Shown: positions 1-64,000 of the stretch, one piece after another
How positions within the stretch are numbered: position 1 is the first letter of the stretch
Layout of the letters: the number at the start of each line of letters is the position of its first letter
Assembly: GCA_016178625.1 (NCBI GenBank)
Contig: JACOSX010000135.1
Location: 7,130 to 71,129, forward strand
Length of the DNA: 64,000 nucleotides
Reading direction: 5' to 3'
Origin: Ignavibacteria bacterium
GTDB lineage: Bacteria > Bacteroidota > Ignavibacteria > UBA10030 > SZUA-254
Notes under the pieces: model-generated
The model's input: only the letters and a program-made list of their open reading frames with translations
What the model was told of the DNA's origin: nothing
Databases searched by the model: none
Made by a program: the position numbers and the translations under genes

Positions 1-2
1 TA

Positions 3-359
3 AAGAAAGCGTACAAAGTCGGACTTGATAAGCCTCTTACCTCCTCACATGCCGAGCAGTTAGCGAATGGGATTCGACTTTCGGATGGGAAGACTGAGCC
101 TGCCGAAGTCTATTCGATTCCTGGAGGGAAGAATAAGCTGATCGGCATTGTTATCCATGAGGGGAAAAATCGTCAGGTACACCGGATGTTCGAAGCACTT
201 GGATATCAAGTGGAGAAACTTGACCGTGTCGCATACGCTGACATTACCTATGAAGGATTGAAGCGAGGGGGGTGGAGGTACTTGACGAAAGGGGAGGTGA
301 GGAGGTTGAAGGAAGTGGTTGAGGAGGAAGACAATGGAAAAGTAAAAATGCAAAATTAA
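3..359 (+). CDS. Pseudouridine synthase, RsuA/RluB family, C-terminal part (5' end outside window)
   Basis: Frame 3 reads ...IVIHEGKNRQVHRMFEALGYQVEKLDRVAYADITYEGLKRGGWRYLTKGEVRRLKEVV..., ending at TAA 357-359. GKNRQV(R/H)RMF and G.WR.L are the conserved C-terminal blocks of this family. It is absent from the ORF track because it has no start in the window. Confidence 0.8.
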   Translation, partial: KKAYKVGLDKPLTSSHAEQLANGIRLSDGKTEPAEVYSIPGGKNKLIGIVIHEGKNRQVHRMFEALGYQVEKLDRVAYADITYEGLKRGGWRYLTKGEVRRLKEVVEEEDNGKVKMQN

Positions 360-459
360 AAAGGTGGTAGATCTATTGCACGGAGAACTGCTCGGGGCTT
401 GATTGATAAGTAATATTTCAGTATTTTGGCCTGCCGAGAAATGAGATCGAGTTTCATCC

Positions 460-696
460 ATGGCAAAGGGAGATCCAGCAATGAAATTGACAGCCTTTAT
501 TCGTCCCGATGAGGACGAATACACCGCGATATGCCTAGAGACTGACATCGTGAGCCAGGGGAAAACAGTCCAAGAAGCATTGGACAACTTGGCTGAAGCC
601 GTGGCATTGTACTTATCGGTCATGCCAGAACAACCTATAAGAGATGCACACGTGTTGAATTTCGAAATCTTTAGTAAGAGCGATGAGGATAGATAG
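460..696 (+). CDS. hicB: HicB-family (UPF0150-like) antitoxin, short form
   Basis: 78 aa. YTAICLETDIVSQGKTVQEALDNLAEAVALYL fits the HicB N-terminal fold signature. It overlaps the next ORF by 14 nt. An alternative start is ATG 481. No C-terminal HTH/RHH DNA-binding extension is visible. Confidence 0.7.
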   Translation: MAKGDPAMKLTAFIRPDEDEYTAICLETDIVSQGKTVQEALDNLAEAVALYLSVMPEQPIRDAHVLNFEIFSKSDEDR

Positions 697-895
697 CATC
701 CCCAAGATGTCCGGCGAGCAGTTCATCGAATTGCTCCGGCTTTTGAAATTCGAGGAAGTCACTCGGCAAGGAATCCACGTTGTTATGGCGAGGCAATCCA
801 GCGAACGGCTCTCTAGATGCGTTGTCCCATTGCTTTCTGAATTGAAATACGAAACGATGCTTGGTATACTAGAAAAAGTTAGACCGAAGAAATAA
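683..895 (+). CDS. hicA: HicA-family mRNA interferase toxin
   Basis: 70 aa and basic. FIELLRLLKFEEVTRQGIHVVMAR fits the HicA/YcfA pattern (L..GF...R..GSH) with the His retained. An alternative start is ATG 707. The stop lies 1 nt before the methyltransferase ATG. Confidence 0.6.
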   Translation: MRIDSIPKMSGEQFIELLRLLKFEEVTRQGIHVVMARQSSERLSRCVVPLLSELKYETMLGILEKVRPKK

Positions 896-896
896 A

Positions 897-1838
897 ATGA
901 ATGTAAGGAAAAAGAATAAGCCTTCCCCCCACTTGGGTCGGAAAACTAATCTCGTAAGAGAGCGTGAGATTGAATACACCATCTCGACAAAAGAATACGA
1001 GATTGGCCTTGGCAAAATAATAAAGGGTGATTGCCTTGACGTTCTGAAAACCTTGTCATCGAATGACTTTATCCTCGCTTTTACCTCTCCGCCATATTTA
1101 AATGCAATAAATTATGACGATCATGTAGAAAAAGTCAAGGGTAAAATTCAGCGATGGGAACGAAAAGAAATTTCTTATGATGATTACCGATTATTCTTGG
1201 TTGAACGTTTCAAGGAATTGCTGGCGGTCATTAAGCCGGGCGGCTATAATGTGGTAAATATTTCCCCTGTTGGCTGGAATGGAGAACGTACCGCCTTGCC
1301 GTTCCATTTTGTGTCATGGATGGAAAGTATTGGGTGGAAATTTAAGGAAGATATTATTTGGGAGAAATCAATTGCACGAGATAAACGTTCTGGTGTTTTG
1401 TTACAACATCCATACCCCGGTTATTATTACCCAAGTCTTGTTGCCGAATATGTGCTTGTGTTTCAGAAGCCAGCAGAGGGAAAGAATAAGACCAATATCT
1501 ACTGGAATCGGTCACAAAGAGAGAAGGACGAAAACAAAATCAATCTAAATGATTACCAAGGGGAAAAAAGTAAAAATGTTTGGAAGATTAGACCCGTTGC
1601 ACCGCAAGAAAACGTTCATCCTTGTCCATTTCCGATCGAACTTGCTGAGAGAGTCATACAATTTTACTCCTACAAAGGAGATAAAGTGATAGATATTTTT
1701 GCCGGAAGTGGTCAAACAAATATCGCTGGAGAGCGATTAGAGCGTTACCACGTTGGCATTGAAACCCAGGATGAATATGTCAGATATGCATTGGAGCGGC
1801 TGAAGGCAGTTGCAACACAAGAAAAATTGTTCAAGTAA
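897..1838 (+). CDS. Type II DNA methyltransferase, beta-class amino-MTase (N4-cytosine or N6-adenine)
   Basis: Motif IV FTSPPYLNAINYDD sits near the N-terminus and motif I VIDIFAGSGQT near the C-terminus, which is the beta-class order. SPPY favours m4C, but m6A is not excluded. Confidence 0.85.
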   Translation: MNVRKKNKPSPHLGRKTNLVREREIEYTISTKEYEIGLGKIIKGDCLDVLKTLSSNDFILAFTSPPYLNAINYDDHVEKVKGKIQRWERKEISYDDYRLFLVERFKELLAVIKPGGYNVVNISPVGWNGERTALPFHFVSWMESIGWKFKEDIIWEKSIARDKRSGVLLQHPYPGYYYPSLVAEYVLVFQKPAEGKNKTNIYWNRSQREKDENKINLNDYQGEKSKNVWKIRPVAPQENVHPCPFPIELAERVIQFYSYKGDKVIDIFAGSGQTNIAGERLERYHVGIETQDEYVRYALERLKAVATQEKLFK

Positions 1839-1843
1839 CTCCG

Positions 1844-2977
1844 ATGCACATCCTCGCCTCCCTCGAAAAGGTTATCTATAAGCCTACCCTTTGTGCTCCA
1901 CTTGAAACTTTTACCATAAAAGAATTTCTTTCCGGTGAGGCATTCAGGAGAGCGAGTTTCATTCTGGATTATAGGGGAACGAAAACTGCAATCAGTCTGT
2001 GGCTTTCTCCCAAAAGAACGCGCTCCTACCCATACGCAAGAGTATACGATACAATGGACAAGAGCAAACGCGTAACCATTATTCCATTCATGAAGGACGA
2101 AGGCAAAGATGGCGACAAAGATTTTCTTCAATGGGATTCAGTTTCATTCATGAGCTTACTGGGAGTCTATGTCATCGTCGGTTACTATAAATCTGCAAGA
2201 AAGAATGAGCGAGAACGACAACGAGGGAAGCAAAAAATTACGAAGCAGGAATTTGATTACAAGTTCCTGAAACAAAAGTTAGACGAATTGGATCAATTCA
2301 AGTCGGATGCTTTGCACTGGAATCTCTCGCAACTGGAACAACTGCACGAAGTCGCGGAACGAACCAAGCAATCCTATCTTAGAATTGAAAAGGAGATTGG
2401 AGTCGATTTACACGATCAAAGGGGCATAGAGAAAAGGATTGAAATCCTCAAAGGTGAAGCAGAAGCTTTCAAGAATTTGTCGAGGAAATTGGCTTCAAGC
2501 GCACAGCAACGAGAATTGAAGACGTTACAGCCCAAAGAGCGTCTTGTCGAGGAAAAGGCAACAATCACTATCAAGAATTATTTGGGGGGTGAATATTATT
2601 TGACTGTCGACGAATTGATTATCAGGCAAGATAAAATATTTCTTGTTGAGAAAAAACACAGCGAGAGATCTGCTCTACCGAGCATGAACGACATAAAAGA
2701 TGGCTGCTTGAAGATGATTCTCTTCGCAAATCTCTCCGAAGTTAAAATTGATGGTAAGAAGTTAAAGCATTTTCCAGTTTTGGGATTAACTTCAAATAAA
2801 CACACGGGTTATTGTGATAATTTTTCAGGTGAAGTGAAAGAGGATAAAGTTAAAAAGGTATTTGATGAAGGAAAGCAGAACAAGTTTATCGTCTTCCTGA
2901 TGAACAATTCACAATTTGAACAACAGAAATCCATGATCGACAGATACATCAGTTCCATCAAAGAGCGCAAAGGCTAA
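1844..2977 (+). CDS. Putative cognate restriction endonuclease (family not recognised)
   Basis: 377 aa, starting 5 nt after the MTase stop on the same strand. The C-terminal third contains VD256ELIIRQDKIFLVE269KK271, a candidate PD-(D/E)XK motif. The central region is coiled-coil-like and K/E/Q-rich. The functional call is positional inference. Confidence 0.5.
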   Translation: MHILASLEKVIYKPTLCAPLETFTIKEFLSGEAFRRASFILDYRGTKTAISLWLSPKRTRSYPYARVYDTMDKSKRVTIIPFMKDEGKDGDKDFLQWDSVSFMSLLGVYVIVGYYKSARKNERERQRGKQKITKQEFDYKFLKQKLDELDQFKSDALHWNLSQLEQLHEVAERTKQSYLRIEKEIGVDLHDQRGIEKRIEILKGEAEAFKNLSRKLASSAQQRELKTLQPKERLVEEKATITIKNYLGGEYYLTVDELIIRQDKIFLVEKKHSERSALPSMNDIKDGCLKMILFANLSEVKIDGKKLKHFPVLGLTSNKHTGYCDNFSGEVKEDKVKKVFDEGKQNKFIVFLMNNSQFEQQKSMIDRYISSIKERKG

Positions 2978-3086
2978 TGATTAATCAACAGTATCTCAAG
3001 TTTCTTGAATCAAAATTGGATGATGATCAAAGCTGCGGCGAGTGGGAAAATAAAAAAACCTCAAATCTAAAATCTCCGAGCCTTTC

Positions 3087-4334
3087 TCACCATCTCCTCG
3101 GCACATTCTTCACTGTCCTGACGGTGTCCCGGGCGATCAGAAGTTCTTCGTTGGTGGGAATGACCAAAGCTTTCAACGTTGCGCCTGATGATGATATCTC
3201 TCCTTCTTTGCCATTTATAGTCGCTGAGTTCTTTTTCTTATCCAACCCCAACCTAATGCATTCTAGTCCATCACAAATTCGCTCACGTATGGCGGCGCTG
3301 TTCTCGCCGATGCCACCCGTGAAGACAACGGCATCTGCTCCGCCCATCTCTGCGAGGTATGCACCGATATATTTCTTCACGCGCATGCAGAAGATATCGA
3401 TCGCAAGTCGGGCACGTCGATCTTGCTTCTCGGCTTCCTCGTCGAGAAGCTCGCGCATATCGTTTGTTAAGCCCGACACTCCGAGCAACCCAGACTGTTT
3501 ATTCAGCATCGTATCAATCTCGCGAACGGTCATGCCTTCTTTGTTTCGAATAAACTCGATGAGCGATGGGTCCATATCGCCTCCGCGCGTTCCCATTACC
3601 AATCCTTCCAGAGGTGTGAAGCCCATCGATGTATCCATCGAATTGCCGTTCTTGATCGCGCACGCCGAGCACCCGTTGCCGAGGTGAAGCGTGATGATGT
3701 TCGTCTCTTCGCGCTTCAATCCCATAATCTGTCGGTATCGATAGGCAACATACCGGTGCGAGGTACCGTGAAACCCGTATCGTCGTATGCGATGTCTGCG
3801 GTAGAGCTGATAAGGAATCGCATACAGGTAGGAAGTCTCCGGCATCGTCGAGTGGAACGCCGTGTCGAACACAGCGACTTGCGGAACGCCCGGACCGAGT
3901 AACTCCCGTGCGGCATGAATGCCCTTGAGATTGGCAGGATTGTGCAGCGGTGCAAGCTCGATGCTGTCCTCGATCTGGGAAATCACTGCATCATCGATCA
4001 TCACAGATCGTGTAAATTTCTCACCGCCGTGAACGACACGGTGACCAACTGCATGGATACCAGCTAACGAGTTGATGTTTGAAATCTTTGAGTCCGGAGA
4101 GATCATCCATCGGAGGATGTAATCAATTGCATCACGATGATCGCGAAGTGGCTCTGCTCTCCGGATTTTTGCTTGACCTTCAACTTCCAGAGTGATGAGC
4201 GCCTGTCCGACGACGCGTTCGATCAATCCTCCAGCTAAACGTTTATCGGCATTCTTCTCGATCAGATCGAGATCAGTCTCGATGATCTGAAATTTTACAG
4301 AGGAGGACCCGCAATTCAAAACGAGAATATTCAT
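3087..4334 (-). CDS. ackA: Acetate kinase
   Basis: MNILVLNCGSSSVKFQ... is the canonical N-terminus. HRVVHGG, GFHGTSH and the TNEE..IA C-terminal blocks are present. I start at the internal ATG (4334) rather than the ORF-track start 4400. Confidence 0.95.
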   Translation of the reverse strand: MNILVLNCGSSSVKFQIIETDLDLIEKNADKRLAGGLIERVVGQALITLEVEGQAKIRRAEPLRDHRDAIDYILRWMISPDSKISNINSLAGIHAVGHRVVHGGEKFTRSVMIDDAVISQIEDSIELAPLHNPANLKGIHAARELLGPGVPQVAVFDTAFHSTMPETSYLYAIPYQLYRRHRIRRYGFHGTSHRYVAYRYRQIMGLKREETNIITLHLGNGCSACAIKNGNSMDTSMGFTPLEGLVMGTRGGDMDPSLIEFIRNKEGMTVREIDTMLNKQSGLLGVSGLTNDMRELLDEEAEKQDRRARLAIDIFCMRVKKYIGAYLAEMGGADAVVFTGGIGENSAAIRERICDGLECIRLGLDKKKNSATINGKEGEISSSGATLKALVIPTNEELLIARDTVRTVKNVPRRW

Positions 4335-4446
4335 GGTCAGGCAATGTGTTCTTATAGATGAGTTGTATTGTCCAGTGAAAAGATATGAAATTTTCACCAA
4401 GAATGCGATTTGAATATCTCAGGAATGTTCGTATATTTGGTCGACG

Positions 4447-4680
4447 ATGCAAGGAGCATTCACTATGACACGTCTGTACCGTTCCGAAACAAACAAGAAA
4501 ATCGCCGGGGTGTGTGGCGGTATCGGTGAGGTGATGGATGTTGATCCAACTATCATCCGACTTCTTGCGATTGTTTTTGGATTGGTTACAGGAATTATTC
4601 CCTTCACTATCGGGTATCTGCTCGCATGGTGGATCGTTCCAGTCAATCACCGCGACAGAATTGACACATCGCAACCCTAA
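4447..4680 (+). CDS. PspC domain-containing membrane protein
   Basis: RLYRSETNKKIAGVCGGIGEVMDVDPTIIRLLAIVF is followed by a TM helix, which is the typical PspC domain. An alternative start is ATG 4465. Confidence 0.8.
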   Translation: MQGAFTMTRLYRSETNKKIAGVCGGIGEVMDVDPTIIRLLAIVFGLVTGIIPFTIGYLLAWWIVPVNHRDRIDTSQP

Positions 4681-4687
4681 ATCGTTT

Positions 4688-4828
4688 ATGCTTACGTTAC
4701 TCAAAATTCTTACGTTTCCGATCTGGTTTCCGTTCAAGGTTCTGTGGGTTGTCTCGAAGCTGATTGCCTTTGTGTTCCTGATACTCATCGCCTCAGTTCT
4801 GATCTATATCGCCATACATATTCTCTGA
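4688..4828 (+). CDS. Possible small (46 aa) two-TM membrane protein
   Basis: ATG 4688 gives MLTLLKILTFPIWFPFKVLWVVSKLIAFVFLILIASVLIYIAIHIL. It is strongly hydrophobic and lies directly behind the PspC gene. No homology was recognised. Confidence 0.3.
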   Translation: MLTLLKILTFPIWFPFKVLWVVSKLIAFVFLILIASVLIYIAIHIL

Positions 4829-4877
4829 CCATTTGTAATTAATTTGATCCGATAGCCAACCTGCACTGGAGTATTGC

Positions 4878-6314
4878 ATGAAGATACCAATAAGAGCACT
4901 TGTCTTAATTTGTTCTCTGTGGTTCATCGCAACCCCCGCTCTCCTCGCCCGTTCCTCGGCATTTGATCAGTTCTTCATCGACAAGACACTTCGGGTGGAT
5001 ATATTTCACACTGGAACGAAAGGAACGGAGACGTTCAGTCTCGATCATGCGTATGAGGAAGGTGCCTGGCCCGGAAGCGCCGTCAATCTTCTCGATACAT
5101 TGGACCTTGGTGAATATCAAATTCGAGTCTATGATCGTTTGTCTGCAGCGTTGATCTTTTCGCGAGGATATTCCACGATGTTCAATGAGTGGCAGACAAC
5201 CGATGAGGCGAGCGCAATGATCTATCGTACCTTTCACGAAACGGTGCGTCTTCCTTATCCCAAGGGCAAGATTCAACTGACGATCAGCCGCCGCGACAAG
5301 ACGATGGATTTCCATGAAGTATTCTCGACCGTCATCGATCCAAATTCTTCCACAGAAGTGAACCATGAGAAGCGCATCCCTGCGTTAAAGATTTTCTCAC
5401 TGATGGATAATGGCTCCTTGCATGACCACGTTGATCTCCTTATTCTCGGTGATGGTTACAGGAAAGGAGATGTGGAGAAATTTCGGAAGGATGCGAAGCA
5501 CTTCAACGACGTCATGTTTTCAACCGAGCCGTTCAAATCGCGCAAGAGCTCATTCAACGTGAGAGCGATAGAGATCGCCTCGCAGGATTCCGGCATCGAC
5601 AAACCTGACAAGAATATCTGGAAGCATTCCGCGCTGGGAACGCAGTACAATACGTTCGGAGCTGCGCGATACATTTTGACCGAGGAAGATCGAACACTCC
5701 ACGATATCGCTGCAGCCGCGCCATACGATTTCCTTCTCATCCTTGTAAACGATAATCGATACGGTGGTGGTGGAATCTATAATCTGTACACGACCTGTTA
5801 TACAATCAGTGACGCGCCCGGTCAAGAATGGCAGACGGATTACGTGTACGTGCATGAGTTCGGCCATTCATTCGGCGGTCTGGGAGATGAATACTATAGC
5901 TCGGGTATTTCCGATAATTTTTATCAGAAAGGTGTAGAGCCCTGGGAGCCGAACCTCACTACATTGTCTAAGAAGGATGATCTGAAATGGAAACATTTTG
6001 TCGCGCCTGGAATCCTTATACCGACTCCATGGGAGAAGGTGACATATGATAGCCTCCAACGTGAGCGCTCGAAACTTGATCGCCTCGCAGCGGACTATTA
6101 CAAGAAACGCGCGCCAATCTATGAAGCTCAGGAGCAACTGCTGAAGACGACGAAATATGCCGGGACGGTGGGCGCGTTTGAAGGCGCCGGCTACGTTGCC
6201 GAGGGGTTGTATCGCCCTGCCGTTGATTGCCGAATGTTCTCACTCAGTCTTGTTGATTTTGATCCGGTATGCGCAGCAGCAATTAACCGGGTGATCGATT
6301 TTTATTCCAAATAA
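4878..6314 (+). CDS. M64-family (IgA-peptidase-like) zinc metallopeptidase, secreted
   Basis: Signal peptide, then DLLILGDGY, NDNRYGGGGIYNLY and VHEFGHSFGGLGDEY (HExxH). These are characteristic M64 blocks. Confidence 0.85.
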   Translation: MKIPIRALVLICSLWFIATPALLARSSAFDQFFIDKTLRVDIFHTGTKGTETFSLDHAYEEGAWPGSAVNLLDTLDLGEYQIRVYDRLSAALIFSRGYSTMFNEWQTTDEASAMIYRTFHETVRLPYPKGKIQLTISRRDKTMDFHEVFSTVIDPNSSTEVNHEKRIPALKIFSLMDNGSLHDHVDLLILGDGYRKGDVEKFRKDAKHFNDVMFSTEPFKSRKSSFNVRAIEIASQDSGIDKPDKNIWKHSALGTQYNTFGAARYILTEEDRTLHDIAAAAPYDFLLILVNDNRYGGGGIYNLYTTCYTISDAPGQEWQTDYVYVHEFGHSFGGLGDEYYSSGISDNFYQKGVEPWEPNLTTLSKKDDLKWKHFVAPGILIPTPWEKVTYDSLQRERSKLDRLAADYYKKRAPIYEAQEQLLKTTKYAGTVGAFEGAGYVAEGLYRPAVDCRMFSLSLVDFDPVCAAAINRVIDFYSK

Positions 6315-6342
6315 TTTCATTCATATTGCGCGCTGGAGGTTT

Positions 6343-8121
6343 ATGACGAGGCGTATCTTCTTCCTTCTCATCACGCTTTCTACGACGGTTTGCGTGTCTC
6401 AAACAATTCCGGAGAAATGGTTAACATATTACGAACAGAGTGGTTTCAAGAAAACTCCACGGTATGCAGAGACCATTGAGTTCTGCAAGAGGTTAGAGAA
6501 AGCGTCGCCGTGGATCAAAGTGATGAGTTTCGGAAAAAGCCCGGAGGGGAGGGACCTTTCCTTAGTGATTGCATCGAAGGAGAGAGCGTTCGATCCGGTG
6601 AAAGCATCGAAATCGAACAAAGCAATCCTTCTCATCCAAAACGGAATCCACGCCGGTGAGATCGATGGGAAAGACGCGTGCTTGATGCTTCTCCGCGATA
6701 TCGCGATCACGAAAACAAAATCTTCCCTGCTCGATCATGTGATTCTTCTCGTCATCCCAGTCTATAATGTCGATGGGCACGAGCGATTCGGACCGTACAA
6801 CCGGATCAATCAACAAGGTCCCGAGGAAATGGGGTGGCGTGTCACCGGTCAAAATCTCAACCTCAATCGTGATTATTTGAAAGCGGATGCGCCCGAAACG
6901 CAAGCCTGGTTAAAGCTCTTTACTTCATGGCTGCCTGATTTCTTCATCGACTGTCATGTAACTGACGGCGCTAATTTCCAACACGCGATCACCTATGGCA
7001 TCGAGTACCACGAAAACGTTGCGTCCACGGTGCGGACGTGGATCCTGGACAAATATTTACCGGCTCTCTCGCATCTCGAAACGGGAGGGGCACCGGTCGC
7101 ACCATACATTTTTCTTCGCGACGACAAAGATCCCACGAAGGGTCTGCAGGGAGGAACTGCACCACCCCGCTTTTCTACAATTTATGTGACACTCCAGAAT
7201 CGCCCTGGACTGCTGATCGAAACACACATGTTGAAAGATTATAAGACGCGCGTGAGTGGAACCTACCGAATGATCGAAGTGACCCTTGAGCGCATGAATC
7301 AAGAGTATACATCTCTTCGCTCTGCGGTTCGGAGTGCCGATGCTCAGACAAGTAAAGGAGTTGAGCGACCCTTTCCGTTACAGTTCGAGTCGGTTGATGT
7401 GCCCAATCAGGTTTTTCATTACATGGGGTTGCAGCAGAAAAATGAACCGAGCGAGATCTCCGGCGGAACGCGCACTATTTACACGCAAGATCCATTCGAA
7501 GTGAATGTTCCGCGATATGATAGTATCAAAGTTACGAAGTTCGTCGATCCGCCAACTGCTTACCTGATCCCTCAGCAGTGGAAGGAAGTGATCGAAAGAC
7601 TGAGAATGCACGGCGTAAAAATCGAACGTCTCAAGGTTGAAACTGAGCTGGACGTCGAGTTGTATCGATTCTCGAATGCCAAGTGGCAGCAAACTCCCTT
7701 TGAAGGTCGGCATGGGGCGACGTATTCAGTTGAAACGATGAATGGGAAACGAACTTTTCCCGCAGGCACGGCAGTTGTACGGCTGAACCAGCGGGCGGGC
7801 CGGGTGGTCCTTCATGCTCTCGAGCCTGAAGCCCCCGATGCGTTCGCGGCATGGGGGTTCTTCGACGCGGTGTTCGAACAGAAAGAATATGCGGAAGATT
7901 ATGTCATGGAATCGATGGCGAGAGAGATGCTTGCCAAGGATCCAGCGTTGAAAAAAGAATTTGACTCCAAGCTTCAGTCGGACACAGCGTTTGCAAAAAG
8001 CCCTGGATCGAGGCTGAACTTTTTTTATCAACATTCTCCATACTGGGATAATCAGGTGAACCTTTACCCTGTTGCGCGGCTGATGAAGGACGTTCCTTTG
8101 CAAACAGACCCATGGCGATAA
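6343..8121 (+). CDS. M14-family zinc carboxypeptidase, secreted
   Basis: Signal peptide. LLIQNGIHAGEIDGKDA is the HxxE zinc site, and VYNVDGHERF and NLNRDY blocks are present. Confidence 0.85.
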   Translation: MTRRIFFLLITLSTTVCVSQTIPEKWLTYYEQSGFKKTPRYAETIEFCKRLEKASPWIKVMSFGKSPEGRDLSLVIASKERAFDPVKASKSNKAILLIQNGIHAGEIDGKDACLMLLRDIAITKTKSSLLDHVILLVIPVYNVDGHERFGPYNRINQQGPEEMGWRVTGQNLNLNRDYLKADAPETQAWLKLFTSWLPDFFIDCHVTDGANFQHAITYGIEYHENVASTVRTWILDKYLPALSHLETGGAPVAPYIFLRDDKDPTKGLQGGTAPPRFSTIYVTLQNRPGLLIETHMLKDYKTRVSGTYRMIEVTLERMNQEYTSLRSAVRSADAQTSKGVERPFPLQFESVDVPNQVFHYMGLQQKNEPSEISGGTRTIYTQDPFEVNVPRYDSIKVTKFVDPPTAYLIPQQWKEVIERLRMHGVKIERLKVETELDVELYRFSNAKWQQTPFEGRHGATYSVETMNGKRTFPAGTAVVRLNQRAGRVVLHALEPEAPDAFAAWGFFDAVFEQKEYAEDYVMESMAREMLAKDPALKKEFDSKLQSDTAFAKSPGSRLNFFYQHSPYWDNQVNLYPVARLMKDVPLQTDPWR

Positions 8122-8122
8122 C

Positions 8123-9958
8123 GTGAAGTTGCCTTCGCTCTCATATTTGGTTCAGCAATCACTCAGGACCTACTTTAGATTCCCGATAGCTCTTCTCGAT
8201 GCAATCATCGGGACAATAGCCGCCGTGGTCCTTATCAATCACGAGGGCGAGCCATCAAACAAAATAATTTATAATGTCATCATCGTTGCTGCTCTCGGCA
8301 TCGCGTTCCTCACGACGATCGTGTTGTTTGGGGAAAAAAGGAAATGGAGTCAATCAGCGAGGCTGCTTGCCCAGTCTCTTGGTGCGGCGGCTCTCGTTGG
8401 ATATTTCTTCACGCTCCCAGCCGATGTCTCATCCGCCCCATCGCTTCATCTGATCCGTTTCGCAATGCTGGTTGTCGGGATGCACTTCCTGACAGCAGCA
8501 GCGCCATTCACCGGCAGGGATGAGGTGAACGGCTTCTGGCAGTACAACAAGACGTTGTTCCTCAGGTTTCTCACCGCAATGCTTTACTCAGGTGTTCTAT
8601 TCGCAGGCCTGGCAGTTGCACTCGAAGCGCTTGAACACCTGTTCGGTATGAACATTCCTGCGAAGCGTTACGGACAGCTCTGGGTTATCATCATGGGAAT
8701 CTTCAATACATGGTTTTTCCTCGCCGGAGTTCCGGAGAATTTAGACTCGTTGAACGCAAGCACAGAATATCCCAAGGGTTTGAAGGTGTTCACGCAGTAT
8801 ATTCTGATGCCCCTCGTTGTAATTTACCTGCTCATTCTCTACGCGTACGCGGGAAAGATTATCGTACATTGGAATTGGCCCCAAGGATACGTCAGCAAAA
8901 TGATTCTCAGTTTCTCGATCACCGGGATCCTTTCCCTCTTACTCGTTCAGCCAATCAAAGAGCGGGAGGAGAATGTCTGGATCAAGACGGTCTCGATCTG
9001 GTATTATCCGATCTTGATTCCGCTCGACATTATGCTCCTTCTGGCAATTTGGAGAAGAATTTCTGACTACGGAATAACCGAGAGCAGATATGTTGTTCTT
9101 GTGCTTGGCATCTGGCTGACTGGAATGACGATTTATTTCACCCTCGGGAAACAGAAAAATATTAAAATCATACCATCGACGCTGTGTGTCATTGCGTTTC
9201 TCTCCGCGTTTGGTCCGTGGGGCGCGTTTCAAGTTTCCGCTAACAGCCAACTGGGTCGATTGGCACCCTTGCTTGCAAAGAATGATATTCTCGTTAATGG
9301 AAAGATTCATCGCGATCATCGACAAGTATCTGCTCAAGATGCCAAGGATATCACCTCACATGTCACCTATCTAACGAGCGTGCATGGCGTCGCGCCACTC
9401 CAGCCTTGGTTTGAATCGTCCCTCGACACCGTTGGTAATCAGGGAGGAATACCAAACAGTGGACTGCGAGATCTTACGCCGAGAAAGCTTGTTGCAATGA
9501 TGGGAGTTGATTACATTAGTCAATGGGAAACTGGACCCGCGGAGTACGTTACCTTCGTACCGAAGAAGGCATCGGTCGTCGAGATCGAAGGGTACTCCCA
9601 TCTAATCCCGCTACAGCAATATGGCGAGAAATCAAAAACGATCAAACTCGGCGATGGTGAATACACAATCTTCTTCGACGGTAAGACCATCATCGTGTCG
9701 ATAACGTTCTCAGACAATCAATTGGATTCTCTGCGATTTGATATGCAGCCAGTCATTAAAAGTCTCTTTGAGCAATATGGAACGAGCAGCTTCACGAACG
9801 AGATCCCGCAAGAGAAGTTGATGACAGAAATAACCGGAAGAAGGATAAAAGCAAAGATTTGTTTTCATAGTCTCCATGCTCGCAAGAGCGACATGAGCAT
9901 GCAATCGAATTTCATTGATGCCGATCTTTTTGTAGGACTCATTGTCCCGCATGAATAA
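8123..9958 (+). CDS. Polytopic membrane protein (DUF4153-like) with C-terminal soluble domain
   Basis: GTG start 1 nt after the M14 stop. About 10 hydrophobic helices occupy the first ~380 aa, followed by a ~230-aa hydrophilic domain. The family assignment is tentative. Confidence 0.6.
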   Translation: MKLPSLSYLVQQSLRTYFRFPIALLDAIIGTIAAVVLINHEGEPSNKIIYNVIIVAALGIAFLTTIVLFGEKRKWSQSARLLAQSLGAAALVGYFFTLPADVSSAPSLHLIRFAMLVVGMHFLTAAAPFTGRDEVNGFWQYNKTLFLRFLTAMLYSGVLFAGLAVALEALEHLFGMNIPAKRYGQLWVIIMGIFNTWFFLAGVPENLDSLNASTEYPKGLKVFTQYILMPLVVIYLLILYAYAGKIIVHWNWPQGYVSKMILSFSITGILSLLLVQPIKEREENVWIKTVSIWYYPILIPLDIMLLLAIWRRISDYGITESRYVVLVLGIWLTGMTIYFTLGKQKNIKIIPSTLCVIAFLSAFGPWGAFQVSANSQLGRLAPLLAKNDILVNGKIHRDHRQVSAQDAKDITSHVTYLTSVHGVAPLQPWFESSLDTVGNQGGIPNSGLRDLTPRKLVAMMGVDYISQWETGPAEYVTFVPKKASVVEIEGYSHLIPLQQYGEKSKTIKLGDGEYTIFFDGKTIIVSITFSDNQLDSLRFDMQPVIKSLFEQYGTSSFTNEIPQEKLMTEITGRRIKAKICFHSLHARKSDMSMQSNFIDADLFVGLIVPHE

Positions 9959-10021
9959 CGTTCTCATATAAAAAACAAGAGACAATTTCTGAACACGCCC
10001 ATGATCGAGAAGGATATAACC

Positions 10022-12259
10022 ATGTCACCATCCAATCATCGTTCCATCCGACAGTTTGTAGCTCTGATCTTGATCTTTGCGTTGGCTGTTACAATCAACG
10101 CTCAAGAGAAAAAGAAAATCACTCTGGCGATCGCGTTCAACATACCTCCGCTTCAGCTCACGAAAAAACTACCGGACATCACGGGTTGGCAGGATGACAA
10201 GACCTATATAGAATCCAAGAAGAAAGAAGGAGAAGAAACGGCGCGGTCGTATCTCATCGACGCGAAAAGTGGAGAGGAACGAGGTGAGAAATCTGAAGTG
10301 AAATGGGACGATTTTAAGACTGTTGTTGGTGAAGGCTTTGATGTCTCGAAACCGCTCATCTCCACCAAGGAAAACACGAAGCACATCTATGCAAAGGATC
10401 ACGATCTCTATGTGTTAGATGTTCAGAAGAAAGAATTCAAGCGGCTCACGAATAATTCTTCCGAAGAAAAGAATCCCACTTTTTCGCCTGATGGAAAATT
10501 CATTGCGTTCACACGCGACAACAATCTGTTTGCCATCGATCTCAGCAATGGAAAGGAGATGCAGTTTACAAGCGACGGCGGGGAAGTTGTCTACAACGGC
10601 TGGGCAGCCTGGGTCTACTATGAAGAAATCTTAGGCAGACCTTCGCGTTACCGTGCATTCTGGTGGTCGCCGGACAGTAAGGAGATTGCATTTTATCGTT
10701 TCGACGAAACGAATGTGCCAATGTTTCCGATCTACAACTCAAAGGGTCAGCATGGCACGTTGGAACGAACGCGTTACCCGAAAGCAGGTGATCCGAACCC
10801 GATGGTGAAGCTCGGTATTGTTGATGTTTCTTCAGCAAATATCGTGTGGGCTGCCTTCAATGAAAAAGACGATCAGTATTTCGGAACGCCGTTCTGGACT
10901 CCCAAGGGAGACGAGCTCTGGACACAGTGGATGAATCGCCGACAAGACGACGTAAAAATCTACAGCATTGATCTTCGAACCGGGGCAAAGAGGGAAGTCT
11001 ATGATGAACGGCAAAGCTCGTGGGTGGACTGGTTCGATGATATTCATTTCCTGAAGGACAATAAAGGATTCATCATCAAGAGCGACAACGATGGTTGGGC
11101 TCATTGCTATTTGTATTCAATGGATGGGAAACTGAAGAACCGAATCACTCAAGGCAAATGGCAGGTGGTGAATATTGAGCTGATCGATGAAGAAAACGAT
11201 CTACTCTATTTCACGGCTAAGAAGGAAGCATCAACGCGAACTGATCTTTACAACGTACGACTCAATGGCGGAGGATTGAAAAGATTAACCTTCGGTAACT
11301 TCACACATGCTGTTCGTCTTTCTCAAAAGGGTTCCTACTTTATCACAACGTATTCCAATGTTGCAACGCCTCCGAAGATGGCGTTGTGCGATAATAATGG
11401 AAAAACAATCCGCGAACTTGGGAATAGTTGGCAGAAAGATATCGATGAATATGAATTGGCAACAACAGATCTCATCACGATTCCAACGTCCGACGGGTAC
11501 AACTTGCCGGCACTGTTAACCCTCCCTCTCCATCTTGATCAGGCCAAAAAACATCCAGTCTTGATTAGCATCTATGGTGGACCAAATGCGGGGACAGTTG
11601 CCGATGGCTGGCGACTTTCGATCCAAGCTCAAGGTCTTGCGACCGAAGGGCTCATCCAACTCGCGGTTGACCATCGCGCGTCGGGGCACTTTGGAAAAGA
11701 AGGCGTCGCGCTCATGTACCGCAATCTCGGCAAGTGGGAGATGAACGATTACATCGAGGCAGTAAAGTGGCTGCGACAGAAACCGTACGTTGATTCATCC
11801 AGGATTTGCATCACTGGCGGAAGCTACGGAGGATACGTGACCTGTATGGCGCTGACCTATGGTGCCGATTATTTTCCGTATGGCATCGCAAGCTTTTCCG
11901 TCACCGATTGGAAACTCTACGATACCCACTACACCGAGCGGTTTATGGATACACCCGCACATAACCCTGACGGCTATGCCTTTGGTTCGGTGATGACTCA
12001 TGTTAATAAGTATAAGGGTTTGCTTCGAATCGTCCATGGCTCAACGGACGACAACGTTCATACCCAGAATTCCCTCCAGCTTGTTGACACGTTGGAAAAC
12101 TTAGGTAAGCATTTCGAGTTCATGCTCTATCCCAACGAACGGCATGGCTGGGGTCCGCCGAAGTCCGATCACTCGCGGATGGAGGCAATCCAGTTCTATT
12201 ACAAATATCTGCTCAAGAAGGAATTTCCCGAGGAAGTCTTCGCGAAGAAACCCAAGTGA
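10022..12259 (+). CDS. Dipeptidyl-peptidase IV (S9B family serine peptidase)
   Basis: N-terminal DPP-IV beta-propeller region (WSPDSKEIAFYRFDE) and catalytic GGSYGGY. VHGSTDDNVH and ERHGW complete the triad. ATG 10022 has GAAGGA upstream, while the ORF-track start 10001 has no SD. Confidence 0.9.
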   Translation: MSPSNHRSIRQFVALILIFALAVTINAQEKKKITLAIAFNIPPLQLTKKLPDITGWQDDKTYIESKKKEGEETARSYLIDAKSGEERGEKSEVKWDDFKTVVGEGFDVSKPLISTKENTKHIYAKDHDLYVLDVQKKEFKRLTNNSSEEKNPTFSPDGKFIAFTRDNNLFAIDLSNGKEMQFTSDGGEVVYNGWAAWVYYEEILGRPSRYRAFWWSPDSKEIAFYRFDETNVPMFPIYNSKGQHGTLERTRYPKAGDPNPMVKLGIVDVSSANIVWAAFNEKDDQYFGTPFWTPKGDELWTQWMNRRQDDVKIYSIDLRTGAKREVYDERQSSWVDWFDDIHFLKDNKGFIIKSDNDGWAHCYLYSMDGKLKNRITQGKWQVVNIELIDEENDLLYFTAKKEASTRTDLYNVRLNGGGLKRLTFGNFTHAVRLSQKGSYFITTYSNVATPPKMALCDNNGKTIRELGNSWQKDIDEYELATTDLITIPTSDGYNLPALLTLPLHLDQAKKHPVLISIYGGPNAGTVADGWRLSIQAQGLATEGLIQLAVDHRASGHFGKEGVALMYRNLGKWEMNDYIEAVKWLRQKPYVDSSRICITGGSYGGYVTCMALTYGADYFPYGIASFSVTDWKLYDTHYTERFMDTPAHNPDGYAFGSVMTHVNKYKGLLRIVHGSTDDNVHTQNSLQLVDTLENLGKHFEFMLYPNERHGWGPPKSDHSRMEAIQFYYKYLLKKEFPEEVFAKKPK

Positions 12260-12326
12260 TGAATTTAACGTGAGCGATATGGAAGCGTCGTTCAAACTTT
12301 CGATCATCCTGTGAATATTCTTTTGC

Positions 12327-14516
12327 ATGGCTCTTGGTTTTTTATGCTCAGGAATCATCATGACATTTTCAACTCATAGTGTTGTTGTTGCTATCCTTAA
12401 GAAAAGTATAATCGTTTCGGTCCTGGTAGGTCTGCTCACCGCGTTGTGCTGCGAGGTTTCTCCGTCTCAAACCATTACTTGGAAGGACATCAGCGGCGTG
12501 CCGGGTTGTTCAATCCTTGCAGAAGGCGATCACGGTACGTTATATGCCGTCACTTTTTTTGATTCTCGATATTATAGTTCTTCAGATCATGGGTTGTTGT
12601 GGGTGAGAAGCTCGCAACCTGGAGGGCAAATAGAGGAATTTGTTGCCAAAGGAAATATCGTGGTAGCGAGCAGGTTTGTTCAAGGTGTTACAAACATCCA
12701 CCAGGTCTTTCTTTCTACCGATGCTGGTTCAAGCTGGCGTAGGATTCTCAGTGAACCGGATTTCTATTACCAGAATTTTTCCATTTCAGATTCGGGCGTT
12801 GTATTCGCCGCGGTTACGATTACTCTTCCCACAGAACGGAAGATTCGCTTCGCACGATATAATGGACAAGGGTGGGATCTCATCGGTTCGTATCTGCCGT
12901 TCTCAGGCGCGGGTTATACCACAGCAACAGTCGCCGGACCAAATCTGTTCATTGTGGTCGGTCCGGGAGGGGCATATCTCTCTACCGATTATGCAGTGAC
13001 ATGGACGAATAGTCTTGCGATTGGAGGAGCGGCGATCGATTATGGGCGGTCAAATAAACTAGTGATGGGCGTCAGTGCCGATCGATCAGTGGAAGGTGGG
13101 GTATTCGTCTCCAGCGATCTTGGACAGCATTGGAGCAATCTTGGATTAGCGGGAAAATTTATTACCTCGGTTTCGTCTGACACAACTGGGACAATCTTCG
13201 CGACAACGGACTTCGGTATCTACCGCCACAAAGCGGGGGCTGACACTTGGGAATATGTTGGTCCAATCTCTAAGTTCTTCGATAAGATTATTGTCACGTC
13301 GTCGGATGAAGAAATAGCTGCCAGTACGGACTATGGTATATTTCGGTCGACTGACCACGGCTCAACCTGGTCACCGAATGGTCCGCGTAAGGCAGATATC
13401 TTCGCACTCCTCACCACGCCTGCAGGTGATATTTTTACAGGCACGCTGGGAAATCGGATCTTCAAGTCAACGAATGGTGGATTGAGTTGGCAACAGTCAT
13501 CCATCGGCTCGATAGGTGATTACGTTTACTCATTGGCTTTCGGTGGTTCAACGGTCTATGCTGGAACAGATGATGGTCTCTACGCATCCACAGACAACGG
13601 TGAAACCTGGGAAAATAAGAGTCATCGAAGCGTCAGTGGATCTGCCTATGCTGTTGTCAGTAGTTCTTGGGGCGACATCTTCATCGGAACGAACTTTGGA
13701 ATGTATTCTTCATCTGACGGTGGCAATACGTGGACAACGGCGGGTCTTAATAATTCGAAGGTTCTCTTTCTCGCCGCAAGTGCTTCGGGGATTCTCTACG
13801 CTGCCACCGACCATGACGGAGTTTTTTCTTCCAACGATCATGGTTTGACATGGCACAGTCGCGGATTGGTGCGAAATGACATACAGACGATCGCCGTGAA
13901 CCCTGATAATCAAGTGTTCATCGGAGTGTACGGAGGAATCTTTCACTCCTCCGATGATGGTGTAAGCTGGGCGCAAAAGACATTCACAGATGGATATGTG
14001 TACGCGCTTGCGTTTCAGGGATCGCAGAACGTATTTGCGGGAACACCCTCAGGCGTATTCGTTTCGGACACTGGGGGAAATTCATGGGTCGCCGACGGGC
14101 TGCAAAATCAATCTGTCCTTTGTCTTACTTTCGATGGAAGTCAGAACCTGGTTGCGGGCGCATATCGCGGCGGAGTGTACCAAAGCGCGCAGGCGCTCAC
14201 TGCCGTAGAGGTTACACAAGAGTATCCTTCCACAACGCAGCTGTTCCAAAATTATCCCAACCCGTTCAACCCATCGACGCGTCTCGAGTTTCAGCTCGCA
14301 GAGTACGGATTGGTAACTCTGAAATTGTTTAATGTTCTTGGCGAAGAAGTTACAACACTCATCAGCGAGCGAAGAGCGCCGGGGGACTACCGTATAGAGT
14401 GGGATGGAAGCCATCAGCCGAGCGGCGTTTATTTCTATCGACTCCAAGTCGACTACCCATCTGCCGGCGGTCGACGGGGATTCACAAGTGTGAAGAAGAT
14501 GTTGCTGGTTCGTTAA
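12327..14516 (+). CDS. BNR/Asp-box repeat beta-propeller protein with T9SS C-terminal sorting domain
   Basis: Many S.D.G.(T/S)W Asp-box repeats are present (STDAGSSWRR, SSDLGQHWSN, STDHGSTWSP, STNGGLSWQQ, STDNGETWEN, SSDGGNTWTT, SNDHGLTWHS, SSDDGVSWAQ). The C-terminus carries a T9SS signal. Confidence 0.8.
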   Translation: MALGFLCSGIIMTFSTHSVVVAILKKSIIVSVLVGLLTALCCEVSPSQTITWKDISGVPGCSILAEGDHGTLYAVTFFDSRYYSSSDHGLLWVRSSQPGGQIEEFVAKGNIVVASRFVQGVTNIHQVFLSTDAGSSWRRILSEPDFYYQNFSISDSGVVFAAVTITLPTERKIRFARYNGQGWDLIGSYLPFSGAGYTTATVAGPNLFIVVGPGGAYLSTDYAVTWTNSLAIGGAAIDYGRSNKLVMGVSADRSVEGGVFVSSDLGQHWSNLGLAGKFITSVSSDTTGTIFATTDFGIYRHKAGADTWEYVGPISKFFDKIIVTSSDEEIAASTDYGIFRSTDHGSTWSPNGPRKADIFALLTTPAGDIFTGTLGNRIFKSTNGGLSWQQSSIGSIGDYVYSLAFGGSTVYAGTDDGLYASTDNGETWENKSHRSVSGSAYAVVSSSWGDIFIGTNFGMYSSSDGGNTWTTAGLNNSKVLFLAASASGILYAATDHDGVFSSNDHGLTWHSRGLVRNDIQTIAVNPDNQVFIGVYGGIFHSSDDGVSWAQKTFTDGYVYALAFQGSQNVFAGTPSGVFVSDTGGNSWVADGLQNQSVLCLTFDGSQNLVAGAYRGGVYQSAQALTAVEVTQEYPSTTQLFQNYPNPFNPSTRLEFQLAEYGLVTLKLFNVLGEEVTTLISERRAPGDYRIEWDGSHQPSGVYFYRLQVDYPSAGGRRGFTSVKKMLLVR
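14238..14513 (+). other. T9SS C-terminal sorting domain (CTD) coding segment of the BNR protein
   Basis: LFQNYPNPFNPSTRLEFQL...LKLFNVLGEEV...GDYRIEWDG...PSGVYFYRLQ is the canonical Por secretion-tail pattern. Confidence 0.7.
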
Positions 14517-14767
14517 CAAGTCGCCGGTAATGAACTCTCAAGACTATCCTTGATTCTTACTGTCATTTTTGCTATCATTAAACAGTTCTACGTCCGTCCA
14601 ATATCCAAATAAAGGCAACTAACCGTCGAATGACTTCAGAGAGCTTCCCTCTCATTATATGTTTAAGTATCCCCTCACAAGGAAGTATTGGTAATGCACA
14701 ATTTCCATTCCTGCCAGTATTTCTCTCATAAAAACAGTTCTCCTTGCCTAAACAGAAACCTGTGGCA

Positions 14768-17293
14768 ATGAGTATGCGGTTGCTGGTTGTTTTGTTTTGT
14801 ATCGTTTTCTCCTTCTCATGTGCTCTTGCCGGAACGAGCGGCATTCTTGAGGGCAGAGTCATTGATAAAGACACGAAAGAACCTCTGGTGGGTGTATCAG
14901 TTATCATTGTTGGCACATCTCAGGGTGCGGCAACGGATGTCGACGGAAATTTCCAGATCAATAATGTCGAAGCTGGTATGTACGATCTCCGGTTCACGAA
15001 CATTGGTTACCAAACTTTGGTCTACCGGAAGGTTGACGTTCGCACCGATCTGCGCACAAAGATTTCCATAGAGCTTGTTCCTTCTGCCGTTGAATTGGGC
15101 GAGATCGAAGTAACTGCAGAACGTCCGTTGATCGAGAAGGATGTCACGAGTACCAATTATTCTCTCGGGCAGTCCCAGGTTGACAAGTTGCCGATCCGGA
15201 ACGTTCAGGATCTCATTACTCTGTTTCCAAGTGTCACCGCGGAGGGAAATGTTCGTGGGGGTAAAATTACCGAAGTTGTTTACATGGTTGACGGGTTGCC
15301 GATGCAAGATGTTGTGGGAGGCGGCGTTGGAAGTACATTGCCGAAGAGCTCGATTACGGAATTTTCTATACAGTCCGGCGGGTTCGATGCAGAATATGGC
15401 AACGCTCTTTCCGGGGTCATCAATATTATCACCCGTCGTGGTACCGACCGACACAACCTTGTGTTGCGAGTGGAAAAAGATGACTGGCTTGCAGGCGGAT
15501 GGAATCAGCAGCATAATCGATCTTCAGAAATTGAATGGACGCTGTCTGGGCCGCTCGTCCGTGAACGTCTTCACTACTTCACTGCAAACACCATCCAACT
15601 GAACGATACGCGCTGGTGGCAGGATTTTAACAAATTCTTCAACTCTCCCGTCACGTCAGATGTGAGTGGCTTGGGAAAACTGGATTATACTGTCTCATCG
15701 CGCGTCCGTCTCACCGCACAGAATGTGTATTCCGTCAAACGCTGGCGGGATTACGAATTCAGTTGGCGATTCAATCTCAATGGCTTGCCTCCGAGGAGGC
15801 GTTCTTCGTATCGCACAACAGCCACACTCTCTCACACGATCTCTGATATTGTTCATTACTCGTTAAGTTTCAGCCATTACTTTTTGGAATCACGATTGGG
15901 TGAGGACAAGAATGCTCTCGATCTCACGCCATACGAATATGATTTTTATCTCGAGTATGTCACCCGCGGAAGCAGGGCATGGTGGTCGGATACGAAACAG
16001 AAGATCTACACCGGAAAGACTGATTTCGTGATCCAGCCGAATCCACATAACGTTATCAAGATGGGATTTGAGTTGAACCAGTACGATATCTTTTCGGATA
16101 TCGTGAAGTACGAACCGCAGCGCACATATTTCGGAAAGATTCTTCCCGATGAACCGCTGCTCAATTATAGCACGGCATATCACTATTATCCGAGGGCGGG
16201 CAGCGCGTATTTCCAGGATAAATTGGAAGTGGAGAAGGATGGAGCCGTCGTGAACTTAGGTTTCCGATGGGACTTCCTCGACCCGCGCAGTGAGCGCCCA
16301 GTTGTTGAATACGTCAAACCAGATAGCACTGCGGGGCAATTTCAATCTCAAGTGACGAGGTTCGTGCCTGCATCGCTCAAGCAGCAGATCAGTCCGCGCA
16401 TGGGCTTATCATTCCCGCTCATGTATAACATGTTGCTGGTGATGAACTACGGTCACTACTTTCAGTTCCCTCTCTTTGATTATCTATATTCTGGTATCAA
16501 TCCACAACAATTGCGGAGCGGCGTCAGTGTTCTTGTCGGGAATCCGGACTTGAAGCCCGAACGAACACATGCATGGGAGATCGGTGTCAAATATGGTCTC
16601 GATGAAAAATCGCTCTTAAGCGTGACGTACTTCAAGAAGGAGTTCATTGACCAGATTGATTCAAAGACCTTTCTCCCATCAAAAGCCCGTCTTGCTGGTG
16701 ATTATGGATTTGCCGAGTATGTCAACAATGCATTTGCGAATGCAGAGGGTCTTGAGTTCGTCCTCTCCCGGAATCGCGACGAGAAACTTTCAGGATCAAT
16801 TTCATATTCACTCATGAGGACGGAAGGGGTGAGTGAATATGTGAACCAGGGAATCAATTTACAACAGTGGGGGTTTCCGGTGTTGAATGAGCCTTACCCA
16901 TTGAGTTGGGATCAACTGCATACGTTGAAGGTTGCTGTTGATGCTCAACTACCGTTAGAGATCGTGTGTAATATGATCTGGACGTACAATACGGGCCGAC
17001 CGTACACGTACTTCCCCACCCGCGATGGGTACACCGCTGAGGACACGACGGTAGCATTTATTCCCAACAATGCGCGACTACCGGCAGACAATCTTGTCAA
17101 CGTCAAGTTCTCGAAGAAGTTTGTGATTGGGGGGCTAACGTCATTGTCGGTATATGGAGATATCCGCAATCTCTTCAATGCAAAGAACGCAAAGTGGTCT
17201 GATGCGAACGGACGAATCGGCGGACAGCTCGCCGATCCTTCCGCCTACTATGAACCTCGTCGAGTATCGATAGGACTTCGTTATGAGATGTAA
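14768..17293 (+). CDS. TonB-dependent receptor with N-terminal CarboxypepD_reg-like domain
   Basis: Signal peptide. GRVIDKDTKEPLVGVSVIIVGTSQGAATDVDGNFQINNVEAGMYDLRF is the carboxypeptidase regulatory-like domain. A plug and a long beta-barrel ending ...GLRYEM follow. The ORF-track TTG start is 14744. Confidence 0.9.
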   Translation: MSMRLLVVLFCIVFSFSCALAGTSGILEGRVIDKDTKEPLVGVSVIIVGTSQGAATDVDGNFQINNVEAGMYDLRFTNIGYQTLVYRKVDVRTDLRTKISIELVPSAVELGEIEVTAERPLIEKDVTSTNYSLGQSQVDKLPIRNVQDLITLFPSVTAEGNVRGGKITEVVYMVDGLPMQDVVGGGVGSTLPKSSITEFSIQSGGFDAEYGNALSGVINIITRRGTDRHNLVLRVEKDDWLAGGWNQQHNRSSEIEWTLSGPLVRERLHYFTANTIQLNDTRWWQDFNKFFNSPVTSDVSGLGKLDYTVSSRVRLTAQNVYSVKRWRDYEFSWRFNLNGLPPRRRSSYRTTATLSHTISDIVHYSLSFSHYFLESRLGEDKNALDLTPYEYDFYLEYVTRGSRAWWSDTKQKIYTGKTDFVIQPNPHNVIKMGFELNQYDIFSDIVKYEPQRTYFGKILPDEPLLNYSTAYHYYPRAGSAYFQDKLEVEKDGAVVNLGFRWDFLDPRSERPVVEYVKPDSTAGQFQSQVTRFVPASLKQQISPRMGLSFPLMYNMLLVMNYGHYFQFPLFDYLYSGINPQQLRSGVSVLVGNPDLKPERTHAWEIGVKYGLDEKSLLSVTYFKKEFIDQIDSKTFLPSKARLAGDYGFAEYVNNAFANAEGLEFVLSRNRDEKLSGSISYSLMRTEGVSEYVNQGINLQQWGFPVLNEPYPLSWDQLHTLKVAVDAQLPLEIVCNMIWTYNTGRPYTYFPTRDGYTAEDTTVAFIPNNARLPADNLVNVKFSKKFVIGGLTSLSVYGDIRNLFNAKNAKWSDANGRIGGQLADPSAYYEPRRVSIGLRYEM

Positions 17294-17297
17294 AGAA

Positions 17298-17924
17298 GTG
17301 TTGACAAGAATCTCTGGGATTGTTTCAGTGTTGCTTCTCGTTGCCATTTCATTCACATGCGAAGAAACATTGCCGACCTATACGCCGCCGAAAAACGTGC
17401 TCGCATTGAATGTCACAACGATTTAACAACTGAATGACAATGTGGCTCCACCCGGCGCGCAAATCGTTCATTTCGTCGTCATTGGAGAGAATGCCCACGA
17501 TGAGGTTTTTCAAGATAGCGTTGATGTCAAAGGGTCTGTGACAATATGGTGGAAACGCAAGCCAAACAGATCCCGGACGGTTTACATCACCGAAAAAAAT
17601 TTTACTGACCGCAATCTCATCCATAATAAGAAATTGCTACTCGTCCCTGGTCAGAAATTCTCTCTCGATATTTATTGGGATCTTAGGACGGACTTTGGGC
17701 TGTACTTACCTGATGAGATGGACTTCTCACGATTACGCCAGCGCTCCTGTGCGAGTAATGTCGCCTGTGCAACCCCGGAAGATTTTGTTGTTGAAGTATC
17801 TTTGAATATCTTCAACCGTCTTGGGTACGTGTTGGCGCCGGCGAGGGAGTTCAAATTTATAGGGAGAGCCTGCGTCAATTGCGGATACCCGCCATGTACA
17901 GTTCCCGTCGGCGGTTGCGGTTGA
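17298..17924 (+). pseudogene. Lipoprotein ORF interrupted by an in-frame TAA (17424-17426); partner gene of the TonB receptor
   Basis: GTG 17298 gives a signal/lipobox-like peptide MLTRISGIVSVLLLVAISFTCEETLPTYTPPKNVLALNVTTI, then TAA. The same frame continues QLNDNVAPPGAQIVHF... into the 160-aa ORF 17442..17924. The ORF starts 4 nt after the receptor stop. Confidence 0.5.
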
Positions 17925-18067
17925 CAATCTTCCTACACCACGGTGGTTCCAGAGTTTTGTTTGTCGTATGAAGTAGTACAACACAGCATAGAACCCTTTT
18001 TCCGCTTAGCTTTCCTTCCTACAATGCAACTTACCGAACGTTCCAATCGTAGAAGGAATCAATCTCG

Positions 18068-18805
18068 TTGAGCACTCATCCGCAGATAAGCATCATCATC
18101 CCGACGCTTCAGGAAGAAAAGATACTCGCGCAAACGCTCGATCAGTTCACGCCGGCGCTCCGACAGCAATTCAACCTTGAAGTCATTGTGAGCGATGGCG
18201 GAAGTACGGACGGTACGCTGGCTATTGCTCGAGAGAGGTCAGACGTGGTTATCGAACATGCTGAACAGACCAGGCAGACCATCTCGGCTGGGCGGAACCG
18301 GGGCGCCGCAGTGGCGCACGGCGGAATACTGGTATTCCTCAATGCCGATGTAATGATAGAAGAACCGGAGAAATTTTTCTCAACGATGGTGAGAGTGATG
18401 GGTGAGGAGCGCGTCGCTGCCGCAACTTGCAACGTCAACATCTATCCTGAGGAAGAGCGGTTATCAGATTGGCTATTCCATAACTTCTTCAACGGCTATT
18501 TCTGGTTGTTGAATGTGCTTGGCCTGGGGATAGGAAGAGGTGAGTGTCATATAGTGCGGAAAAAGGTGTTTGAAGAGGGGGGACGGTACAACGAAAAGAT
18601 AGCCGCCGGTGAAGACGTTGAGTTGTTTAGACGATTAGGCCGGCGCGGAACGATTATCTTTGTTCGGACATTGACCGTCTTCGAATCGCCGCGGCGGTTT
18701 CGAAAATACGGCTATCTGTGGATCATTGTCCTCTGGATTCTGAATGATCTTGGTGTCGTATTTGCCCGACGGTCGATTGTTGATCATTGGAAACCGGTGA
18801 GGTGA
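18068..18805 (+). CDS. Family 2 glycosyltransferase
   Basis: ISIIIPTLQEEK, VSDGGSTDGT and FLNADV are GT2 signature blocks. TTG start with AGGAA upstream. Confidence 0.85.
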   Translation: MSTHPQISIIIPTLQEEKILAQTLDQFTPALRQQFNLEVIVSDGGSTDGTLAIARERSDVVIEHAEQTRQTISAGRNRGAAVAHGGILVFLNADVMIEEPEKFFSTMVRVMGEERVAAATCNVNIYPEEERLSDWLFHNFFNGYFWLLNVLGLGIGRGECHIVRKKVFEEGGRYNEKIAAGEDVELFRRLGRRGTIIFVRTLTVFESPRRFRKYGYLWIIVLWILNDLGVVFARRSIVDHWKPVR

Positions 18806-18891
18806 TGCATCTCTTGTCCTTATTTGACTTTAACTTGGATTTTAAATATACTTTTTAGAACAAGTATACTTTTGAGAACGAAGGATGTAGT

Positions 18892-20502
18892 ATGAAAAAG
18901 AGATTTTCGCTTACGACGGTCGGCGTGTTGTTCCTTGTCGCGCTCTTTCTTGGAATGCAGTTTAACAGCCTCATTTCGGGTGATAACATCTTCCTCCAGC
19001 TTGAGAAATTCAAAGATGTATTGAGTCACGCTGAAAAATATTATGTTGATGATGTCGATACGCCCAAGCTCGTCGAGTCAGCGATCGTCGGGATGTTGAA
19101 CCAACTCGATCCTCACTCTATATATATTCCAGCATCGCAGCTCCCAAAGATCAATGAAGACTTCCAGGGGAGTTTTGAAGGTATCGGTGTGCAATACCTT
19201 GTCAATAACGACACTCTCCTTGTAGATTTCCCCGTTCCCGGCGGTCCGAGTGAGGCATTAGGAATCATGGCAGGAGACAAGATTTTGAAGATCAACGACA
19301 CGTCTGCAATTGGCATCAAACAAGAGGATGTACCTAAGAAGTTACGGGGCCCCAAAGGGACTCACGTAAAAGTTTCCATCCTCCGAACTGGTGAGAAAAA
19401 CCTGATCGACTTCGACATCATCAGAGATAAAATCCCTCTGTACAGCATTGATGTCTCAATGATGTTAAATAATGAGGTCGGATACGTCAGCATAAACCGA
19501 TTCTCGGGAACTACTCACGATGAGTTTGTGAAGGCTGTACAGACTCTACGAGAGAAGGGAATGAAGCGGCTGATTCTCGATCTCCGTGGTAATCCGGGGG
19601 GGTATCTGGATCAAGCGTTCAAGATGGCAAATGAATTGCTCCCCGGTGGTCGTAAGATTGTCTACACAAAGGGCCGACGACCTGAATTCAACGAAGAGTA
19701 TACCAGTACTGGAGATGGGAAATTGACTGACGTACCGCTGATTGTTCTGGTCAATGTGCAGGCTGCGTCGGCGAGCGAAATTGTGTCAGGTGCAATCCAG
19801 GACTGGGATCGCGGTCTCATCGTTGGTGAAACCACCTTCGGCAAGGGTCTTGTGCAGCGACAATATGATCTCTCCGATAAATCTGCGTTTCGATTGACGA
19901 TCGCACGCTACTACACTCCGTCGGGTCGGCTTATCCAGAGGCCCTATGGAAAAGATACCGAAGCGTATCGCAAAGCTGCATTCGAGCGGGATGAAACGGA
20001 GGGTGAAAACGTCGAGCATAAAGAGGAGGTGAAGGATTCTACACGACCGGTCTTCAAGACTGCAAGTGGTCGCACTGTCTACGGTGGCGGTGGAATTACA
20101 CCCGACTATATTGTGAAGAGCGAGAAGTACTCATCATTGTTCATTCAGATATGGGCGAAGGGGGTGTTCCGCGAATTCTCACTTCACTATCGGGATGATC
20201 ATGGAAAAGAATTACGCGAAAAGTATGAGAAAGACCTTTCGAAGTTCCAGCACCAGTTTGTCGTTACCGATGACATGATGCGCGAGTTTGAATCGATCAT
20301 CAAGAAGAAGAGCATTTCTATCGATACTTCTCAGCAATATGAGAAAGACAAGTCAGCGATTCGAGCACGCGTCAAAGGAGAAATCGGCAGGGCATTATGG
20401 GGGAATGATGGCTTCTTTGTTACGATGGCGCCGGAAGATGTTCAGCTTCAGAAGGCATTGACACTCTTCCCAGAAGCTCAAAAAATAGCCGGTCTTCATT
20501 AG
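18892..20502 (+). CDS. ctp: S41-family carboxyl-terminal processing protease
   Basis: PDZ region (GIMAGDKILKIND), LDLRGNPGGYL, ASASEIVSGAIQD (Ser) and GETTFGKGLVQ (Lys). Confidence 0.9.
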   Translation: MKKRFSLTTVGVLFLVALFLGMQFNSLISGDNIFLQLEKFKDVLSHAEKYYVDDVDTPKLVESAIVGMLNQLDPHSIYIPASQLPKINEDFQGSFEGIGVQYLVNNDTLLVDFPVPGGPSEALGIMAGDKILKINDTSAIGIKQEDVPKKLRGPKGTHVKVSILRTGEKNLIDFDIIRDKIPLYSIDVSMMLNNEVGYVSINRFSGTTHDEFVKAVQTLREKGMKRLILDLRGNPGGYLDQAFKMANELLPGGRKIVYTKGRRPEFNEEYTSTGDGKLTDVPLIVLVNVQAASASEIVSGAIQDWDRGLIVGETTFGKGLVQRQYDLSDKSAFRLTIARYYTPSGRLIQRPYGKDTEAYRKAAFERDETEGENVEHKEEVKDSTRPVFKTASGRTVYGGGGITPDYIVKSEKYSSLFIQIWAKGVFREFSLHYRDDHGKELREKYEKDLSKFQHQFVVTDDMMREFESIIKKKSISIDTSQQYEKDKSAIRARVKGEIGRALWGNDGFFVTMAPEDVQLQKALTLFPEAQKIAGLH

Positions 20503-20525
20503 TTTCTGCATAAAGGTCAACACGC

Positions 20526-21395
20526 TTGTTTCCCAGCGGTGGGTCCCGACTCTGGAGTTATATTGCGTCGGTGATGTTCACTACTCACGCGTTCATCCAC
20601 GTTGCGTGGGGGGGTGATGTCTCCCATCATCAATCACGGACTCCGCAAATCAACATTCCACCCGATTCCGTTTTTCACGTTGGCGAAGAACTCACCTACA
20701 ATGTTAGCTACGCATCGTTCGACATCGGGCAAGTACGCATCAAGCTGATTGAGTCGGTCACGAAGGATCATCTCTCATATTACAAAGCGGAAGCGCACAT
20801 CGATTCGTATCGAGGTGTCCCCTTTGTCGATCTCCATGCAGTGTTCATGAGTCTCATGGACGGAGGCGTGTATGCGACACACTTCGAGAGCCGAACGAAA
20901 CAAGACAATGAATGGCCGGAGGTCAAATATGACTTCGATTATTCTCGCCACACCTTGGTCATTTCCCACAGTGTCTGGAAAACGAATAAGGTCGGAAGAC
21001 GTGATACTCTCTCACTCGATACCCTTTCTCAAGATGGGCTTTCTCTTTTCTACTTTGCACGAAAATACCTGTTCACCAAACAGAACATCAACATCCCGAC
21101 TGTTGTGAGTGAGAAAAAAGGAAACACGCTTATCAATTTTACACCCGACAGGAGAAAGGAAGAGATTGAAGCTGTGCAATATCCGATCGACCTTATCCAT
21201 TTCGAAGGTGAAGCAGGGTTCGTCGGGATCTTCGGGCTCACGGGTGGTTTCGAAGGTTGGTTCAGCAATGACGCGGCACGCGTCCCGATCCTCGCGAAGA
21301 TGAAAGTGATCATCGGAAGCGTTCGCATCGAGCTCATGAAATGGAAAAGAGAAGGATGGGCGCCTCCACAGTATCTCGAAGGGTTGTCAAAATGA
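20526..21395 (+). CDS. DUF3108-like protein
   Basis: GEELTYNVSYASFDIGQVRIKL and the C-terminal ...PILAKMKVIIGSVRIELM resemble the DUF3108 pattern. The start codon is uncertain (TTG 20526 or ATG 20574). Confidence 0.55.
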   Translation: MFPSGGSRLWSYIASVMFTTHAFIHVAWGGDVSHHQSRTPQINIPPDSVFHVGEELTYNVSYASFDIGQVRIKLIESVTKDHLSYYKAEAHIDSYRGVPFVDLHAVFMSLMDGGVYATHFESRTKQDNEWPEVKYDFDYSRHTLVISHSVWKTNKVGRRDTLSLDTLSQDGLSLFYFARKYLFTKQNINIPTVVSEKKGNTLINFTPDRRKEEIEAVQYPIDLIHFEGEAGFVGIFGLTGGFEGWFSNDAARVPILAKMKVIIGSVRIELMKWKREGWAPPQYLEGLSK

Positions 21396-21907
21396 TCCAC
21401 GCGTATCGGGGTATCCGGCCGACGATACACCCAAGTGTGTTTCTTGTCGATAGCGCGGAAGTTATCGGTGATGTTGTAATCGAAAAAGACGCGAGCGTTT
21501 GGTACAACAGCGTGATTCGCGGAGACGTCAATTTCATCCGCATCGGTGAACGGACAAACGTCCAAGATGGATGTTTGCTGCATGTAAGGCACAAGGAGTT
21601 TCCGCTTACCATAGGATCGAATGTTACGCTTGGACATGGAGTGATTGTCCATGGATGTACCATCAAGGATTTTTGTCTCATCGGAATGGGTGCCATTGTT
21701 CTTGATAATGCACAAATAAATTCCTATACTCTCGTTGCGGCTGGTGCAGTTGTTCGCAACGATGCTATTATCCCCGAAGGGGTGTTGGTCGCAGGAGTCC
21801 CCGCAAAGGTTGTGCGTGCACTTTCCCCGAAGGAGCGAGTAACAATCGAGGAATCGGCAGAACACTATGTTCAGTATATGAAGACGTATCGAGAATCCAC
21901 ATCGTGA
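21392..21907 (+). CDS. Gamma-carbonic-anhydrase-family / hexapeptide-repeat protein (YrdA/PaaY-like)
   Basis: IHPSVFLVDSAEVIGDVVIEKDASVWYNSVIRGDVNFIRIGERTNVQDGCLLH is the typical left-handed beta-helix family N-terminus. ATGA overlap with the preceding stop. Confidence 0.85.
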   Translation: MIHAYRGIRPTIHPSVFLVDSAEVIGDVVIEKDASVWYNSVIRGDVNFIRIGERTNVQDGCLLHVRHKEFPLTIGSNVTLGHGVIVHGCTIKDFCLIGMGAIVLDNAQINSYTLVAAGAVVRNDAIIPEGVLVAGVPAKVVRALSPKERVTIEESAEHYVQYMKTYRESTS

Positions 21908-21916
21908 GAGCAAGAT

Positions 21917-22813
21917 ATGCGATTGAAGTTTTGGGGAACACGCGGGTCGATCTCCACTCCCGGTAAACACACGGTTCGGTATGGGGGGAATACGCCCTGC
22001 ACGGAATTGCGTCTTTCAAATAATGAATTGATTATCCTTGACGATGGGACCGGTATCAGAAATCTCGGTGAAGCCTTAATCGAGAATGGGGAGTCGATCA
22101 AAGCTTACATTTTAATCTCCCACCCTCATTGGGACCATATCCAAGGGTTTCCGTTTTTCAAACCGGCATTTGTTTCAGGTAACGAACTCACGATCGTCGG
22201 AGGGGAAACGGACAAGGTTTCATTGCAGAAGATGATCTCCGATCAGATGAACAAAGTGTATTTTCCTGTCCAGCTCAATGAGCTTAAAGCAACCCTGAGG
22301 TTCTGTCGTGTCGAGGAAGAAGAGCTCAATGTTTTCGGTGCCCGCGTTCAAACCCTCTACGTGAACCACCCCTCGTTTGCCATTGGGTACAAGATTACGC
22401 ACGAAGGCAAGACGCTCGTGTACATCAGCGATAATGAGCCCTTTGACCGAAAAGTTTCCCAGGCAATCCGCAACGTCGATAAGGTCGTGACTGACAAATT
22501 CTCTCGGGCAAAGGGCGATCCGAATCAACGCGTCTTTGATTTTGTCCGCGATGCCGACGTACTGATCCACGATGCGACATACACCCCGGAGGAATACATC
22601 GATCGAGTTGGCTGGGGACACTCTCACTACCTGTTTACGTTGAAGGTCGCTGCCGAAGGGAATGTTAAACGGTTAATCCTTTTTCACCACGATCCAGCAC
22701 ATCATGATGAGAAAGTTGATGACATCCTCAAAACATGCAAGAAGGAAATTCGTAATAGACAGTACAAGTTCGATTGCTTGGCTGCTGCGGAAGGCATGGA
22801 AGTTGAAATCTGA
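21917..22813 (+). CDS. MBL-fold metallo-hydrolase
   Basis: LISHPHWDHIQGFPFF carries the HxHxDH motif. Later HD and H ligands are present. Confidence 0.8.
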   Translation: MRLKFWGTRGSISTPGKHTVRYGGNTPCTELRLSNNELIILDDGTGIRNLGEALIENGESIKAYILISHPHWDHIQGFPFFKPAFVSGNELTIVGGETDKVSLQKMISDQMNKVYFPVQLNELKATLRFCRVEEEELNVFGARVQTLYVNHPSFAIGYKITHEGKTLVYISDNEPFDRKVSQAIRNVDKVVTDKFSRAKGDPNQRVFDFVRDADVLIHDATYTPEEYIDRVGWGHSHYLFTLKVAAEGNVKRLILFHHDPAHHDEKVDDILKTCKKEIRNRQYKFDCLAAAEGMEVEI

Positions 22814-22857
22814 ATGATTCCCGTCGTGGCTTCATAAAGATTCTTTAATCACCCGGT

Positions 22858-22887
22858 ACTTGACATTGATAGGGGTCAGTAGTTATA
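22858..22887 (+). promoter_or_regulatory. Sigma70-like promoter upstream of the cold-shock gene (TTGACA-N17/18-TATATT)
   Basis: TTGACA at 22858-22863 and TTATAT/TATATT at 22881-22887, which would give a ~110-nt leader. A second TTGACA at 22946-22951 with TAAATA at 22870... is also possible. Confidence 0.35.
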
Positions 22888-22998
22888 TTTGCTCCAGCAT
22901 AGAGAGCTTGAAGGGAAAATGAGAATATTCTGCCCAGATCGGTTGTTGACAATTTGTTGCATGGACATGTAAATAGTCGAGAAAGGGAGGGTCGATCG

Positions 22999-23208
22999 AT
23001 GTCAGTAGGCAAAGTAAAGTGGTTTGATGGCAAGAAGGGATATGGATTTATCATCCCGAACGACCGTGAAGTCGATGTGTTCGTTCATTACACTGCCATC
23101 AAAATGGAAAGCGGGCATAAAACGTTAAAGGAGGGGATGGAAGTTCAGTTCGATTTGACAGAAGGCAAAAAAGGATTGCAGGCTCTCAACGTTGTGGTGT
23201 TGCTATAG
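22999..23208 (+). CDS. cspA: Cold-shock protein (CspA family)
   Basis: MSVGKVKWFDGKKGYGFIIPNDREVDVFVHYTAI carries the RNP1 (KGYGFI) and RNP2 (VFVHY) motifs. SD GGGAGG lies upstream of ATG 22999. Confidence 0.95.
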   Translation: MSVGKVKWFDGKKGYGFIIPNDREVDVFVHYTAIKMESGHKTLKEGMEVQFDLTEGKKGLQALNVVVLL

Positions 23209-23235
23209 CTGACGAGTCAACATACAAGCATGGTG

Positions 23236-23279
23236 CCCCGGGTGTCCGACTCATCGACGAGTTAACAGCCGGGGTTTTT
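23236..23279 (+). terminator. Possible intrinsic terminator after csp (weak)
   Basis: CCCCGG (23236-41) pairs with CCGGGG (23269-74) and is followed by TTTTT. The loop is long (27 nt), so this is tentative. Confidence 0.35.
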
Positions 23280-23307
23280 ATTCTTACCATCAAGGAACAA
23301 GTATAGG

Positions 23308-23772
23308 ATGGCATTCTCGTTTAGAGACGGTGATTTCAAAAAGTTGAGCAAGATTCTCGGTGTTCCCGCGAAGCACAAGGGAAATAATATTCGGTTTGAA
23401 CTTGAGGGGAAAGGTGCCCAGCGAAAACTCGCTCTTGAAATCTATCCCGGCATTGTTATCGGTAATCGTCGCGGAAATCTGATTTCTGTGTATACTGCAA
23501 GCGCTCACCTCCAACTACATTTTTGCTCTGGCTTCGTGGTGAGTCAGATGTTGAATGAGGTGACCTTCATCGGCGAACATAATGGAAAACTCTGCGGTTT
23601 GATCATTGAAAAAGAAGGTGGTTGTTCACTCTATGCGAATGTCGATCGGGAAATGCTCTCCGGTGATTTCACGCGGCTTGGACCGGAAGTGATGCTCTCA
23701 GGTATCGCATTATCGTTGACTGAAACAATCTTGCCGGAACGGAAAAGTCGTGCGAAGCGTAAGCCGACATGA
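23308..23772 (+). CDS. Hypothetical protein (154 aa), translationally coupled to ybeY
   Basis: Intact ORF whose stop overlaps the ybeY start (ATGA). No family was recognised. Confidence 0.5.
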   Translation: MAFSFRDGDFKKLSKILGVPAKHKGNNIRFELEGKGAQRKLALEIYPGIVIGNRRGNLISVYTASAHLQLHFCSGFVVSQMLNEVTFIGEHNGKLCGLIIEKEGGCSLYANVDREMLSGDFTRLGPEVMLSGIALSLTETILPERKSRAKRKPT

Positions 23773-24206
23773 TCCATGTTCACGTATTCAATGCTCACCC
23801 CAAGAAGAGAATCCGTTCGAAAGAAACTATGCATTTGGTGCGACGTGTTTTACAGGGCGAGTGCAAAGGTGAAGCTGAGATCAATGTTATTGCCATTCAC
23901 GATCGGGCAATGTTGGCGCTGAATTCAACATACCTCGGGCACTATTATGCGACGGATGTCTTGAGCTTCCCGCTCAGCGAAGACAAGAAGAAGCTTGAAG
24001 GAGAAGTATATGTGAACCTTGATCAGGCGCGGCGGCAAGCGCGGGAGTATGGGGTTTCGATGAACAATGAGTGTGTGCGTCTCGTGATTCATGGCGTGCT
24101 TCATCTTGTAGGCTACACGGACGTGACGGCGAGGGAGAAAAAACGCATGACTAAGCGCGAGAACGGTTATTTAGCAGTTAAGGAAATTGTCGGAAGTCTA
24201 GTATAG
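23769..24206 (+). CDS. ybeY: rRNA maturation RNase YbeY
   Basis: The C-terminal VIHGVLHLVGYTD metal-binding motif (HGxLHLxGY) and ~145 aa size fit YbeY. Confidence 0.9.
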   Translation: MIHVHVFNAHPKKRIRSKETMHLVRRVLQGECKGEAEINVIAIHDRAMLALNSTYLGHYYATDVLSFPLSEDKKKLEGEVYVNLDQARRQAREYGVSMNNECVRLVIHGVLHLVGYTDVTAREKKRMTKRENGYLAVKEIVGSLV

Positions 24207-24281
24207 GACAAATCGAGAGTCGATATTGCAGTTATGGAAATCATCGTTGGTTCGTTAGATCGTTGAACTCATAGGGAATAG

Positions 24282-26603
24282 ATGGGAAAATCAGTATTAA
24301 TTGTAGAGTCGCCGGCGAAAGCTAAGACCATCAATAAGTATTTGGGCAAGGACTATGTTGTGTATGCTTCTGTAGGACATATCAAGAATCTCCCAAAGAG
24401 CAAGATCGGCGTAGATATTGAGGCAGGATATACCCCAACCTTCGAAACAATTAGTGGCAAGGAGGAAGTTGTTGAACGGTTGCGCGAAGCGGCAGCGAAA
24501 GCAGAAGACGTCTATATCGCGACTGACCCCGACAGGGAAGGGGAAGCAATCGCCGCGGACATCGCTGAGGAAATCTCAGATAAGAATTCCAACATTCACC
24601 GCGTTCTTTTCCACGAAATCACCGAGCGCGGCATCGCTGAAGCGATGAAACATCCCAAGAAGATCAATGATGACATCGTTGCCAGCCAGCGTGCCCGTCG
24701 AGTCATGGATCGAATCGTTGGCTATAAGATTAGCCCCTTTGTCTGGAAGACCATGTTTTATGGACTCTCTGCGGGCCGCGTTCAGTCCGTTGCCCTTCGG
24801 TTGATCTGCGAACGCGAGGTGGAGGTCAACGCGTTTATGCCAACCGAGTATTGGTCGATCATTGGTGAGTTTAAGATGCACACGAGCGATGCATTCTACG
24901 CGAAGCTTTTCAGGATTGACGGGAAGGATCTCTTTGTCCCTTCAAAAGACGCGCTTACTGAAATTCAACATAAGGGAACCCACGACAAGTTTACCTACAT
25001 CCCTTCCGAAAAAGACGCGAAGCATTATATAGAGGACATCAATGGGCAATCATTTTCGATTGCCAATGTCCAGAAACGAGATATACGCCGTAATCCATTG
25101 CCTCCATTTATTACGAGCACGTTGCAACAGGAAGCCTCGCGGAAGTTGTATCTCTCGGCATCGCGTACGATGAAGCTCGCCCAAAAACTCTATGAAGGAA
25201 TCGAGATGGGCGCCGAGGGTTCGGCAGGTCTCATTACCTACATGCGTACCGACTCAACACGATTAAGCGATGACGCGGTGGCGAGCGTTCGGGAGTATAT
25301 TTATAATAATTATGGAAAAGAATATCTTCCCAAACATCCCCACCTCTACAAGAAGAAAAAGACTTCTCAGGATGCACACGAGGCGATTCGACCGACATCG
25401 ATGAAGTATACACCGGGCTTCGTCAAGAAATATTTGGATAAGGATCTCTACCGACTCTATGAATTGATTTGGAACCGCTTTGTCGCGTGCCAGATGGAAT
25501 CTGCAATCATGGAAACAACCACGGTTGTCATCGAGGGGGGAAAATATCAATTTAAGGCTACGTCATCGTACTACAAGTTTAGAGGGTTCCTCCAAGTGTA
25601 CGATGATGCCGCTAATGCGGAGAAGCAAGAAGAAGAGGATCCGGAAGTTCGCGACGAAAAACTGCCGCAGAATCTTGCTGAGGGTCAAGCGGCCCGTCTG
25701 GTGAGTGTAGTGCCGCACCAACACGAAACGTCTCCACCTCCGCGCTACACGGAAAGTAGTTTAGTGAAAACACTCGAGGCGTTAGGTATCGGCAGACCGA
25801 GCACGTACGCGATGATTGTTAGCACGATCATGGATAGAAAATACGTCGAACAGCGCGAGAGAAAGTTATATGCGTTGCAACTGGGTATGGAAGTCAATAA
25901 ACTGCTGACAACTCACTTCCCAAACATCTTCAATGTACGATTCACTGCGAAGATGGAAGAGGAACTCGATACGATTGCCTCAGGGAAGAACGAGTATAAG
26001 GCGGTCTTAGATGATTTCTACATTCCCTTTCACGAGTCGCTGGAGAAAGCGTCGAAGAAAGCATCTGCTATCAAGAAATCTTTGCAGGTGGAAACGGAGG
26101 AAGCATGTGAAGTATGCGGTAAGCCTATGATTATCAAGTGGGGGCGCAATGGAAAGTTCATGGCATGTAGCGGTTATCCCTCATGCAAGACGACTAAGCC
26201 ATTGCCTGAGGATCAAGAGAAGGTTCAACACATGGTAGGACTTAAGTGTGAAGTCTGCGGTGGAGAGATGTTAGTTCGCTCGAGCCGGTTTGGGACATTC
26301 CTTGGCTGTTCAAACTATCCCAAATGCAAGAACACTAAGCCGATTACTATGGGAATTAAATGTCCCAAGTGTCAGAGCGGGGAGCTTCTCGAACGGAAGA
26401 CCAAACGCAAACGGACGTTTTACGGGTGTTCGCGTTATCCGGAATGCGACTTTGCATCATGGGATAAGCCTTCGAATCAACCGTGCGAGACTTGCGGCGC
26501 ACCGTTTATGGTCATAAAGTATTCAGAAAAGCGGGGTGAGTACTTAAAATGTCCTTCGTGCAAGAGCGAGGTTGAAAAGCTTGACGTTGCCGTTGCAGGG
26601 TGA
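24282..26603 (+). CDS. topA: DNA topoisomerase I (type IA) with four C-terminal zinc ribbons
   Basis: The Toprim N-terminus is LIVESPAKAKTINKYLG, and the active-site region is GLITYMRTDS. Four CxxC...C..C modules are present (CEVCGKPM, CEVCGGEM, CPKCQSGE, CETCGAPF). Confidence 0.97.
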   Translation: MGKSVLIVESPAKAKTINKYLGKDYVVYASVGHIKNLPKSKIGVDIEAGYTPTFETISGKEEVVERLREAAAKAEDVYIATDPDREGEAIAADIAEEISDKNSNIHRVLFHEITERGIAEAMKHPKKINDDIVASQRARRVMDRIVGYKISPFVWKTMFYGLSAGRVQSVALRLICEREVEVNAFMPTEYWSIIGEFKMHTSDAFYAKLFRIDGKDLFVPSKDALTEIQHKGTHDKFTYIPSEKDAKHYIEDINGQSFSIANVQKRDIRRNPLPPFITSTLQQEASRKLYLSASRTMKLAQKLYEGIEMGAEGSAGLITYMRTDSTRLSDDAVASVREYIYNNYGKEYLPKHPHLYKKKKTSQDAHEAIRPTSMKYTPGFVKKYLDKDLYRLYELIWNRFVACQMESAIMETTTVVIEGGKYQFKATSSYYKFRGFLQVYDDAANAEKQEEEDPEVRDEKLPQNLAEGQAARLVSVVPHQHETSPPPRYTESSLVKTLEALGIGRPSTYAMIVSTIMDRKYVEQRERKLYALQLGMEVNKLLTTHFPNIFNVRFTAKMEEELDTIASGKNEYKAVLDDFYIPFHESLEKASKKASAIKKSLQVETEEACEVCGKPMIIKWGRNGKFMACSGYPSCKTTKPLPEDQEKVQHMVGLKCEVCGGEMLVRSSRFGTFLGCSNYPKCKNTKPITMGIKCPKCQSGELLERKTKRKRTFYGCSRYPECDFASWDKPSNQPCETCGAPFMVIKYSEKRGEYLKCPSCKSEVEKLDVAVAG

Positions 26604-26614
26604 TCAGATCATTC

Positions 26615-27520
26615 ATGAAAGAGTATATCCGAACATATCTTGACTACATTGGGAAGGAGCGAAATTATTCTCGCCACACGTGTGGCGCGTATGAGGATGA
26701 TCTCGGTCAATTCTATGATTTCCTCCTTCGCCATTTCTCTGGCTCAGGATTTTCGATCTCTTCGATCGACCAGCTCACTATTCGACTCTTTCTTGGTGAC
26801 CTCCTAGAACACGGCAAGAGTAAGAAAAGTGTGGCTCGTAAGCTTGCGGCGGTTCGATCGTTTTTTAAATATCTTGTGAAGCAAAAGATTGTTGCTTATA
26901 ACCCGGGGATCAACGTCGTAACACCGCGACTGCCGAAGCGATTGCCCACATTTCTGGACGAGCCGTCGATTGCAACGATGATGAAGCTTCCCGACTGCTC
27001 TACTGTGATGGGGGTGCGCGACCGGGCTATTCTTGAGCTTCTGTATGGAACAGGCATTAGACTGAGTGAGCTCATTCAACTGGATCTTGGTGATATCGAC
27101 TTGAAAAATGATACGGTGAAAGTGTTTGGGAAAGGAAGAAAACATCGGATTGTGCCGCTGGGGAGAAAAGCGAAAGCAGCCATGATTGATTACTTCGGCC
27201 AGAGGGAAACTCTGTTTTCTACTCGCACCCGCACCGAAGACCGGACCGCGGTATTTCTTTCTGCGCGGGGACAGCGTATATATCCGAAGGGTGTCCATCT
27301 CATTGTGAGCAGGTATATTGGGTCAGTGTCTGAGTTAGAGAGGAAAAGTCCCCACGTCCTTCGCCACACATTTGCAACACATCTATTGAATCGTGGTGCC
27401 GACCTACGCGCCGTAAAAGAGTTACTCGGTCACGAGAGTTTATCTACTACACAAATTTATACTCATGTAACTGTTGACCGCCTCAAGAGGATTTACACGC
27501 AAGCGCATCCGAAGGCGTAA
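26615..27520 (+). CDS. xerC: Tyrosine site-specific recombinase XerC/XerD family
   Basis: N-terminal SAM-like domain (YLDYIGKERNYSRHTCGAYEDDL). The catalytic blocks are GTGIRLSEL, HVLRHTFATHLL, GADLRAVKELLGHESLSTTQIYTHV. A GTG at 26600 is an alternative start. Confidence 0.9.
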   Translation: MKEYIRTYLDYIGKERNYSRHTCGAYEDDLGQFYDFLLRHFSGSGFSISSIDQLTIRLFLGDLLEHGKSKKSVARKLAAVRSFFKYLVKQKIVAYNPGINVVTPRLPKRLPTFLDEPSIATMMKLPDCSTVMGVRDRAILELLYGTGIRLSELIQLDLGDIDLKNDTVKVFGKGRKHRIVPLGRKAKAAMIDYFGQRETLFSTRTRTEDRTAVFLSARGQRIYPKGVHLIVSRYIGSVSELERKSPHVLRHTFATHLLNRGADLRAVKELLGHESLSTTQIYTHVTVDRLKRIYTQAHPKA

Positions 27521-27541
27521 CGATAATGATTGGGAGTTCTT

Positions 27542-27901
27542 ATGGATATACATTTTACAGCGAGGAAATTCAAGGCGCGCGATAGCATAAGAGAACATGC
27601 CATTGAAGCGATCAAGAAGCTTGATAAATATTACGACGGTATCGTCCGCGGGGATATCATTCTGAGTTACGAGCGTACGACAAAGAGCCTGAAAACCGCC
27701 GAGATCAATCTTCATGTGTACGGAACTATTCTTACTGCAACAGAAAAATCCGACGACTATCTCAAGTCAATATATTTAGCGATTGATAAGCTTGAGCGCC
27801 AATTGGCAAAATATAAAATGAAGCTCAGAATGAAAAATAAGAAAACATTGAGGCGTGTCAAAGAAGAAGTCGGTGTTCCCATCTCAGAGGATGAAGAATG
27901 A
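27542..27901 (+). CDS. hpf: Ribosome hibernation promoting factor / RaiA family (short form)
   Basis: MDIHFTARKFKARDSIREHAIEAIKKLDKYYDGIV...AEINLHV is the typical sigma54-modulation / S30EA protein pattern. Confidence 0.85.
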   Translation: MDIHFTARKFKARDSIREHAIEAIKKLDKYYDGIVRGDIILSYERTTKSLKTAEINLHVYGTILTATEKSDDYLKSIYLAIDKLERQLAKYKMKLRMKNKKTLRRVKEEVGVPISEDEE

Positions 27902-28911
27902 CAGTCAAGAGGACAAAAGAAACCAAGAAACAGAGCATATCGGTGAGGTTTTTATTTGAAGCGAACAAGGAACGCCTCCGTCTTTCTTCCTTAACCGGAG
28001 AACTTGGTTTCGAGAAAGAAATCAATGATAAGAATATCCATCGGCCGGGACTCGCGCTCGCTGGATACGTCCAGTTGTTTCGGTACGACCGTGTTCAGGT
28101 TTGCGGTAATACAGAAATGCGATATCTTGATCAACTCGATGAACACCAGCGAGCACAATCGTTGGAGAAGATCTTTCAGTTTGATGTCCCCTGCGTTGTC
28201 GTCACAAACAACAATAAGGTGGATGATCTCTTTTTGAAGCTTGCCATCGAACACCGTGTACCGATCTTTCAAACACCCTTTGAAAGCACAAAGTTTGTCT
28301 ATATACTCGGGGATTTTCTTGATGACCAATTTTCACCCCAGCTTGTTGTCCACGGCTCATTTGTGGATGTGTATGGGATCGGTGTACTTCTCAGTGGACG
28401 ATCGGGTATAGGGAAGAGTGAAATTGCCCTCGATCTCGTCGAACGAGGTCATCGCCTAGTCGCGGACGATGTTGTGATGATCACTCGTAAAGGGGAGGGG
28501 ATTCTCATGGGTTACGGCACTGACCTCGTTAAGCATTTTATGGAAATTAGAGGGCTTGGCTTGATCGATGTTCGAAGTATGTTCGGCATTCGTGCAATCC
28601 GGTTCCAAAAGAGGGTTGAGCTGGTCATTGAGCTCATGGAATGGCGTCCGGACGAAGAATATACGCGAACAGGTCTTGACGACGAAGGCATCAATATCTT
28701 GGATGTTCAGCTTCCTCGTGTCGAATTGCCAATCTTCCCAGGAAAAAATGTTACAGTGATTTGTGAAGTCATTGCCCTTAACTACTTACTTAAGCATTAT
28801 GGATATGATGCCGCAAAGGAATTTACCAAGAGACTGGAGGCTGTTATCACCGAAAAAAGCAAGCAAATAGGCGAGCGTGCCATCGATTACTTCGAACACG
28901 ACTTCGAGTAG
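27898..28911 (+). CDS. hprK: HPr kinase/phosphorylase
   Basis: Walker A GRSGIGKSEIALDLVERGHRLVADD and the downstream IRGLGLIDV block are present. ATGA overlap with hpf. Confidence 0.9.
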   Translation: MTVKRTKETKKQSISVRFLFEANKERLRLSSLTGELGFEKEINDKNIHRPGLALAGYVQLFRYDRVQVCGNTEMRYLDQLDEHQRAQSLEKIFQFDVPCVVVTNNNKVDDLFLKLAIEHRVPIFQTPFESTKFVYILGDFLDDQFSPQLVVHGSFVDVYGIGVLLSGRSGIGKSEIALDLVERGHRLVADDVVMITRKGEGILMGYGTDLVKHFMEIRGLGLIDVRSMFGIRAIRFQKRVELVIELMEWRPDEEYTRTGLDDEGINILDVQLPRVELPIFPGKNVTVICEVIALNYLLKHYGYDAAKEFTKRLEAVITEKSKQIGERAIDYFEHDFE

Positions 28912-28937
28912 CGGCGTCACGTCTTCAAAAAAATTCC

Positions 28938-28966
28938 TTGACAAACAAGTAAATATTGTTTAATTT
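28938..28966 (+). promoter_or_regulatory. Sigma70-like promoter (TTGACA-N17-TAATTT) for the M23 peptidase gene
   Basis: TTGACA at 28938-43 and TAATTT at 28961-66. This argues the real start is ATG 29031 rather than the TTG at 28956. Confidence 0.35.
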
Positions 28967-29030
28967 TGTCCGAGTTAAATTACGATCCTCGCTCAGTGAT
29001 GACAATCCTCACGAGCGAAAAAAAGTAATT

Positions 29031-29990
29031 ATGTTCAAGAAGAAGAACCTTAAGACATATTATTATTCCGACAACGATCTGAGGGTTCAGGAGATTAAGA
29101 GCTTTCGCCTGAAAATTGCAGGTCTCGTTGTCGGGTGCGTTGTCATTTGCCTTTCGCTCTTTGTCGCAGTTGGTCACTTTTCCGGTCATCTGCTCGGACT
29201 CAGTACCGGTCAGACTAATGAAGTCACCCATGAGAATCAGGTCCTTCGGGATCAGGTGGCTGTACTGGCGTCACGGGTGACTGAACTACAGACAACTCTC
29301 CAGAAACTGGATCAGCAGGGGAACCACTTGCGGCTGATGGTTGATCTAGAAAAAGTCGACGAAGAAACGAAAGCGGCCGGTACTGGCGGGGCGCTTCAGG
29401 AGCCGGTCTTAGGCTTGGGACTCGATACGACGTCGCACCTTCTTCGAACCACATTTACGGCATTACAGAAACTTTCCAGCGAGATCAAAGTTCAGCAACA
29501 AAGCTACGAGCAAATTATCGACAAATACGAATACAATAAAGGATACTTTGCTGCAATGCCCGCGCTAAAACCTATGGATGGAGAATACTCGACCAGGGGA
29601 TTTGGATTGAGGATGCACCCCGTTCTTGGGATTTTCAAAACACATCAGGGGCTCGATATCGTGAATGATGTTGGCACCCCCGTGTATGCGGCAGCCGATG
29701 GAGTCATCGAAATGGCAAGCCATAGCGGCGGTGGCTATGGAATCGTGGTGGTTATCAGGCATGGCTATGGGTATCAAACACTTTATGCGCACCTATCAAA
29801 GGTATTGGTGCATGAAGGTCAGCGAATAAAGCGTGGTGATCTAATCGCCAAAAGTGGTAGAACGGGCCTTGTCACGGGTCCTCACCTTCATTACGAAGTG
29901 CGTTACAAAGGTGTCTGCCAGAATCCCATCGACTACTTTCTCGATGATGTGACGGCAGAAATTTATCACAAGCAAATCGCCTCGCGCTAA
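29031..29990 (+). CDS. M23-family (LytM-type) peptidoglycan endopeptidase with N-terminal TM and coiled coil
   Basis: HQGLDI, GGGYG and GPHLHYEV form the HxxxD...HxH LytM metal site. A TM anchor and coiled coil precede it. Confidence 0.85.
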   Translation: MFKKKNLKTYYYSDNDLRVQEIKSFRLKIAGLVVGCVVICLSLFVAVGHFSGHLLGLSTGQTNEVTHENQVLRDQVAVLASRVTELQTTLQKLDQQGNHLRLMVDLEKVDEETKAAGTGGALQEPVLGLGLDTTSHLLRTTFTALQKLSSEIKVQQQSYEQIIDKYEYNKGYFAAMPALKPMDGEYSTRGFGLRMHPVLGIFKTHQGLDIVNDVGTPVYAAADGVIEMASHSGGGYGIVVVIRHGYGYQTLYAHLSKVLVHEGQRIKRGDLIAKSGRTGLVTGPHLHYEVRYKGVCQNPIDYFLDDVTAEIYHKQIASR

Positions 29991-30088
29991 ACCTTCGGTT
30001 GTTCTTGTCTTGTTCCATGGGGATGAACTTTTAAGATGGTAAAGCTGTTCTTGCTTTGGAGTTAATTAAAGATCGAGGAGTGTATTGT

Positions 30089-30313
30089 ATGATTTGGACA
30101 ATGGAGCTCGCTTCATACTTAGATGAAGCGCCGTGGCCCGCGACAAAAGAAGAGTTGATGGATTATGCCATTCGGACCGGGGCGCCGAATGAGGTGATTG
30201 AGAATCTCCAGGAGTTGGAAGATGCCGATGAACCATACGAGAGCATGGAAGAAATTTGGCCAGATTATCCAACCGATGGGGATTTCTTCTTCGAAGATGA
30301 GAGTGAGTACTGA
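30089..30313 (+). CDS. DUF2795-like small acidic protein
   Basis: LASYLDEAPWPATKEELMDYAIRTGAPNEVIENLQEL matches the DUF2795 pattern (YL.g..fPa.k.eL...A...GA...V...L). Confidence 0.6.
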   Translation: MIWTMELASYLDEAPWPATKEELMDYAIRTGAPNEVIENLQELEDADEPYESMEEIWPDYPTDGDFFFEDESEY

Positions 30314-30395
30314 AGAGTGCTCTCTCTGGTCGTCCTGAATAGATATCACGATCCAGAGAGCCGTTCAGCACGGTCAGGTTAAGTTCTTGAATAAA

Positions 30396-30427
30396 CCCAT
30401 CCAGCATCATGGTGGATGGGTTTTTTA
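30396..30427 (+). terminator. Rho-independent terminator
   Basis: CCCATCCA (30396-403) pairs perfectly with TGGATGGG (30413-20), with a 9-nt loop, followed by TTTTTT. Confidence 0.75.
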
Positions 30428-30464
30428 TTATATTGTCACGAGTACGTCTGTCTCATAGAAACCG

Positions 30465-32576
30465 ATGTATCTTTACAAACCTCAATCCACCTCGCATATC
30501 GTCTCGACCCTTCTGGTTCTTCTCTGCATTGCTCTCTCCGGATTCCAGGCGGAAGCCCAGTCGTCGCTCACCGACCAGAAGCTTGAGATTGCGAAGATCG
30601 AATTCAAAGGAAATGAGACGTTTGATAGCGGAACCCTTAAAGACATCATTGTGTCGAGAGAATCTCCCAGTGGTTTCTCCCAATTCTTCTATCGAACCTT
30701 TGGTGAGAAGCTTGGTTCCAAGCCAGAGTATTTGGACCCTGTCACGTTTGACGATGATCAGAAGCGGCTGCAAGCGTATTACCAGGAAAATGGTTTCTAC
30801 GATGCCGCAATTATTGGAAATACGCGTATTGATTCGGTGAATCATACAGTGAAACTCATGTTTGCAATTACAGAGAACAAACGATCGTTGATCGACAGTG
30901 TCAGTTATCGCGGTATCGAAACTCTTCCTGAAGATCTTCGCTTGAAGATAGTAACCGAACCTATTATCTTCAGGGGGTCGCCCTACATAGAATCGCGGGC
31001 GATAGCTGAGATTGCAAGAATACTGGAACTTCTTGGGAATCATGGTTATCCGATGGCACGATTCGATCCTGATCGATCAGGAAAATATAAATCCTCTTCA
31101 ACGAAGAACTTTTCCATCATCCTTGTGTTTTTACCGGGGCAACAGTATCATTTCGGGGATGTCTCGATTCATGTGGACCCCCCGCGTGCCGATATCACTG
31201 ATAACCTATCGCTACGACAGCTCGATTTTGAGTCGGGGGAAATCTACAGCCACGAGAAAAAGGTTTCAAGCGAAAGGAACCTCAACCGGATTGGGTTGTT
31301 CGAATCTGCGCATATCGAGCATCGCGTGCTGGATACGTCTACAGCATCCGTTGTTCCAATTGATATCTTTGCACGTCCTCGCCCGCGCAACGAACTCTTG
31401 CCTGAGATCATCGCCTCCAACGAAAACGGCGCGCTCAACTTGGGTCTTGGACTTGGATATACGAACCATAATTTCTTCGGGGATGCGCGTACGTTTAATA
31501 CTCGTGTCCGAGCTCGGACGCAATCATTGCGCGAGCTTTTCGAGGGCAAAGGATTTCGCGATCCAGATGTTGTCGCAGCTCTTGATTTAGAGTTTCAAGT
31601 GCTCCAACCGTACCTATTCACCCGGAGCCTGAGCGGTTCCTGGACGTCATCGATCGGAGTTGAAAAACAAAACTCGTACATTCTTTCCATTCTCCGGAAT
31701 AGGGTTGGATTGAGTAAACAATTTGCCACCTACACCTATGGCTTTCTGGATTGGACGCTTGAGCGCGTCAATCCCGAGTTCCTGTTGGACACTGTAACGA
31801 TACAAACTCTATTGAGTGCTTTCCGCGAGGAGGATAAACCGCAATTCAACTCTATTCTCACCTTCACGATTCAGAGAGATAAGACTAACGATATTTTCTC
31901 TCCAACAGATGGTTTCTTTCACAGCCTTTCCCTCGAGGAATCAGGAATACTTCCAAAGCTTCTCGTCCGCGACCGCGCAACAACTCATACGCCATTCACA
32001 GAATATTATAAAGTCACGCTCTTCGGCCGCTGGTATAACGACCTTACGCCGAATCGGTTCAATATCCTTGCCGTGAAATTGAAGAGCGGATATCAGAACA
32101 AGTACGGCGAAAGCAAATATCTCGCTGTGAGGATTCCCTTGAACAGGAGATTTTTCGCGGGGGGTAGCAGCAGTGTCCGTGGGTGGAAGGCGCGTGAATT
32201 GGGAGCGATGCCTGATGAGTTAGTGCAGTTCGGCGGCAACTTTATCTTTGAGGGAAGCGCTGAGTTGCGGGTTAACCATTTTCGCGGGTTCGGAAAACTG
32301 GGCTTCATCAAATTCGATAACATTTGGGGAGTGTACTTCCTGGATTTCGGGAACATCTGGAGTGATATTTCTGATTTCAAGATGAAGGAGATTGCCATTG
32401 CCGCGGGCTTTGGATTCAGGTATGATACATTTTTCGGTCCCTTCCGTGTCGATTACGGATTTCGACTATATGACCCGAAAGAAGAAGTGGGTCGACAAAC
32501 AATATTTCGCAAGCAATTTTGGGGAGAAACCTTTAGCAACGGGGTGATTCATTTCGGCATTGGTCATGCATTCTAA
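30465..32576 (+). CDS. bamA: Omp85/BamA-family outer membrane protein assembly factor
   Basis: Signal peptide and POTRA-like repeats (KIAKIEFKGNETFDSGTLKDII). A C-terminal D15-type barrel (RFFAGGSSSVRGW) ends ...GIGHAF with a terminal aromatic residue. Confidence 0.85.
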   Translation: MYLYKPQSTSHIVSTLLVLLCIALSGFQAEAQSSLTDQKLEIAKIEFKGNETFDSGTLKDIIVSRESPSGFSQFFYRTFGEKLGSKPEYLDPVTFDDDQKRLQAYYQENGFYDAAIIGNTRIDSVNHTVKLMFAITENKRSLIDSVSYRGIETLPEDLRLKIVTEPIIFRGSPYIESRAIAEIARILELLGNHGYPMARFDPDRSGKYKSSSTKNFSIILVFLPGQQYHFGDVSIHVDPPRADITDNLSLRQLDFESGEIYSHEKKVSSERNLNRIGLFESAHIEHRVLDTSTASVVPIDIFARPRPRNELLPEIIASNENGALNLGLGLGYTNHNFFGDARTFNTRVRARTQSLRELFEGKGFRDPDVVAALDLEFQVLQPYLFTRSLSGSWTSSIGVEKQNSYILSILRNRVGLSKQFATYTYGFLDWTLERVNPEFLLDTVTIQTLLSAFREEDKPQFNSILTFTIQRDKTNDIFSPTDGFFHSLSLEESGILPKLLVRDRATTHTPFTEYYKVTLFGRWYNDLTPNRFNILAVKLKSGYQNKYGESKYLAVRIPLNRRFFAGGSSSVRGWKARELGAMPDELVQFGGNFIFEGSAELRVNHFRGFGKLGFIKFDNIWGVYFLDFGNIWSDISDFKMKEIAIAAGFGFRYDTFFGPFRVDYGFRLYDPKEEVGRQTIFRKQFWGETFSNGVIHFGIGHAF

Positions 32577-32584
32577 GAGATCCT

Positions 32585-33733
32585 ATGGCGTGGTCGTCAG
32601 TTATTGATCAAACGCGGGTAAAACGAATCCTATCGACATCCCTCGAGCGTGGGCGCCTCGCGCATGCATATCTGTTTTCTGGTGCAGAAGGCGTCGGTAA
32701 ATACGCAATGGCAATCGAGCTTGCGAAAATACTGAACTGTGAACAATCGAGCATTGAAGCGTGCGATCATTGTCCCAGTTGCAAACGAGCGGAATCTCTC
32801 CTCCATCCCAATATTCGTGTCGTCTTTGCATTGCCTGTCGGCAAGAGCGAGAAGTACGGTGATGCTCCCCTCGCGAAACTCACGAACGAAGAGGTTACTA
32901 TTGTTCAGGAACAACTGGGGTTGAAGGCGAAAAATCCATATCATACCATCGTCATTCCGAGAGCAAACGACATCAAGGTCAACAGCGTGCGCGAGATTCG
33001 AAGAGAAGCGTCACTGAGTTCGTTCGGTCGCGGCAACAAGGTGTTCATTATCCTCGAGGCGGAACACATGAATGATGAGGCGTCGAACGCAATTCTGAAG
33101 ACCCTTGAGGAGCCGCACGATGACACCTATCTTATTCTCACATCCTCCCGGCCCGACAATCTTCTCCCGACGATCAACTCTCGTTGTCAGCACCTACGAT
33201 TTGACCACTTGAGCGAGGGACAGATCGGGCAGGCATTGCAGGAACGGGAGAGAGTAAATGCTCAACAGGCAACCATGATCGCGCGGTTGGCGCGTGGGAG
33301 TTACGCTAAGGCGCTTCGATCGATCGACTCTTCCCTCGCTGGGCAACGGGAGGAAGCAATAGAACTTCTCCGCGTTATCCTCCATAAATCGCGCAAGGTT
33401 CTCCTCGAACACATTGATCAGATCATGGGCGAATATGAGAAGCAAGATATCGAAGAGTTATTACTCATGATGCAACTTTGGTTGAGAGATGCGATATTAT
33501 GTAAGGAGGGTGTCGACGCGAACGTTGCAGGAGACGAGGGCGACGCGGTACGAAGATTCGTGAACCATTACCCCGAAGCACATCTCTCAAGAGCGATCGA
33601 GGCGATCGACCGAGCCATTTCACTTCTCCACAAAAATGTGTATATTCCGCTTATTATCCTTGATCTTGCAATTCAATTGAAAGCTCGTATTGTGAGTTCT
33701 CCTGTGACGAGAACAAGCTCCATCAGAAGCTGA
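32585..33733 (+). CDS. holB: DNA polymerase III delta-prime subunit
   Basis: HAYLFSGAEGVGK (degenerate Walker A), zinc module CDHCPSCKR, TLEEP and INSRCQ blocks. Confidence 0.85.
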   Translation: MAWSSVIDQTRVKRILSTSLERGRLAHAYLFSGAEGVGKYAMAIELAKILNCEQSSIEACDHCPSCKRAESLLHPNIRVVFALPVGKSEKYGDAPLAKLTNEEVTIVQEQLGLKAKNPYHTIVIPRANDIKVNSVREIRREASLSSFGRGNKVFIILEAEHMNDEASNAILKTLEEPHDDTYLILTSSRPDNLLPTINSRCQHLRFDHLSEGQIGQALQERERVNAQQATMIARLARGSYAKALRSIDSSLAGQREEAIELLRVILHKSRKVLLEHIDQIMGEYEKQDIEELLLMMQLWLRDAILCKEGVDANVAGDEGDAVRRFVNHYPEAHLSRAIEAIDRAISLLHKNVYIPLIILDLAIQLKARIVSSPVTRTSSIRS

Positions 33734-33757
33734 TGGTTCGAGGGTGAAAGGGAAACA

Positions 33758-35866
33758 GTGAACAAACAGGTTGACCCGCCAGACCTGCCTGCCGGCGGGC
33801 ATGGGGTGGGTTTTGAACGCATACTTGTGACAGCCGCGTTACCCTATGCGAACGGGAAGATCCATCTCGGTCATCTTGCTGGCGCGTATCTCCCATCAGA
33901 TATCTATGTCCGATATCAGCGCTCGATGAAACGAGACGTAGTGTTCCTTTGTGGCTCCGACGAACACGGTGTTCCGATCACGATCACTGCAGAACAGGAG
34001 AAGACAACGCCTCAGGCGGTGGTCGATCGATACCATGCATTGAACAAGGCTGCGTTTGAAAAATTCGGGATGAGCTTCGATAATTATTCTCGCACGTCGA
34101 TGCCGCTTCATCATGAGATGGCAAGAGAATTTTTTCTCGAACTTCACAAGGCGGGAGTTCTCAAGGAGAAGAAAGAGAAGCAGCTCTACGATAAGAAAGC
34201 GGGGATGTTCTTACCCGATCGCTATGTGGAGGGAACGTGCCCCGTGTGCGCAAACCCTGACGCACGAGGGGATCAGTGTGAAAGGTGTGGAACCTTTCTG
34301 AACCCTACCGACCTCAAAAACCCGCGCAGTAAAATCACCGGTGAGACTCCCACTGTTAGAGAGACGACACATTTCTATTTTCCTCTCGGCGCGTATCAAC
34401 AGCAGTTGGAAGAGTACATTGCCGCCGCCGATGCCCGCGATGGATGGAAGGAAAATGTCCTGCAATACTGTCGCGGCTGGTTTAAGGAAGGATTGCAGGA
34501 CCGAGCCGTGACGAGAGACTTGGATTGGGGTGTAAAGATTCCAATCAAGGGCTATGAGACCAAAGTGCTCTATGTCTGGTTCGATGCCGTTCTCGGCTAT
34601 GTCTCCGCGACGAAGGAATGGGCATCTCAGCAGGGTCACCCCGACAAATGGAAGAATTATTGGCTCAGTTCTACGACAAAGTATGTTGCGTTCATCGGAA
34701 AGGACAATGTCGTGTTTCACTGCATTGTCTTTCCGGCAATGCTCATGGCATGGAATGCAACCTCGCCTGGCAAGTATGTGCTTCCTGAAAATGTTCCCGC
34801 GAATGAATTCCTGAATTTCGAAGGACAGAAGTTCTCGAAGAGCCGCGGCTGGGGGATCGATGTGGATGAGTTTCTGGAGGAATTCCCCGCCGACGCGCTG
34901 CGGTATACGCTCACGATGAACTTGCCCGAACTACGCGACACAGATTTCACGTGGAAAGACTTTCAGGCACGGAACAATAATGAGCTTGCGGACATTCTCG
35001 GGAACTTCATCAACCGCACATTCACTTTTGCCCATCGGAATTTTGATGGAAAGATTCCGGAACTGGGACCTCTCAATGATCTTGACAAGCAATTACTATC
35101 TTCCCTGCAATCGGTGCCGAAGAAAGCGGGTAAACTGTTCGAGCAGTATCATTTCCGAGATGCCGTCCTTGAGATCATGAACCTCGCACGCTTTGCGAAC
35201 AAGTACTTCAATGATAGTGAACCATGGAAAACGCTGAAGACCGATCCCGTCCGATGTGCGACAACGATTAATCTGTGTCTGCAGGCGATCCGTTCTCTCG
35301 CAATCCTCCTCGAACCGACCGTGCCGTTCAGCGCTGCGAAGATGTGGAGAATGTTGAACTTGCCGCAATCTCCCTCTCAGGCGGGATGGAAAAGCGCCGC
35401 GGAAGTTGTTCTCACAACCGGCAGGGGATTGGGGCAGGCGGAGATTCTCTTCTCTAAAATTGAGGACGAGGCGATCAAGAAGCATGTGGAGAAACTTCCG
35501 AGCACTCCTCCATCCACACCCAAGGCATCCGCTGCGAAACCGACCATCAGCATCGACGACTTCAAACAGATCGATCTGAGAATTGCGAAAGTCATTGCTG
35601 CAGAGAAGGTTCCGAAGTCTGATAAACTGCTCAAGCTGCGTGTGAGCATCGGAACGGAAGAGCGACAGGTGATTGCAGGGATTGCGCAACACTACGCACC
35701 CGAAGATCTCGTCGGCAAGAAGATTGTCGTTGTTGCGAATCTTGCGCCCGCCAAGTTGATGGGTCAAGAGTCACAAGGAATGATACTTGCTGCGTCTGAT
35801 AACAACGGTAAACTTTCAATCCTCACCATAGCAACTGATCTTGCAGAGGGAAGTGTCGTCAAGTAA
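33758..35866 (+). CDS. metG: Methionine--tRNA ligase with C-terminal tRNA-binding (EMAP/Trbp111-like) domain
   Basis: ALPYANGKIHLGHL is the HIGH motif, CPVCANPDARGDQCERCG the zinc knuckle, and KFSKSRG the KMSKS motif. The C-terminal DLRIAKVIAAEKVPKSDKLLKLRV is the OB fold. Confidence 0.95.
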   Translation: MNKQVDPPDLPAGGHGVGFERILVTAALPYANGKIHLGHLAGAYLPSDIYVRYQRSMKRDVVFLCGSDEHGVPITITAEQEKTTPQAVVDRYHALNKAAFEKFGMSFDNYSRTSMPLHHEMAREFFLELHKAGVLKEKKEKQLYDKKAGMFLPDRYVEGTCPVCANPDARGDQCERCGTFLNPTDLKNPRSKITGETPTVRETTHFYFPLGAYQQQLEEYIAAADARDGWKENVLQYCRGWFKEGLQDRAVTRDLDWGVKIPIKGYETKVLYVWFDAVLGYVSATKEWASQQGHPDKWKNYWLSSTTKYVAFIGKDNVVFHCIVFPAMLMAWNATSPGKYVLPENVPANEFLNFEGQKFSKSRGWGIDVDEFLEEFPADALRYTLTMNLPELRDTDFTWKDFQARNNNELADILGNFINRTFTFAHRNFDGKIPELGPLNDLDKQLLSSLQSVPKKAGKLFEQYHFRDAVLEIMNLARFANKYFNDSEPWKTLKTDPVRCATTINLCLQAIRSLAILLEPTVPFSAAKMWRMLNLPQSPSQAGWKSAAEVVLTTGRGLGQAEILFSKIEDEAIKKHVEKLPSTPPSTPKASAAKPTISIDDFKQIDLRIAKVIAAEKVPKSDKLLKLRVSIGTEERQVIAGIAQHYAPEDLVGKKIVVVANLAPAKLMGQESQGMILAASDNNGKLSILTIATDLAEGSVVK

Positions 35867-36073
35867 ACTGATTCTTCGGCAGTGTCTCATTTTAAGGTTC
35901 GCAACCTGATGGTGGCGGCTACCGGGTTTGCGGATATTACCTCTGACCCTAACTGAATTAAAGGAAAGAGGTTACGTGGGTCAATCCGTGTTCGCCATTG
36001 GTGTGCAAAGAGATATAGTGAATTCCACATCTTGAAGCGAACGAATAAAACGAAAAACCGTCGACCTCGAGAC

Positions 36074-36102
36074 TTGACAAACTCCTTGGATTTTATTATT
36101 CT
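36074..36102 (+). promoter_or_regulatory. Sigma70-like promoter (TTGACA-N17-TATTCT) ahead of the protease gene
   Basis: TTGACA at 36074-79 and TATTCT at 36097-102, implying a ~170-nt leader before ATG 36275 (SD AGGAGG). Confidence 0.35.
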
Positions 36103-36274
36103 TGTGCTGTTGTCGAGACTTTCTACACGAGTGGGGGAAGGAGTTTTCTAAAAATCCGAGTGGTTCTTATGAGTATCCGGAGAACATCCAAGCCCTCGCG
36201 ACCGATATCAGCATCATCTCACAAAATCACAACACTAATTCACTAATTTTCATAACCCACACACAGGAGGTAAT

Positions 36275-37321
36275 ATGAGATATCCTCAAGTTCGGTCTTC
36301 ATGGTTTGTGGTTGTGGTACTGGCAATTGTCATTGCTTCGTCGATGTTGTATTGGACAGGTTGCGGCGAGAAGCAAGAGACCAGCAGCGGTCCCACAGTG
36401 ACAAGCCAACAGGTGACAACGCTCGCTAAGGGGAATCCGCAGGTAGAAGCGGTCATGTCAGTTCAGGAACGCCACACCGGCGAATTGATGTCGAAGCCCG
36501 GTGTTGTAGGCACTGGTGTAGGAGCCGACGTAAGTGGTCGTCCTGTTCTGCTCATCCTGACGAAGCAAGAAGGTGTTGGCGGTTTGCCGACAATGATCGA
36601 GGGAATACCGACGCGCGTCGATGTTGTCGGTGAAGTGCACGCTATGGCGGGTGGCGGTTTCAAAGGAACGTATCGACCCGTACCGGCTGGCGTGAGTGTC
36701 GGGAACGATAATGAGTGTGCCGCAGGCACGATCGGGTGCACGGTGTTGAAGGGTGGAGTGCACTACGCGCTCAGCAACAACCATGTCTTCGCTCGTGAGA
36801 ATGCTGCCTCCATCGGTGAGCGGATCGATCAGCCCGGTCGGTACGATGGCCATCCAATTTGCTCGCAAACCGGTCAAGTGGCGACGCTCTCGGCATTCAA
36901 TACAATCAATTTCTCAGGTGGAAACAACACGTTCGATGCTGCGATTGCTCAGTACACCACAAGCGATGTCTGTTCGATGGCCAATAACCTCTACACGCCG
37001 AGCAGCACGACCGTGGCTCCGAGTGTCGGGCTGGCGGTGAAGAAGGTCGGGCGCACGTCCGGTCTGACCCACGGTACGATTGCCGGAATCAACGTTTCGA
37101 TTGACGTCGATTACGGCGGTGGAAGGATTGCGCATTTCGTTAATCAGATCTATGTCGCTAGTACGTTCATTCGTTCCGGCGATTCTGGCTCGCTCATGGT
37201 GACAGACAACGCCAATGCGAATCCCGTCGGCTTGGATTTTGCCGGTGGAAGCAGCTCGTCGTTTGCCAATCCAATTGGACCAGTGCTGTCGTTCTTTAAC
37301 GTCACCGTCTGCAGCCAGTAA
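36275..37321 (+). CDS. Secreted/lipoprotein chymotrypsin-fold (S1, alpha-lytic-like) serine protease with N-terminal pro-like domain
   Basis: Signal plus Cys (LYWTGC). Candidate triad: LSNNHVF (His), NTFDAAIAQ (Asp), RSGDSGSLMV (Ser). VKKVGRTSGLTHGTI is the typical pre-Ser block. Confidence 0.75.
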   Translation: MRYPQVRSSWFVVVVLAIVIASSMLYWTGCGEKQETSSGPTVTSQQVTTLAKGNPQVEAVMSVQERHTGELMSKPGVVGTGVGADVSGRPVLLILTKQEGVGGLPTMIEGIPTRVDVVGEVHAMAGGGFKGTYRPVPAGVSVGNDNECAAGTIGCTVLKGGVHYALSNNHVFARENAASIGERIDQPGRYDGHPICSQTGQVATLSAFNTINFSGGNNTFDAAIAQYTTSDVCSMANNLYTPSSTTVAPSVGLAVKKVGRTSGLTHGTIAGINVSIDVDYGGGRIAHFVNQIYVASTFIRSGDSGSLMVTDNANANPVGLDFAGGSSSSFANPIGPVLSFFNVTVCSQ

Positions 37322-37353
37322 ACGACGAATCATCATTCTGTTGATGGAACAGT

Positions 37354-37390
37354 GCAGGGGCAGTGCAAAGGCATGCCCCTGCCGTGTTTT
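37354..37390 (+). terminator. Hairpin plus T-run between protease and downstream small gene (terminator/attenuator candidate)
   Basis: GCAGGGGCA (37354-62) pairs with TGCCCCTGC (37374-82), with an 11-nt loop, then CGTGTTTT. Confidence 0.5.
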
Positions 37391-37399
37391 GAGACGTCG

Positions 37400-37720
37400 A
37401 TGATGAAACCACTTCTTGTCGCGATCGTTGGTGCGATGACGATCGCAATGAACGTAAACGGTCTTCCAATGCAGCACGAAAAAAAATCGATACAGTCCGA
37501 GAAAAGCATCACTCAAGTTCTTAAAGAGCGTACATCTGAGCTGATGTCGATTCACGGTGTCATCGGGACAGGTGAAGGAAGAAAGGACGGCCATCCTTCG
37601 GTGCTCGTTTTCGTCGTGAAAAAGACAAAAGCAATCTCCAGCAAGATCCCGAAGACGCTGGATGGTTATCCGGTCATTGTACGCGAGACCGGCAGAGTAA
37701 AACCGATGAAGTCTCCGTGA
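37400..37720 (+). CDS. Small secreted protein paralogous to the N-terminal (pro-like) domain of the adjacent protease
   Basis: Signal peptide MMKPLLVAIVGAMTIAMNVNG. ERTSELMSIHGVIGTGEGRKDGHPSVLVFVVKK...IPKTLDGYPVIVRETGRV aligns by eye with the protease segment ERHTGELMSKPGVVGTGVGADVSGRPVLLILTKQ...LPTMIEGIPTRVDVVGEV. Confidence 0.55.
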   Translation: MMKPLLVAIVGAMTIAMNVNGLPMQHEKKSIQSEKSITQVLKERTSELMSIHGVIGTGEGRKDGHPSVLVFVVKKTKAISSKIPKTLDGYPVIVRETGRVKPMKSP

Positions 37721-37770
37721 CTATTAGAGAGGTACGGTATGAGAATCCTGACCGTTATTTTTTGAACAAA

Positions 37771-37809
37771 GTCCCGAAGGTCCGAAGGAATCCCTTCGGG
37801 ACTTCGGAC
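37771..37809. repeat. GC-rich nested hairpin (GTCCCGAAGG / CCTTCGGGAC)
   Basis: A perfect 10-bp stem pairs 37771-80 with 37793-802. An overlapping alternative stem pairs GTCCGAAG (37780-87) with CTTCGGAC (37802-09). Confidence 0.6.
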
Positions 37810-38182
37810 ACTTCGTTCAGAATGACACCCTTTTCTTTTTGGACAGCCTCAGAATTTTCCTCCCCCTCAATGAGCGGGAGTGTCCCGATACATCGGGGCG
37901 AGGGGGTCATAAAAGCCATCGCCATAAGCCATGGTAGGTTACTATGGTATTACACCGGGAGTTCTTCTCGTATCGGCGTGTCAGGTGTGAGGCGAGCAGC
38001 ACTTGATGGGAACACCCATCGATGAAGTTCTGAGAAAGAAAACAACAACACCTGCGTGCAGCCCGCGGCTGCCTTCGGTAGAATGCAGCCAATCCCGTCC
38101 GGAAAGTGCGGAACAGGACAAGGTATTGCGTTATCCCGTGGTGTTAGATATTGCTATCTGACACTGACTGAGTGATCGTCAT

Positions 38183-38350
38183 GTGTCAGGTGGGAAGAGA
38201 GTGTCCGAGAACTGGTGCGTCATTGCGAGAACGACGCAGTCGGTCGAAGCAATCAGACTAGACAATGCACTTTTTCAAAGTATGTCAGATTGCTTCGGCA
38301 CTTCGTGCCTCGCAAAGACAGTTCTTGGATAGTCTCGGAAGACCTGACAC
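38183..38350. repeat. ~170-nt imperfect palindrome (MITE-like or structured RNA) built on CATTGCGAG...GAAGCAATC motifs
   Basis: Five perfectly complementary blocks: GTGTCAGG/CCTGACAC (38183-90/38343-50), TCCGAGA/TCTCGGA (38204-10/38333-39), AGAACTG/CAGTTCT (38208-14/38319-25), TTGCGAG/CTCGCAA (38223-29/38309-15), GAAGCAATC/GATTGCTTC (38246-54/38288-96). Confidence 0.7.
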
Positions 38351-38439
38351 CACAATGAAAACACGCTCTACGAGTCTTCCACTCCCCACGGGTCTACGAC
38401 CTCGTAGAGGATCGTAGATAGACAATGCGTATATAAATT

Positions 38440-38460
38440 GTTAGGCGAAATGCGCTTGCA
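38440..38460. repeat. Left inverted repeat bracketing gene 38487..39371
   Basis: GTTAGGCGAAATGCGCTTGCA. Its reverse complement matches 39377-39397 at 20 of 21 positions. It lies 26 nt upstream of the ATG. Confidence 0.85.
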
Positions 38461-38486
38461 ACTCAATTTTTGAAAAGCAATCAATC

Positions 38487-39371
38487 ATGATCAAAAGCAT
38501 ATCCACTCGAATCGCGATTTTGCTCGGCAGTCTCATGTTATTCTTTGGAACAAGCCCTTGCCAACGGTCTAAGTCATTCAAAAACTATGATGAAGCGAAG
38601 GAAGTAGCGTTATCGACGCACAAATTCATATTTGTGACGTTTGAGACGGACGCGGCTGAAGATTTTAATCGAGTAATGTCATCCGGGCCTTCGCCCACCG
38701 GAATCTATCATGCAACTATTAAAGGAGCACCTTGTAGTAATTTTATTCCGCCAGAAGGGTTGGATCAAAATTTCGTGTTCCTCTTGATCCCATACGATGC
38801 AGGATTCGCTCTGCGCAGCAAATATTATTCAGACGATAAAACAGCTTTAGTTTTGGATGGATTCGGCAACGAGCTATATGTTGAAGTCTGCAAAGGCCGA
38901 GATAAGTTGATCCCAATCTTGCAGTCACTACCACAAGATGCCTCCAAGTATTATGGGCTTCTGAGTAGTTTAGTGGATCATCCCGACTCAATAAATCTAA
39001 AAATGGCCATAGCAGATCTCTGCCAACTCTACCGGGCTACGACTGCAAGTAACAAATACTACGGTGAGATTCTAAACTCCCGACAAACTGAGAAAGATTC
39101 CACTCTCTCTGATCACGTTCGATCACACGTGGCATTGAACGCATTCTTAGATTATGACTATAACAACGCTGAGGATCTCTTCGCCAACCATATCAAAGAT
39201 TATCCTCATAGTTCCGAGCGCCCAATGCAGCTGTTTCTACTCACAAAAATCGAAGTTATCAAGAAACACAAAGACGATGCAATTCAATATTTGAAGCTGC
39301 TACAAACTGAATTTCCGAATGATCAACATACCACCTGGGCGAAAAATCTGCTTGATCAATACAAGGAGTGA
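38487..39371 (+). CDS. Secreted protein: degenerate thioredoxin-like N-domain (no CxxC) plus C-terminal TPR-like helices
   Basis: Signal peptide (possible lipobox FGTSPC). YDEAKEVALSTHKFIFVTFETD resembles thioredoxin-like/DUF255 N-termini but lacks cysteines. The C-terminal helical repeats are TPR-like. The call is tentative. Confidence 0.45.
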   Translation: MIKSISTRIAILLGSLMLFFGTSPCQRSKSFKNYDEAKEVALSTHKFIFVTFETDAAEDFNRVMSSGPSPTGIYHATIKGAPCSNFIPPEGLDQNFVFLLIPYDAGFALRSKYYSDDKTALVLDGFGNELYVEVCKGRDKLIPILQSLPQDASKYYGLLSSLVDHPDSINLKMAIADLCQLYRATTASNKYYGEILNSRQTEKDSTLSDHVRSHVALNAFLDYDYNNAEDLFANHIKDYPHSSERPMQLFLLTKIEVIKKHKDDAIQYLKLLQTEFPNDQHTTWAKNLLDQYKE

Positions 39372-39376
39372 GTCGG

Positions 39377-39397
39377 TGCAAGCGCACTTCGCCTAAC
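39377..39397. repeat. Right inverted repeat bracketing gene 38487..39371
   Basis: TGCAAGCGCACTTCGCCTAAC, starting 5 nt after the stop codon. It is the partner of 38440-38460. Confidence 0.85.
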
Positions 39398-39420
39398 GAG
39401 GGTGGAACCCGCGTGCACAC

Positions 39421-39450
39421 GTTATACGCCACGCAGCGTCTCAGGAGTCA
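39421..39450. repeat. Left inverted repeat bracketing gene 39475..40005
   Basis: GTTATACGCCACGCAGCGTC followed by TCAGGAGTCA. The reverse complement of 40021-40050 is ...GTTATGCGCCACGCAGCCGTCAAGAGTCCG. The core has 1 mismatch and 1 indel, and the extension is weaker. Confidence 0.8.
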
Positions 39451-39474
39451 GTTGATTGGTAGGAGTGATTTCAC

Positions 39475-40005
39475 ATGGACTTTTCTCAATTCTTCTCAGA
39501 TGTCTTGGCAACAGTGATTGGTGCGGGTCTTGCTCTATGGGGACCAATTTGGCTTGATCGCAAGACCCACTCAAGAGACGAAATGGCCAAAGATAGAGAG
39601 AAACAAAAACGAGCAGGGCAAGTGCTCTCGCTCATCTCTCAAGAGCTTCAGTTCAATTCTGACGCGTTGCGGGCCATCGACGACAATGTTCAAAGCACCT
39701 ACCGCCAGACCCGGGTTGAGACGTGGCAAGCTCTTTCGGACGGCGGTGAACTCAAGCCAATTGACGACCCTGAGTTGCTTGGCCTCATTTCAACCGCATA
39801 CGCTAATATTAGCCATTTTGCCATTCTCTATAACAAGTTTTTTGACATGAAGTTTTTTCCAAAAAAGAATGCGTATGACGCCCTCAAGGATATACTCAGG
39901 AATCATGCAATGAAGGCGAAAGAAGATTCTAGTATTGCAGTGAACATTGCACTTGGTGAGATTTCTAAGAAGTTACCAAAGCATGCTAACAAGTCGGCTG
40001 ATTGA
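39475..40005 (+). CDS. Hypothetical N-terminally membrane-anchored helical protein (176 aa)
   Basis: One N-terminal TM (FFSDVLATVIGAGLALWGPIWL) followed by a charged helical region. SD GGAG lies upstream. No family was recognised. Confidence 0.5.
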   Translation: MDFSQFFSDVLATVIGAGLALWGPIWLDRKTHSRDEMAKDREKQKRAGQVLSLISQELQFNSDALRAIDDNVQSTYRQTRVETWQALSDGGELKPIDDPELLGLISTAYANISHFAILYNKFFDMKFFPKKNAYDALKDILRNHAMKAKEDSSIAVNIALGEISKKLPKHANKSAD

Positions 40006-40020
40006 CCAATACGTGTTTCA

Positions 40021-40050
40021 CGGACTCTTGACGGCTGCGTGGCGCATAAC
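40021..40050. repeat. Right inverted repeat bracketing gene 39475..40005
   Basis: CGGACTCTTGACGGCTGCGTGGCGCATAAC, the partner of 39421-39450. It starts 16 nt after the stop codon. Confidence 0.8.
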
Positions 40051-40116
40051 AAAGCGGCAACACGACGCGCTCAGTCGAATCTTGGAAGCTCAACGCTTCC
40101 TCTCACAATAAATTGA

Positions 40117-40163
40117 TCCATTTGGAGTTTGCCACACTATTGTGTATTTTTATGAATCGTTTG
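40117..40163 (+). promoter_or_regulatory. Copy 1 of a conserved intergenic element containing a sigma70-like promoter (TTGCCA-N16/17-TATGAAT)
   Basis: TCCATTTGGAGTTTGCCACACTATTGTGTATTTTTATGAATCGTTTG. By hand alignment, 38 of 47 positions are identical to 41623-41668. It lies ~100 nt upstream of ATG 40265. Confidence 0.5.
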
Positions 40164-40264
40164 CTCAACTGCCACACTTTGTGCAAACACTACCTTCGCG
40201 GAGGTAACATCTAATTCGGACTTTCTCATTTACATAAACCTCGTCATCTCTGGAAAAATCTATC

Positions 40265-41575
40265 ATGAAATCCACACTCTTTCTCGTCGCAGCAACTCTG
40301 GTGGTCCTCATTCAGTCGTCAGCCCAAAATAACAACTGGAGCGTGAGTGTGAAGAACGGACCGATTTACGATAACGTATCTCTTCAAGCACTTGTCGGTG
40401 ACTCGCTTTCGGTCCGCGACTCGATGCAAACCTACATGCTTCCCATTGCTTCCATTGCGAAGGTGGTGCGTGACGAGCACGGTTCGCGGGTTGCAACAGG
40501 CTTAGTTGTGGGTGCAGTGACTGGTAGTGCCCTCGGTTTCTTGGCCGCTCAATTGTTGGACAAAAAGAGCCCGAGCGGAAATTACTACTATTATTCATCC
40601 GGGGAGGAAAACAACAAAACCGCATATATGCTCGTGGGAGGTGGTGTCGGGAGTCTCGTTGGCCTTTTTGCTGGCTTATCATCCGTGACGAAGACCTACA
40701 ATCTGCAAAAGATGGGATTAGAGGAGAGAAGAATAACTCTTGAATCAATCTTATGGAAAGAAGGGAGACAGCTGTCTCACGCCCAGCCTGAACAGAGAGA
40801 TGTTGCATATCTGAAAAACGGCAGCATCATTAGAGGCACAATTTTCGAAGTGATACCCGATAGCACGGTAACGATTCAGACGGCTGACAAAAGTATGTTT
40901 AAATTCAAGATGACGGAGATTGAGAAGATCACAAAGGAAGTTTCAACAACAGACAGTACCATCGACTTCAAGAAGAACGATCCTCCCAAACCTGTCTTCG
41001 GTGTCTACGCTGGTCTCGCCGCGCCTGCGGGAGAGTTTGGTGCAACTGATCTTAACGGTGGAGCCGCGAAGACTGGCTTTTGCTTTGGCGGAGAGATGAG
41101 CCTCCAAACAACCGCTGGAATCGGCTGGCTCTCGAGTTTGACTTTTTTATTCAACGGCGTTGATGCGAGCAGCTTAGTACTCCCAGATTCTTTCCATGCA
41201 ACCGTTGATGTTGGGCCATGGTTCCTAATAATGCCGATGACCGGTGTAAGATTTGGCGGACCGATTTCTCCGAACATTGCTATATTTGGTCTTGGACAGA
41301 TCGGTTTGCTCATCGGCAATAGTCCAGAGATCAACATGTCAATCAACAGTCCAACTGCCCGTGGCAGTGTCAAGGTCGCATCAGCCACAGGGACGGCATT
41401 TACCTTTGCTGTCGGTGGTGGATTGATCTTCAACAACAATATTACTGCCGGTGCGCGGTACCTGCATGGGGAGCCTGAATACACTTTGACAATATCCGGT
41501 AATGGCGGTTCAGTATCAAGCAAAGGTAAACAATCGACATCGATCTTTCAGATTACTGCGGGGTACAATTTCTGA
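40265..41575 (+). CDS. Hypothetical outer-membrane protein: glycine-zipper segments, KNGS..RG..-type small domain, C-terminal beta-barrel
   Basis: Signal peptide. GLVVGAVTGSALGFLAAQ and LVGGGVGSLVGLFAGL are glycine zippers. AYLKNGSIIRGTIFEVIPDSTVTIQT follows. Alternating-hydrophobicity strands end ...FQITAGYNF with a terminal Phe, the OMP signature. Confidence 0.5.
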   Translation: MKSTLFLVAATLVVLIQSSAQNNNWSVSVKNGPIYDNVSLQALVGDSLSVRDSMQTYMLPIASIAKVVRDEHGSRVATGLVVGAVTGSALGFLAAQLLDKKSPSGNYYYYSSGEENNKTAYMLVGGGVGSLVGLFAGLSSVTKTYNLQKMGLEERRITLESILWKEGRQLSHAQPEQRDVAYLKNGSIIRGTIFEVIPDSTVTIQTADKSMFKFKMTEIEKITKEVSTTDSTIDFKKNDPPKPVFGVYAGLAAPAGEFGATDLNGGAAKTGFCFGGEMSLQTTAGIGWLSSLTFLFNGVDASSLVLPDSFHATVDVGPWFLIMPMTGVRFGGPISPNIAIFGLGQIGLLIGNSPEINMSINSPTARGSVKVASATGTAFTFAVGGGLIFNNNITAGARYLHGEPEYTLTISGNGGSVSSKGKQSTSIFQITAGYNF

Positions 41576-41622
41576 AATAGTACACAATGGTGGGAAGTCG
41601 GAGCTTGCTCACCATGAACTGG

Positions 41623-41668
41623 TCCATTTGGAGTTCGCAACACTATTCCGTACTTTTACAATCGTTGT
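41623..41668 (+). promoter_or_regulatory. Copy 2 of the conserved intergenic element (TTCGCA-N17-TACAAT)
   Basis: TCCATTTGGAGTTCGCAACACTATTCCGTACTTTTACAATCGTTGTG. Weaker similarity to copy 1 extends ~35 nt upstream and ~15 nt downstream. Confidence 0.5.
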
Positions 41669-41743
41669 GCAATTCTATCAACACATCAAATAAAAAGTTG
41701 GTACCAGAAAATCAGCATGAAGAACTAATTATTTTTTTATAAC

Positions 41744-41923
41744 TGATGTTACGCGGACGAGGTGTATTTGAAAAGTTCTAATAATCGTAGCTGCTTTCCT
41801 AAGTATGACCTCTCCTATAATCCTCCCCTCATAGGGGAGGATGTTAAAACATCCTCTCCTCACAGGAGAGGGTTAGGGGTGAGGTCCAAAAAAGGAATCA
41901 ATCTTTGATTCTGCGTAACATCA
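41744..41923. repeat. 180-nt non-coding module bounded by a perfect 11-nt inverted repeat (TGATGTTACGC / GCGTAACATCA) and containing twin 8-bp hairpins
   Basis: The inverted repeat is at 41744-54 and 41913-23, with flanks extending it imperfectly. The internal hairpins are CCTCCCCT-cat-AGGGGAGG (41822-40) and CCTCTCCT-cac-AGGAGAGG (41853-71), followed by GTTAGGGGTGAGGT. Confidence 0.7.
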
Positions 41924-41955
41924 ATTAATAAACCAAATCCCTCTTGGAGAAACTC

Positions 41956-44322
41956 ATGGCGTCCATCAAACATCATCGTGTGGTAATGACTTGTCTTTTG
42001 CTCATCACTATTTCCTTCGTGGGATACGCACAACAGAAGGTGGCTTCAAACAAATCGAACTACGACTATGTGAACCCCTTTATCGGAACGCAGGAAATGG
42101 GACATACTTTTCCCGGCGCCTGTGTCCCTTTTGGGATGGTACAACTCAGCCCTGAAACAGATACGGTTGAATACTTTGACAACGGGAAATATAATCCCAA
42201 TGTATATCGGTACTGTGCAGGTTACCAATATGCCGATAGAACAATTGTTGGATTCAGTCATACGCACTTTAGCGGAACCGGGCATTCCGATCTTGGTGAT
42301 TTCTTGATCATGCCGACCACCGGACAATTACAACTCAGTCCCGGAACTGCCGCACATCCTGAACGTGGCTACCGCTCACCGTTTAGTCACAATGAGGAAT
42401 CTGCTTCGCCTGGTTATTACCGTGTGAGATTACATAAATACAACATTAACGCCGAGCTTACAGCTACGACCAGAGTAGGGTTTCATCAATACACATTTCC
42501 TCAAACAGATAGCGCTCACATCATTCTTGATATGAACTACAGCTTATACAATTACCCGGGCAAAGTGTTGTGGAGCTACGTCCGTGTTGAGAATGATACG
42601 CTCGTTACGGGCTATCGAATAACTCAGGGTTGGGCACGCACCCGGTATCTTCATTTCGCGATGAGCTTCTCGAAACCGTTCAAAGGATATGGATATAAGA
42701 ACGATGAAGAACCCTCGTACAAAGGCTTCTGGAGGAAGTTCAATCAGTATGACAATTTCCCCGAGATGGCAGGTAAGAACATAAAAGCCTATTTTGATTT
42801 CAGCACACATCAGAATGAAAAGATAAAAATTAAATTGGCAATCTCATCGGTCAGCACGGAAGGTGCTTTGAAGAACCTTCGCTCGGAAATTCCTCACTGG
42901 AATTTTGAGACCATCCGTTCCGATGCTCGCACATTGTGGGGAAAAGAACTAGACAACGTTTCAATTACGGCTCCCGACAGCACAAAGACGAGTTTCTACA
43001 CCTCTTTGTATCATGCCTATATCAGTCCGATTACATACAGCGATATCGATGGGAATTATAGGGGGTTAGATAACAACATCCATACGGCGGATAAATATAC
43101 CAACTACACGATATTTTCTTTGTGGGATACGTACCGAGCGTTGCATCCGCTGTTCACGATCCTTCAGCCGAAGCGGGTTTCCGATATGGTTCAATCCATG
43201 CTCGATCATTACGACCAGAGCGCGCACAAACTATTACCAATTTGGACACATGACGGAAATGAAAACTGGTGCATGATCGGTTATCACAGTGTGCCGGTCA
43301 TTGCCGATGCATATCTCAAAGGCATTCGCGACTACGATGTCAAGAAAGCATTCGAGGCGTGTGTGGCAACTGCTACACATGAATCCTTCCAGGGTATCGG
43401 CGACTATGTCAGATATGGGTATGCCCCATTAGACAAACTAAGTAACTCGGCTTCCATAACATTGGAATATGCCTACGATGATTTTACAGTTGCACAGTTT
43501 GCCAAGGCAATGAACAAACCCGACATAGAAAAACAATTCATGCAGAGGGCGATGAGTTATCGAAACATATTTGATCCTTCGACCGGGTTCATGAGAGCGA
43601 AAGATTCAAAAGGAAATTGGCAAACGCCGATGGACCCTTTGAGCACTGAGGGACAAGGTTTCATTGAAGGAAACGGGTGGAACTATTCTTTCTATGTCCC
43701 ACAGGACGTCAATGGTTACTCAAAGCTTCTGGGCGGCGACAATGTGCTGGTCCGGAAGTTGGATTCTCTCTTCAACATGCAGCTCGATGAGAAATACTTT
43801 GAAAGCACTGAAGATGTTACCCGCGCCGGACTGATAGGTAGTTATGACCAAGGCAATGAACCCAGTCATCATATCTGTTATATGTATGATTGGACCGGAC
43901 AACCGTGGAAGACCCAAGAGAAAATACATTTGGTCATGAATAAAATGTACCGCAGTTTACCTGATGGACTATGCGGCAATGACGACTGCGGGCAAATGAG
44001 CGCATGGTACATTTTCAGCGCATTAGGGTTTTATCCTGTTTGTCCGGGAACTAACCAATACGTCATTGGTAGCCCGTGTGTGAGAGAGGCTAAGTTAGCG
44101 TTGCAAAACAATAAGACCTTTGTCGTGAAAGCCATGAATCTGAGCGGAAAGAATATATATATACAATCAGTAACCCTCAACGGCAAGCAGTTAAACAAGA
44201 CGTATATCATGCATAACGAAATCGTTGACGGCGGTGAATTAGTTTTCACCATGGGCAACAAGCCCAATAAAGAATGGGGTGTGGCTCAAGATGACAAACC
44301 GTATTCTATTTCCAACAAATGA
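41956..44322 (+). CDS. GH92-family alpha-mannosidase, secreted
   Basis: NPFIGTQEMGHTFPGACVPFGMVQLSPET, WDTYRALHPL and GNEPSHHICYMYDWTGQPWKTQ are hallmark GH92 blocks. The ORF-track TTG start is 41944. Confidence 0.9.
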   Translation: MASIKHHRVVMTCLLLITISFVGYAQQKVASNKSNYDYVNPFIGTQEMGHTFPGACVPFGMVQLSPETDTVEYFDNGKYNPNVYRYCAGYQYADRTIVGFSHTHFSGTGHSDLGDFLIMPTTGQLQLSPGTAAHPERGYRSPFSHNEESASPGYYRVRLHKYNINAELTATTRVGFHQYTFPQTDSAHIILDMNYSLYNYPGKVLWSYVRVENDTLVTGYRITQGWARTRYLHFAMSFSKPFKGYGYKNDEEPSYKGFWRKFNQYDNFPEMAGKNIKAYFDFSTHQNEKIKIKLAISSVSTEGALKNLRSEIPHWNFETIRSDARTLWGKELDNVSITAPDSTKTSFYTSLYHAYISPITYSDIDGNYRGLDNNIHTADKYTNYTIFSLWDTYRALHPLFTILQPKRVSDMVQSMLDHYDQSAHKLLPIWTHDGNENWCMIGYHSVPVIADAYLKGIRDYDVKKAFEACVATATHESFQGIGDYVRYGYAPLDKLSNSASITLEYAYDDFTVAQFAKAMNKPDIEKQFMQRAMSYRNIFDPSTGFMRAKDSKGNWQTPMDPLSTEGQGFIEGNGWNYSFYVPQDVNGYSKLLGGDNVLVRKLDSLFNMQLDEKYFESTEDVTRAGLIGSYDQGNEPSHHICYMYDWTGQPWKTQEKIHLVMNKMYRSLPDGLCGNDDCGQMSAWYIFSALGFYPVCPGTNQYVIGSPCVREAKLALQNNKTFVVKAMNLSGKNIYIQSVTLNGKQLNKTYIMHNEIVDGGELVFTMGNKPNKEWGVAQDDKPYSISNK

Positions 44323-44596
44323 TGGGACAGTGAATCGGCACTGCCGTGTTAGCTTTTGGTAGTTGGGAGGGGGCATTGTGTTTACCAATTCATCCCACCC
44401 TGTTGAAAGTACTGATGCAGGTCTTGTCTGGCAACAAGGTTGATCGCCTGCGCGCGTAGATCGATCGGGTTGAGATCGTCTGTTAATACGCGTGCGTGAC
44501 TGATGTCAGGGGTGAACTCCATTATCCCATGTGTGAACTTCTGTTTGCTTTAATAGCCTTCCTTTTTTATCTTACAGCGAACATTCGGGATGATCT

Positions 44597-45118
44597 GTGG
44601 ATTCGATACGGCGGCATACAGTTACTTCTGCGGTACGTGCTCTGAGTTTCATTATTGTCTGCCTATGCAATGTCGAATGCGATCAGGGACTTGCACCTCA
44701 GTCGGTTTCACAGCAGATTCTTCCGTACGGCATCAACGGTGTGATGTATTGTAAAAACTGGCCCCCCAGAGATAGTGTCCTCGATCTCCGGCTTGTCGCT
44801 TTCAGAAATGTTCCAACGCAGAATATCGTGAATGAGGTTCAGCAGGGACGCGCCGAGTTTACTCAATCACTCCAACCCTATGCTGCTGATTCGATCGCGT
44901 ACACGCTTATCCTTTCAACCCTCCAACCGGGAATACTTGAGTATGTTGCCGTCGGTCAACGATACGGGCCCGACATCATGAAAGATTGGAGGGTGGTCGG
45001 CATTTATCATTCGGGAAGAGACACAACCAATCCCGGAACAGTCCAGGTTCCTCCAGATTCTGTCGTTCCAGGGATCAATGTTCTTGTTGATTTTCTGCAC
45101 CTTCCGCCCCAGCCGTAG
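44597..45118 (+). CDS. Hypothetical protein (173 aa) immediately upstream of a TonB-dependent receptor
   Basis: GTG start with a hydrophobic N-terminus (LSFIIVCLCNVEC). The stop lies 3 nt before the receptor start. No family was recognised. Confidence 0.45.
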   Translation: MDSIRRHTVTSAVRALSFIIVCLCNVECDQGLAPQSVSQQILPYGINGVMYCKNWPPRDSVLDLRLVAFRNVPTQNIVNEVQQGRAEFTQSLQPYAADSIAYTLILSTLQPGILEYVAVGQRYGPDIMKDWRVVGIYHSGRDTTNPGTVQVPPDSVVPGINVLVDFLHLPPQP

Positions 45119-45121
45119 TCA

Positions 45122-47326
45122 GTGAGGAGAACACCTTCCATAGTATCGTTGATGATAATTGTCCGCCTGATTATGTTCTCGCAGCAAGCAGATCGGGGAA
45201 TGATCGTGGGAAAGATTTCCAGCAGTGAGGATCATCAGGCGTTGGTTGGTGCAAACATCCTCTTGGAAGGGACAGTGCTTGGCACATCCACTGATGCTGA
45301 AGGAAACTTTTCCATCCGCAATATTCCTGTCGGACGATACTCTCTTACAGTATCGATGATTGGGTTCAAGCGGATGACGAAAACCGATGTCGTAGTGACA
45401 ACAGGCGAACCTCTTCAAGTATCTCTGGAGTTGGAACCTGTGCCGGTACAAACAGAACCTGTCGTGGTCACGGCGAACAAGCGCGAGCAAAGCTTGCAGG
45501 AAGTACCGGTGAGTGTCAGCGTTATCGATGAACAAGCGTTATCTTCTCGCAATACGGTAACTGTTGATGATGCCTTGCGGTATGTTCCGGGAGTGAACAT
45601 CACACAATCGCAGGTCAATATCCGCGGCTCAACCGGATACAGTCACGGTGTCGGCACACGCGTCTTACTCCTTGTCGATGGTCTTCCGTTTTTAAGCGGC
45701 GATACGGGAGAGATCATCTGGGAAAGTCTACCTCCCGGTCAAATTGAGCGCGTCGAGGTTGTGAAGGGCGCGGGATCTGCATTGTATGGTTCGAGCGCTC
45801 TTGGTGGAGTTATTAACATTATCACGAAGTCAGTCAGAGACCACCCGCAAACGAGACTTCGCGCATATGGAGGGATGTATGAGATGCCGAAGTACGCAAC
45901 ATGGCAGTGGGCGCAAGAGTCACGGTCGTTCACGGGCTTCCTTGCGACTCACCAGCAGCGAGTTGGTAATCTGAGTATCACCGCTGGCGCGAGCCGGACG
46001 CTCGATGATGGATACAAGCGAAATGATTTCTGGCGTCGCTGGAACACGTGGGCTCGGCTCGGGTATGACATCTCTCCGTTCCAGTCAATCGCCGTTTCAT
46101 TCAGTCTGCTTGACCAGGGGCGCGGAAATTTCCTGTACTGGAAAAATCTTGACCATGTGCTCGAACCTCAAGATGATCAGCTCACGCATCGCGTTCAATC
46201 ACAGCGCTGGAATCTCAGCGGCAGTTATAGATACTTCTTTTCACGCGAACTGTACACGATGGTGAAGCTCAGCTGGTATCATTCAAAGTGGGAAGACAAT
46301 ATTCCGAGCCGATTCGATCCCTTGGGAAGTAATTCCCGGTCAGATTTTGTGGTGGGAGAGATCCAGACAAATTACCAACTATCCGACGATCAAATCGTGA
46401 CCGTCGGACTCTCCGGCACAGTGAACCAAGTTTCGGCAGCTGCGATCTTTGGAGAGCATTCAGCGCGCGCAGGTGCCCTATATCTCCAGGATGAGATACG
46501 GCTGCCGGAAAACATTATGCTTACTGCTGGTGGACGATTGGATCTCCAAAAACTTGAGGGCATCGAGGTGGTTAACCAAGTCAATCCAAAAATTGGTTTG
46601 GTGTACAACCCATCTCCATCGACATCGTTACGAGCGTCTGTCGGTCGCGGGTTCCGCGCTCCATCGATCGCAGAGATTTTTACGACGACGGAGGTAGGTG
46701 GAATCATTATTCTTCCGAATGCAAATCTCAAGCCGGAACGGAGTTGGTCGTTTGAGGTGGGCGGCTCGCACATCATTGATGAGCACGTCTCGACCGAGCT
46801 CTCTCTGTTCCAAAATGAGTTATGGGATCTCATTGAGCCGGCATTCGGCACAGATGGGTATGTTCACTTCCAGAATATTATTCGGGCTCGAATCACTGGA
46901 ATGGAAGTCGCACTTAATCTCACCATGTTGGAACGACTCCTCGTCAGTCAATTCAGTTACACCTACGTCTATCCGGAAGATATCACAAACAATGACATTC
47001 TGAAATATCGTCCTCGTCATCTTCTGTATCTTTCGCAGCGTTTGACGTTCAATCCCTTCCAAGTGGGAGTGGACTTCCGGTACATCAGCAGGACCGATCG
47101 GATCGACGACGAATTAGTCCAGTTGGGTATCGTCCCCAATGGAGATCAGCGGGTTCCGATTTATCTCACCGATGTGCGACTCAGCGCTGAGTGGAAGTTT
47201 GCAGGATTGCCGGTTGTCTCCTCAATCAATGTCAACAATCTTTTTCAGTATTACTATTCCGATTTTATAGGTAATCTTGGACCGACGAGGAATTATGTTC
47301 TATCATTAGAGGCGAGACTGGAATGA
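45122..47326 (+). CDS. TonB-dependent receptor with CarboxypepD_reg-like domain
   Basis: GKISSSEDHQALVGANILLEGTVLGTSTDAEGNFSIRNIPVGRYSLTV, then a plug (VDGLPFLSGDTGEIIWESL, GAGSALYGSSALGGVINIITK) and a barrel ending ...LSLEARLE. Confidence 0.9.
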   Translation: MRRTPSIVSLMIIVRLIMFSQQADRGMIVGKISSSEDHQALVGANILLEGTVLGTSTDAEGNFSIRNIPVGRYSLTVSMIGFKRMTKTDVVVTTGEPLQVSLELEPVPVQTEPVVVTANKREQSLQEVPVSVSVIDEQALSSRNTVTVDDALRYVPGVNITQSQVNIRGSTGYSHGVGTRVLLLVDGLPFLSGDTGEIIWESLPPGQIERVEVVKGAGSALYGSSALGGVINIITKSVRDHPQTRLRAYGGMYEMPKYATWQWAQESRSFTGFLATHQQRVGNLSITAGASRTLDDGYKRNDFWRRWNTWARLGYDISPFQSIAVSFSLLDQGRGNFLYWKNLDHVLEPQDDQLTHRVQSQRWNLSGSYRYFFSRELYTMVKLSWYHSKWEDNIPSRFDPLGSNSRSDFVVGEIQTNYQLSDDQIVTVGLSGTVNQVSAAAIFGEHSARAGALYLQDEIRLPENIMLTAGGRLDLQKLEGIEVVNQVNPKIGLVYNPSPSTSLRASVGRGFRAPSIAEIFTTTEVGGIIILPNANLKPERSWSFEVGGSHIIDEHVSTELSLFQNELWDLIEPAFGTDGYVHFQNIIRARITGMEVALNLTMLERLLVSQFSYTYVYPEDITNNDILKYRPRHLLYLSQRLTFNPFQVGVDFRYISRTDRIDDELVQLGIVPNGDQRVPIYLTDVRLSAEWKFAGLPVVSSINVNNLFQYYYSDFIGNLGPTRNYVLSLEARLE

Positions 47327-48474
47327 ATCTGACATGCTTACATTTTTGTACCTCTGAGGCGTGGGGAGGATTGGAATTATATGCCTCCACGCTCATGGTA
47401 GAACTCAACAATGCTGGCTGTTCCGTGGTCGGTGTTTGTAGGAAAAAGTCGAAGGTTGAATCGTTCCTCCATTCTCACAACATCGAAACAATTTCGTTGC
47501 CAAGTTATTCACCGGCGAGTCTGAAATCGGTTCGATTTCTGCAATCCCTCATTCAACAGCGGGATGTGAACGTCCTTCACGTCCATTACCACAAAGATGT
47601 CTGGCTCGCTTCGCTGGCTGTTCGGAAGGACCCTGTGCGCAAACTCTTTCTGAGTATCTACATGGGTGTTCCAAGGAAAAATGATCTATTACATCGTTTC
47701 ATTTATCATCGAGTCGATGGAGTGTTCACGTCATCTCAAGAGTTGAACAGCCGGCTGCCTGATCTGTATCCGATACCGGCGTCGAAGGTTCATTTCCTGC
47801 CCTACGGGAGATATGTTGATCACTATGCTCGTGACGAGAGCAAGCGTGCGATCGTTCGAGCTCTCTATGGCGTTCAGCCAGAGGAGGTGCTTGTAGGAAC
47901 AATGGTGCGCATCGATCCCGGAAAAGGTGCGATGGATTTTGCGCGCAGTTTTTCCTATATTGAAAAGAGCTTACAGTCGAACATCAAATACGTCATTGTC
48001 GGTGAACCCACACGCAAAGCCCACACGAAACCCAACGAATCCCCGTTCGAGCTGCACTGCGAGGCATATCTTCAGGAACTGGAGGGGTATATCGCGGCAG
48101 AACAATTTGGTGAGAAGATTCTTCTTGCCGGATTTCAGGATGATGTGATTGGATACTTAAGCGCGATGGATGTATTTGTTTTTCCGAGCAGAGATGAACT
48201 GTATTCGTTGGTGGTGCTCGACGCGATGTGCATGGGTTTGCCTGTTGTTGCCGCCCAAGCGGGAGGAAATCTCCAGCAAATAGAGAACGGAAAGAACGGA
48301 CTTCTGTATGAAGTTGCCGATAGCAAAGACCTCGCGGAGAAAATTTCTCAATATGTTCGTTCTCTGGAGTTGAGAAAACGACACGGTAAAGTCGCGCGCG
48401 CCTTTGTAGAGAAAACACACGACATGAGAAAAACTATCGACCGATTAATGGAATATTATAGTGGCACGAATTAA
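47323..48474 (+). CDS. Family 4 (GT-B) glycosyltransferase
   Basis: The C-terminal FVFPSRDELYSLVVLDAMCMGLPVVAAQAGGNLQQIENGKNGLL is the E-x7-E type GT4 motif region. ATGA overlap with the receptor stop. Confidence 0.85.
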   Translation: MNLTCLHFCTSEAWGGLELYASTLMVELNNAGCSVVGVCRKKSKVESFLHSHNIETISLPSYSPASLKSVRFLQSLIQQRDVNVLHVHYHKDVWLASLAVRKDPVRKLFLSIYMGVPRKNDLLHRFIYHRVDGVFTSSQELNSRLPDLYPIPASKVHFLPYGRYVDHYARDESKRAIVRALYGVQPEEVLVGTMVRIDPGKGAMDFARSFSYIEKSLQSNIKYVIVGEPTRKAHTKPNESPFELHCEAYLQELEGYIAAEQFGEKILLAGFQDDVIGYLSAMDVFVFPSRDELYSLVVLDAMCMGLPVVAAQAGGNLQQIENGKNGLLYEVADSKDLAEKISQYVRSLELRKRHGKVARAFVEKTHDMRKTIDRLMEYYSGTN

Positions 48475-48491
48475 GACCATTCTGAGAAATC

Positions 48492-49649
48492 ATGGCAACC
48501 GAAACGATTCCCAACGTCAGCATTCTCTTTAATAGGCCCTACGTCGACGGACGGGTCTTAGAAAATATCAAAAAAGTCATCGAGACCGGAAAGATCAGCG
48601 GAGACGGTCCGATGTGCAAAGCAGTTGAAGCACAGATCAAAGAATTGTTCTCTGTGAAACATGCGCTGCTCACCACGTCGTGCACGCACGCGCTCGAGAC
48701 TGCCATGATGATGTTAGATCTTCAACCGGGTGATGAAGTGATCACGCCGAGTTTTACGTTCGTTTCGACTGCGAATGCGATCATTCGGGGGGGCGGAAAG
48801 CCTGTCTTCTGCGACATCAATGATCGCACACAGACGATCGACGTCAACGACTTTGAACGAAGGATTACGAAAAAGACGAAGGCAGTTATCCCGGTTCATT
48901 ACGCCGGCGTTTCTGCGGAGATGGACGAGATTCTCGAAATCGCTCGTGCTCATCGGCTCGTCGTTGTGGAGGATGCAGCTCAAGGAGTTAATGCCAAATA
49001 CAAAGGGAGATTTCTCGGAACGATTGGTGACGCAAGTGCGTACAGTTTCCACGACACGAAGAATTATGTGAGCGGTGAAGGAGGAGCCTTCACAACCAAT
49101 AACGATGCCCTCGCGCGGAAGGCAGAGATCATCCGCGAGAAAGGTACGAACAGATCGAATTTTCTTCGTGGAGAAGTCGATAAGTACACGTGGGTGGATC
49201 ATGGAAGCAGTTACATCCTCTCCGATATTCTCGCGGCGATCTTAAAATCCCAGTTGGATGATCTCGACGAGATTCAAGCGCAGCGCAAGCGGGTTCACGA
49301 TGGATACATGCGGGGATTAGCGGAGCTCGAGCGCCAAGAGAAGCTTCGCCTGCCGGTGATCCCGAGCTACTGTGAATCTAATTACCACATCTTTTACATT
49401 CTGCTGAGAAGTGAGGAAGAACGAGTGAGAGTCACGAAGCAACTGAAAGAATTCGGAATTAGTGCGACGTTCCACTATGTACCGCTTCACTCGTCACCGT
49501 ATGCGCTGAAGGCATTAGGCACAAGGGATTTGAAATTGCCGGTCACCGATCACATCTACAGCACGCTCCTCCGTCTTCCGATCTATCCACAGTTACGAGA
49601 CGCGGAGGTAGAGTATGTAGTGGGGAAGTTGAGAGAGATTTTGAAGTGA
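48492..49649 (+). CDS. DegT/DnrJ/EryC1-family PLP aminotransferase, WecE-like (dTDP-4-amino-4,6-dideoxy-sugar transaminase)
   Basis: FNRPYVDGRVLENIKKVIETGKISGDGPMCK is a WecE-type N-terminus. TFVSTANA is present, and SFHDTKNYVSGEGGAF carries the PLP lysine. Confidence 0.85.
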   Translation: MATETIPNVSILFNRPYVDGRVLENIKKVIETGKISGDGPMCKAVEAQIKELFSVKHALLTTSCTHALETAMMMLDLQPGDEVITPSFTFVSTANAIIRGGGKPVFCDINDRTQTIDVNDFERRITKKTKAVIPVHYAGVSAEMDEILEIARAHRLVVVEDAAQGVNAKYKGRFLGTIGDASAYSFHDTKNYVSGEGGAFTTNNDALARKAEIIREKGTNRSNFLRGEVDKYTWVDHGSSYILSDILAAILKSQLDDLDEIQAQRKRVHDGYMRGLAELERQEKLRLPVIPSYCESNYHIFYILLRSEEERVRVTKQLKEFGISATFHYVPLHSSPYALKALGTRDLKLPVTDHIYSTLLRLPIYPQLRDAEVEYVVGKLREILK

Positions 49650-49724
49650 TAGTCTCAGCGATACGAGTTTGACAAATCGCTTTAATCACAAACGCTCGGA
49701 CGAGAAGGAAATGGAATAGACATA

Positions 49725-50546
49725 ATGTTTACAGATTCCCACGCACATTTATTCTTTAAGGATTTTCAAGACGATCTCGATGACGTTATTCAGCGAGCGC
49801 AGGATGCCGGTGTAGAGTATATCGTAAATCCTGGCACCGATCTTACGACGAGTCGGCAGTCGATCGAGCTTGCGGAAAAGTACGAGATGGTTTACGCATG
49901 CGTTGGTTTCCATCCTCACGATGCCTCGAAAGCCGATGATGAATCTCTCAAAGAGATCGAGCGACTCTCTACTCATCCTAAGGTTGTCGCCATCGGAGAG
50001 ATTGGACTTGACTACCACTACAATTTTTCCCCTCCGGAGAACCAGCGGGAAGTATTTACGCGCCAGATAGAGATTGCACAACGACGCAATCTCCCTATCG
50101 TCATTCACAGCCGAGAAGCAGAGGAAGATACGCTGCGAATAGTGGAAGCGATGATGAAAAATCAGCCGAATTGGAGGGTGAATGATGGTGAATTGCCTAA
50201 AGGTGTTTTTCATTGTTTCCCCGGCGATGTCGCGATGGCGAAGAAGATTATCGACTGGGGCTTCTATATTTCATTTCCCGGACCTGTAACGTTCGGAAAC
50301 AAACCGAACAAACCTAATTCGATGGTGGATGTAGCAACAACGATATCAATGGAACACATCCTTCTTGAAACCGATAGTCCATATCTGACGCCTGCGCCAC
50401 ACCGTGGAAAGCGAAACGAGCCTGCCAACATTCCCCACATCGCGAAAAAGATCGCCGAGTTACAAGGACTCTCAGTTGAAGATGTCGGCAGAACGAGTAA
50501 CTTTGGTGTTCACAAGCTGTTTGGGATTGGAACGTACCCCTCTTGA
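49725..50546 (+). CDS. tatD: TatD-family metal-dependent hydrolase/DNase
   Basis: MFTDSHAHL, GEIGLDYHY, IHSREA and LETDSPYLTP blocks. Confidence 0.9.
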   Translation: MFTDSHAHLFFKDFQDDLDDVIQRAQDAGVEYIVNPGTDLTTSRQSIELAEKYEMVYACVGFHPHDASKADDESLKEIERLSTHPKVVAIGEIGLDYHYNFSPPENQREVFTRQIEIAQRRNLPIVIHSREAEEDTLRIVEAMMKNQPNWRVNDGELPKGVFHCFPGDVAMAKKIIDWGFYISFPGPVTFGNKPNKPNSMVDVATTISMEHILLETDSPYLTPAPHRGKRNEPANIPHIAKKIAELQGLSVEDVGRTSNFGVHKLFGIGTYPS

Positions 50547-50638
50547 ACTCGATGAGGTCGACGGAGGAAAGGCACGCGGGCTTGTCGAGAATGAAATCGG
50601 TGCAGTATTTACACTTCGATCAATGTTCGAGAATGTCC

Positions 50639-52753
50639 ATGAAAATGATCTCTATGATGACGTTGAGTATCATGATGTTACGGTTACCTCTCTTCAGTCA
50701 AACCCCCAACGAGCAGCGGAAGACAGAAGAGGAATCGCGTCGTGAGAAAATCGAGCTGATACTGCGATTCCAGGACACCCGTACAATTTTCGATGGAAAG
50801 CTGATTAGTTTTTTCAACGACAACGATCCATTAATTCGCGAACGGACGGTGCGGGCCTTTGGTTCCATCCAGGACACGTCCGTTCTCAATCTCTTAGTTG
50901 ATCGGCTCACGGATGTCAGTCCCAATGTGCAGGATGGTGCAGCGTTTGCTATCGGTCAGACTGCCGGTCAATTGAATAGGTCGGGTCGAGAACGTCTCGA
51001 ACATGATCTCATCTGGAACCGTTTGGAAAAAATGAACTCGAATGGAAATCCGAGCCCGCAGGATCGAATGATTGAAGAGATGGGGAAGTTCGGGACTGAG
51101 CAAGCCCTGACTGACCTGGTAGCGCGATTTGGAAATGTATACCCGCCCGTTCACGCGAATGCTCTCATCATGAGTGTTGCTCGATTCGGGATCCGCGGAA
51201 TAACGTCAAGAGAAGCTGTCCAATTTCTTCTCAAGCTGATTAAACCGCCTGATGCGGCGCAGTGGCGGGTCGTGTATGCGCTGCAACGGATTGGTAATCG
51301 TCAAGAAATCCGCGATGATCTTGAACACATCGTCCAGCTTTATAAGAACGCCGATCCACTTGTGCGCATGAACCTAGCGATCCTCATGGGCAAGGTAAAA
51401 GACGAGAGGATCTGTCTTGAACCGCTGCAGAAACTTGCTGACTTCGATGGCGATTGGCGTGTGAGGGTGAACGCACTGAGAGCCTTGAGCAATTATGGCA
51501 TTAAGGGCAGAGGCAGTATCATCGATACCTATCGGCGATCGTTTTACAACGACAATATGTATATAGCCCTGACGGCGCTCACGTCATTCGGGAATACAGG
51601 GTTGACAAAGAATGAACCCGATGGTTCCTCGAGGGAATCGTTTGCTGCTATGGAGCAGATCGCGGTAAATAAGGGAAATGAATATCGCTGGCAACTTCAG
51701 GCAGAAGCGGCAACGGCGATGGCAAAATTAGAGGGAAGGAGCGCGATGGCTCTCATCGATCCAACCGCGGGCTCTCAGCTTCTCCTCCACGCCCAGCTCC
51801 TCACGGCAACGGTGATCACCGGCGCGCCGGAGGCTTTGCATATTCTGTCTCAATATCTTGACAGTGATCAAGAGGTTCTTGCGCGTGCAGCACTTGAGGG
51901 ATTGCAAGAACTCAGCAAGAAGAATCCGACTGATTCAGCTATCACTCAGGCAACGTACAACGCCTGTCTCGTCGCTCTCCGAAGCGACGACGTGGCGCGA
52001 ATAACTACGGCCGCTTCTATTCTTGGAGACTCGTTGTTTCTGCGTTTAACGTCACTTACTCCGCTTATCGAAGCCCTAAACCGATCGCGCATCCCGGATG
52101 ATGTTGAAGCAATCCAGGAAATCACGGCAACTTTGGGCAAGCTCAAAGATCTCCGCGCTATTGATGCATTAGAGCAAGTCTTAAAACAGCGGGATCGATC
52201 TGTTGTGCTTGCCTCTGCCTCTGCTTTGAAATCCATCACTGGAAAAGATCACAGCGCCGAGGTCCCAGACTATTTCGAGCCGATCTTCGCCGACCTCGAC
52301 TTTCAATATTTGCGTTCGCTCCCTGACAGTGTCCGAGTGAAACTCGAAACCAGCAGGGGGGATGTAGTAATGGAATTGTACAAGGAGGTGGCTCCGTTCA
52401 CGGTGATGAGTTTTCTCAAGCTTGCAACGCAGCGGGGATTTTACCGCGGTCTTTCATTTCATCGTGTCGTTCCGAACTTTGTCGTGCAGGGTGGAGACCC
52501 ACGCGGCGATGGCTGGGGCGGACCCGGATATTCGATTCGCTCGGAGTTTTCTCCACTCACGTATGAAACTGGTTCGGTCGGGATCGCAAGCGCCGGGAAA
52601 GATACCGAAGGATCCCAGTTCTTCATCACGCAATCTCCCCAACCTCATCTCGACGGCAGGTATACCATCTTCGGAAAAGTGGTTTCAGGGATGGATGTTG
52701 TGGACCGCATCCAGGTTGACGACCATATTTTTGATGTGAAGATCATCCCCTGA
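50639..52753 (+). CDS. Secreted HEAT/ARM-repeat protein fused to a C-terminal cyclophilin-type peptidyl-prolyl isomerase
   Basis: Signal-like MKMISMMTLSIMMLRLPLFSQ. Repeated ..DP.VR..A..ALG.. helices follow. The C-terminal FHRVVPNFVVQGGDPRGDGWGGPGYSIRSEF and GSQFFIT are cyclophilin blocks. The start is uncertain (ORF opens at 50543). Confidence 0.8.
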   Translation: MKMISMMTLSIMMLRLPLFSQTPNEQRKTEEESRREKIELILRFQDTRTIFDGKLISFFNDNDPLIRERTVRAFGSIQDTSVLNLLVDRLTDVSPNVQDGAAFAIGQTAGQLNRSGRERLEHDLIWNRLEKMNSNGNPSPQDRMIEEMGKFGTEQALTDLVARFGNVYPPVHANALIMSVARFGIRGITSREAVQFLLKLIKPPDAAQWRVVYALQRIGNRQEIRDDLEHIVQLYKNADPLVRMNLAILMGKVKDERICLEPLQKLADFDGDWRVRVNALRALSNYGIKGRGSIIDTYRRSFYNDNMYIALTALTSFGNTGLTKNEPDGSSRESFAAMEQIAVNKGNEYRWQLQAEAATAMAKLEGRSAMALIDPTAGSQLLLHAQLLTATVITGAPEALHILSQYLDSDQEVLARAALEGLQELSKKNPTDSAITQATYNACLVALRSDDVARITTAASILGDSLFLRLTSLTPLIEALNRSRIPDDVEAIQEITATLGKLKDLRAIDALEQVLKQRDRSVVLASASALKSITGKDHSAEVPDYFEPIFADLDFQYLRSLPDSVRVKLETSRGDVVMELYKEVAPFTVMSFLKLATQRGFYRGLSFHRVVPNFVVQGGDPRGDGWGGPGYSIRSEFSPLTYETGSVGIASAGKDTEGSQFFITQSPQPHLDGRYTIFGKVVSGMDVVDRIQVDDHIFDVKIIP

Positions 52754-52778
52754 GAGTGTTCAATTATGCTTCTCGATC

Positions 52779-54233
52779 CTACTGACTTGTGGTAAATGCG
52801 AAGGTGTATGGTGATGAGAGATGTACACCCCCCTTCGACCTCATATCAGTTGAGATGGTGACCGTGTATTTTGTGGTTCCCGCAAACCCTCCAGCACGAT
52901 AAAAGGCAAAATGCCGGTCGAACATGCCCAGCGTGAATGAGGCGGGTGGATTTAAGGTGAGCGCTCCCCGAACGGTTCCTGTATCTATCTTGCTGTTGAA
53001 ATAGACGAAGACTGTGTTATATGGGTTAACATTAACCGCACCGTCAGGAGGCGAGGTATAGTCGATTCGAAAGTCTTCTGTTGTAAATGAGAAATTGAAT
53101 GGGCCGGAAAGAGATGTCCCGTCGCTCGCTCGCATGGCCGTTGAGATAGTGACCGTGTATCTGGTTGCCGGATTCAATTCGTCGAGGGGAGAGAAGGAAA
53201 ATTCGCGGGAGGATGCAGCAAAATTACCGGACACAACTGGATCAATGACGAATGCTTGTGAAATACGGCTGGTATCAATCGAGCCCGAAAAACTCAAATA
53301 GATGCCTGTATTTACGTACACATGGGTCTGACCGTTGCGGGGATAGGTGTATGTCACTTGGAATGCGGTAGATGTAAAGGTCGATAGATACCCGGAATTG
53401 ATTTGGTGACCCTCAGCGTCGCGGGCATTAGCACTCACGCTGAGCGTGTACAACGCGCTGAAGGGGAGTGGGTTGAATGGTTGGAACTCAACCGTGGCGG
53501 AATCTTCAAAAATAACCCATCGCCCCAGAGGCTGAGGAGTAATCTGAATATTCGAATAAATTGATGTGTCGATTCGACTGTTGAAAATCAAACGCGGACG
53601 GACGTCGACCGTGACATCCTTTGCGCCGTTTTCTGGATAGGATGCAACGACACGAAAATACGGTTCCGGGGTGTAGGAGAATTGATATGGCTGTGTCAGG
53701 TGGTTACCGTTGATATCTTCCAGTAGTGTATTCAACGTGACGCTATACGTCTGTCCGATCTTGTATTGTACTTTCCCGATTAGGCCAAGGGAATCATAGA
53801 TCATGAAGGCAAGGATGTTGCTATACGGGTCATCCAGCAGGCGGATCTCCCGTTCCCATGGAAAACGGTAGTAGAATCGGTAGAGGTACACGATCACCGG
53901 TCGATCAAATCCCCGAACTCTAACCGCACCCTCCTCGAGATAGAGATTGTTCATGAGTTTGTTGAACTGCACGACGAAATTTGGCTTGTAGTAGTCAGCT
54001 CGATCGAAGAGATTAAACGGACCGGTGCTGCGATCCTTCGGATATGTTGAAATCACTTTTGGCATGATCGAGGGATCAGTCAAATCTTCCCCTCCAGCAG
54101 GTCCTTGCGGTCCCATTGGTCCTTCCTTCGTACAGCCATAAAGTGTGAGCACAAAGAGAATGATGACAAATAAGAATCGATTACGCCAATGCGAGAGATG
54201 CGCCCCGAACGAATACCCTACTTTCGGTTCCAT
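52779..54233 (-). CDS. Lipoprotein with four SbsA/Big_5-type Ig-like repeats
   Basis: Lipobox LTLYGC. There are four repeats of the Y(T/S).P..G...V......I...F(N/S)..IDT pattern (ISTYPKDRS, VASYPENGAKDV, TYTYPRNGQTHV, DYTSPPDGAVNV). I start at the internal ATG 54233. Confidence 0.7.
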   Translation of the reverse strand: MEPKVGYSFGAHLSHWRNRFLFVIILFVLTLYGCTKEGPMGPQGPAGGEDLTDPSIMPKVISTYPKDRSTGPFNLFDRADYYKPNFVVQFNKLMNNLYLEEGAVRVRGFDRPVIVYLYRFYYRFPWEREIRLLDDPYSNILAFMIYDSLGLIGKVQYKIGQTYSVTLNTLLEDINGNHLTQPYQFSYTPEPYFRVVASYPENGAKDVTVDVRPRLIFNSRIDTSIYSNIQITPQPLGRWVIFEDSATVEFQPFNPLPFSALYTLSVSANARDAEGHQINSGYLSTFTSTAFQVTYTYPRNGQTHVYVNTGIYLSFSGSIDTSRISQAFVIDPVVSGNFAASSREFSFSPLDELNPATRYTVTISTAMRASDGTSLSGPFNFSFTTEDFRIDYTSPPDGAVNVNPYNTVFVYFNSKIDTGTVRGALTLNPPASFTLGMFDRHFAFYRAGGFAGTTKYTVTISTDMRSKGGVHLSSPYTFAFTTSQ

Positions 54234-54394
54234 AGGAATTCTCCTTTCTTGGGTGAAGTCCGTTAATGAAATTGCTTGTGACTCGCCAATACAAAAGGGA
54301 ACGATCATCATCGCCACCCTTAGGTTTACCAAGGGTTGCCGTTGGAACCCCTCCCTATTATTAATTCAGCTCAACGGTTCAAAGCCAGGCAAGG

Positions 54395-55300
54395 CTACCT
54401 CGGCTTGGCACTATACTCGTCGTAGCTTTTCTGATGTGCAGGGTCGATCTTGGAGAGCCTTGAGAAAATGGTGAGATCCGGATCCCTCAAGAAGGTTTCC
54501 GCTATTTCGAGGTACTTTGTGTCAAAGAATAATTTGATACAGAGGCTCGGCTGGTTGATTTTGTTCCGGAGTTTTCCTACTTTCTCCAGTGCAGAGAAGA
54601 TGTTCTTTCTCGCTTTAACTTCATCCTTGTGTAGTAAGTCGAGTCCTTTGTAATGGTATTTGTATATCGCCTCCCGAAGATCCTGAAACTTAGGATTCAA
54701 TAATTCTTCAATCAACTGTGCACGTGAGTAAGTTCCTTGCTGAGACGGTTCCCAGCCTTTGCCAGCACCTGCGGTGCCGCGGGCTCTGTTCACGACATCG
54801 AAGGCTTTTTGAAAGTAGGACGTCCCGTCGCCGGCTTTATAGGAATCAAAGTCGTATCCGAGAATCACGTACATGTAAAAATCAATGAAGCTTAGCAGTG
54901 GATCAAAACCGTATTCGTTATGGGAGAGCGATTGATATCGTGTGTAGTCGAATTCCCATTTATCATCAAGAATTCTGACGATCGCCGTGTTACGACCGGT
55001 TTTATAAATTGGACGTTGACTGCCGATGAATGCTTGAGCAGTATAGTGGTTATCACGGGGCGAGCCGACGAGTGAAATATCAATTGAGCAGCGAATCTTT
55101 TGCGTGTCGAGATTTTCCTTTGTCCATCGGTAAGCGTTGACGTACTGTTTGACCTGGGCGATGAAATCGGTGAGATTTTCGCGTGCTTCCGCTGGCAATT
55201 GTTCTTTATTCGTGAAGGTGATCTCGCAATCGATTTCCTGGGTGGATGCTTGAACTGAGAGGAAGAGAAGTGAAGCTGCAAGCACAACGAGAAGTTTCAT
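54395..55300 (-). CDS. DUF4835-family protein (PorD-like, T9SS-associated)
   Basis: Signal peptide. LTDFIAQVKQYVNAYRWTKENLDTQKIRCSI, AFIGSQRPIYKTG and LLSFIDFYMYVILGYDFDSY follow the DUF4835 pattern. I start at the internal ATG 55300. Confidence 0.65.
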   Translation of the reverse strand: MKLLVVLAASLLFLSVQASTQEIDCEITFTNKEQLPAEARENLTDFIAQVKQYVNAYRWTKENLDTQKIRCSIDISLVGSPRDNHYTAQAFIGSQRPIYKTGRNTAIVRILDDKWEFDYTRYQSLSHNEYGFDPLLSFIDFYMYVILGYDFDSYKAGDGTSYFQKAFDVVNRARGTAGAGKGWEPSQQGTYSRAQLIEELLNPKFQDLREAIYKYHYKGLDLLHKDEVKARKNIFSALEKVGKLRNKINQPSLCIKLFFDTKYLEIAETFLRDPDLTIFSRLSKIDPAHQKSYDEYSAKPR

Positions 55301-55392
55301 GGCGGTCTCCAATGTTGGCTGCAATATAGATAATTCGAGGTTGATGTTCAAGTCAAGTAATATTTCATCACTATCAATCTTCGGGAGGAAAT

Positions 55393-56193
55393 ATGTATTA
55401 CACGCTCATTCCTGTTCTTCTTTCAACAACAATTTGTCTTGCGGGGTTCGAACGAACCGAAGTTGGCGCCCGCCCGGCTGCGTTAGGAAATGCGTACGTT
55501 GCTCTTTCCGACGACGCATGGGCAATATTTTTTAACGTTGGTGGTCTATCACAGCTCTCGAGTCGAGAGGTCTCATGCTGCTATTCGCCTCAGCCATTTG
55601 GACTATCCGAACTTTCCACTGTGGGTGCTGCCGTTGTCTTGCCGACACATACAGGTGTGGTCGGCATTGGTGTTCGACGTTACGGATACGAGATGTATCG
55701 TGAAGTCTCCACATCCTTGAGTTACAGCAATACACTTTCGGGCATGGATGTTGGTGTGAGTGTCTGCTATCATTCGGTGTCGATCAAAAATTACGGCTCT
55801 GCAGGAACTATCGGTCTCGATGCAGGGGCTATGATTCGGATTGCGAGCGGGTGGCGGTGGGGCATTTCTATGAAAAACCTGAATGCTCCGAGGATCGGAA
55901 TATCGAAGGAAAACCTTCCCCAATCATTTTCGACCGGAGTAATGTACAGTCCTTCGGTCGATGTTCGGCTCATGCTCGATGTGCAAAAAGAAGTCCTGTT
56001 TGACCCATCGCCGCGTTTCGGATTTGAGTATTGGCTGATCGACGCCGTCGCGTTTCGCGGAGGGGTTTCTGACACGCCGTCCCAGTTCTCGGGCGGGGTC
56101 GGAATCCGCTATGGAATATTCTGCTTCGATTATGCCTTCACAACGCACCAAGAGTTGGGCGGAACTCATCAAGTATCTGTCACAATTCGTTAG
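55393..56193 (+). CDS. PorV/PorQ-family-like outer membrane beta-barrel protein
   Basis: GARPAALGNAYVALSDDAWAIFFNVGGLS resembles the conserved N-terminal strand/loop of PorV/PorQ-type barrels. The rest has an alternating beta pattern. It is divergent from the DUF4835 gene. Confidence 0.55.
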   Translation: MYYTLIPVLLSTTICLAGFERTEVGARPAALGNAYVALSDDAWAIFFNVGGLSQLSSREVSCCYSPQPFGLSELSTVGAAVVLPTHTGVVGIGVRRYGYEMYREVSTSLSYSNTLSGMDVGVSVCYHSVSIKNYGSAGTIGLDAGAMIRIASGWRWGISMKNLNAPRIGISKENLPQSFSTGVMYSPSVDVRLMLDVQKEVLFDPSPRFGFEYWLIDAVAFRGGVSDTPSQFSGGVGIRYGIFCFDYAFTTHQELGGTHQVSVTIR

Positions 56194-56201
56194 GAGGCAA
56201 C

Positions 56202-57980
56202 ATGTCTGGTTGGACACAGATTTGGGTCATGTGCTTTCTCGTCTTTGACATCTCTCATGCAGTAGTAGCTCAGGTGGATTCGTTAGTGGAAACGGACTCT
56301 CTCGGTGAATATTCCCTCGAGTCTGTGGTGGAGCAAAGTTCACAGACGGAAGATTCCCCTCTGCTCGATTACATTATGGGCAGAAATGAACAACAACAGC
56401 CCTCGATCGAACTCCGCTCGCGGTTAACTCAAGCCCTTCAACAATCGAAGGGAATTACGTCAGGTGTGTATCTCGGGTCGCCACCCAAATCATATCAGCG
56501 CGTGAAGTTTTCCGCCGGAGAACATCTGGGTGGCGGAATACTCTTTGAGAAAGATGCAGGTGAACGTCGCTTCGATGATTTTACTTCTGCAAATCTGATG
56601 ATTGCCAACCTTGGTCCACTCACCAAAGGGATCTTCGGTGATTTCTTTGTCGAGTCGGGACAAGGTATAGGTCTATGGCGTGGGTTCGATGTTTCAAAAG
56701 GATCCGAGGTGATTCTCCCTGTGAGGAGGGATGCCGCCGGACTCAATCAGTACCTCTCCTCTGATGAGAACTCCTTCTTGCGTGGCGTTGCGATGGAATT
56801 CCAGTGGGGAAGATTTTCTCCTTTGTTCTTTTACTCGAGTGCAGCTCGAAGTGCCTCGCTCGATGCTCTTGATCGAGTGACGAGCCTTTACACAAGCGGG
56901 TATTTTCGAACAACAACTGAACAAGAGAAGAAAAACAATCTGACAGAAAAGCTCGTTGGCGCAAGCCTGCATTACCAAATGTCAGATGCCAATAGGTTTG
57001 GAGTTTCATGGTATCGAACAACATTCTCACGGCAGCTTTTCTTCGATGACGGACGAATGATGGACGGAGGCGGCTATTCATTTGCATCCATCGATTACAA
57101 TGTGTCGTTTTTAACAACTTCCATCTTCGGCGAATGGGGAAAGTCTAACAATGTCATGGGAGGGATTTCAGGTCTTCTTATCCGCCCTACGCCGGCATTA
57201 GACCTCATCTTGGCGGCTCGTCACTATCCACCTCGCTTCGTGAGCCTGCATGGTCTTGCGTTTGGTGAGCAAACTTCGAATGAAGATGGGGTCTATCTCG
57301 GTTTTCAGTTGAAACCAATGCGACATGTTCGAATTTCATCGTTCTACGATCAGTTTCAATTTTCTGCATCTGGGTCGAATGCATTTCCCCGGACCGGTCA
57401 TGACGTTCTTCTCCAGCTCCAGACGCAGCCGGTGTCTCGTCTGGAGTTCACGATGCGATATCGTCGCAAGATCACCTATGCACAATCATCACAACTGGAT
57501 ACGAACGGTTTCACTCATGAGGTCGGAGACGACCAGCGGAAGCAACAAATCAGGATTGATGCCAATTATCATCTCTCAAAGAATATTAGACTCCGTTGTA
57601 GGCTGGAGAGATTGTTTCTTGATACAAGAATCTCCGGCGCGCACGAGAATGGTGTGGTGACGTATCAGGACCTTCGAATTCAACCGTCTGATCGAGTATG
57701 GTTTGCCATTCGAGTTGCTTACTTCAAATCCGATTCTTTTGAATCGGGCATCACGGACTATGAAAACGATCTTCCCGGTGTTGTGACGTTGCCGGTGTTG
57801 TACGGTACTGGCGTGAGATGGTACTTTTTGATTCGATACAAGCTCGCGGGATTGTTGGAGCTTTCGGCAAAATACTCGGACCTCATGAGAGACGACGTGA
57901 AAAGAATCGGCACGGCCTTGGATGAGCTTCCCTCCAACCATGATAATCGGCTCTCGGTCCAGCTCGATCTTCGATGGTAA
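56202..57980 (+). CDS. Hypothetical large outer-membrane beta-barrel protein (592 aa)
   Basis: Signal peptide and strong SD (GGAGG). Long alternating-strand sequence ends ...RLSVQLDLRW with a terminal aromatic residue. It lies 8 nt after the PorQ-like gene. Confidence 0.5.
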   Translation: MSGWTQIWVMCFLVFDISHAVVAQVDSLVETDSLGEYSLESVVEQSSQTEDSPLLDYIMGRNEQQQPSIELRSRLTQALQQSKGITSGVYLGSPPKSYQRVKFSAGEHLGGGILFEKDAGERRFDDFTSANLMIANLGPLTKGIFGDFFVESGQGIGLWRGFDVSKGSEVILPVRRDAAGLNQYLSSDENSFLRGVAMEFQWGRFSPLFFYSSAARSASLDALDRVTSLYTSGYFRTTTEQEKKNNLTEKLVGASLHYQMSDANRFGVSWYRTTFSRQLFFDDGRMMDGGGYSFASIDYNVSFLTTSIFGEWGKSNNVMGGISGLLIRPTPALDLILAARHYPPRFVSLHGLAFGEQTSNEDGVYLGFQLKPMRHVRISSFYDQFQFSASGSNAFPRTGHDVLLQLQTQPVSRLEFTMRYRRKITYAQSSQLDTNGFTHEVGDDQRKQQIRIDANYHLSKNIRLRCRLERLFLDTRISGAHENGVVTYQDLRIQPSDRVWFAIRVAYFKSDSFESGITDYENDLPGVVTLPVLYGTGVRWYFLIRYKLAGLLELSAKYSDLMRDDVKRIGTALDELPSNHDNRLSVQLDLRW

Positions 57981-58076
57981 GAGAGCTGATCCTTTCTGAG
58001 TGTCTCTTCGCCCAGCGGACACCAACTCGGGTTTATTGGTTCTTCTTCCTTTTTTTCGTACCTTTAATGAGTCCAA

Positions 58077-59186
58077 ATGATAAATTCTGCATCAAATAGA
58101 ACCGTTGTGGTAGCGATGAGCGGCGGAGTAGACTCATCCGTCGCTGCCGCGTTGCTTCTTGAGAAGGGGTATGATGTTATCGGCGTAACGATGAAGACCT
58201 ACAACTTCGATGAGGTTGGTGGCAACATCGGTAATGAGACGAGCTGCTGTGGATTGGATGCGTTCAATGATGCACGGATGGTTGCAGTGAAGCTTGGGAT
58301 TCCTCACTACGTTGTAGATTTCACCGAGCAATTTGGTCGGGAGGTAATTGACAATTTCGTGGAGGAGTATCTTCAGGGCAGAACCCCAAATCCATGTATC
58401 ATCTGCAACAAGAGAATAAAATGGGGCGAGCTGATGAGAAAGGCTGAGGCTCTTGGCGCGAATCATATCGCGACGGGACACTACGCGCGCGTATCGTTGG
58501 ATGAGCGAACCCATCGCCACTGCATTTTGCGTTCAGCAGATAAGAATAAGGATCAGACGTACGCCCTGTGGGGGTTGAGCCAGTCTGCATTAAGCAAGAC
58601 GCTATTTCCGCTTGGAGGATTAACGAAGCCTGAGGTGCGGTCGATTGCTGCAAGATATGGGTTGAAGACTGCATCGAAGGAAGAAAGCTACGAGATTTGC
58701 TTCGTTGCGGATAACGATTACCGACGCTTTCTCAAGGAGCGTGTGCCTGATCTTGATTCTCGGGTCTCCGATGGCGACATTGTCTTTGATGAAGCTGTCG
58801 TTGGCAAGCATCAAGGATTTCCTTATTACACGATCGGTCAGAGAAGTGGAATTGGGTCTTACGGCGAGCGTGTGTATGTAACGGAGATCGACGCGGTGAC
58901 AAATACCGTAAAGATCGGTCGCAAGGACAATCTGCTTCATCGAGGATTGATCGCTAGAGACATTAACTTCATTGGAATTGAGAAGCTGGACGGAGATATG
59001 CGATTTCACGCGCAAGTGCGATACAAGGATACACCAAGTTTAGCGACAGTATCTCCCGAAGCTGGTGGACGCATTCGCGTTGTCTTTGATGAGCCGAAGC
59101 AAGCAATAACGCCCGGACAGTCTGTTGTCATCTACGATGGCGATAGTTTGGTGGGCGGTGGGGTGATCGAGAGAGTCGACGATTAA
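58077..59186 (+). CDS. mnmA: tRNA 2-thiouridine(34) synthase
   Basis: VVVAMSGGVDSSVAA is the PP-loop. NPCIICNKRIKW and DQTYAL blocks are present. Confidence 0.95.
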   Translation: MINSASNRTVVVAMSGGVDSSVAAALLLEKGYDVIGVTMKTYNFDEVGGNIGNETSCCGLDAFNDARMVAVKLGIPHYVVDFTEQFGREVIDNFVEEYLQGRTPNPCIICNKRIKWGELMRKAEALGANHIATGHYARVSLDERTHRHCILRSADKNKDQTYALWGLSQSALSKTLFPLGGLTKPEVRSIAARYGLKTASKEESYEICFVADNDYRRFLKERVPDLDSRVSDGDIVFDEAVVGKHQGFPYYTIGQRSGIGSYGERVYVTEIDAVTNTVKIGRKDNLLHRGLIARDINFIGIEKLDGDMRFHAQVRYKDTPSLATVSPEAGGRIRVVFDEPKQAITPGQSVVIYDGDSLVGGGVIERVDD

Positions 59187-59282
59187 GCCCGCATTCATTT
59201 CTAATCTATTCTCTTCATCGGAAGGTATTGCCGTGGTGCAGTACTTTCTGATTCACAATCCGCACAAAAGGAATCTTATTTC

Positions 59283-60617
59283 ATGAAATCTGCATCACTC
59301 AACCTCAGCAAGCCGATGATATCGCTGCTGGAAAAAACCGGCATCACTGTTGCAACACCTATTCAGATAGAAATCATCCCTGCGATCAGGGAAGGACGCG
59401 ACATTCTGGCTCAGTCTGAAACCGGATCAGGCAAAACGCTCAGCTTCGCCGTCCCGATCATCGAACAGACGTTCAAGCGGGATGGATTGGTTGCCCTTGT
59501 TCTCGTCCCTACACGTGAACTTTGCTTGCAAGTTTCGGGAGAGTTCATGAAATTCTCCCACGACAAGCATCTCGGCATCACCTCGGTCTATGGTGGTGTA
59601 TCGATCGGCAATCAGATCAAGAAGTTGAAATCGACAAACATCATCGTCGCAACGCCGGGTCGCCTGATAGATCTTCTTAATCGTGGTGCCGTGGCGCTCG
59701 ATACCATCCGGTATCTTGTGTTTGATGAGGCTGATCGCATGCTCGACATGGGATTCATCAAAGATATTGAGCGAATTCTGAAAAAGATACCACAGAAACG
59801 ACAGACAATGTTGTTCAGCGCGACGGTCTCGCCGGAGATCTCTCAATTAAGTACAAAATACCTCAACGACCCGAAGCGAGTGCACTTAGCCTCGGCAGTG
59901 AAGCCCGAATATTTGCGGCAAACGTATTATCGCACATCGTCTGAACAAAAACTGCCACTGATGATTCACCTGCTGAAGAATGAGCGTGACCTGACGCTGG
60001 TCTTCTGCAATCGAAAGCATGTCACCGCGAGGTTAGCGAAAAAACTGTCGGGACAAGGTGTTGTTGCGAAATGCCTGCATGGAGATATGTCTCAATCTCA
60101 ACGTGAGCGGGTGACAAATGATTTCCGGCATAAGAAGTTCAATGTTCTTGTCGCCACCGACGTCGCCGCCCGCGGACTTCATATTGAAGACATCTCTCAC
60201 GTCTATAATTATGAGATTCCTAAAGACGTTGAATCCTACACCCACCGGGTTGGGCGGACTGCTCGTGCTGGCAAGAAGGGTGAGGCGATCTCCCTGGTAG
60301 CGACGGGCGAGGAAGAGAAGTTTTTCAAACAGATCCTCTTCACACATCGCGGTGTCATCGCATTGAAGACTCTTAACGATGTAGAGCTTCCCGTTCTTCG
60401 GCAACAGCCCGCCGAGATCAATCGGAAGCGTCCCGAAAATTATAGCTCTGATCACAAGAGGTCAGACCGGTACAAGAAACATTCGAAGTCTCCTCCAAGA
60501 AAAGTTCACAGGAAAAATGGACCGGCGCGCCCCCATTCGTCCAACCAACCTTCCGAGCAAACCGCTGAGAACCAACCGTCGTGGAAGAAACGATGGCAAC
60601 AGATGTTCAAAAAATGA
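59283..60617 (+). CDS. DEAD-box ATP-dependent RNA helicase with basic C-terminal tail
   Basis: AQSETGSGKT (motif I), PTRELC, VFDEADRMLDMGF (DEAD), SAT and HRVGRTARAG (motif VI). Confidence 0.95.
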   Translation: MKSASLNLSKPMISLLEKTGITVATPIQIEIIPAIREGRDILAQSETGSGKTLSFAVPIIEQTFKRDGLVALVLVPTRELCLQVSGEFMKFSHDKHLGITSVYGGVSIGNQIKKLKSTNIIVATPGRLIDLLNRGAVALDTIRYLVFDEADRMLDMGFIKDIERILKKIPQKRQTMLFSATVSPEISQLSTKYLNDPKRVHLASAVKPEYLRQTYYRTSSEQKLPLMIHLLKNERDLTLVFCNRKHVTARLAKKLSGQGVVAKCLHGDMSQSQRERVTNDFRHKKFNVLVATDVAARGLHIEDISHVYNYEIPKDVESYTHRVGRTARAGKKGEAISLVATGEEEKFFKQILFTHRGVIALKTLNDVELPVLRQQPAEINRKRPENYSSDHKRSDRYKKHSKSPPRKVHRKNGPARPHSSNQPSEQTAENQPSWKKRWQQMFKK

Positions 60618-60745
60618 TCGGGAAGGCCAACGAAAGCGTACGCGTGCGCAGTAGCTCTTGACAGTGACGGGAGGAAAGCTTACCTTAGCTCATAAGATGG
60701 ATCGTTACAGTTAACGCCCGACATCATTTTGGAAGGGAGCTTACG

Positions 60746-60970
60746 ATGAAGCCACTGCCAGTGTTCTTCGTTCGCTTGCTCGCAGGGTGCGCAGCCAATA
60801 CACCTACTGATATTCTCACCAGACCTGTAATACATTGGACGCGACTCGAGCGTGATGCCATCATTACACAAACGATGGTACACAACATCTTCGATCTCAA
60901 AGCGGACATCCGCATCTTTGCCACGCCGAACTATCCAAGTACTGAGGCCATCTCATGTGCAAGGATGTAA
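60746..60970 (+). pseudogene. Truncated first copy of a tandem lipoprotein family
   Basis: It has an intact lipobox (LLAGC) and ~50 aa homologous to the next two genes (TRPVIHWTRLERDAIITQTM...IRIFATPNYPS). It then diverges and stops, overlapping the ATG of copy 2. Confidence 0.55.
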
Positions 60971-61638
60971 TCTTACATTATTTTATCCTATTGACAGTTC
61001 AGTATTTCATGGGCTGTTCTTTCTTAGGCCAGAATACGTACGATGATATTATTGGTCGACCTTCGTCGCGCTGGACGGATGATGACTGCAGAACGATTAT
61101 TGCCTCCGCGATGCAAAATAACAGGTTTTGTCAGTCCTCCAATGTCGTTGTTTTTGCAACCCCATATTATCCGTCCATTATCAACGCCATAAACCGGTAT
61201 TCTCAGCACATCAATCATTGGTCGGAAGAGGAATACCGCTCGGCGATGGATGACATCGCCAAAGATCGGCTGGGGATGTATATTGATTGGGAACAGGGTC
61301 GCTTCGTTGATTCGAGGGGGAACTACTTCAAAGATAAACTTCAGATTGATTCTTTGACGTTTCTTGTATCACTGAAAAACCAGGGTTGGCCATTCCCTGA
61401 CATCATGAACCTTGAGGACCAGATTTACTTACTTAATAATAAGAACAAGTTCATCAAGCCAAAATATGTCTGGGGAAAACGCGGCAGCTCCTTATTTGAC
61501 AAGGAAACTGTTCTTGTGATGTTTCAGTTGCGTAATGGGGAGTATCATTTTCTCGAAGGCTGTAATATGATGTATCTTGTAATCAAAGGTCTCGGTGAAG
61601 ATATCACGTTCCCATTTTCCCCTTCGATGATGCGGTGA
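60955..61638 (+). CDS. Lipoprotein, uncharacterised family (copy 2)
   Basis: Lipobox YFMGC. GRPSSRWTDDDCRTIIASAMQNN...VVVFATPYYPSIINAI...DSLTFLVSL...LVIKGLGEDITFPFSPSMMR. Confidence 0.7.
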   Translation: MCKDVILHYFILLTVQYFMGCSFLGQNTYDDIIGRPSSRWTDDDCRTIIASAMQNNRFCQSSNVVVFATPYYPSIINAINRYSQHINHWSEEEYRSAMDDIAKDRLGMYIDWEQGRFVDSRGNYFKDKLQIDSLTFLVSLKNQGWPFPDIMNLEDQIYLLNNKNKFIKPKYVWGKRGSSLFDKETVLVMFQLRNGEYHFLEGCNMMYLVIKGLGEDITFPFSPSMMR

Positions 61639-61642
61639 AGCG

Positions 61643-62437
61643 ATGCTCGTGATCAGAAAAGCTGTAATGAGCTTGATATGTCTCCTTTGCGGCTGTTACT
61701 ATTTTGGTAAAGATCAATATGACGATATCCTCACCCGTCCGTCGTCGGAATGGTCCCGCCTTGAATGCCATACCATCATCGCCGCTGCAATGCAATCTAA
61801 CCTTTTCGATCAGAATGCCAACGTCAGAGTATTCGCCACGCCATATTATCCATCTGTAATCACTGCCATAAGCCGCAGGAAACAGAAGTCGGAGGACTGG
61901 AACGAGCTGCAATATCGCGAGAACATGGATCAGTTGTTAAAAGATTGCCTCGGGATGTATAGTGACTGGAATACGAATGTGCTCGTCGATGGGCGGGGAA
62001 ACTTCTTCAAGGACAGGTCACAGATTGATTCGCTTATGTTCCTTGTGTCAATGGAAAATAAGAGTGAGAATTGGAATACCAACCAACCATATCTTGCTAA
62101 GGCGCCTTTCGTTGATGGCTCCGGAACTTCAGTGACGCAATCGGAAACCTGGTACGGGAAGATCTTCGAGCTGAAAAATTATCCGGTCTTCATTCCGGAT
62201 TTGACTGCACTTGAGAATAAAATTTTCCTGTTGAATGAGAAAGGAAAATTCATTAGACCCCTACGCGTCTTCAGAGAACCTCAGCCAATGCTCTCGATGA
62301 ACGAGACATTTCTGGTGCTGTTTCGTCTCCGACAAGACGATTATCATTTTCTTGCCGGCTCGGAGAAAATGTTTCTTGTGTTCAAAGGATTGGGGAATGA
62401 CATTCAGCTTTCCTTCCCGTTGTCGATGATGCGGTAA
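61643..62437 (+). CDS. Lipoprotein, uncharacterised family (copy 3, with ~35-aa insertion)
   Basis: Lipobox LLCGC. TRPSSEWSRLECHTIIAAAMQSN...VRVFATPYYPSVITAI...DSLMFLVSM...LVFKGLGNDIQLSFPLSMMR is collinear with copy 2. Confidence 0.7.
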   Translation: MLVIRKAVMSLICLLCGCYYFGKDQYDDILTRPSSEWSRLECHTIIAAAMQSNLFDQNANVRVFATPYYPSVITAISRRKQKSEDWNELQYRENMDQLLKDCLGMYSDWNTNVLVDGRGNFFKDRSQIDSLMFLVSMENKSENWNTNQPYLAKAPFVDGSGTSVTQSETWYGKIFELKNYPVFIPDLTALENKIFLLNEKGKFIRPLRVFREPQPMLSMNETFLVLFRLRQDDYHFLAGSEKMFLVFKGLGNDIQLSFPLSMMR

Positions 62438-62591
62438 GGTTCGATCGAAGAGCACCTGCCGCCGAAGGTGGTGTCATACTTTCATCGTATGATTACTCGC
62501 CAATCCCACCCGACCCTCCACGTGACAATGGGAGAGTGCCTGCCGACAACGTTAAAGATTCAAATGAAGACAATGCCCCAGGGAAAAACAA

Positions 62592-62620
62592 TTGACTTTT
62601 CCTACCGATTCGCGTATCTT
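62592..62620 (+). promoter_or_regulatory. Sigma70-like promoter (TTGACT-N17-TATCTT) for the SulP gene
   Basis: TTGACT at 62592-97 and TATCTT at 62615-20, ~45 nt upstream of GTG 62664. Confidence 0.35.
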
Positions 62621-62663
62621 TGTTGAAACGTTGTTCAAATTTTCTCTCTGAACCTGATCTATT

Positions 62664-64000
62664 GTGCTCAAGCCTAAACTGTTCACCACGCTTCAACATT
62701 ACTCTCGCCAACAATTTCTTTCTGATATTACAGCTGGGCTCATCGTCGGGGTTGTTGCAATACCGCTTGCGGTCGCGTTTGCGATTGCCTCAGGGGTATC
62801 GCCGGAGAAGGGGCTCTTCACCGCCGTTATCGCCGGATTCATTATCTCCGCTCTTGGAGGTAGTCGTGTGCAGATTGGTGGACCGACTGGAGCGTTCGTT
62901 GTCATTGTCTACGGTATCGTTCAGAACTACGGACTTAACGGACTGATCGTCGCAACGATGATGGCAGGAGTGATCCTCATCGTCATGGGGGTCGCGCGGT
63001 TCGGTTCTGCGATCAAGTTTATTCCACATCCAGTTGTTGTAGGATTCACCAGCGGCATCGCGCTGATCATTCTATCCTCACAGGTCAAAGACTTCCTCGG
63101 TCTACAGATGGGGGATGTTCCCTCGGATTTCGTTGAGAAATGGATTGCCTTCGCTGCGCACGTTGATTCGATGAATTTCTATGCGGTTTCCATTGGAATG
63201 GGTTGTATTCTCTTGATCGTGTTCTGGCAGAGGGTCATACACAAGATCCCGGGATCGTTAGTTGCCCTAATCCTTTCCACAATCATCGTACAAGTGTTTC
63301 ACTTTCCTGTGGAGACCATCGGCAGCCGATTTGGAGACATCCCCTCGACTCTTCCAGCACCGACAATACCGTCATTCGACTTTGCCACCTTAAAACATCT
63401 CATCCAGCCTGCCACGACGATTGCACTTCTTGCTGGTATCGAATCACTTCTGTCTGCCGTCGTCGCTGACGGAATGATCGGCGGCAAGCATCGGTCGAAC
63501 ATGGAATTAATTGCTCAGGGTGTTGCAAACATCGCGTCTCCGCTCTTTGGTGGCCTTCCAGCGACGGGGGCAATCGCTCGAACTGCGACCAACATTCGCA
63601 ACGGTGGACGGACACCTATCGCCGGAATGATTCATGCCCTTGCGCTGCTCATGATTATGCTGTTCTTCGGACGGTGGGCTACTCTCATCCCGCTCTCTTG
63701 TCTCGCCGCCATACTCGTTGTCGTGGCATACAATATGAGTGAGTGGAAGGTGTTTAAGGCGCTTCTCAAGAGTCCTCGGAGCGACGTGGTCGTCTTGCTG
63801 ACGACATTTGTACTTACCGTGGTCTTCGATCTTACCGTTGCTATTGAGATAGGGATTGTCCTATCCGTTTTCCTCTTCATGCGCCGGATGGCATTGGTGA
63901 CGAATGTCGACGTGGTGACGCGTGAGTTCCAAGATGAAGAGGAGACCGACGATCCTAACGCGATCGAGAAGCGGGTAATCCCCGAAGGTGTGGAAGTCTA
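62664..64000 (+). CDS. SulP-family inorganic anion transporter (3' end outside window)
   Basis: Not in the ORF track because it has no stop in the window. GTG 62664 follows an in-frame TGA. Translation reads [78 protein letters not shown]..., the canonical SulP N-terminus. The last residues enter the STAS linker. Confidence 0.9.

Follow-up and report, generated by a model that had tools for sequence, protein, structure and literature searches.

Neisseria meningitidis harbors intergenic mosaics, the NIMEs, which in the genome paper of strain Z2491 are reportedly described as RS modules separated by dRS3 repeats. The dRS3 repeats belong to the CGTC-tagged REP superfamily (Di Nocera, De Gregorio & Rocco 2013, BMC Genomics 14:522, PMC3733652), which also includes RPE-4 and RPE-6 of Rickettsia, is known in Chlorobi and Bacteroidetes among other phyla, and goes without a tyrosine transposase. 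In Neisseria, SsnA and three homologues bind their own hairpin and cut solely single-stranded DNA, just upstream of the hairpin; whether Ssn spreads its repeats was left open (Chenal et al. 2025, Nat Commun 16:2388, PMC11893778). The pairing of nuclease and hairpin is already published, for the CGTC-tagged REPs (PMC3733652) and for Ssn nucleases with hairpins of the Ssn-related motif (SRM), whose search sequence is HGTCWYN(0-2)YYVSBRHN(0-5)WNVSBRGN(0-2)RNCYNB (PMC11893778). REPINs and BIMEs are inverted dimers of a short palindromic unit that form a long hairpin and build mosaic clusters with no target duplication, and in REPIN/RAYT systems numerous copies without a gene accompany one enzyme gene, or a few, boxed by the same unit (Bertels & Rainey 2011, PMC3116915; Nunvar 2010; Ton-Hoang 2012).

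We compared with these systems a 766-nt intergenic gap (37721-38486) between two genes of the window, that is, of the whole 64,000-nt stretch of DNA analysed. A reading of the letters alone, called here the sequence-only reading, had described it as a non-coding spacer packed with at least six strong hairpins in a window where spacers are usually under 100 nt. The median gene gap in the window is 62 nt by a crude ORF-based call, so the spacer is unusually long, and all six hairpins were found at or near the places it had given. Approximately 55% of the spacer consists of copies of four dispersed repeat families, A, C, D and E, and the sole single-copy part in searches of its own genome is 37944-38182. 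Every listed hairpin but the two in that part belongs to a family with further copies in different flanks, which supports the suggested 'graveyard or landing pad' for such elements. Because the hairpin families recur elsewhere in the genome, we regard the locus as an ordinary repeat cluster and not as one large folded RNA; it is very probably a non-coding and partly decayed pile-up of at least four small non-autonomous hairpin repeat families around ~240 nt of unique DNA. As for the statement that the spacer holds no credible ORF, a GTG-started ORF of 102 aa does exist (37717-38025), but it crosses two of the repeat copies and matches nothing in Pfam; a Pfam search with the eight further small ORFs of the spacer gave no match either.

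Family A (37769-37851, minus strand) represents the right half of a 210-226-nt 'type 2' element with GGCTGTCCAAAAAG terminal inverted repeats. Its nested CCGAAGG/CCTTCGG hairpin (37769-37809) had been noticed together with an overlapping alternative stem, which is present; the perfect stem is 12 bp (37769-37780/37793-37804) rather than the 10 bp claimed, and the alternative stems lie at 37774-37788/37793-37807 and 37780-37787/37802-37809. A half unit, CACTTCGTTCAGAATGAC (37809-37826), corresponds to a GTCATTCTGA-type head read on the opposite strand; TCA follows the right terminal repeat, CTTTTTGGACAGCC (37835-37848). The left terminus is absent from the spacer copy, and alignments show the missing half in full copies on other contigs of the genome (designated C and a number) at C2:24064-24289, C112:38437-38646 and C48:40599-40773. 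The copies at C176:49-124 and C112:38435-38510 share 98% identity with it over 58 nt, and additional ones lie at C2:24064-24137 and C48:40722-40771. The depth of metagenome contigs rises to 185 at family A versus ~9 in the flanks.

Throughout the genome, the terminal repeat gave 56 matches at up to 2 mismatches, of which ~35-40 were judged true termini by reading. Elements with these ends resemble bacterial MITEs such as Correia elements, Nezha and Chunjie in being 66-226 nt long, intergenic and non-coding, with 14-17-nt terminal inverted repeats and dozens of termini. Unlike MITEs, they show no target-site duplication at 12 complete elements; one shared terminus bears at least four different hairpin contents (an Ssn-type GC variant, an Ssn-type CT variant, GTAG-type hairpins and others); and neither an insertion sequence nor any other ORF-bearing parent element with GGCTGTCCAAAAAG ends was found in the assembly. 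A 694-nt candidate for such a parent (C88:33193-33886) was rejected, as it carries an ordinary phosphatase-like gene.

Family C (37852-37943, plus strand) is a three-hairpin element, in which CTCCCCCTC..GAGGGGG with inner GTCCCGAT-ac-ATCGGGG precedes CCATCGCC..GGCGATGG and the end reads ...GGTAGKTTACT. The CCCCCTC...GAGGGGG hairpin around CCGAT-ac-ATCGG is the one listed in the sequence-only reading, at 37864-37906; the CCATCGCC..GGCGATGG hairpin is decayed in the spacer copy. Copies were found at C100:22370-22442 (90%), C115:2140-2231 (84%) and C113:31261-31349 (80%), with partial ones at C88:33873-33935 and C69:4228-4289. The junction of C with the end of the terminal-repeat element, GGACAGCC|TCAGRATTTT, is seen again at C88 and C69.

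The single-copy DNA within the spacer (X, 37978-38164, with no strand assigned) is bracketed by GTGTCAGGTG...ATCTGACAC and contains the predicted GATGGGaacaCCCATC hairpin at 38006-38021. The CTGACAC/GTGTCAG pair (38158-64/38183-89) is likewise present; only two GTGTCAG..(40-320 nt)..CTGACAC pairs exist in the whole genome, both in this spacer. X has no second copy in its own genome and only two short weak matches in 151 genomes of the order, and its ORFs have no Pfam match. The opening 19 nt of X and of the family D palindrome agree at 84% identity, so X may be an old and decayed D-like element.

Family D is a 168-nt palindrome (38183-38350, with no strand assigned) whose outer arms, GTGTCAGGT/ACCTGACAC, pair at 38183-38214/38319-38350 and whose inner blocks pair at 38219-29/38309-19 and 38245-58/38284-97, in agreement with the long palindrome of the sequence-only reading. 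Its sub-terminal inverted repeat, GAGAGTGTCCGAGAACTG/CAGTTCTTGGATAGTCTC, is related to the GGCTGTCCAAAAAG termini, and its interior consists of two inverted hairpin units, heads outward, with a 25-nt centre. The closest copy lies on another contig (C13:4143-4283, 94% over the 141-nt core); further copies are at C18:21564-21694 (74%), C158:7048-7134 (81%) and C35:3196-3277, and a homologue at 81% occurs in another genus (genome G008). The flanks of the copies differ, and the pairing of the outer arms is kept on C13 and C35. Judged by its letters, D joins two inverted copies of a CGTC/TGTC-headed unit, the kind recognised by small single-domain GIY-YIG Ssn nucleases.

The left unit (38218-38258, plus strand) comprises a CGTC head (38218-38221), ATTGC-GAG, a variable inner hairpin, GAA-GCAAT-C and an AGAC tail, which by sequence is the architecture of a CGTC-tagged REP or SRM. 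The right unit (38284-38321, minus strand) has a TGTC head (38318-38321), a GGCAC-ttcg-GTGCC inner hairpin and one mismatch in a conserved block. Both palindrome arms had been said to carry the motif of the conserved blocks; this holds for the left arm, and the right arm reads CTCGCAAAGAC in place of CTCGCAATGAC. The right unit has at least 10 further matches in the genome, mostly to 38282-38319 at 82-94% identity, and coincides with a peak of metagenome contig depth. The unit consensus is GTC-ATTGC-GAG-[variable hairpin]-GAA-GCAAT-C-YGAC with a CGTC/TGTC head, and the genome contains 11 exact copies, or 15 with a slightly relaxed pattern; among the 14 genome copies listed, the head is CGTC in six, TGTC in two and GGTC, AGTC or TTAC in six. 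Dimers of the unit occur at C18:32080/32141 and C132:8986/9038, in type-1 elements and in D, and inverted pairs are common in other phyla.

The wide spread claimed for this motif, written there as CATTGCGAG...GAAGCAATC, proved correct. The motif GTCATTGCGAG...GAAGCAATC was found in at least 120 stretches from many, very diverse phyla and in 67 of the 151 genomes of the order, with 0 matches in the reversed control. The inner hairpins of the units comprise 219 distinct sequences in which pairing is often kept, and for 31% of them the fold surpasses that of 95% of shuffles of the same sequence. A full-text literature search for the letters of the motif returned primer matches only. The accompanying remark that the motif produces spurious peptides also holds: read-through ORFs give ...SLRGAKRRSNP...DCFAALAMT, ...LRYARND... 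and ...VARND....

Family E (38366-38453, plus strand) is a TCTACGA/TCGTAGA heptamer hairpin element that starts with CTCTACGAGTC, continues to ...GGATCGTAGATAGAC (38408-38422) and has a tail to ~38453; its CTCTACGAG/CTCGTAGAG stem (38366-74/38401-09) is the last of the six hairpins. Copies or clusters were located at C2:23657-23716, C18:28260-28351, C83:5817-5901, C70, C107 and C112:4664-4721. The core at 38380-38419 hardly varies among other families of the order, with 93-98% identity in four other genomes (G109, G129, G059 and G131). We considered whether the likeness of 38393-38453 to C83 marks a paralogous upstream region; the C83 copy is followed by an unrelated gene and no paralogue of the 294-aa protein exists, so the likeness does not stem from a segmental duplication.

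All four families have further copies in their own genome, with different flanks each time, and also occur in other genomes of the order. They are clustered elsewhere as well (C2 16.8-24.4 kb, C13 3.9-4.3 kb, C18 27.9-32.2 kb, C69 and C88). Within the window, the repeats are concentrated in the spacer and two nearby gaps, with none in nine other long gaps. The near-identical copies of D and A on other contigs suggest recent duplication. No empty site, insertion polymorphism or excision product, and no joint skipping an element, was seen in the contigs of four metagenome DNA runs, all from a single groundwater study; hence we only infer mobility, from the dispersed near-identical copies.

A candidate partner enzyme for the unit is encoded at C20:265-558. 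This 97-aa gene, intact in one copy in the genome, has a Pfam GIY-YIG match over residues 5-78 (60 bits); its product matches no NCBIfam model and among solved structures comes closest to the UPF0213 protein BH0048 (1ZG2, E = 3e-4). The gene is boxed by units at 218-243 (plus) and 617-650 (minus) in the same heads-outward arrangement as in D. Of 32 homologous genes in the order, 26 lie within 250 nt of a unit and 18 are flanked by units on either side; up to 200 nt from the gene, unit density is raised 10.3-fold, and the reversed control gave 0 matches. Five of five motif-bearing genomes of other phyla encode a homologue at 48-68% identity with units adjoining. Motif and nuclease co-occur by genome with an odds ratio of 7.6, in which related genomes are not independent, and 7 of 34 motif-rich genomes have no strong homologue of the nuclease. 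No candidate enzyme was found for families C and E. RAYT was also considered as the partner of A, C, D and E. The genome has five Y1_Tnp matches, and of four proteins tested, two score above the NCBIfam REP_Tyr_transpos cut-off; the four RAYT-like genes are boxed by unrelated repeats and RAYT proteins have no match at E loci, so this candidate was set aside.

The locus shares with the Ssn/SRM system an HGTC head, a stem starting ATT...AAT and a C-Y-R tail, multi-copy repeats that are mostly intergenic and clustered, a ~95-aa single-domain GIY-YIG gene boxed by inverted copies, and the gene's usual presence in repeat-rich genomes (PMC11893778). The published nucleases, of about 94 aa, are assigned to CDD cd10448 (GIY-YIG_unchar_3) or recognised as tblastn homologues of N. 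meningitidis SsnA at E < 1e-10, and their cleavage beside the hairpin is strand-specific. In contrast to the published SRM, the units here are 26-50 nt, with ATTGC-GAG...GAA-GCAAT and a variable inner hairpin, do not match the published degenerate pattern, and in this genome are packed in larger elements with extra terminal inverted repeats. The published pattern matched the genome 13 times, compared with 18 times for the reversed control, and never within the spacer or next to the C20 gene. The CGTC-tagged REPs (PMC3733652), for which CCTC is a further possible head, are similar in their CGTC/TGTC head, A-T pairs at stem positions 1-2, short tail, and dispersed multi-copy occurrence mostly as inverted dimers. 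In the published REPs, stems of 8-9 bp close loops of 4-5 nt, whereas the unit here has a 5-bp outer stem (ATTGC/GCAAT, starting A-T, T-A), a G/A-rich internal loop and then a second, variable hairpin of 1-50 nt. The REPIN/RAYT and BIME features named above all recur here; the head is not GTAG, however, and the place of the Y1 HUH transposase is taken by an associated GIY-YIG nuclease. A literature search by terms found no article joining GIY-YIG with REP, REPIN or RAYT. The spacer, which lies in a groundwater-metagenome genome, is a counterpart of the enterobacterial BIME clusters and the Neisseria dRS3/NIME mosaics. The latter, too, are intergenic mosaics of unrelated modules interleaved with CGTC-type hairpins near surface-protein genes, in another phylum and with other modules.

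These likenesses are consistent with a mechanism in which the unit would fold on single-stranded DNA, and the nuclease would bind the folded unit and nick just 5′ of the head. Repair or copying at the nicks might then spread gene-less dimers, resulting in a REPIN-like non-autonomous population. Elements inserting beside or within one another would give rise to clusters such as the 37721-38486 spacer, and effects on neighbour genes, such as a read-through barrier or protection of mRNA ends, would be a by-product. More speculatively, the (GAG)GCTGTCCAAAAAG-ended elements could form one modular family, with D as a sister carrying the related sub-terminal repeat and the C20 nuclease copying the unit-bearing members; we hold this to be doubtful. 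If true, it would be the first natural evidence of Ssn/SRM as a copy-and-spread system without target duplication, and the recognition hairpin would extend to the cross-phylum variant ATTGC-GAG...GAA-GCAAT, missed by the published pattern.

The host might instead keep the cluster for a function of its own, if Ssn-cut hairpins on incoming or replicating single-stranded DNA limited or steered recombination near genes for secreted, lipoprotein and outer-membrane proteins. The repeat-rich gaps (37.7-42 kb) flank proteins of secreted or membrane-bound appearance, namely 122-aa and 294-aa proteins with hydrophobic N-termini and a 436-aa protein with a sub-threshold Pfam match to an outer-membrane beta-barrel (24.3 bits vs. 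a cut-off of 28.7), and NTS clusters around surface-protein genes in Neisseria offer a published parallel (PMC11893778). We nevertheless consider such a function improbable, since three of the four families here are not of Ssn type, the truncation of A and the decay of C point to neglect rather than maintenance, and the case rests on one locus.

A still smaller chance is left for the other proposal of the sequence-only reading, one large structured RNA, whether the whole spacer or its unique part (37944-38196) forms a non-coding RNA or serves as cis-regulatory leader for the lipoprotein-like gene at 38487-39371. All elements lie upstream of this gene on the same strand, and the spacer folds very strongly as RNA (MFE -303.3 kcal/mol vs. 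-231.8 ± 7.9 in dinucleotide shuffles, n = 20; z = -9.0; none of the 20 as good). Yet this signal comes from separate repeat copies, each found alone elsewhere. With mononucleotide shuffles, z was -8.3 for the palindrome (MFE -79.8 kcal/mol), -4.9 for 37766-37852, -2.4 for 37853-37943 and -1.7 for 38355-38486, and the single-copy part folds only weakly better than its shuffles (z = -2.1), with no homologue in the 151 genomes of the order. An Rfam search of the whole window gave 0 matches at the gathering threshold, and permissive E-values yielded only three chance-level matches (E 1.8-7.7; 12-18 bits vs. cut-offs of 58-90), the best in the spacer at 18.1 bits against a cut-off of 58. Promoter and terminator signals in the spacer, a single site for each, were no more frequent than in shuffles. 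The 151 genomes contain no homologue of the entire spacer, and metagenome scans with the downstream protein, at most 34% identical within the family, and with the exact 29-mer of its start gave no match. Partial misassembly of the spacer, through a metagenome contig wrongly joined at shared repeats or at the palindrome, is just as improbable. The genome is in 177 contigs, many ending in these repeats; the palindrome centre (38243-38296) is spanned by none of the exact metagenome contigs listed, and 38326-38379 is uncovered in the run that best represents the stretch. Exact contigs from independent runs of the single study, however, match 37300-37822, 37802-38243, 38296-38437 and 38410-38900 without a difference. 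They span each of the junctions, from gene to A, A to C, C to X, X to D, D to E and E to gene, and a complete D palindrome also lies on C13.

The pile-up of hairpin repeats shows no new principle, and its value is practical. Gene callers make false small proteins from such clusters, as in the 102-aa ORF. Such repeats also break metagenome assemblies, with depth spikes in all four runs. The locus provides an Ignavibacteria-type example of Ssn-type hairpins inside larger composite elements. The nuclease-hairpin pairing itself is already known. The unit variant of D occurs across phyla yet falls outside the published SRM pattern, so that a survey using this pattern would undercount the system. 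Finally, a 21-nt inverted repeat, 20 of 21 positions complementary, has its left arm at 38440-38460, overlapping the tail of family E, and its right arm at 39377-39397, just past the downstream gene.

The 766 nt spacer (37721-38486) belongs to a metagenome-assembled Ignavibacteria genome (G000; 3.36 Mb, 177 contigs, 48.6% G+C), in which the window spans C129:7130-71129, and the metagenome DNA runs containing this stretch are from groundwater in one single study. On the plus strand it is flanked by ORFs of 122 aa (37352-37720) and 294 aa (38487-39371), each with a hydrophobic N-terminus and neither with a Pfam match above the curated cut-off. The median gene gap in the window is 62 nt by a crude gene call, in agreement with the sequence-only reading that typical spacers are short. 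Every hairpin listed in that reading was found, but the first, given as 10 bp, is a perfect 12 bp stem (37769-37780/37793-37804) that can pair in two other registers. The whole spacer folds at -303.3 kcal/mol (z = -9.0), whereas its dinucleotide shuffles average -231.8 ± 7.9, and the palindrome at 38183-38350 by itself reaches -79.8 kcal/mol (z = -8.3, mononucleotide shuffles). A credible ORF had been denied; a 102 aa ORF (37717-38025) does overlap the spacer, but it crosses two repeat copies and, like eight other small ORFs, matches no family.

The copy-number check advised in the sequence-only reading, a BLAST search of G000 with the spacer, returned ~40 further matches, all inside four blocks (A, C, D and E), leaving only 37944-38182 as single-copy sequence. 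The suspected graveyard of miniature elements is supported: the four blocks are copies of dispersed multi-copy families. The other suggestion, one large structured RNA, is not supported, as the unique part has no homologue and the spacer as a whole matches nothing in 151 genomes of the order. In the four metagenome runs, contigs break at the repeats, and the depth increases from ~9 to 185 over A and reaches 27-48 where D has its right arm; exact metagenome contigs span every junction but the palindrome centre.

Block D (38183-38350) is the palindrome and contains two inverted copies of a CGTC/TGTC-headed hairpin, hereafter the unit. Its 141 nt core is 94% identical to C13:4143-4283 (C-numbers denote G000 contigs), and more copies lie on C18, C158 and C35. 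From copy to copy the outer arms change in sequence yet stay paired, so the element truly spans 38183-38350, as had been proposed. Block A (37769-37851) corresponds to the right-hand half of a 210-226 nt element, whose full copies (C2:24064-24289, C112:38437-38646 and C48:40599-end) span GGCTGTCCAAAAAG to CTTTTTGGACAGCC. In the window copy the left terminus is missing; what remains is the right terminus, the module with the CCGAAGG hairpin, and half a unit, which reads as a GTCATTCTGA-type head in reverse complement. Three hairpins make up block C (37852-37943), which recurs on C100, C115 and C113 and, in part, on C88 and C69. Because C directly follows the ...GGACAGCC-TCA terminus at three sites, in the window and in both partial copies, A plus C represents a composite or a preferred target. 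Block E (38366-38453) comes from a family of TCTACGA/TCGTAGA heptamers ending ...GGATCGTAGATAGAC; eight heptamer clusters of this kind are found elsewhere in the genome. The single-copy part is bracketed by GTGTCAGGTG...CTGACAC, as is D, these being the only two such brackets in the entire genome, and it opens with 19 nt similar to the start of D; on these likenesses, it may conceivably be an old D-like copy. The repeat families are also clustered on C2, C13, C18, C69 and C88, and repeats inside the window are limited to the spacer and two nearby spacers. The spacer is a new member of already known kinds, REP/BIME/NIME-type mosaics and Ssn-type hairpin dimers.

The GGCTGTCCAAAAAG termini are shared by at least four element types with different contents. 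A census allowing up to 2 mismatches gave 56 genome hits, of which ~35-40 are true termini by flank reading. In type 1 (~132 nt) the content is a pair of GTCATTGCGAG...GAAGCAATC units in inverted orientation, type 2 (family A) has GTCATTCTGAG...GAAGAATC units and type 4 has GTAGAGTCC hairpins; type 3 differs from these in content. The sub-terminal repeat of D, GAGAGTGTCCGAGAAC, is related to these termini. Target duplication was seen at none of 12 complete elements, and no ORF-bearing parent element with GGCTGTCCAAAAAG ends was found in the genome.

The unit motif, searched as GTCATTGCGAG-N(4-30)-GAAGCAATC in species-representative genomes, occurs in at least 120 stretches. The hosts among the matches listed are Alpha- and Gammaproteobacteria, Chloroflexota, Bacteroidota, Cyanobacteria, Patescibacteria, Zixibacteria, Planctomycetota, Desulfobacterota, Firmicutes and Helicobacter, and inverted pairs ~25 nt apart are frequent among these matches. 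The motif had been described as present in many environmental FCB and Nitrospira-type genomes and as a source of LRFARND-like peptides; both points hold, the peptides arising from read-through ORFs. Within the order, 67 of the 151 genomes carry 1-188 copies each (reversed control, zero in all). The inner hairpin of the unit has 219 distinct sequences, with pairing often retained.

In G000, units whose heads point outward box a 97 aa GIY-YIG gene (C20:265-558). Its product is a bare GIY-YIG domain, the nearest solved relative being a UPF0213 protein. Homologues are multi-copy in 109/151 genomes of the order, some with stop codons. The unit lies ≤250 nt from the gene in 26 of 32 homologous genes and on both sides in 18, and its density is 10.3-fold higher within 200 nt of the nuclease gene. 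In other phyla, five of five motif-bearing genomes have a homologue (48-68% identity) with adjoining units. At L174 (G139:C8, another genome), a compact unit-gene-unit cassette separates the end of a histidine-kinase gene from the start of a response-regulator gene, one unit 11 nt before the protein-match start and the other 21 nt past its end; this is a clean case of such a cassette inside an operon-like pair. Pedobacter miscanthi has three paralogous Ssn-like genes (L190, L191 and L192), each with a different unit variant (CATTTCGAG..GAGAAAT, CATTGCGAG..AAGCAAT and CATTCTGAAC..GAAGAAT), which suggests matched enzyme/hairpin specificities within this genome.

CGTC-tagged REPs, mostly dimers and including Neisseria dRS3, are known from Proteobacteria, Chlorobi, Bacteroidetes and others and 'lack a dedicated transposase' (Di Nocera et al., 2013, PMC3733652). 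The unit/nuclease pairing is already published, because Chenal et al., 2025 (PMC11893778) describe hairpin-flanked GIY-YIG genes: in many phyla, the gene for the 94 aa single-domain GIY-YIG protein SsnA (cd10448) is flanked by the dRS3-containing NTS hairpin (CGTCATTCCCGCG...GGGAATCYRG) or by related 'SRM' hairpins. SsnA, like three homologues, binds its own hairpin, and cleavage occurs just upstream of the hairpin and solely in single-stranded DNA; the authors likened the NTS-ssnA-NTS layout to an insertion sequence and left mobility open (PMC11893778). Two variant features of G000 are worth recording. Its units are unmatched by the published degenerate SRM pattern (13 genome hits vs 18 for the reversed control, 0 in the spacer), and they sit inside larger elements that have terminal repeats of their own.

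The families are multi-copy with different flanks, recent copies and clustering; target duplication is absent, and a nuclease gene is boxed by the D-type unit. Following the literature (PMC11893778), the hairpin would be recognized and nicked on single-stranded DNA. The gene-less dimers (D, type 1 and type 2) would have spread with the aid of the boxed nuclease. The spacer would have grown by successive landings beside earlier elements, with A truncated and C decayed later. For families C and E, no candidate enzyme was found in the genome.

Four RAYT-like Y1 transposase genes, all outside the window, are each boxed by a palindromic repeat of their own that differs from families A, C, D and E: C48:35812-36348 (palindrome GTAGGACAGGATTCCCATCCTGTCC), C112:42712-43275 (AACCTTGCGAAGGTT dimer), C5:34220-34726 (palindrome TAGAACTCCGACTTC...) and C64 about 2938-3138 (palindrome GTGCGACGCACC...). 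Two of the four proteins passed the NCBIfam REP_Tyr_transpos cut-off. These are several separate REP/RAYT pairs within G000. At C2:19735-20583, an IS200-like gene (C2:20009-20458) lies between two 67 nt direct repeats (92.5% identical), a duplication of the upstream gene's 3′ end, which is unusual for a family making no target duplication.

Pieces of the spacer, namely D, the unit, the CCGAAGG hairpin, the A terminus and the E core, are found in 52/151 order genomes (G000 counted), the E core being 93-98% identical in other families of the order. In one genus, the E core is in frame within a 592 aa ORF (L151 ~1501-1537 in G059; L150 in G129) that reads ...IYDPLRGRRPVGKG... across it, an intragenic hairpin-repeat insertion as reported for REPs and Rickettsia RPEs.

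Near the spacer, a 21 nt inverted repeat (38440-38460/39377-39397, 20/21 positions) boxes the 294 aa gene, its left arm overlapping the family E tail. Its ends, GTTAGGC...GCCTAAC, are similar to the core sites of integron attC (GTTRRRY/RYYYAAC), but its layout is unlike attC. A 60 nt block upstream of two successive genes (40102-40161 and 41608-41666; 82% identical, ...TCCATTTGGAGTT.GC.ACACTATT...) may be a shared promoter or operator. A repeat cluster of a different family, with CCTCCCCTCATAGGGGAGG and CCTCTCCTCACAGGAGAGG hairpins, occupies 41742-41927 and has copies on C113 (97%), C69, C64, C12, C143 and others. Small GIY-YIG genes of another subtype abut tRNA genes at C96:15490-15696 and, just past the window end, at C129:75744-75941, with the tRNA 5′ part duplicated on the opposite side of the gene.

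Follow-up and report, generated by a model that had tools for sequence, protein, structure and literature searches.

What kind of genetic unit is a single gene enclosed by its own near-perfect inverted repeat? The question is raised by two adjacent modules in the window, by which we mean the whole 64,000-nucleotide stretch of Ignavibacteria DNA analyzed here. In each module, one ORF lies between arms that begin with GTTA and end with TAAC, an arrangement that, according to the first-pass annotation, no annotated feature class explains. We came to a different view, as integron cassette boundaries ordinarily show this very pattern (core site GTTRRRY, then an ORF, then RYYYAAC), which marks a known kind of mobile single-gene unit. 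The two modules are very probably integron gene cassettes, which form a short array downstream of metG in the chromosome of an uncultured member of the Ignavibacteria, and a third cassette around the next gene probably belongs to the array. The features of the locus are as follows.

38440–38460, + strand: left end of cassette 1; R' GTTAGGC (perfect GTTRRRY) and a 14-nt cassette-specific extension.
38487–39371, + strand: cassette 1 gene; 294 aa, hydrophobic N-terminus, weakly TPR/YbgF-like C-terminus.
39377–39397, + strand: right end of cassette 1; 14-nt extension and R'' GCCTAAC (perfect RYYYAAC).
39391–39427, + strand: attC1, truncated; GCCTAAC, 23 nt, GTTATAC, 37 nt in total, no L boxes.
39421–39440, + strand: left end of cassette 2; R' GTTATAC and extension.
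39475–40005, + strand: cassette 2 gene; 176 aa, N-terminal transmembrane helix.
40030–40050, + strand: right end of cassette 2; extension and R'' GCATAAC.
40044–40145, + strand: attC2, about 100 nt, from manual anatomy and homology; 3' boundary tentative.
40102–40152, + strand: conserved 3' portion of attC2; first of the two copies of a 51-nt direct repeat.
40139–40151, + strand: tentative left end of putative cassette 3 (ATTGTGTATTTTT); 11/13 complementary to 41576–41588.
40265–41575, + strand: gene of putative cassette 3; 436 aa, signal peptide, C-terminal outer-membrane beta-barrel.
41576–41651, + strand: right end of putative cassette 3 (AATAGTACACAAT, R'' ACACAAT), then attC3, whose 5' half is missing and which ends in GTTCGCAACAC followed directly by TATTCCGT.
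26600–27520, + strand: XerC-type tyrosine recombinase, outside the element; no other tyrosine recombinase was found in the window.

In pair 1, GTTAGGCGAAATGCGCTTGCA (38440–38460) is complementary to TGCAAGCGCACTTCGCCTAAC (39377–39397) at 20 of 21 positions, and the arms lie 26 nt ahead of the ATG of the gene at 38487–39371 and 5 nt past its stop. Module 2 follows after a gap of 23 nt; its arms (39421–39440 and 40030–40050) match at 16 of 17 positions without gaps and at 19 of 20 when aligned with one 1-nt indel. These measurements agree with the first-pass annotation throughout, from the coordinates and matches (one mismatch and one indel in pair 2) to the ORF distances and the gap. Its further claim, that a chance origin is very unlikely, holds for pair 1, since only 0.005 inverted repeats of 21 nt with at least 20/21 matches within 5 kb are expected per 64 kb. 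The bare, ungapped 16/17 core of pair 2 is expected by chance about once per window and is not rare alone; we accepted this pair because it is anchored by GTTA/TAAC, extends to 20 nt, and is conserved in homologues. Pairs 1 and 2 are the only GTTA...TAAC pairs in the window with at least 15/20 complementarity, and shuffled sequence yielded 0–4 of these, none above the 15/20 level. The next gene is enclosed by a third, weaker bracket (ATTGTGTATTTTT at 40139–40151 and AATAGTACACAAT at 41576–41588, 11/13). As had been proposed, the brackets are not random, each one goes with a single gene, and the GTTA/TAAC ends that they share point to a recombination system.

Consensus core sites read GTTRRRY for R' and RYYYAAC for R'' (PMC5027507, PMC2674596). 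The cores of cassette 1 (GTTAGGC/GCCTAAC) fit this consensus exactly, those of cassette 2 (GTTATAC/GCATAAC) are one base off each, and those of putative cassette 3 would be ATTGTGT...ACACAAT. As in integron cassettes, a core-site start is combined with an inverse-core end that is complementary to the unit's own start. Canonical attC sites are 57–141 bp long (PMC5027507); attC1, at 37 nt, lies under the 57-nt minimum and has no L box, and cassettes 1 and 2 have probably become fused. We called the attC sites of the window by manual anatomy and by homology to better sites. attC2 consists, in order, of R'' GCATAAC, a spacer, L'' CGGCAAC, a variable region with a GGAAGC/GCTTCC hairpin, L' GTTTGCCAC, a second spacer, and R' ATTGTGT, which has A for G; an alternative R' is GTTTGCT at 40159. 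The R' of attC3, like that of attC2, reads ATT instead of GTT. The 5' end of attC2 (TAAC followed by AAAGCGGC) matches the attC 5' ends of two related loci, L091 and L008 (TAAC followed by AAGCGGC). The 51-nt direct repeat formed by 40102–40152 and 41608–41658 is 82% identical, and the motif TTTGGAGTTYRCMMCA, present in the window only in the two repeat copies, is also found upstream of a cassette-1 homologue in locus L006.

A free circular cassette has one attC, an imperfect hairpin whose base is the R box, in which R'' (RYYYAAC) is paired with R' (GTTRRRY). The integrase IntI, a tyrosine recombinase, cleaves the bottom strand of R' between its G and its TT. On insertion, TTRRRY, together with all that lies 3' of it in the circle, becomes the 5' end of the linear cassette, and R'' and the remaining attC stay at the cassette 3' end. 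Because the cut moves the 3' part of R' to the 5' end, every cassette is bracketed by its own inverted repeat, with GTT.../...AAC brackets that are proper to the cassette and unlike those of its neighbours. In the two modules, the complementarity extends 13–14 nt past the 7-bp core, which is unusually long; rejoined in the circle, such ends would lengthen the R-box stem to about 20 bp. A literature search returned no explicit earlier description of extended cassette-end complementarity.

When we folded the inter-module junction (39365–39480) in its present state, both strands did no better than shuffles (z = −0.03 and −0.79), for which reason it was dropped as a stand-alone attC hairpin. The folds of attC2, attC3, and the sites in loci L004 and L005 were likewise not significant in the array state. 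Strong folds on the bottom strand appeared once the ends of each cassette were rejoined. The reconstructed circular junction of cassette 1 reached −28.4 kcal/mol (z = −7.5) on this strand and that of cassette 2 −32.8 kcal/mol (z = −5.5), in the latter fold, a 19–20 bp R stem is followed by a 5/4-nt spacer, then by a 7-bp L stem, and finally by a variable loop. The reconstructed junctions were stabler on the bottom strand than on the top. With its own R' back in place, which is the situation in the circle, attC2 shows canonical attC geometry.

The same brackets recur around homologous genes. A metagenome scan with the gene-2 alignment returned four loci, and gene-2 homologues (50–68% amino acid identity) were found within a GTTA-arm...arm-TAAC bracket in 7 of 10 loci, the window counted (the window, L004, L005, L008, L089, L090, and L091), with differing neighbours and in unrelated contexts. 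Several arrays hold a member of this gene family as a cassette, and gene and ends recur together in different surroundings, as is expected of integron cassettes. The L004 and L005 homologues have the left-arm type of cassette 2 (GTTAkACGCCACGCAGCC); in L005 an extra gene lies inside the bracket, and Rfam identified no group II intron in this locus despite a reverse-transcriptase gene. The L006 homologue of cassette 1 (63% identical) has kept the same left arm, GTTAGGCGAAATGC, upstream, and the L003 homologue has a diverged copy of it. In L089, an extended bracket of its own encloses each of three consecutive cassettes (14/14, 12/13, and 14/15). The L091 bracket (16/16) lies between two near-identical elements of 159–160 nt, GCCTAAC-AAGCGGCTGGAGCTGACGG...CCGCCGCAGCTCAGCCGCGGCC-GTTAGGC, which on the bottom strand fold into long, bulged, imperfect hairpins (z = −4.5 for one copy). 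The same terminal stem is found in L008 and L007, and the L boxes are paired in the sites of L008, L007, and L003; cassettes in these relatives thus lie between canonical, mutually similar attC sites. Further brackets around genes, for which the first-pass annotation had suggested a search, are therefore to be found in the homologous loci, and the window itself adds the weaker third.

The MetRS encoded in the window shares 69% identity with its counterpart from an Ignavibacteria MAG. Comparison of orthologous loci via MetRS identified holB-metG synteny in two relatives; nothing downstream of metG was conserved, and no empty site was definable. Two perfect GTTA...TAAC repeats in the MetRS loci L019 and L060 were judged on inspection to be unrelated elements. 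The exact proteins of the flanking genes, looked up to reach alternative junctions in the same samples, were not on record.

The arms at the homologous loci are conserved, and they also co-vary: 91% of cells are paired and 10 of 16 pairs changed on both sides, values reached in 0 of 500 shuffles, the comparison comprising essentially two clades, a few within-clade changes, and few independent events. All ten transition-type arm mismatches are G.T on the bottom strand, the recombinogenic one, and A.C on the sense strand. This pattern speaks against the suggestion that the 5' and 3' UTRs pair in the mRNA as a processing or stabilising stalk around each transcript. The arms do lie within UTRs and their pairing is kept by compensatory changes, and pairing as such fits DNA or RNA; the arms may have a secondary role in RNA. 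In a transcript, however, all ten mismatches would be A.C, G.U being available only on the antisense strand, and neither the invariant GTTA/TAAC ends nor the adjoining attC sequences have an RNA rationale. Promoter and terminator signals near the arms did not rise above background (counts equal those in shuffles), and the island has no relevant Rfam match. We regard the mRNA stalk as highly unlikely.

Non-autonomous transposon-like cassettes of the MIC/MITE type, with terminal inverted repeats read by a transposase encoded elsewhere, would share several of the observed properties: the inverted repeats lie exactly at the ends of single-gene units that carry no enzyme, as do the repeats around the passenger DNA of mobile insertion cassettes, and the same gene and arms occur in different contexts. 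We found no target-site duplication, the flanks being ATAAATT/GAGGGTG for module 1 and TGCACAC/AAAGCGG for module 2. The arms are cassette-specific, differing outside GTTA/TAAC among neighbours and homologues in a way that one transposase would not tolerate, and a shared arm sequence is accordingly missing; the ends are integron core sites, the arms adjoin canonical attC hairpins in relatives, and a Vibrio integron shows the same end complementarity. Of the earlier proposal of passenger cassettes, the notion of mobile single-gene cassettes moved in trans comes closest in spirit to our reading and can be retained, but its mechanism of terminal inverted repeats and a transposase is very unlikely.

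Invertible DNA, too, is usually marked by inverted repeats of 20 nt on either side of a segment, and a tyrosine recombinase is encoded 11 kb away, which together could suggest whole genes flipped between the arms by a site-specific invertase. That recombinase (26600–27520), however, scores as XerC (335 bits with the NCBIfam model, cutoff 335.15). Only one orientation was seen in the assemblies of the window, of all related arrays, in each of which the gene is oriented like its neighbours, and of L001, an independent assembly of the same population that is collinear and 100% identical; no invertase was found nearby. Flipping a promoterless gene would, moreover, have no obvious switch function. 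The inverton proposal accordingly failed to find support, and we consider it extremely unlikely.

Returning to the reading as integron cassettes, we searched for the enzyme that would move them. The scan covered 31 window ORFs, comprising the island and all but one ORF of 260–400 aa. The XerC-type recombinase was ruled out as an integron integrase, its score with the integron-integrase model TIGR02249 (137 bits) falling well under the cutoff of 265. We found neither an integron integrase nor an attI in the window, outside which about 17 kb of the source contig lie, or in any fetched relative, L004 and L089 among them. A complete integron would have an intI gene, with the IntI-specific insertion, beside an attI site and a Pc promoter; as no integron integrase was found, we classify the locus as CALIN-like, after the term that IntegronFinder uses for clusters of attC sites lacking such an integrase. 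With this result and the reduction of attC1 to 37 nt, the array appears to be decaying.

The gene content of the locus, small, co-oriented ORFs to which no function is assigned, fits a cassette array. PADLOC, Pfam, and NCBIfam placed the cassette proteins in no confident family. The cassette 1 protein has no Pfam match and only an under-cutoff match to the NCBIfam YbgF TPR model (E = 1.7e-7), and the protein of putative cassette 3 matches Pfam OMP_b-brl under the cutoff (E = 3.9e-5). For the cassette 1 protein, we identified only three homologues besides the window's own among 5.8 billion proteins; the cassette genes of the array are nearly without relatives in a collection of this size. In related arrays, the products of neighbouring cassettes include TIR, CAP12-TIR, and STAND-type proteins.

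We infer that IntI placed these cassettes and that the extension of the arms is retained for its stabilising effect on the R box in the excised cassette. The array is presumably now largely frozen, as attC1 measures 37 nt, attC3 is without its 5' half, and no intI is in view. A more specific proposal, which we consider unlikely on balance, is that cassettes of an Ignavibacteria-associated lineage have a long, cassette-specific R-stem extension of 13–25 bp, compared with 7 bp canonically and about 9–10 bp in Vibrio, that is kept by compensatory change, with only bottom-strand G.T wobbles tolerated and the excised circle as the selected substrate. If so, the long stem could take over part of the role of the L box and the variable loop, and the 37-nt attC1, a 65-nt hairpin in the circle, could still recombine, a minimal attC architecture that would be new to description. 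Apart from this proposal, arm co-variation and strand-biased wobbles are an indication, drawn from sequence only, of selection on the bottom strand of the free cassette.

Among known systems, fused class 1 cassettes such as blaGES-1/aacA4 combine partial attC loss of the first cassette with two complete ORFs that move only together (PMC4670013). The truncation of attC1 to 37 nt with both ORFs intact is comparable; unlike in the class 1 case, both core sites (R'' and R') survive here and only the interior is missing. CALINs, interpreted as degraded integrons (PMC9024848), are similar in that two or three attC-type junctions with cassettes occur with no intI within reach. Their formal definition relies on an attC covariance model, whereas the sites here were called by manual anatomy, and at most one of the three (attC2) keeps the full attC architecture. 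Integrons have already been reported in Ignavibacteriae (PMC9024848). Known integron-type loci of Ignavibacteria are few, and the present locus adds a cassette array to their number.

The closest likeness is to the sedentary chromosomal integron cassettes of the Vibrio superintegron (VCR cassettes), which also comprise single, co-oriented ORFs mostly of unknown function, start with GTTRRRY, end with an attC that opens with RYYYAAC, and form a bottom-strand hairpin with R box, spacer, L box, and variable loop. They differ in host, a gammaproteobacterium rather than a member of the Ignavibacteria; the attC sites of the window are heterogeneous and partly deleted, with two R' that read ATT rather than GTT, and neither IntI nor attI is in view. 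In 32 VCR cassettes of Vibrio sp. HDW18, analyzed as a control, own-end complementarity had a median of 9–10 nt and a maximum of 16, compared with 5–6 nt for non-self pairs. The bottom-strand wobble bias was not reproduced (5 vs 6), but for this bias the control was uninformative, as most Vibrio mismatches fell outside the paired part. In both systems the start of a cassette is complementary to its own R'' past the 7-bp core, and the complementarity is longer here, at 20–21 nt in the window and 13–25 nt in relatives. Quantified here and in the Vibrio integron, own-end complementarity well past the core could help to delimit cassettes and to pair orphan attC halves in fragmented metagenomes.

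The two bracketed single-gene modules of the first-pass annotation were seen as described, with arms that pair at 20 of 21 positions in bracket 1 and at 16 of 17 ungapped positions in bracket 2 (19 of 20 plus one indel after alignment).

38440-38460: left arm of bracket 1, GTTAGGCGAAATGCGCTTGCA
39377-39397: right arm of bracket 1, TGCAAGCGCACTTCGCCTAAC, enclosing with the left arm ORF 38487-39371 (gene 1)
39421-39440: left arm of bracket 2, GTTATACGCCACGCAGCGTC, enclosing ORF 39475-40005 (gene 2)
40030-40050: right arm of bracket 2, GACGGCTGCGTGGCGCATAAC, pairing with 39421-39440

The chance expectation for a 21-mer matching at 20 of 21 positions within 5 kb is 0.005 per window, and brackets 1 and 2 were the only GTTA...TAAC-anchored pairs with at least 15 of 20 positions complementary in the 64 kb. 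GTTRRRY lies 5' and RYYYAAC 3' of each ORF, as in integron cassettes, for which these are the core-site consensus (PMC5027507, PMC2674596). The inter-module junction, GCCTAAC-23 nt-GTTATAC, follows the pattern RYYYAAC...GTTRRRY and has the polarity of an integron attC site. No folding was found for this junction, and we therefore turned to relatives.

Both proteins are near-orphans; among 5.8 billion sequences, gene 1 has three homologues and gene 2 has 11 besides the window's own. The contexts of the gene-2 family were decisive for the integron reading. Further brackets of the same kind were found at gene-2 homologues in the comparison loci L004, L005, L008, L089, L090 and L091. The homologue in L004 comes first in a series of eight small ORFs of unknown function, all in one orientation, and is bracketed by GTTAGACGCCACGCAGCCGCA and TGCGGCTGCGCAGCGTATAAC. 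Arms of this type bracket two genes at L005 3193-4309, an extra 154-aa ORF (3239-3703) and then the gene-2 homologue; the same terminal arms thus bound a cassette of one gene in some genomes and of two in L005. Next to it in L005 is another unit of two genes, enclosed by a separate 24-25-nt bracket (GTTATGTGAAAATGGCGGCACGCAC / GTGCGTGCCGCCACTTCACATAAC). In the other four loci the arm sequence is unlike that of L004 and L005 and the pairing is again perfect, the arms with exact complements being GTTAGGCAACCGCC (L008), GTTAGGCAACCGCT (L089), GTTAGGCAGCCACTT (L090) and GTTAGGCAACCGCCCC (L091). Each of three consecutive cassettes in L089 has its own extended bracket. The L091 cassette is flanked by two near-identical elements of 159-160 nt that begin directly after TAAC, stop directly at GTTAGGC, have 25-nt conserved ends (AAGCGGCTGGAGCTGACGG ... 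CCGCCGCAGCTCAGCCGCGGCC) and a variable middle, and form long imperfect hairpins with bulges on the bottom strand; these are textbook attC sites. Downstream of the gene-1 homologue in L003 lies an attC-like site whose L-box stem is 9 bp long, and the L006 homologue retains the left arm GTTAGGCGAAATGC; the more distant one in L002 has no arms and lies in core-gene surroundings.

Cassettes adjacent to gene-2 homologues encode a CAP12/Pycsar-type TIR domain, a TIR_2 protein and a STAND-like NTPase, at the following positions.

L007 1411-1695
L008 2-1030
L089 1424-3016

They fit the richness in anti-phage defence genes reported for chromosomal integron cassettes (bioRxiv 10.1101/2024.07.02.601686). 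The L005 array also holds a 498-aa reverse transcriptase (RVT_1; 5170-6666) directly after an attC-like 3' end (..CGCCGCAAAC|GTTATGC); an Rfam search found no group II intron RNA there, and it might be a defence-type RT cassette or an attC-targeting intron too diverged to detect.

Within the window, the site after cassette 1 is short.

39391-39427: attC1, 37 nt, no L boxes

The site resembles the product of an internal deletion, in which case cassettes 1 and 2 would be fused, like pairs known from class 1 integrons (PMC4670013). The attC2 site begins with TAAC|AAAGCGGC, as do those of L091 and L008. Two successive attC-like sites, attC2 and the one following the next gene, share as their 3' part a 51-nt direct repeat (82% identity; 40102-40152 and 41608-41658, also L006 430-480). 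Within this repeat, TTTGGAGTT...TAyTTTTA is similar to the Bacteroidetes-type promoter (-33 TTTG / -7 TAnnTTTG), so each cassette may have its own promoter inside the preceding attC. When each cassette was rejoined at the crossover, folding of the bottom strand was strong: the circles reached -28.4 kcal/mol (z = -7.5) for cassette 1 and -32.8 kcal/mol (z = -5.5) for cassette 2, with the bottom strand more stable than the top by 1.3 and 4.4 kcal/mol, respectively. In the cassette 2 fold, a 19-20 bp R stem is followed by a 5/4-nt spacer, then by a 7-bp L stem (GTGGCAA/TTGCCGC) and finally by a variable loop. This geometry needs the attC2 R' box to be A|TTGTGT at 40139, which implies a third cassette; the start of this unit, ATTGTGTATTTTT, pairs at 11 of 13 positions with AATAGTACACAAT, just 3' of a 436-aa outer-membrane gene. 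The 5' half of attC3 is lost. Both cassette 3 and the precise 3' limit of attC2 are tentative.

Joining right and left arms of seven gene-2-family brackets in one alignment, essentially two arm types with a few changes within each, gave 91% paired cells and both-side changes in 10 of 16 pairs, and neither shuffles nor register shifts came near these values. Across all brackets, every transition-type mismatch (10 of 10, a small sample to which the degenerate L003 pair contributes four) reads A.C on the coding strand and hence G.T on the bottom strand, the strand recombined by integron integrases (PMC5027507). This sequence bias argues against pairing in sense RNA, and it contradicts the 5'/3' UTR processing stalk offered in the first-pass annotation, leaving room for a secondary RNA effect.

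Two other explanations were proposed there. TIR-bounded passenger cassettes of transposon type fail: target-site duplications are absent, the arms differ between copies, and they abut attC sites. For whole-gene invertons, neither a nearby invertase nor, in L001 and the related arrays, a second orientation was found, and L001, a Logan contig (SRR12113389) that independently assembles window 38410-41923 at 100% identity, is collinear. L001 starts 30 nt upstream of cassette 1 and stops 20 nt short of the GH92 start codon, exactly spanning the three-cassette block; its limits may have been set by branching of the assembly graph, which would mean presence/absence variation among members of the population, or by coverage alone.

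A 6-kb island of small ORFs of unknown function and long gene-less stretches holds the modules; metG (33758-35866) lies on one side of it and a GH92 glycosidase gene (41944-44322) on the other. The window's MetRS shares 69% identity with its counterpart in an uncultured Ignavibacteria MAG, and the next hits are in Ignavibacteria, Melioribacter and Bacteroidota. Relatives keep holB-metG synteny and share no conservation downstream of metG, so no empty site is definable. The gene-less 720 nt upstream of cassette 1 (37721-38439), with several hairpins, may represent decayed cassettes without ORFs, or what remains of an attI side.

38183-38214 / 38319-38350: inverted repeat, 32 nt, 75%
38245-58 / 38284-97: 14-nt repeat
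near 37765-37810: CCCGAAGG/CCTTCGGG-type stems

The stretch from the array to the GH92 gene has twin short hairpins at 41807-41886, CCTCCCCTCATAGGGGAGG and CCTCTCCTCACAGGAGAGG, which drew spurious microRNA matches in Rfam, and the start of L089 (1-400) has two copies of a ~230-nt repeat with similar GTCCCCTCTCAAGAGGGGAC hairpins; both may belong to a REP-like element family of these genomes. Two elements met in MetRS loci are unrelated to the cassettes. In L019 (Calditrichia MAG), a 147-aa ORF and the gene for a XerD-like tyrosine recombinase lie between inverted repeats of ~170 nt (13680-13850 and 15350-15520), which are built of GC-rich sub-repeats and contain a perfect 24-nt GTTATTGGGCTTCGCCGTCATTGG pair; the whole may be a recombinase module that is invertible or mobile. 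Directly 3' of metG in L060 (Butyricimonas muris), a 266-nt element (12043-12308) with perfect 24-nt terminal inverted repeats (GTTACAGGTTGCATTTGCCTTCGG) looks like a MITE.

The cassette ends are integron core sites, and the arms are part of the cassette and move with it; their pairing is kept by compensatory change and is meaningful only once the ends are brought together. Insertion would proceed by IntI-mediated recombination of bottom-strand attC with attI or attC, and in the excised circle the extra 13-14 bp would clamp the R box at the hairpin base. The array is probably now mostly frozen, since attC1 is truncated, attC3 is halved and R-box pairing in the array state is poor. No integron integrase was found in the window, where the sole tyrosine recombinase (26600-27520) scores as XerC (335 bits; 137 bits on the integron-integrase model vs a cutoff of 265), or in L004 and L089; the locus is accordingly either a CALIN-like remnant or the distal part of an array with its platform outside the window.

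Integrons are on record in Ignavibacteriae (PMC9024848). The feature is real and is explained by integron cassettes, a known system, contrary to the earlier view that no annotated feature class accounts for the brackets. New here are the host lineage, the cassette genes and the unusually long end complementarity, not the kind of element. Using a VCR consensus, the chromosomal integron of Vibrio sp. HDW18 was located (98% match). Across its 32 cassettes, the start is complementary to the cassette's own R'' over a median of 9-9.5 nt (maxima of 14 exact and 16 with one mismatch), vs 5-6 nt for non-self pairs. Cassette-specific end complementarity past the 7-bp core is therefore a general integron property, following from the G|TT crossover; compared with Vibrio, the 20-21 nt in the window and 13-25 nt in relatives lie at the upper end of the range or above it.
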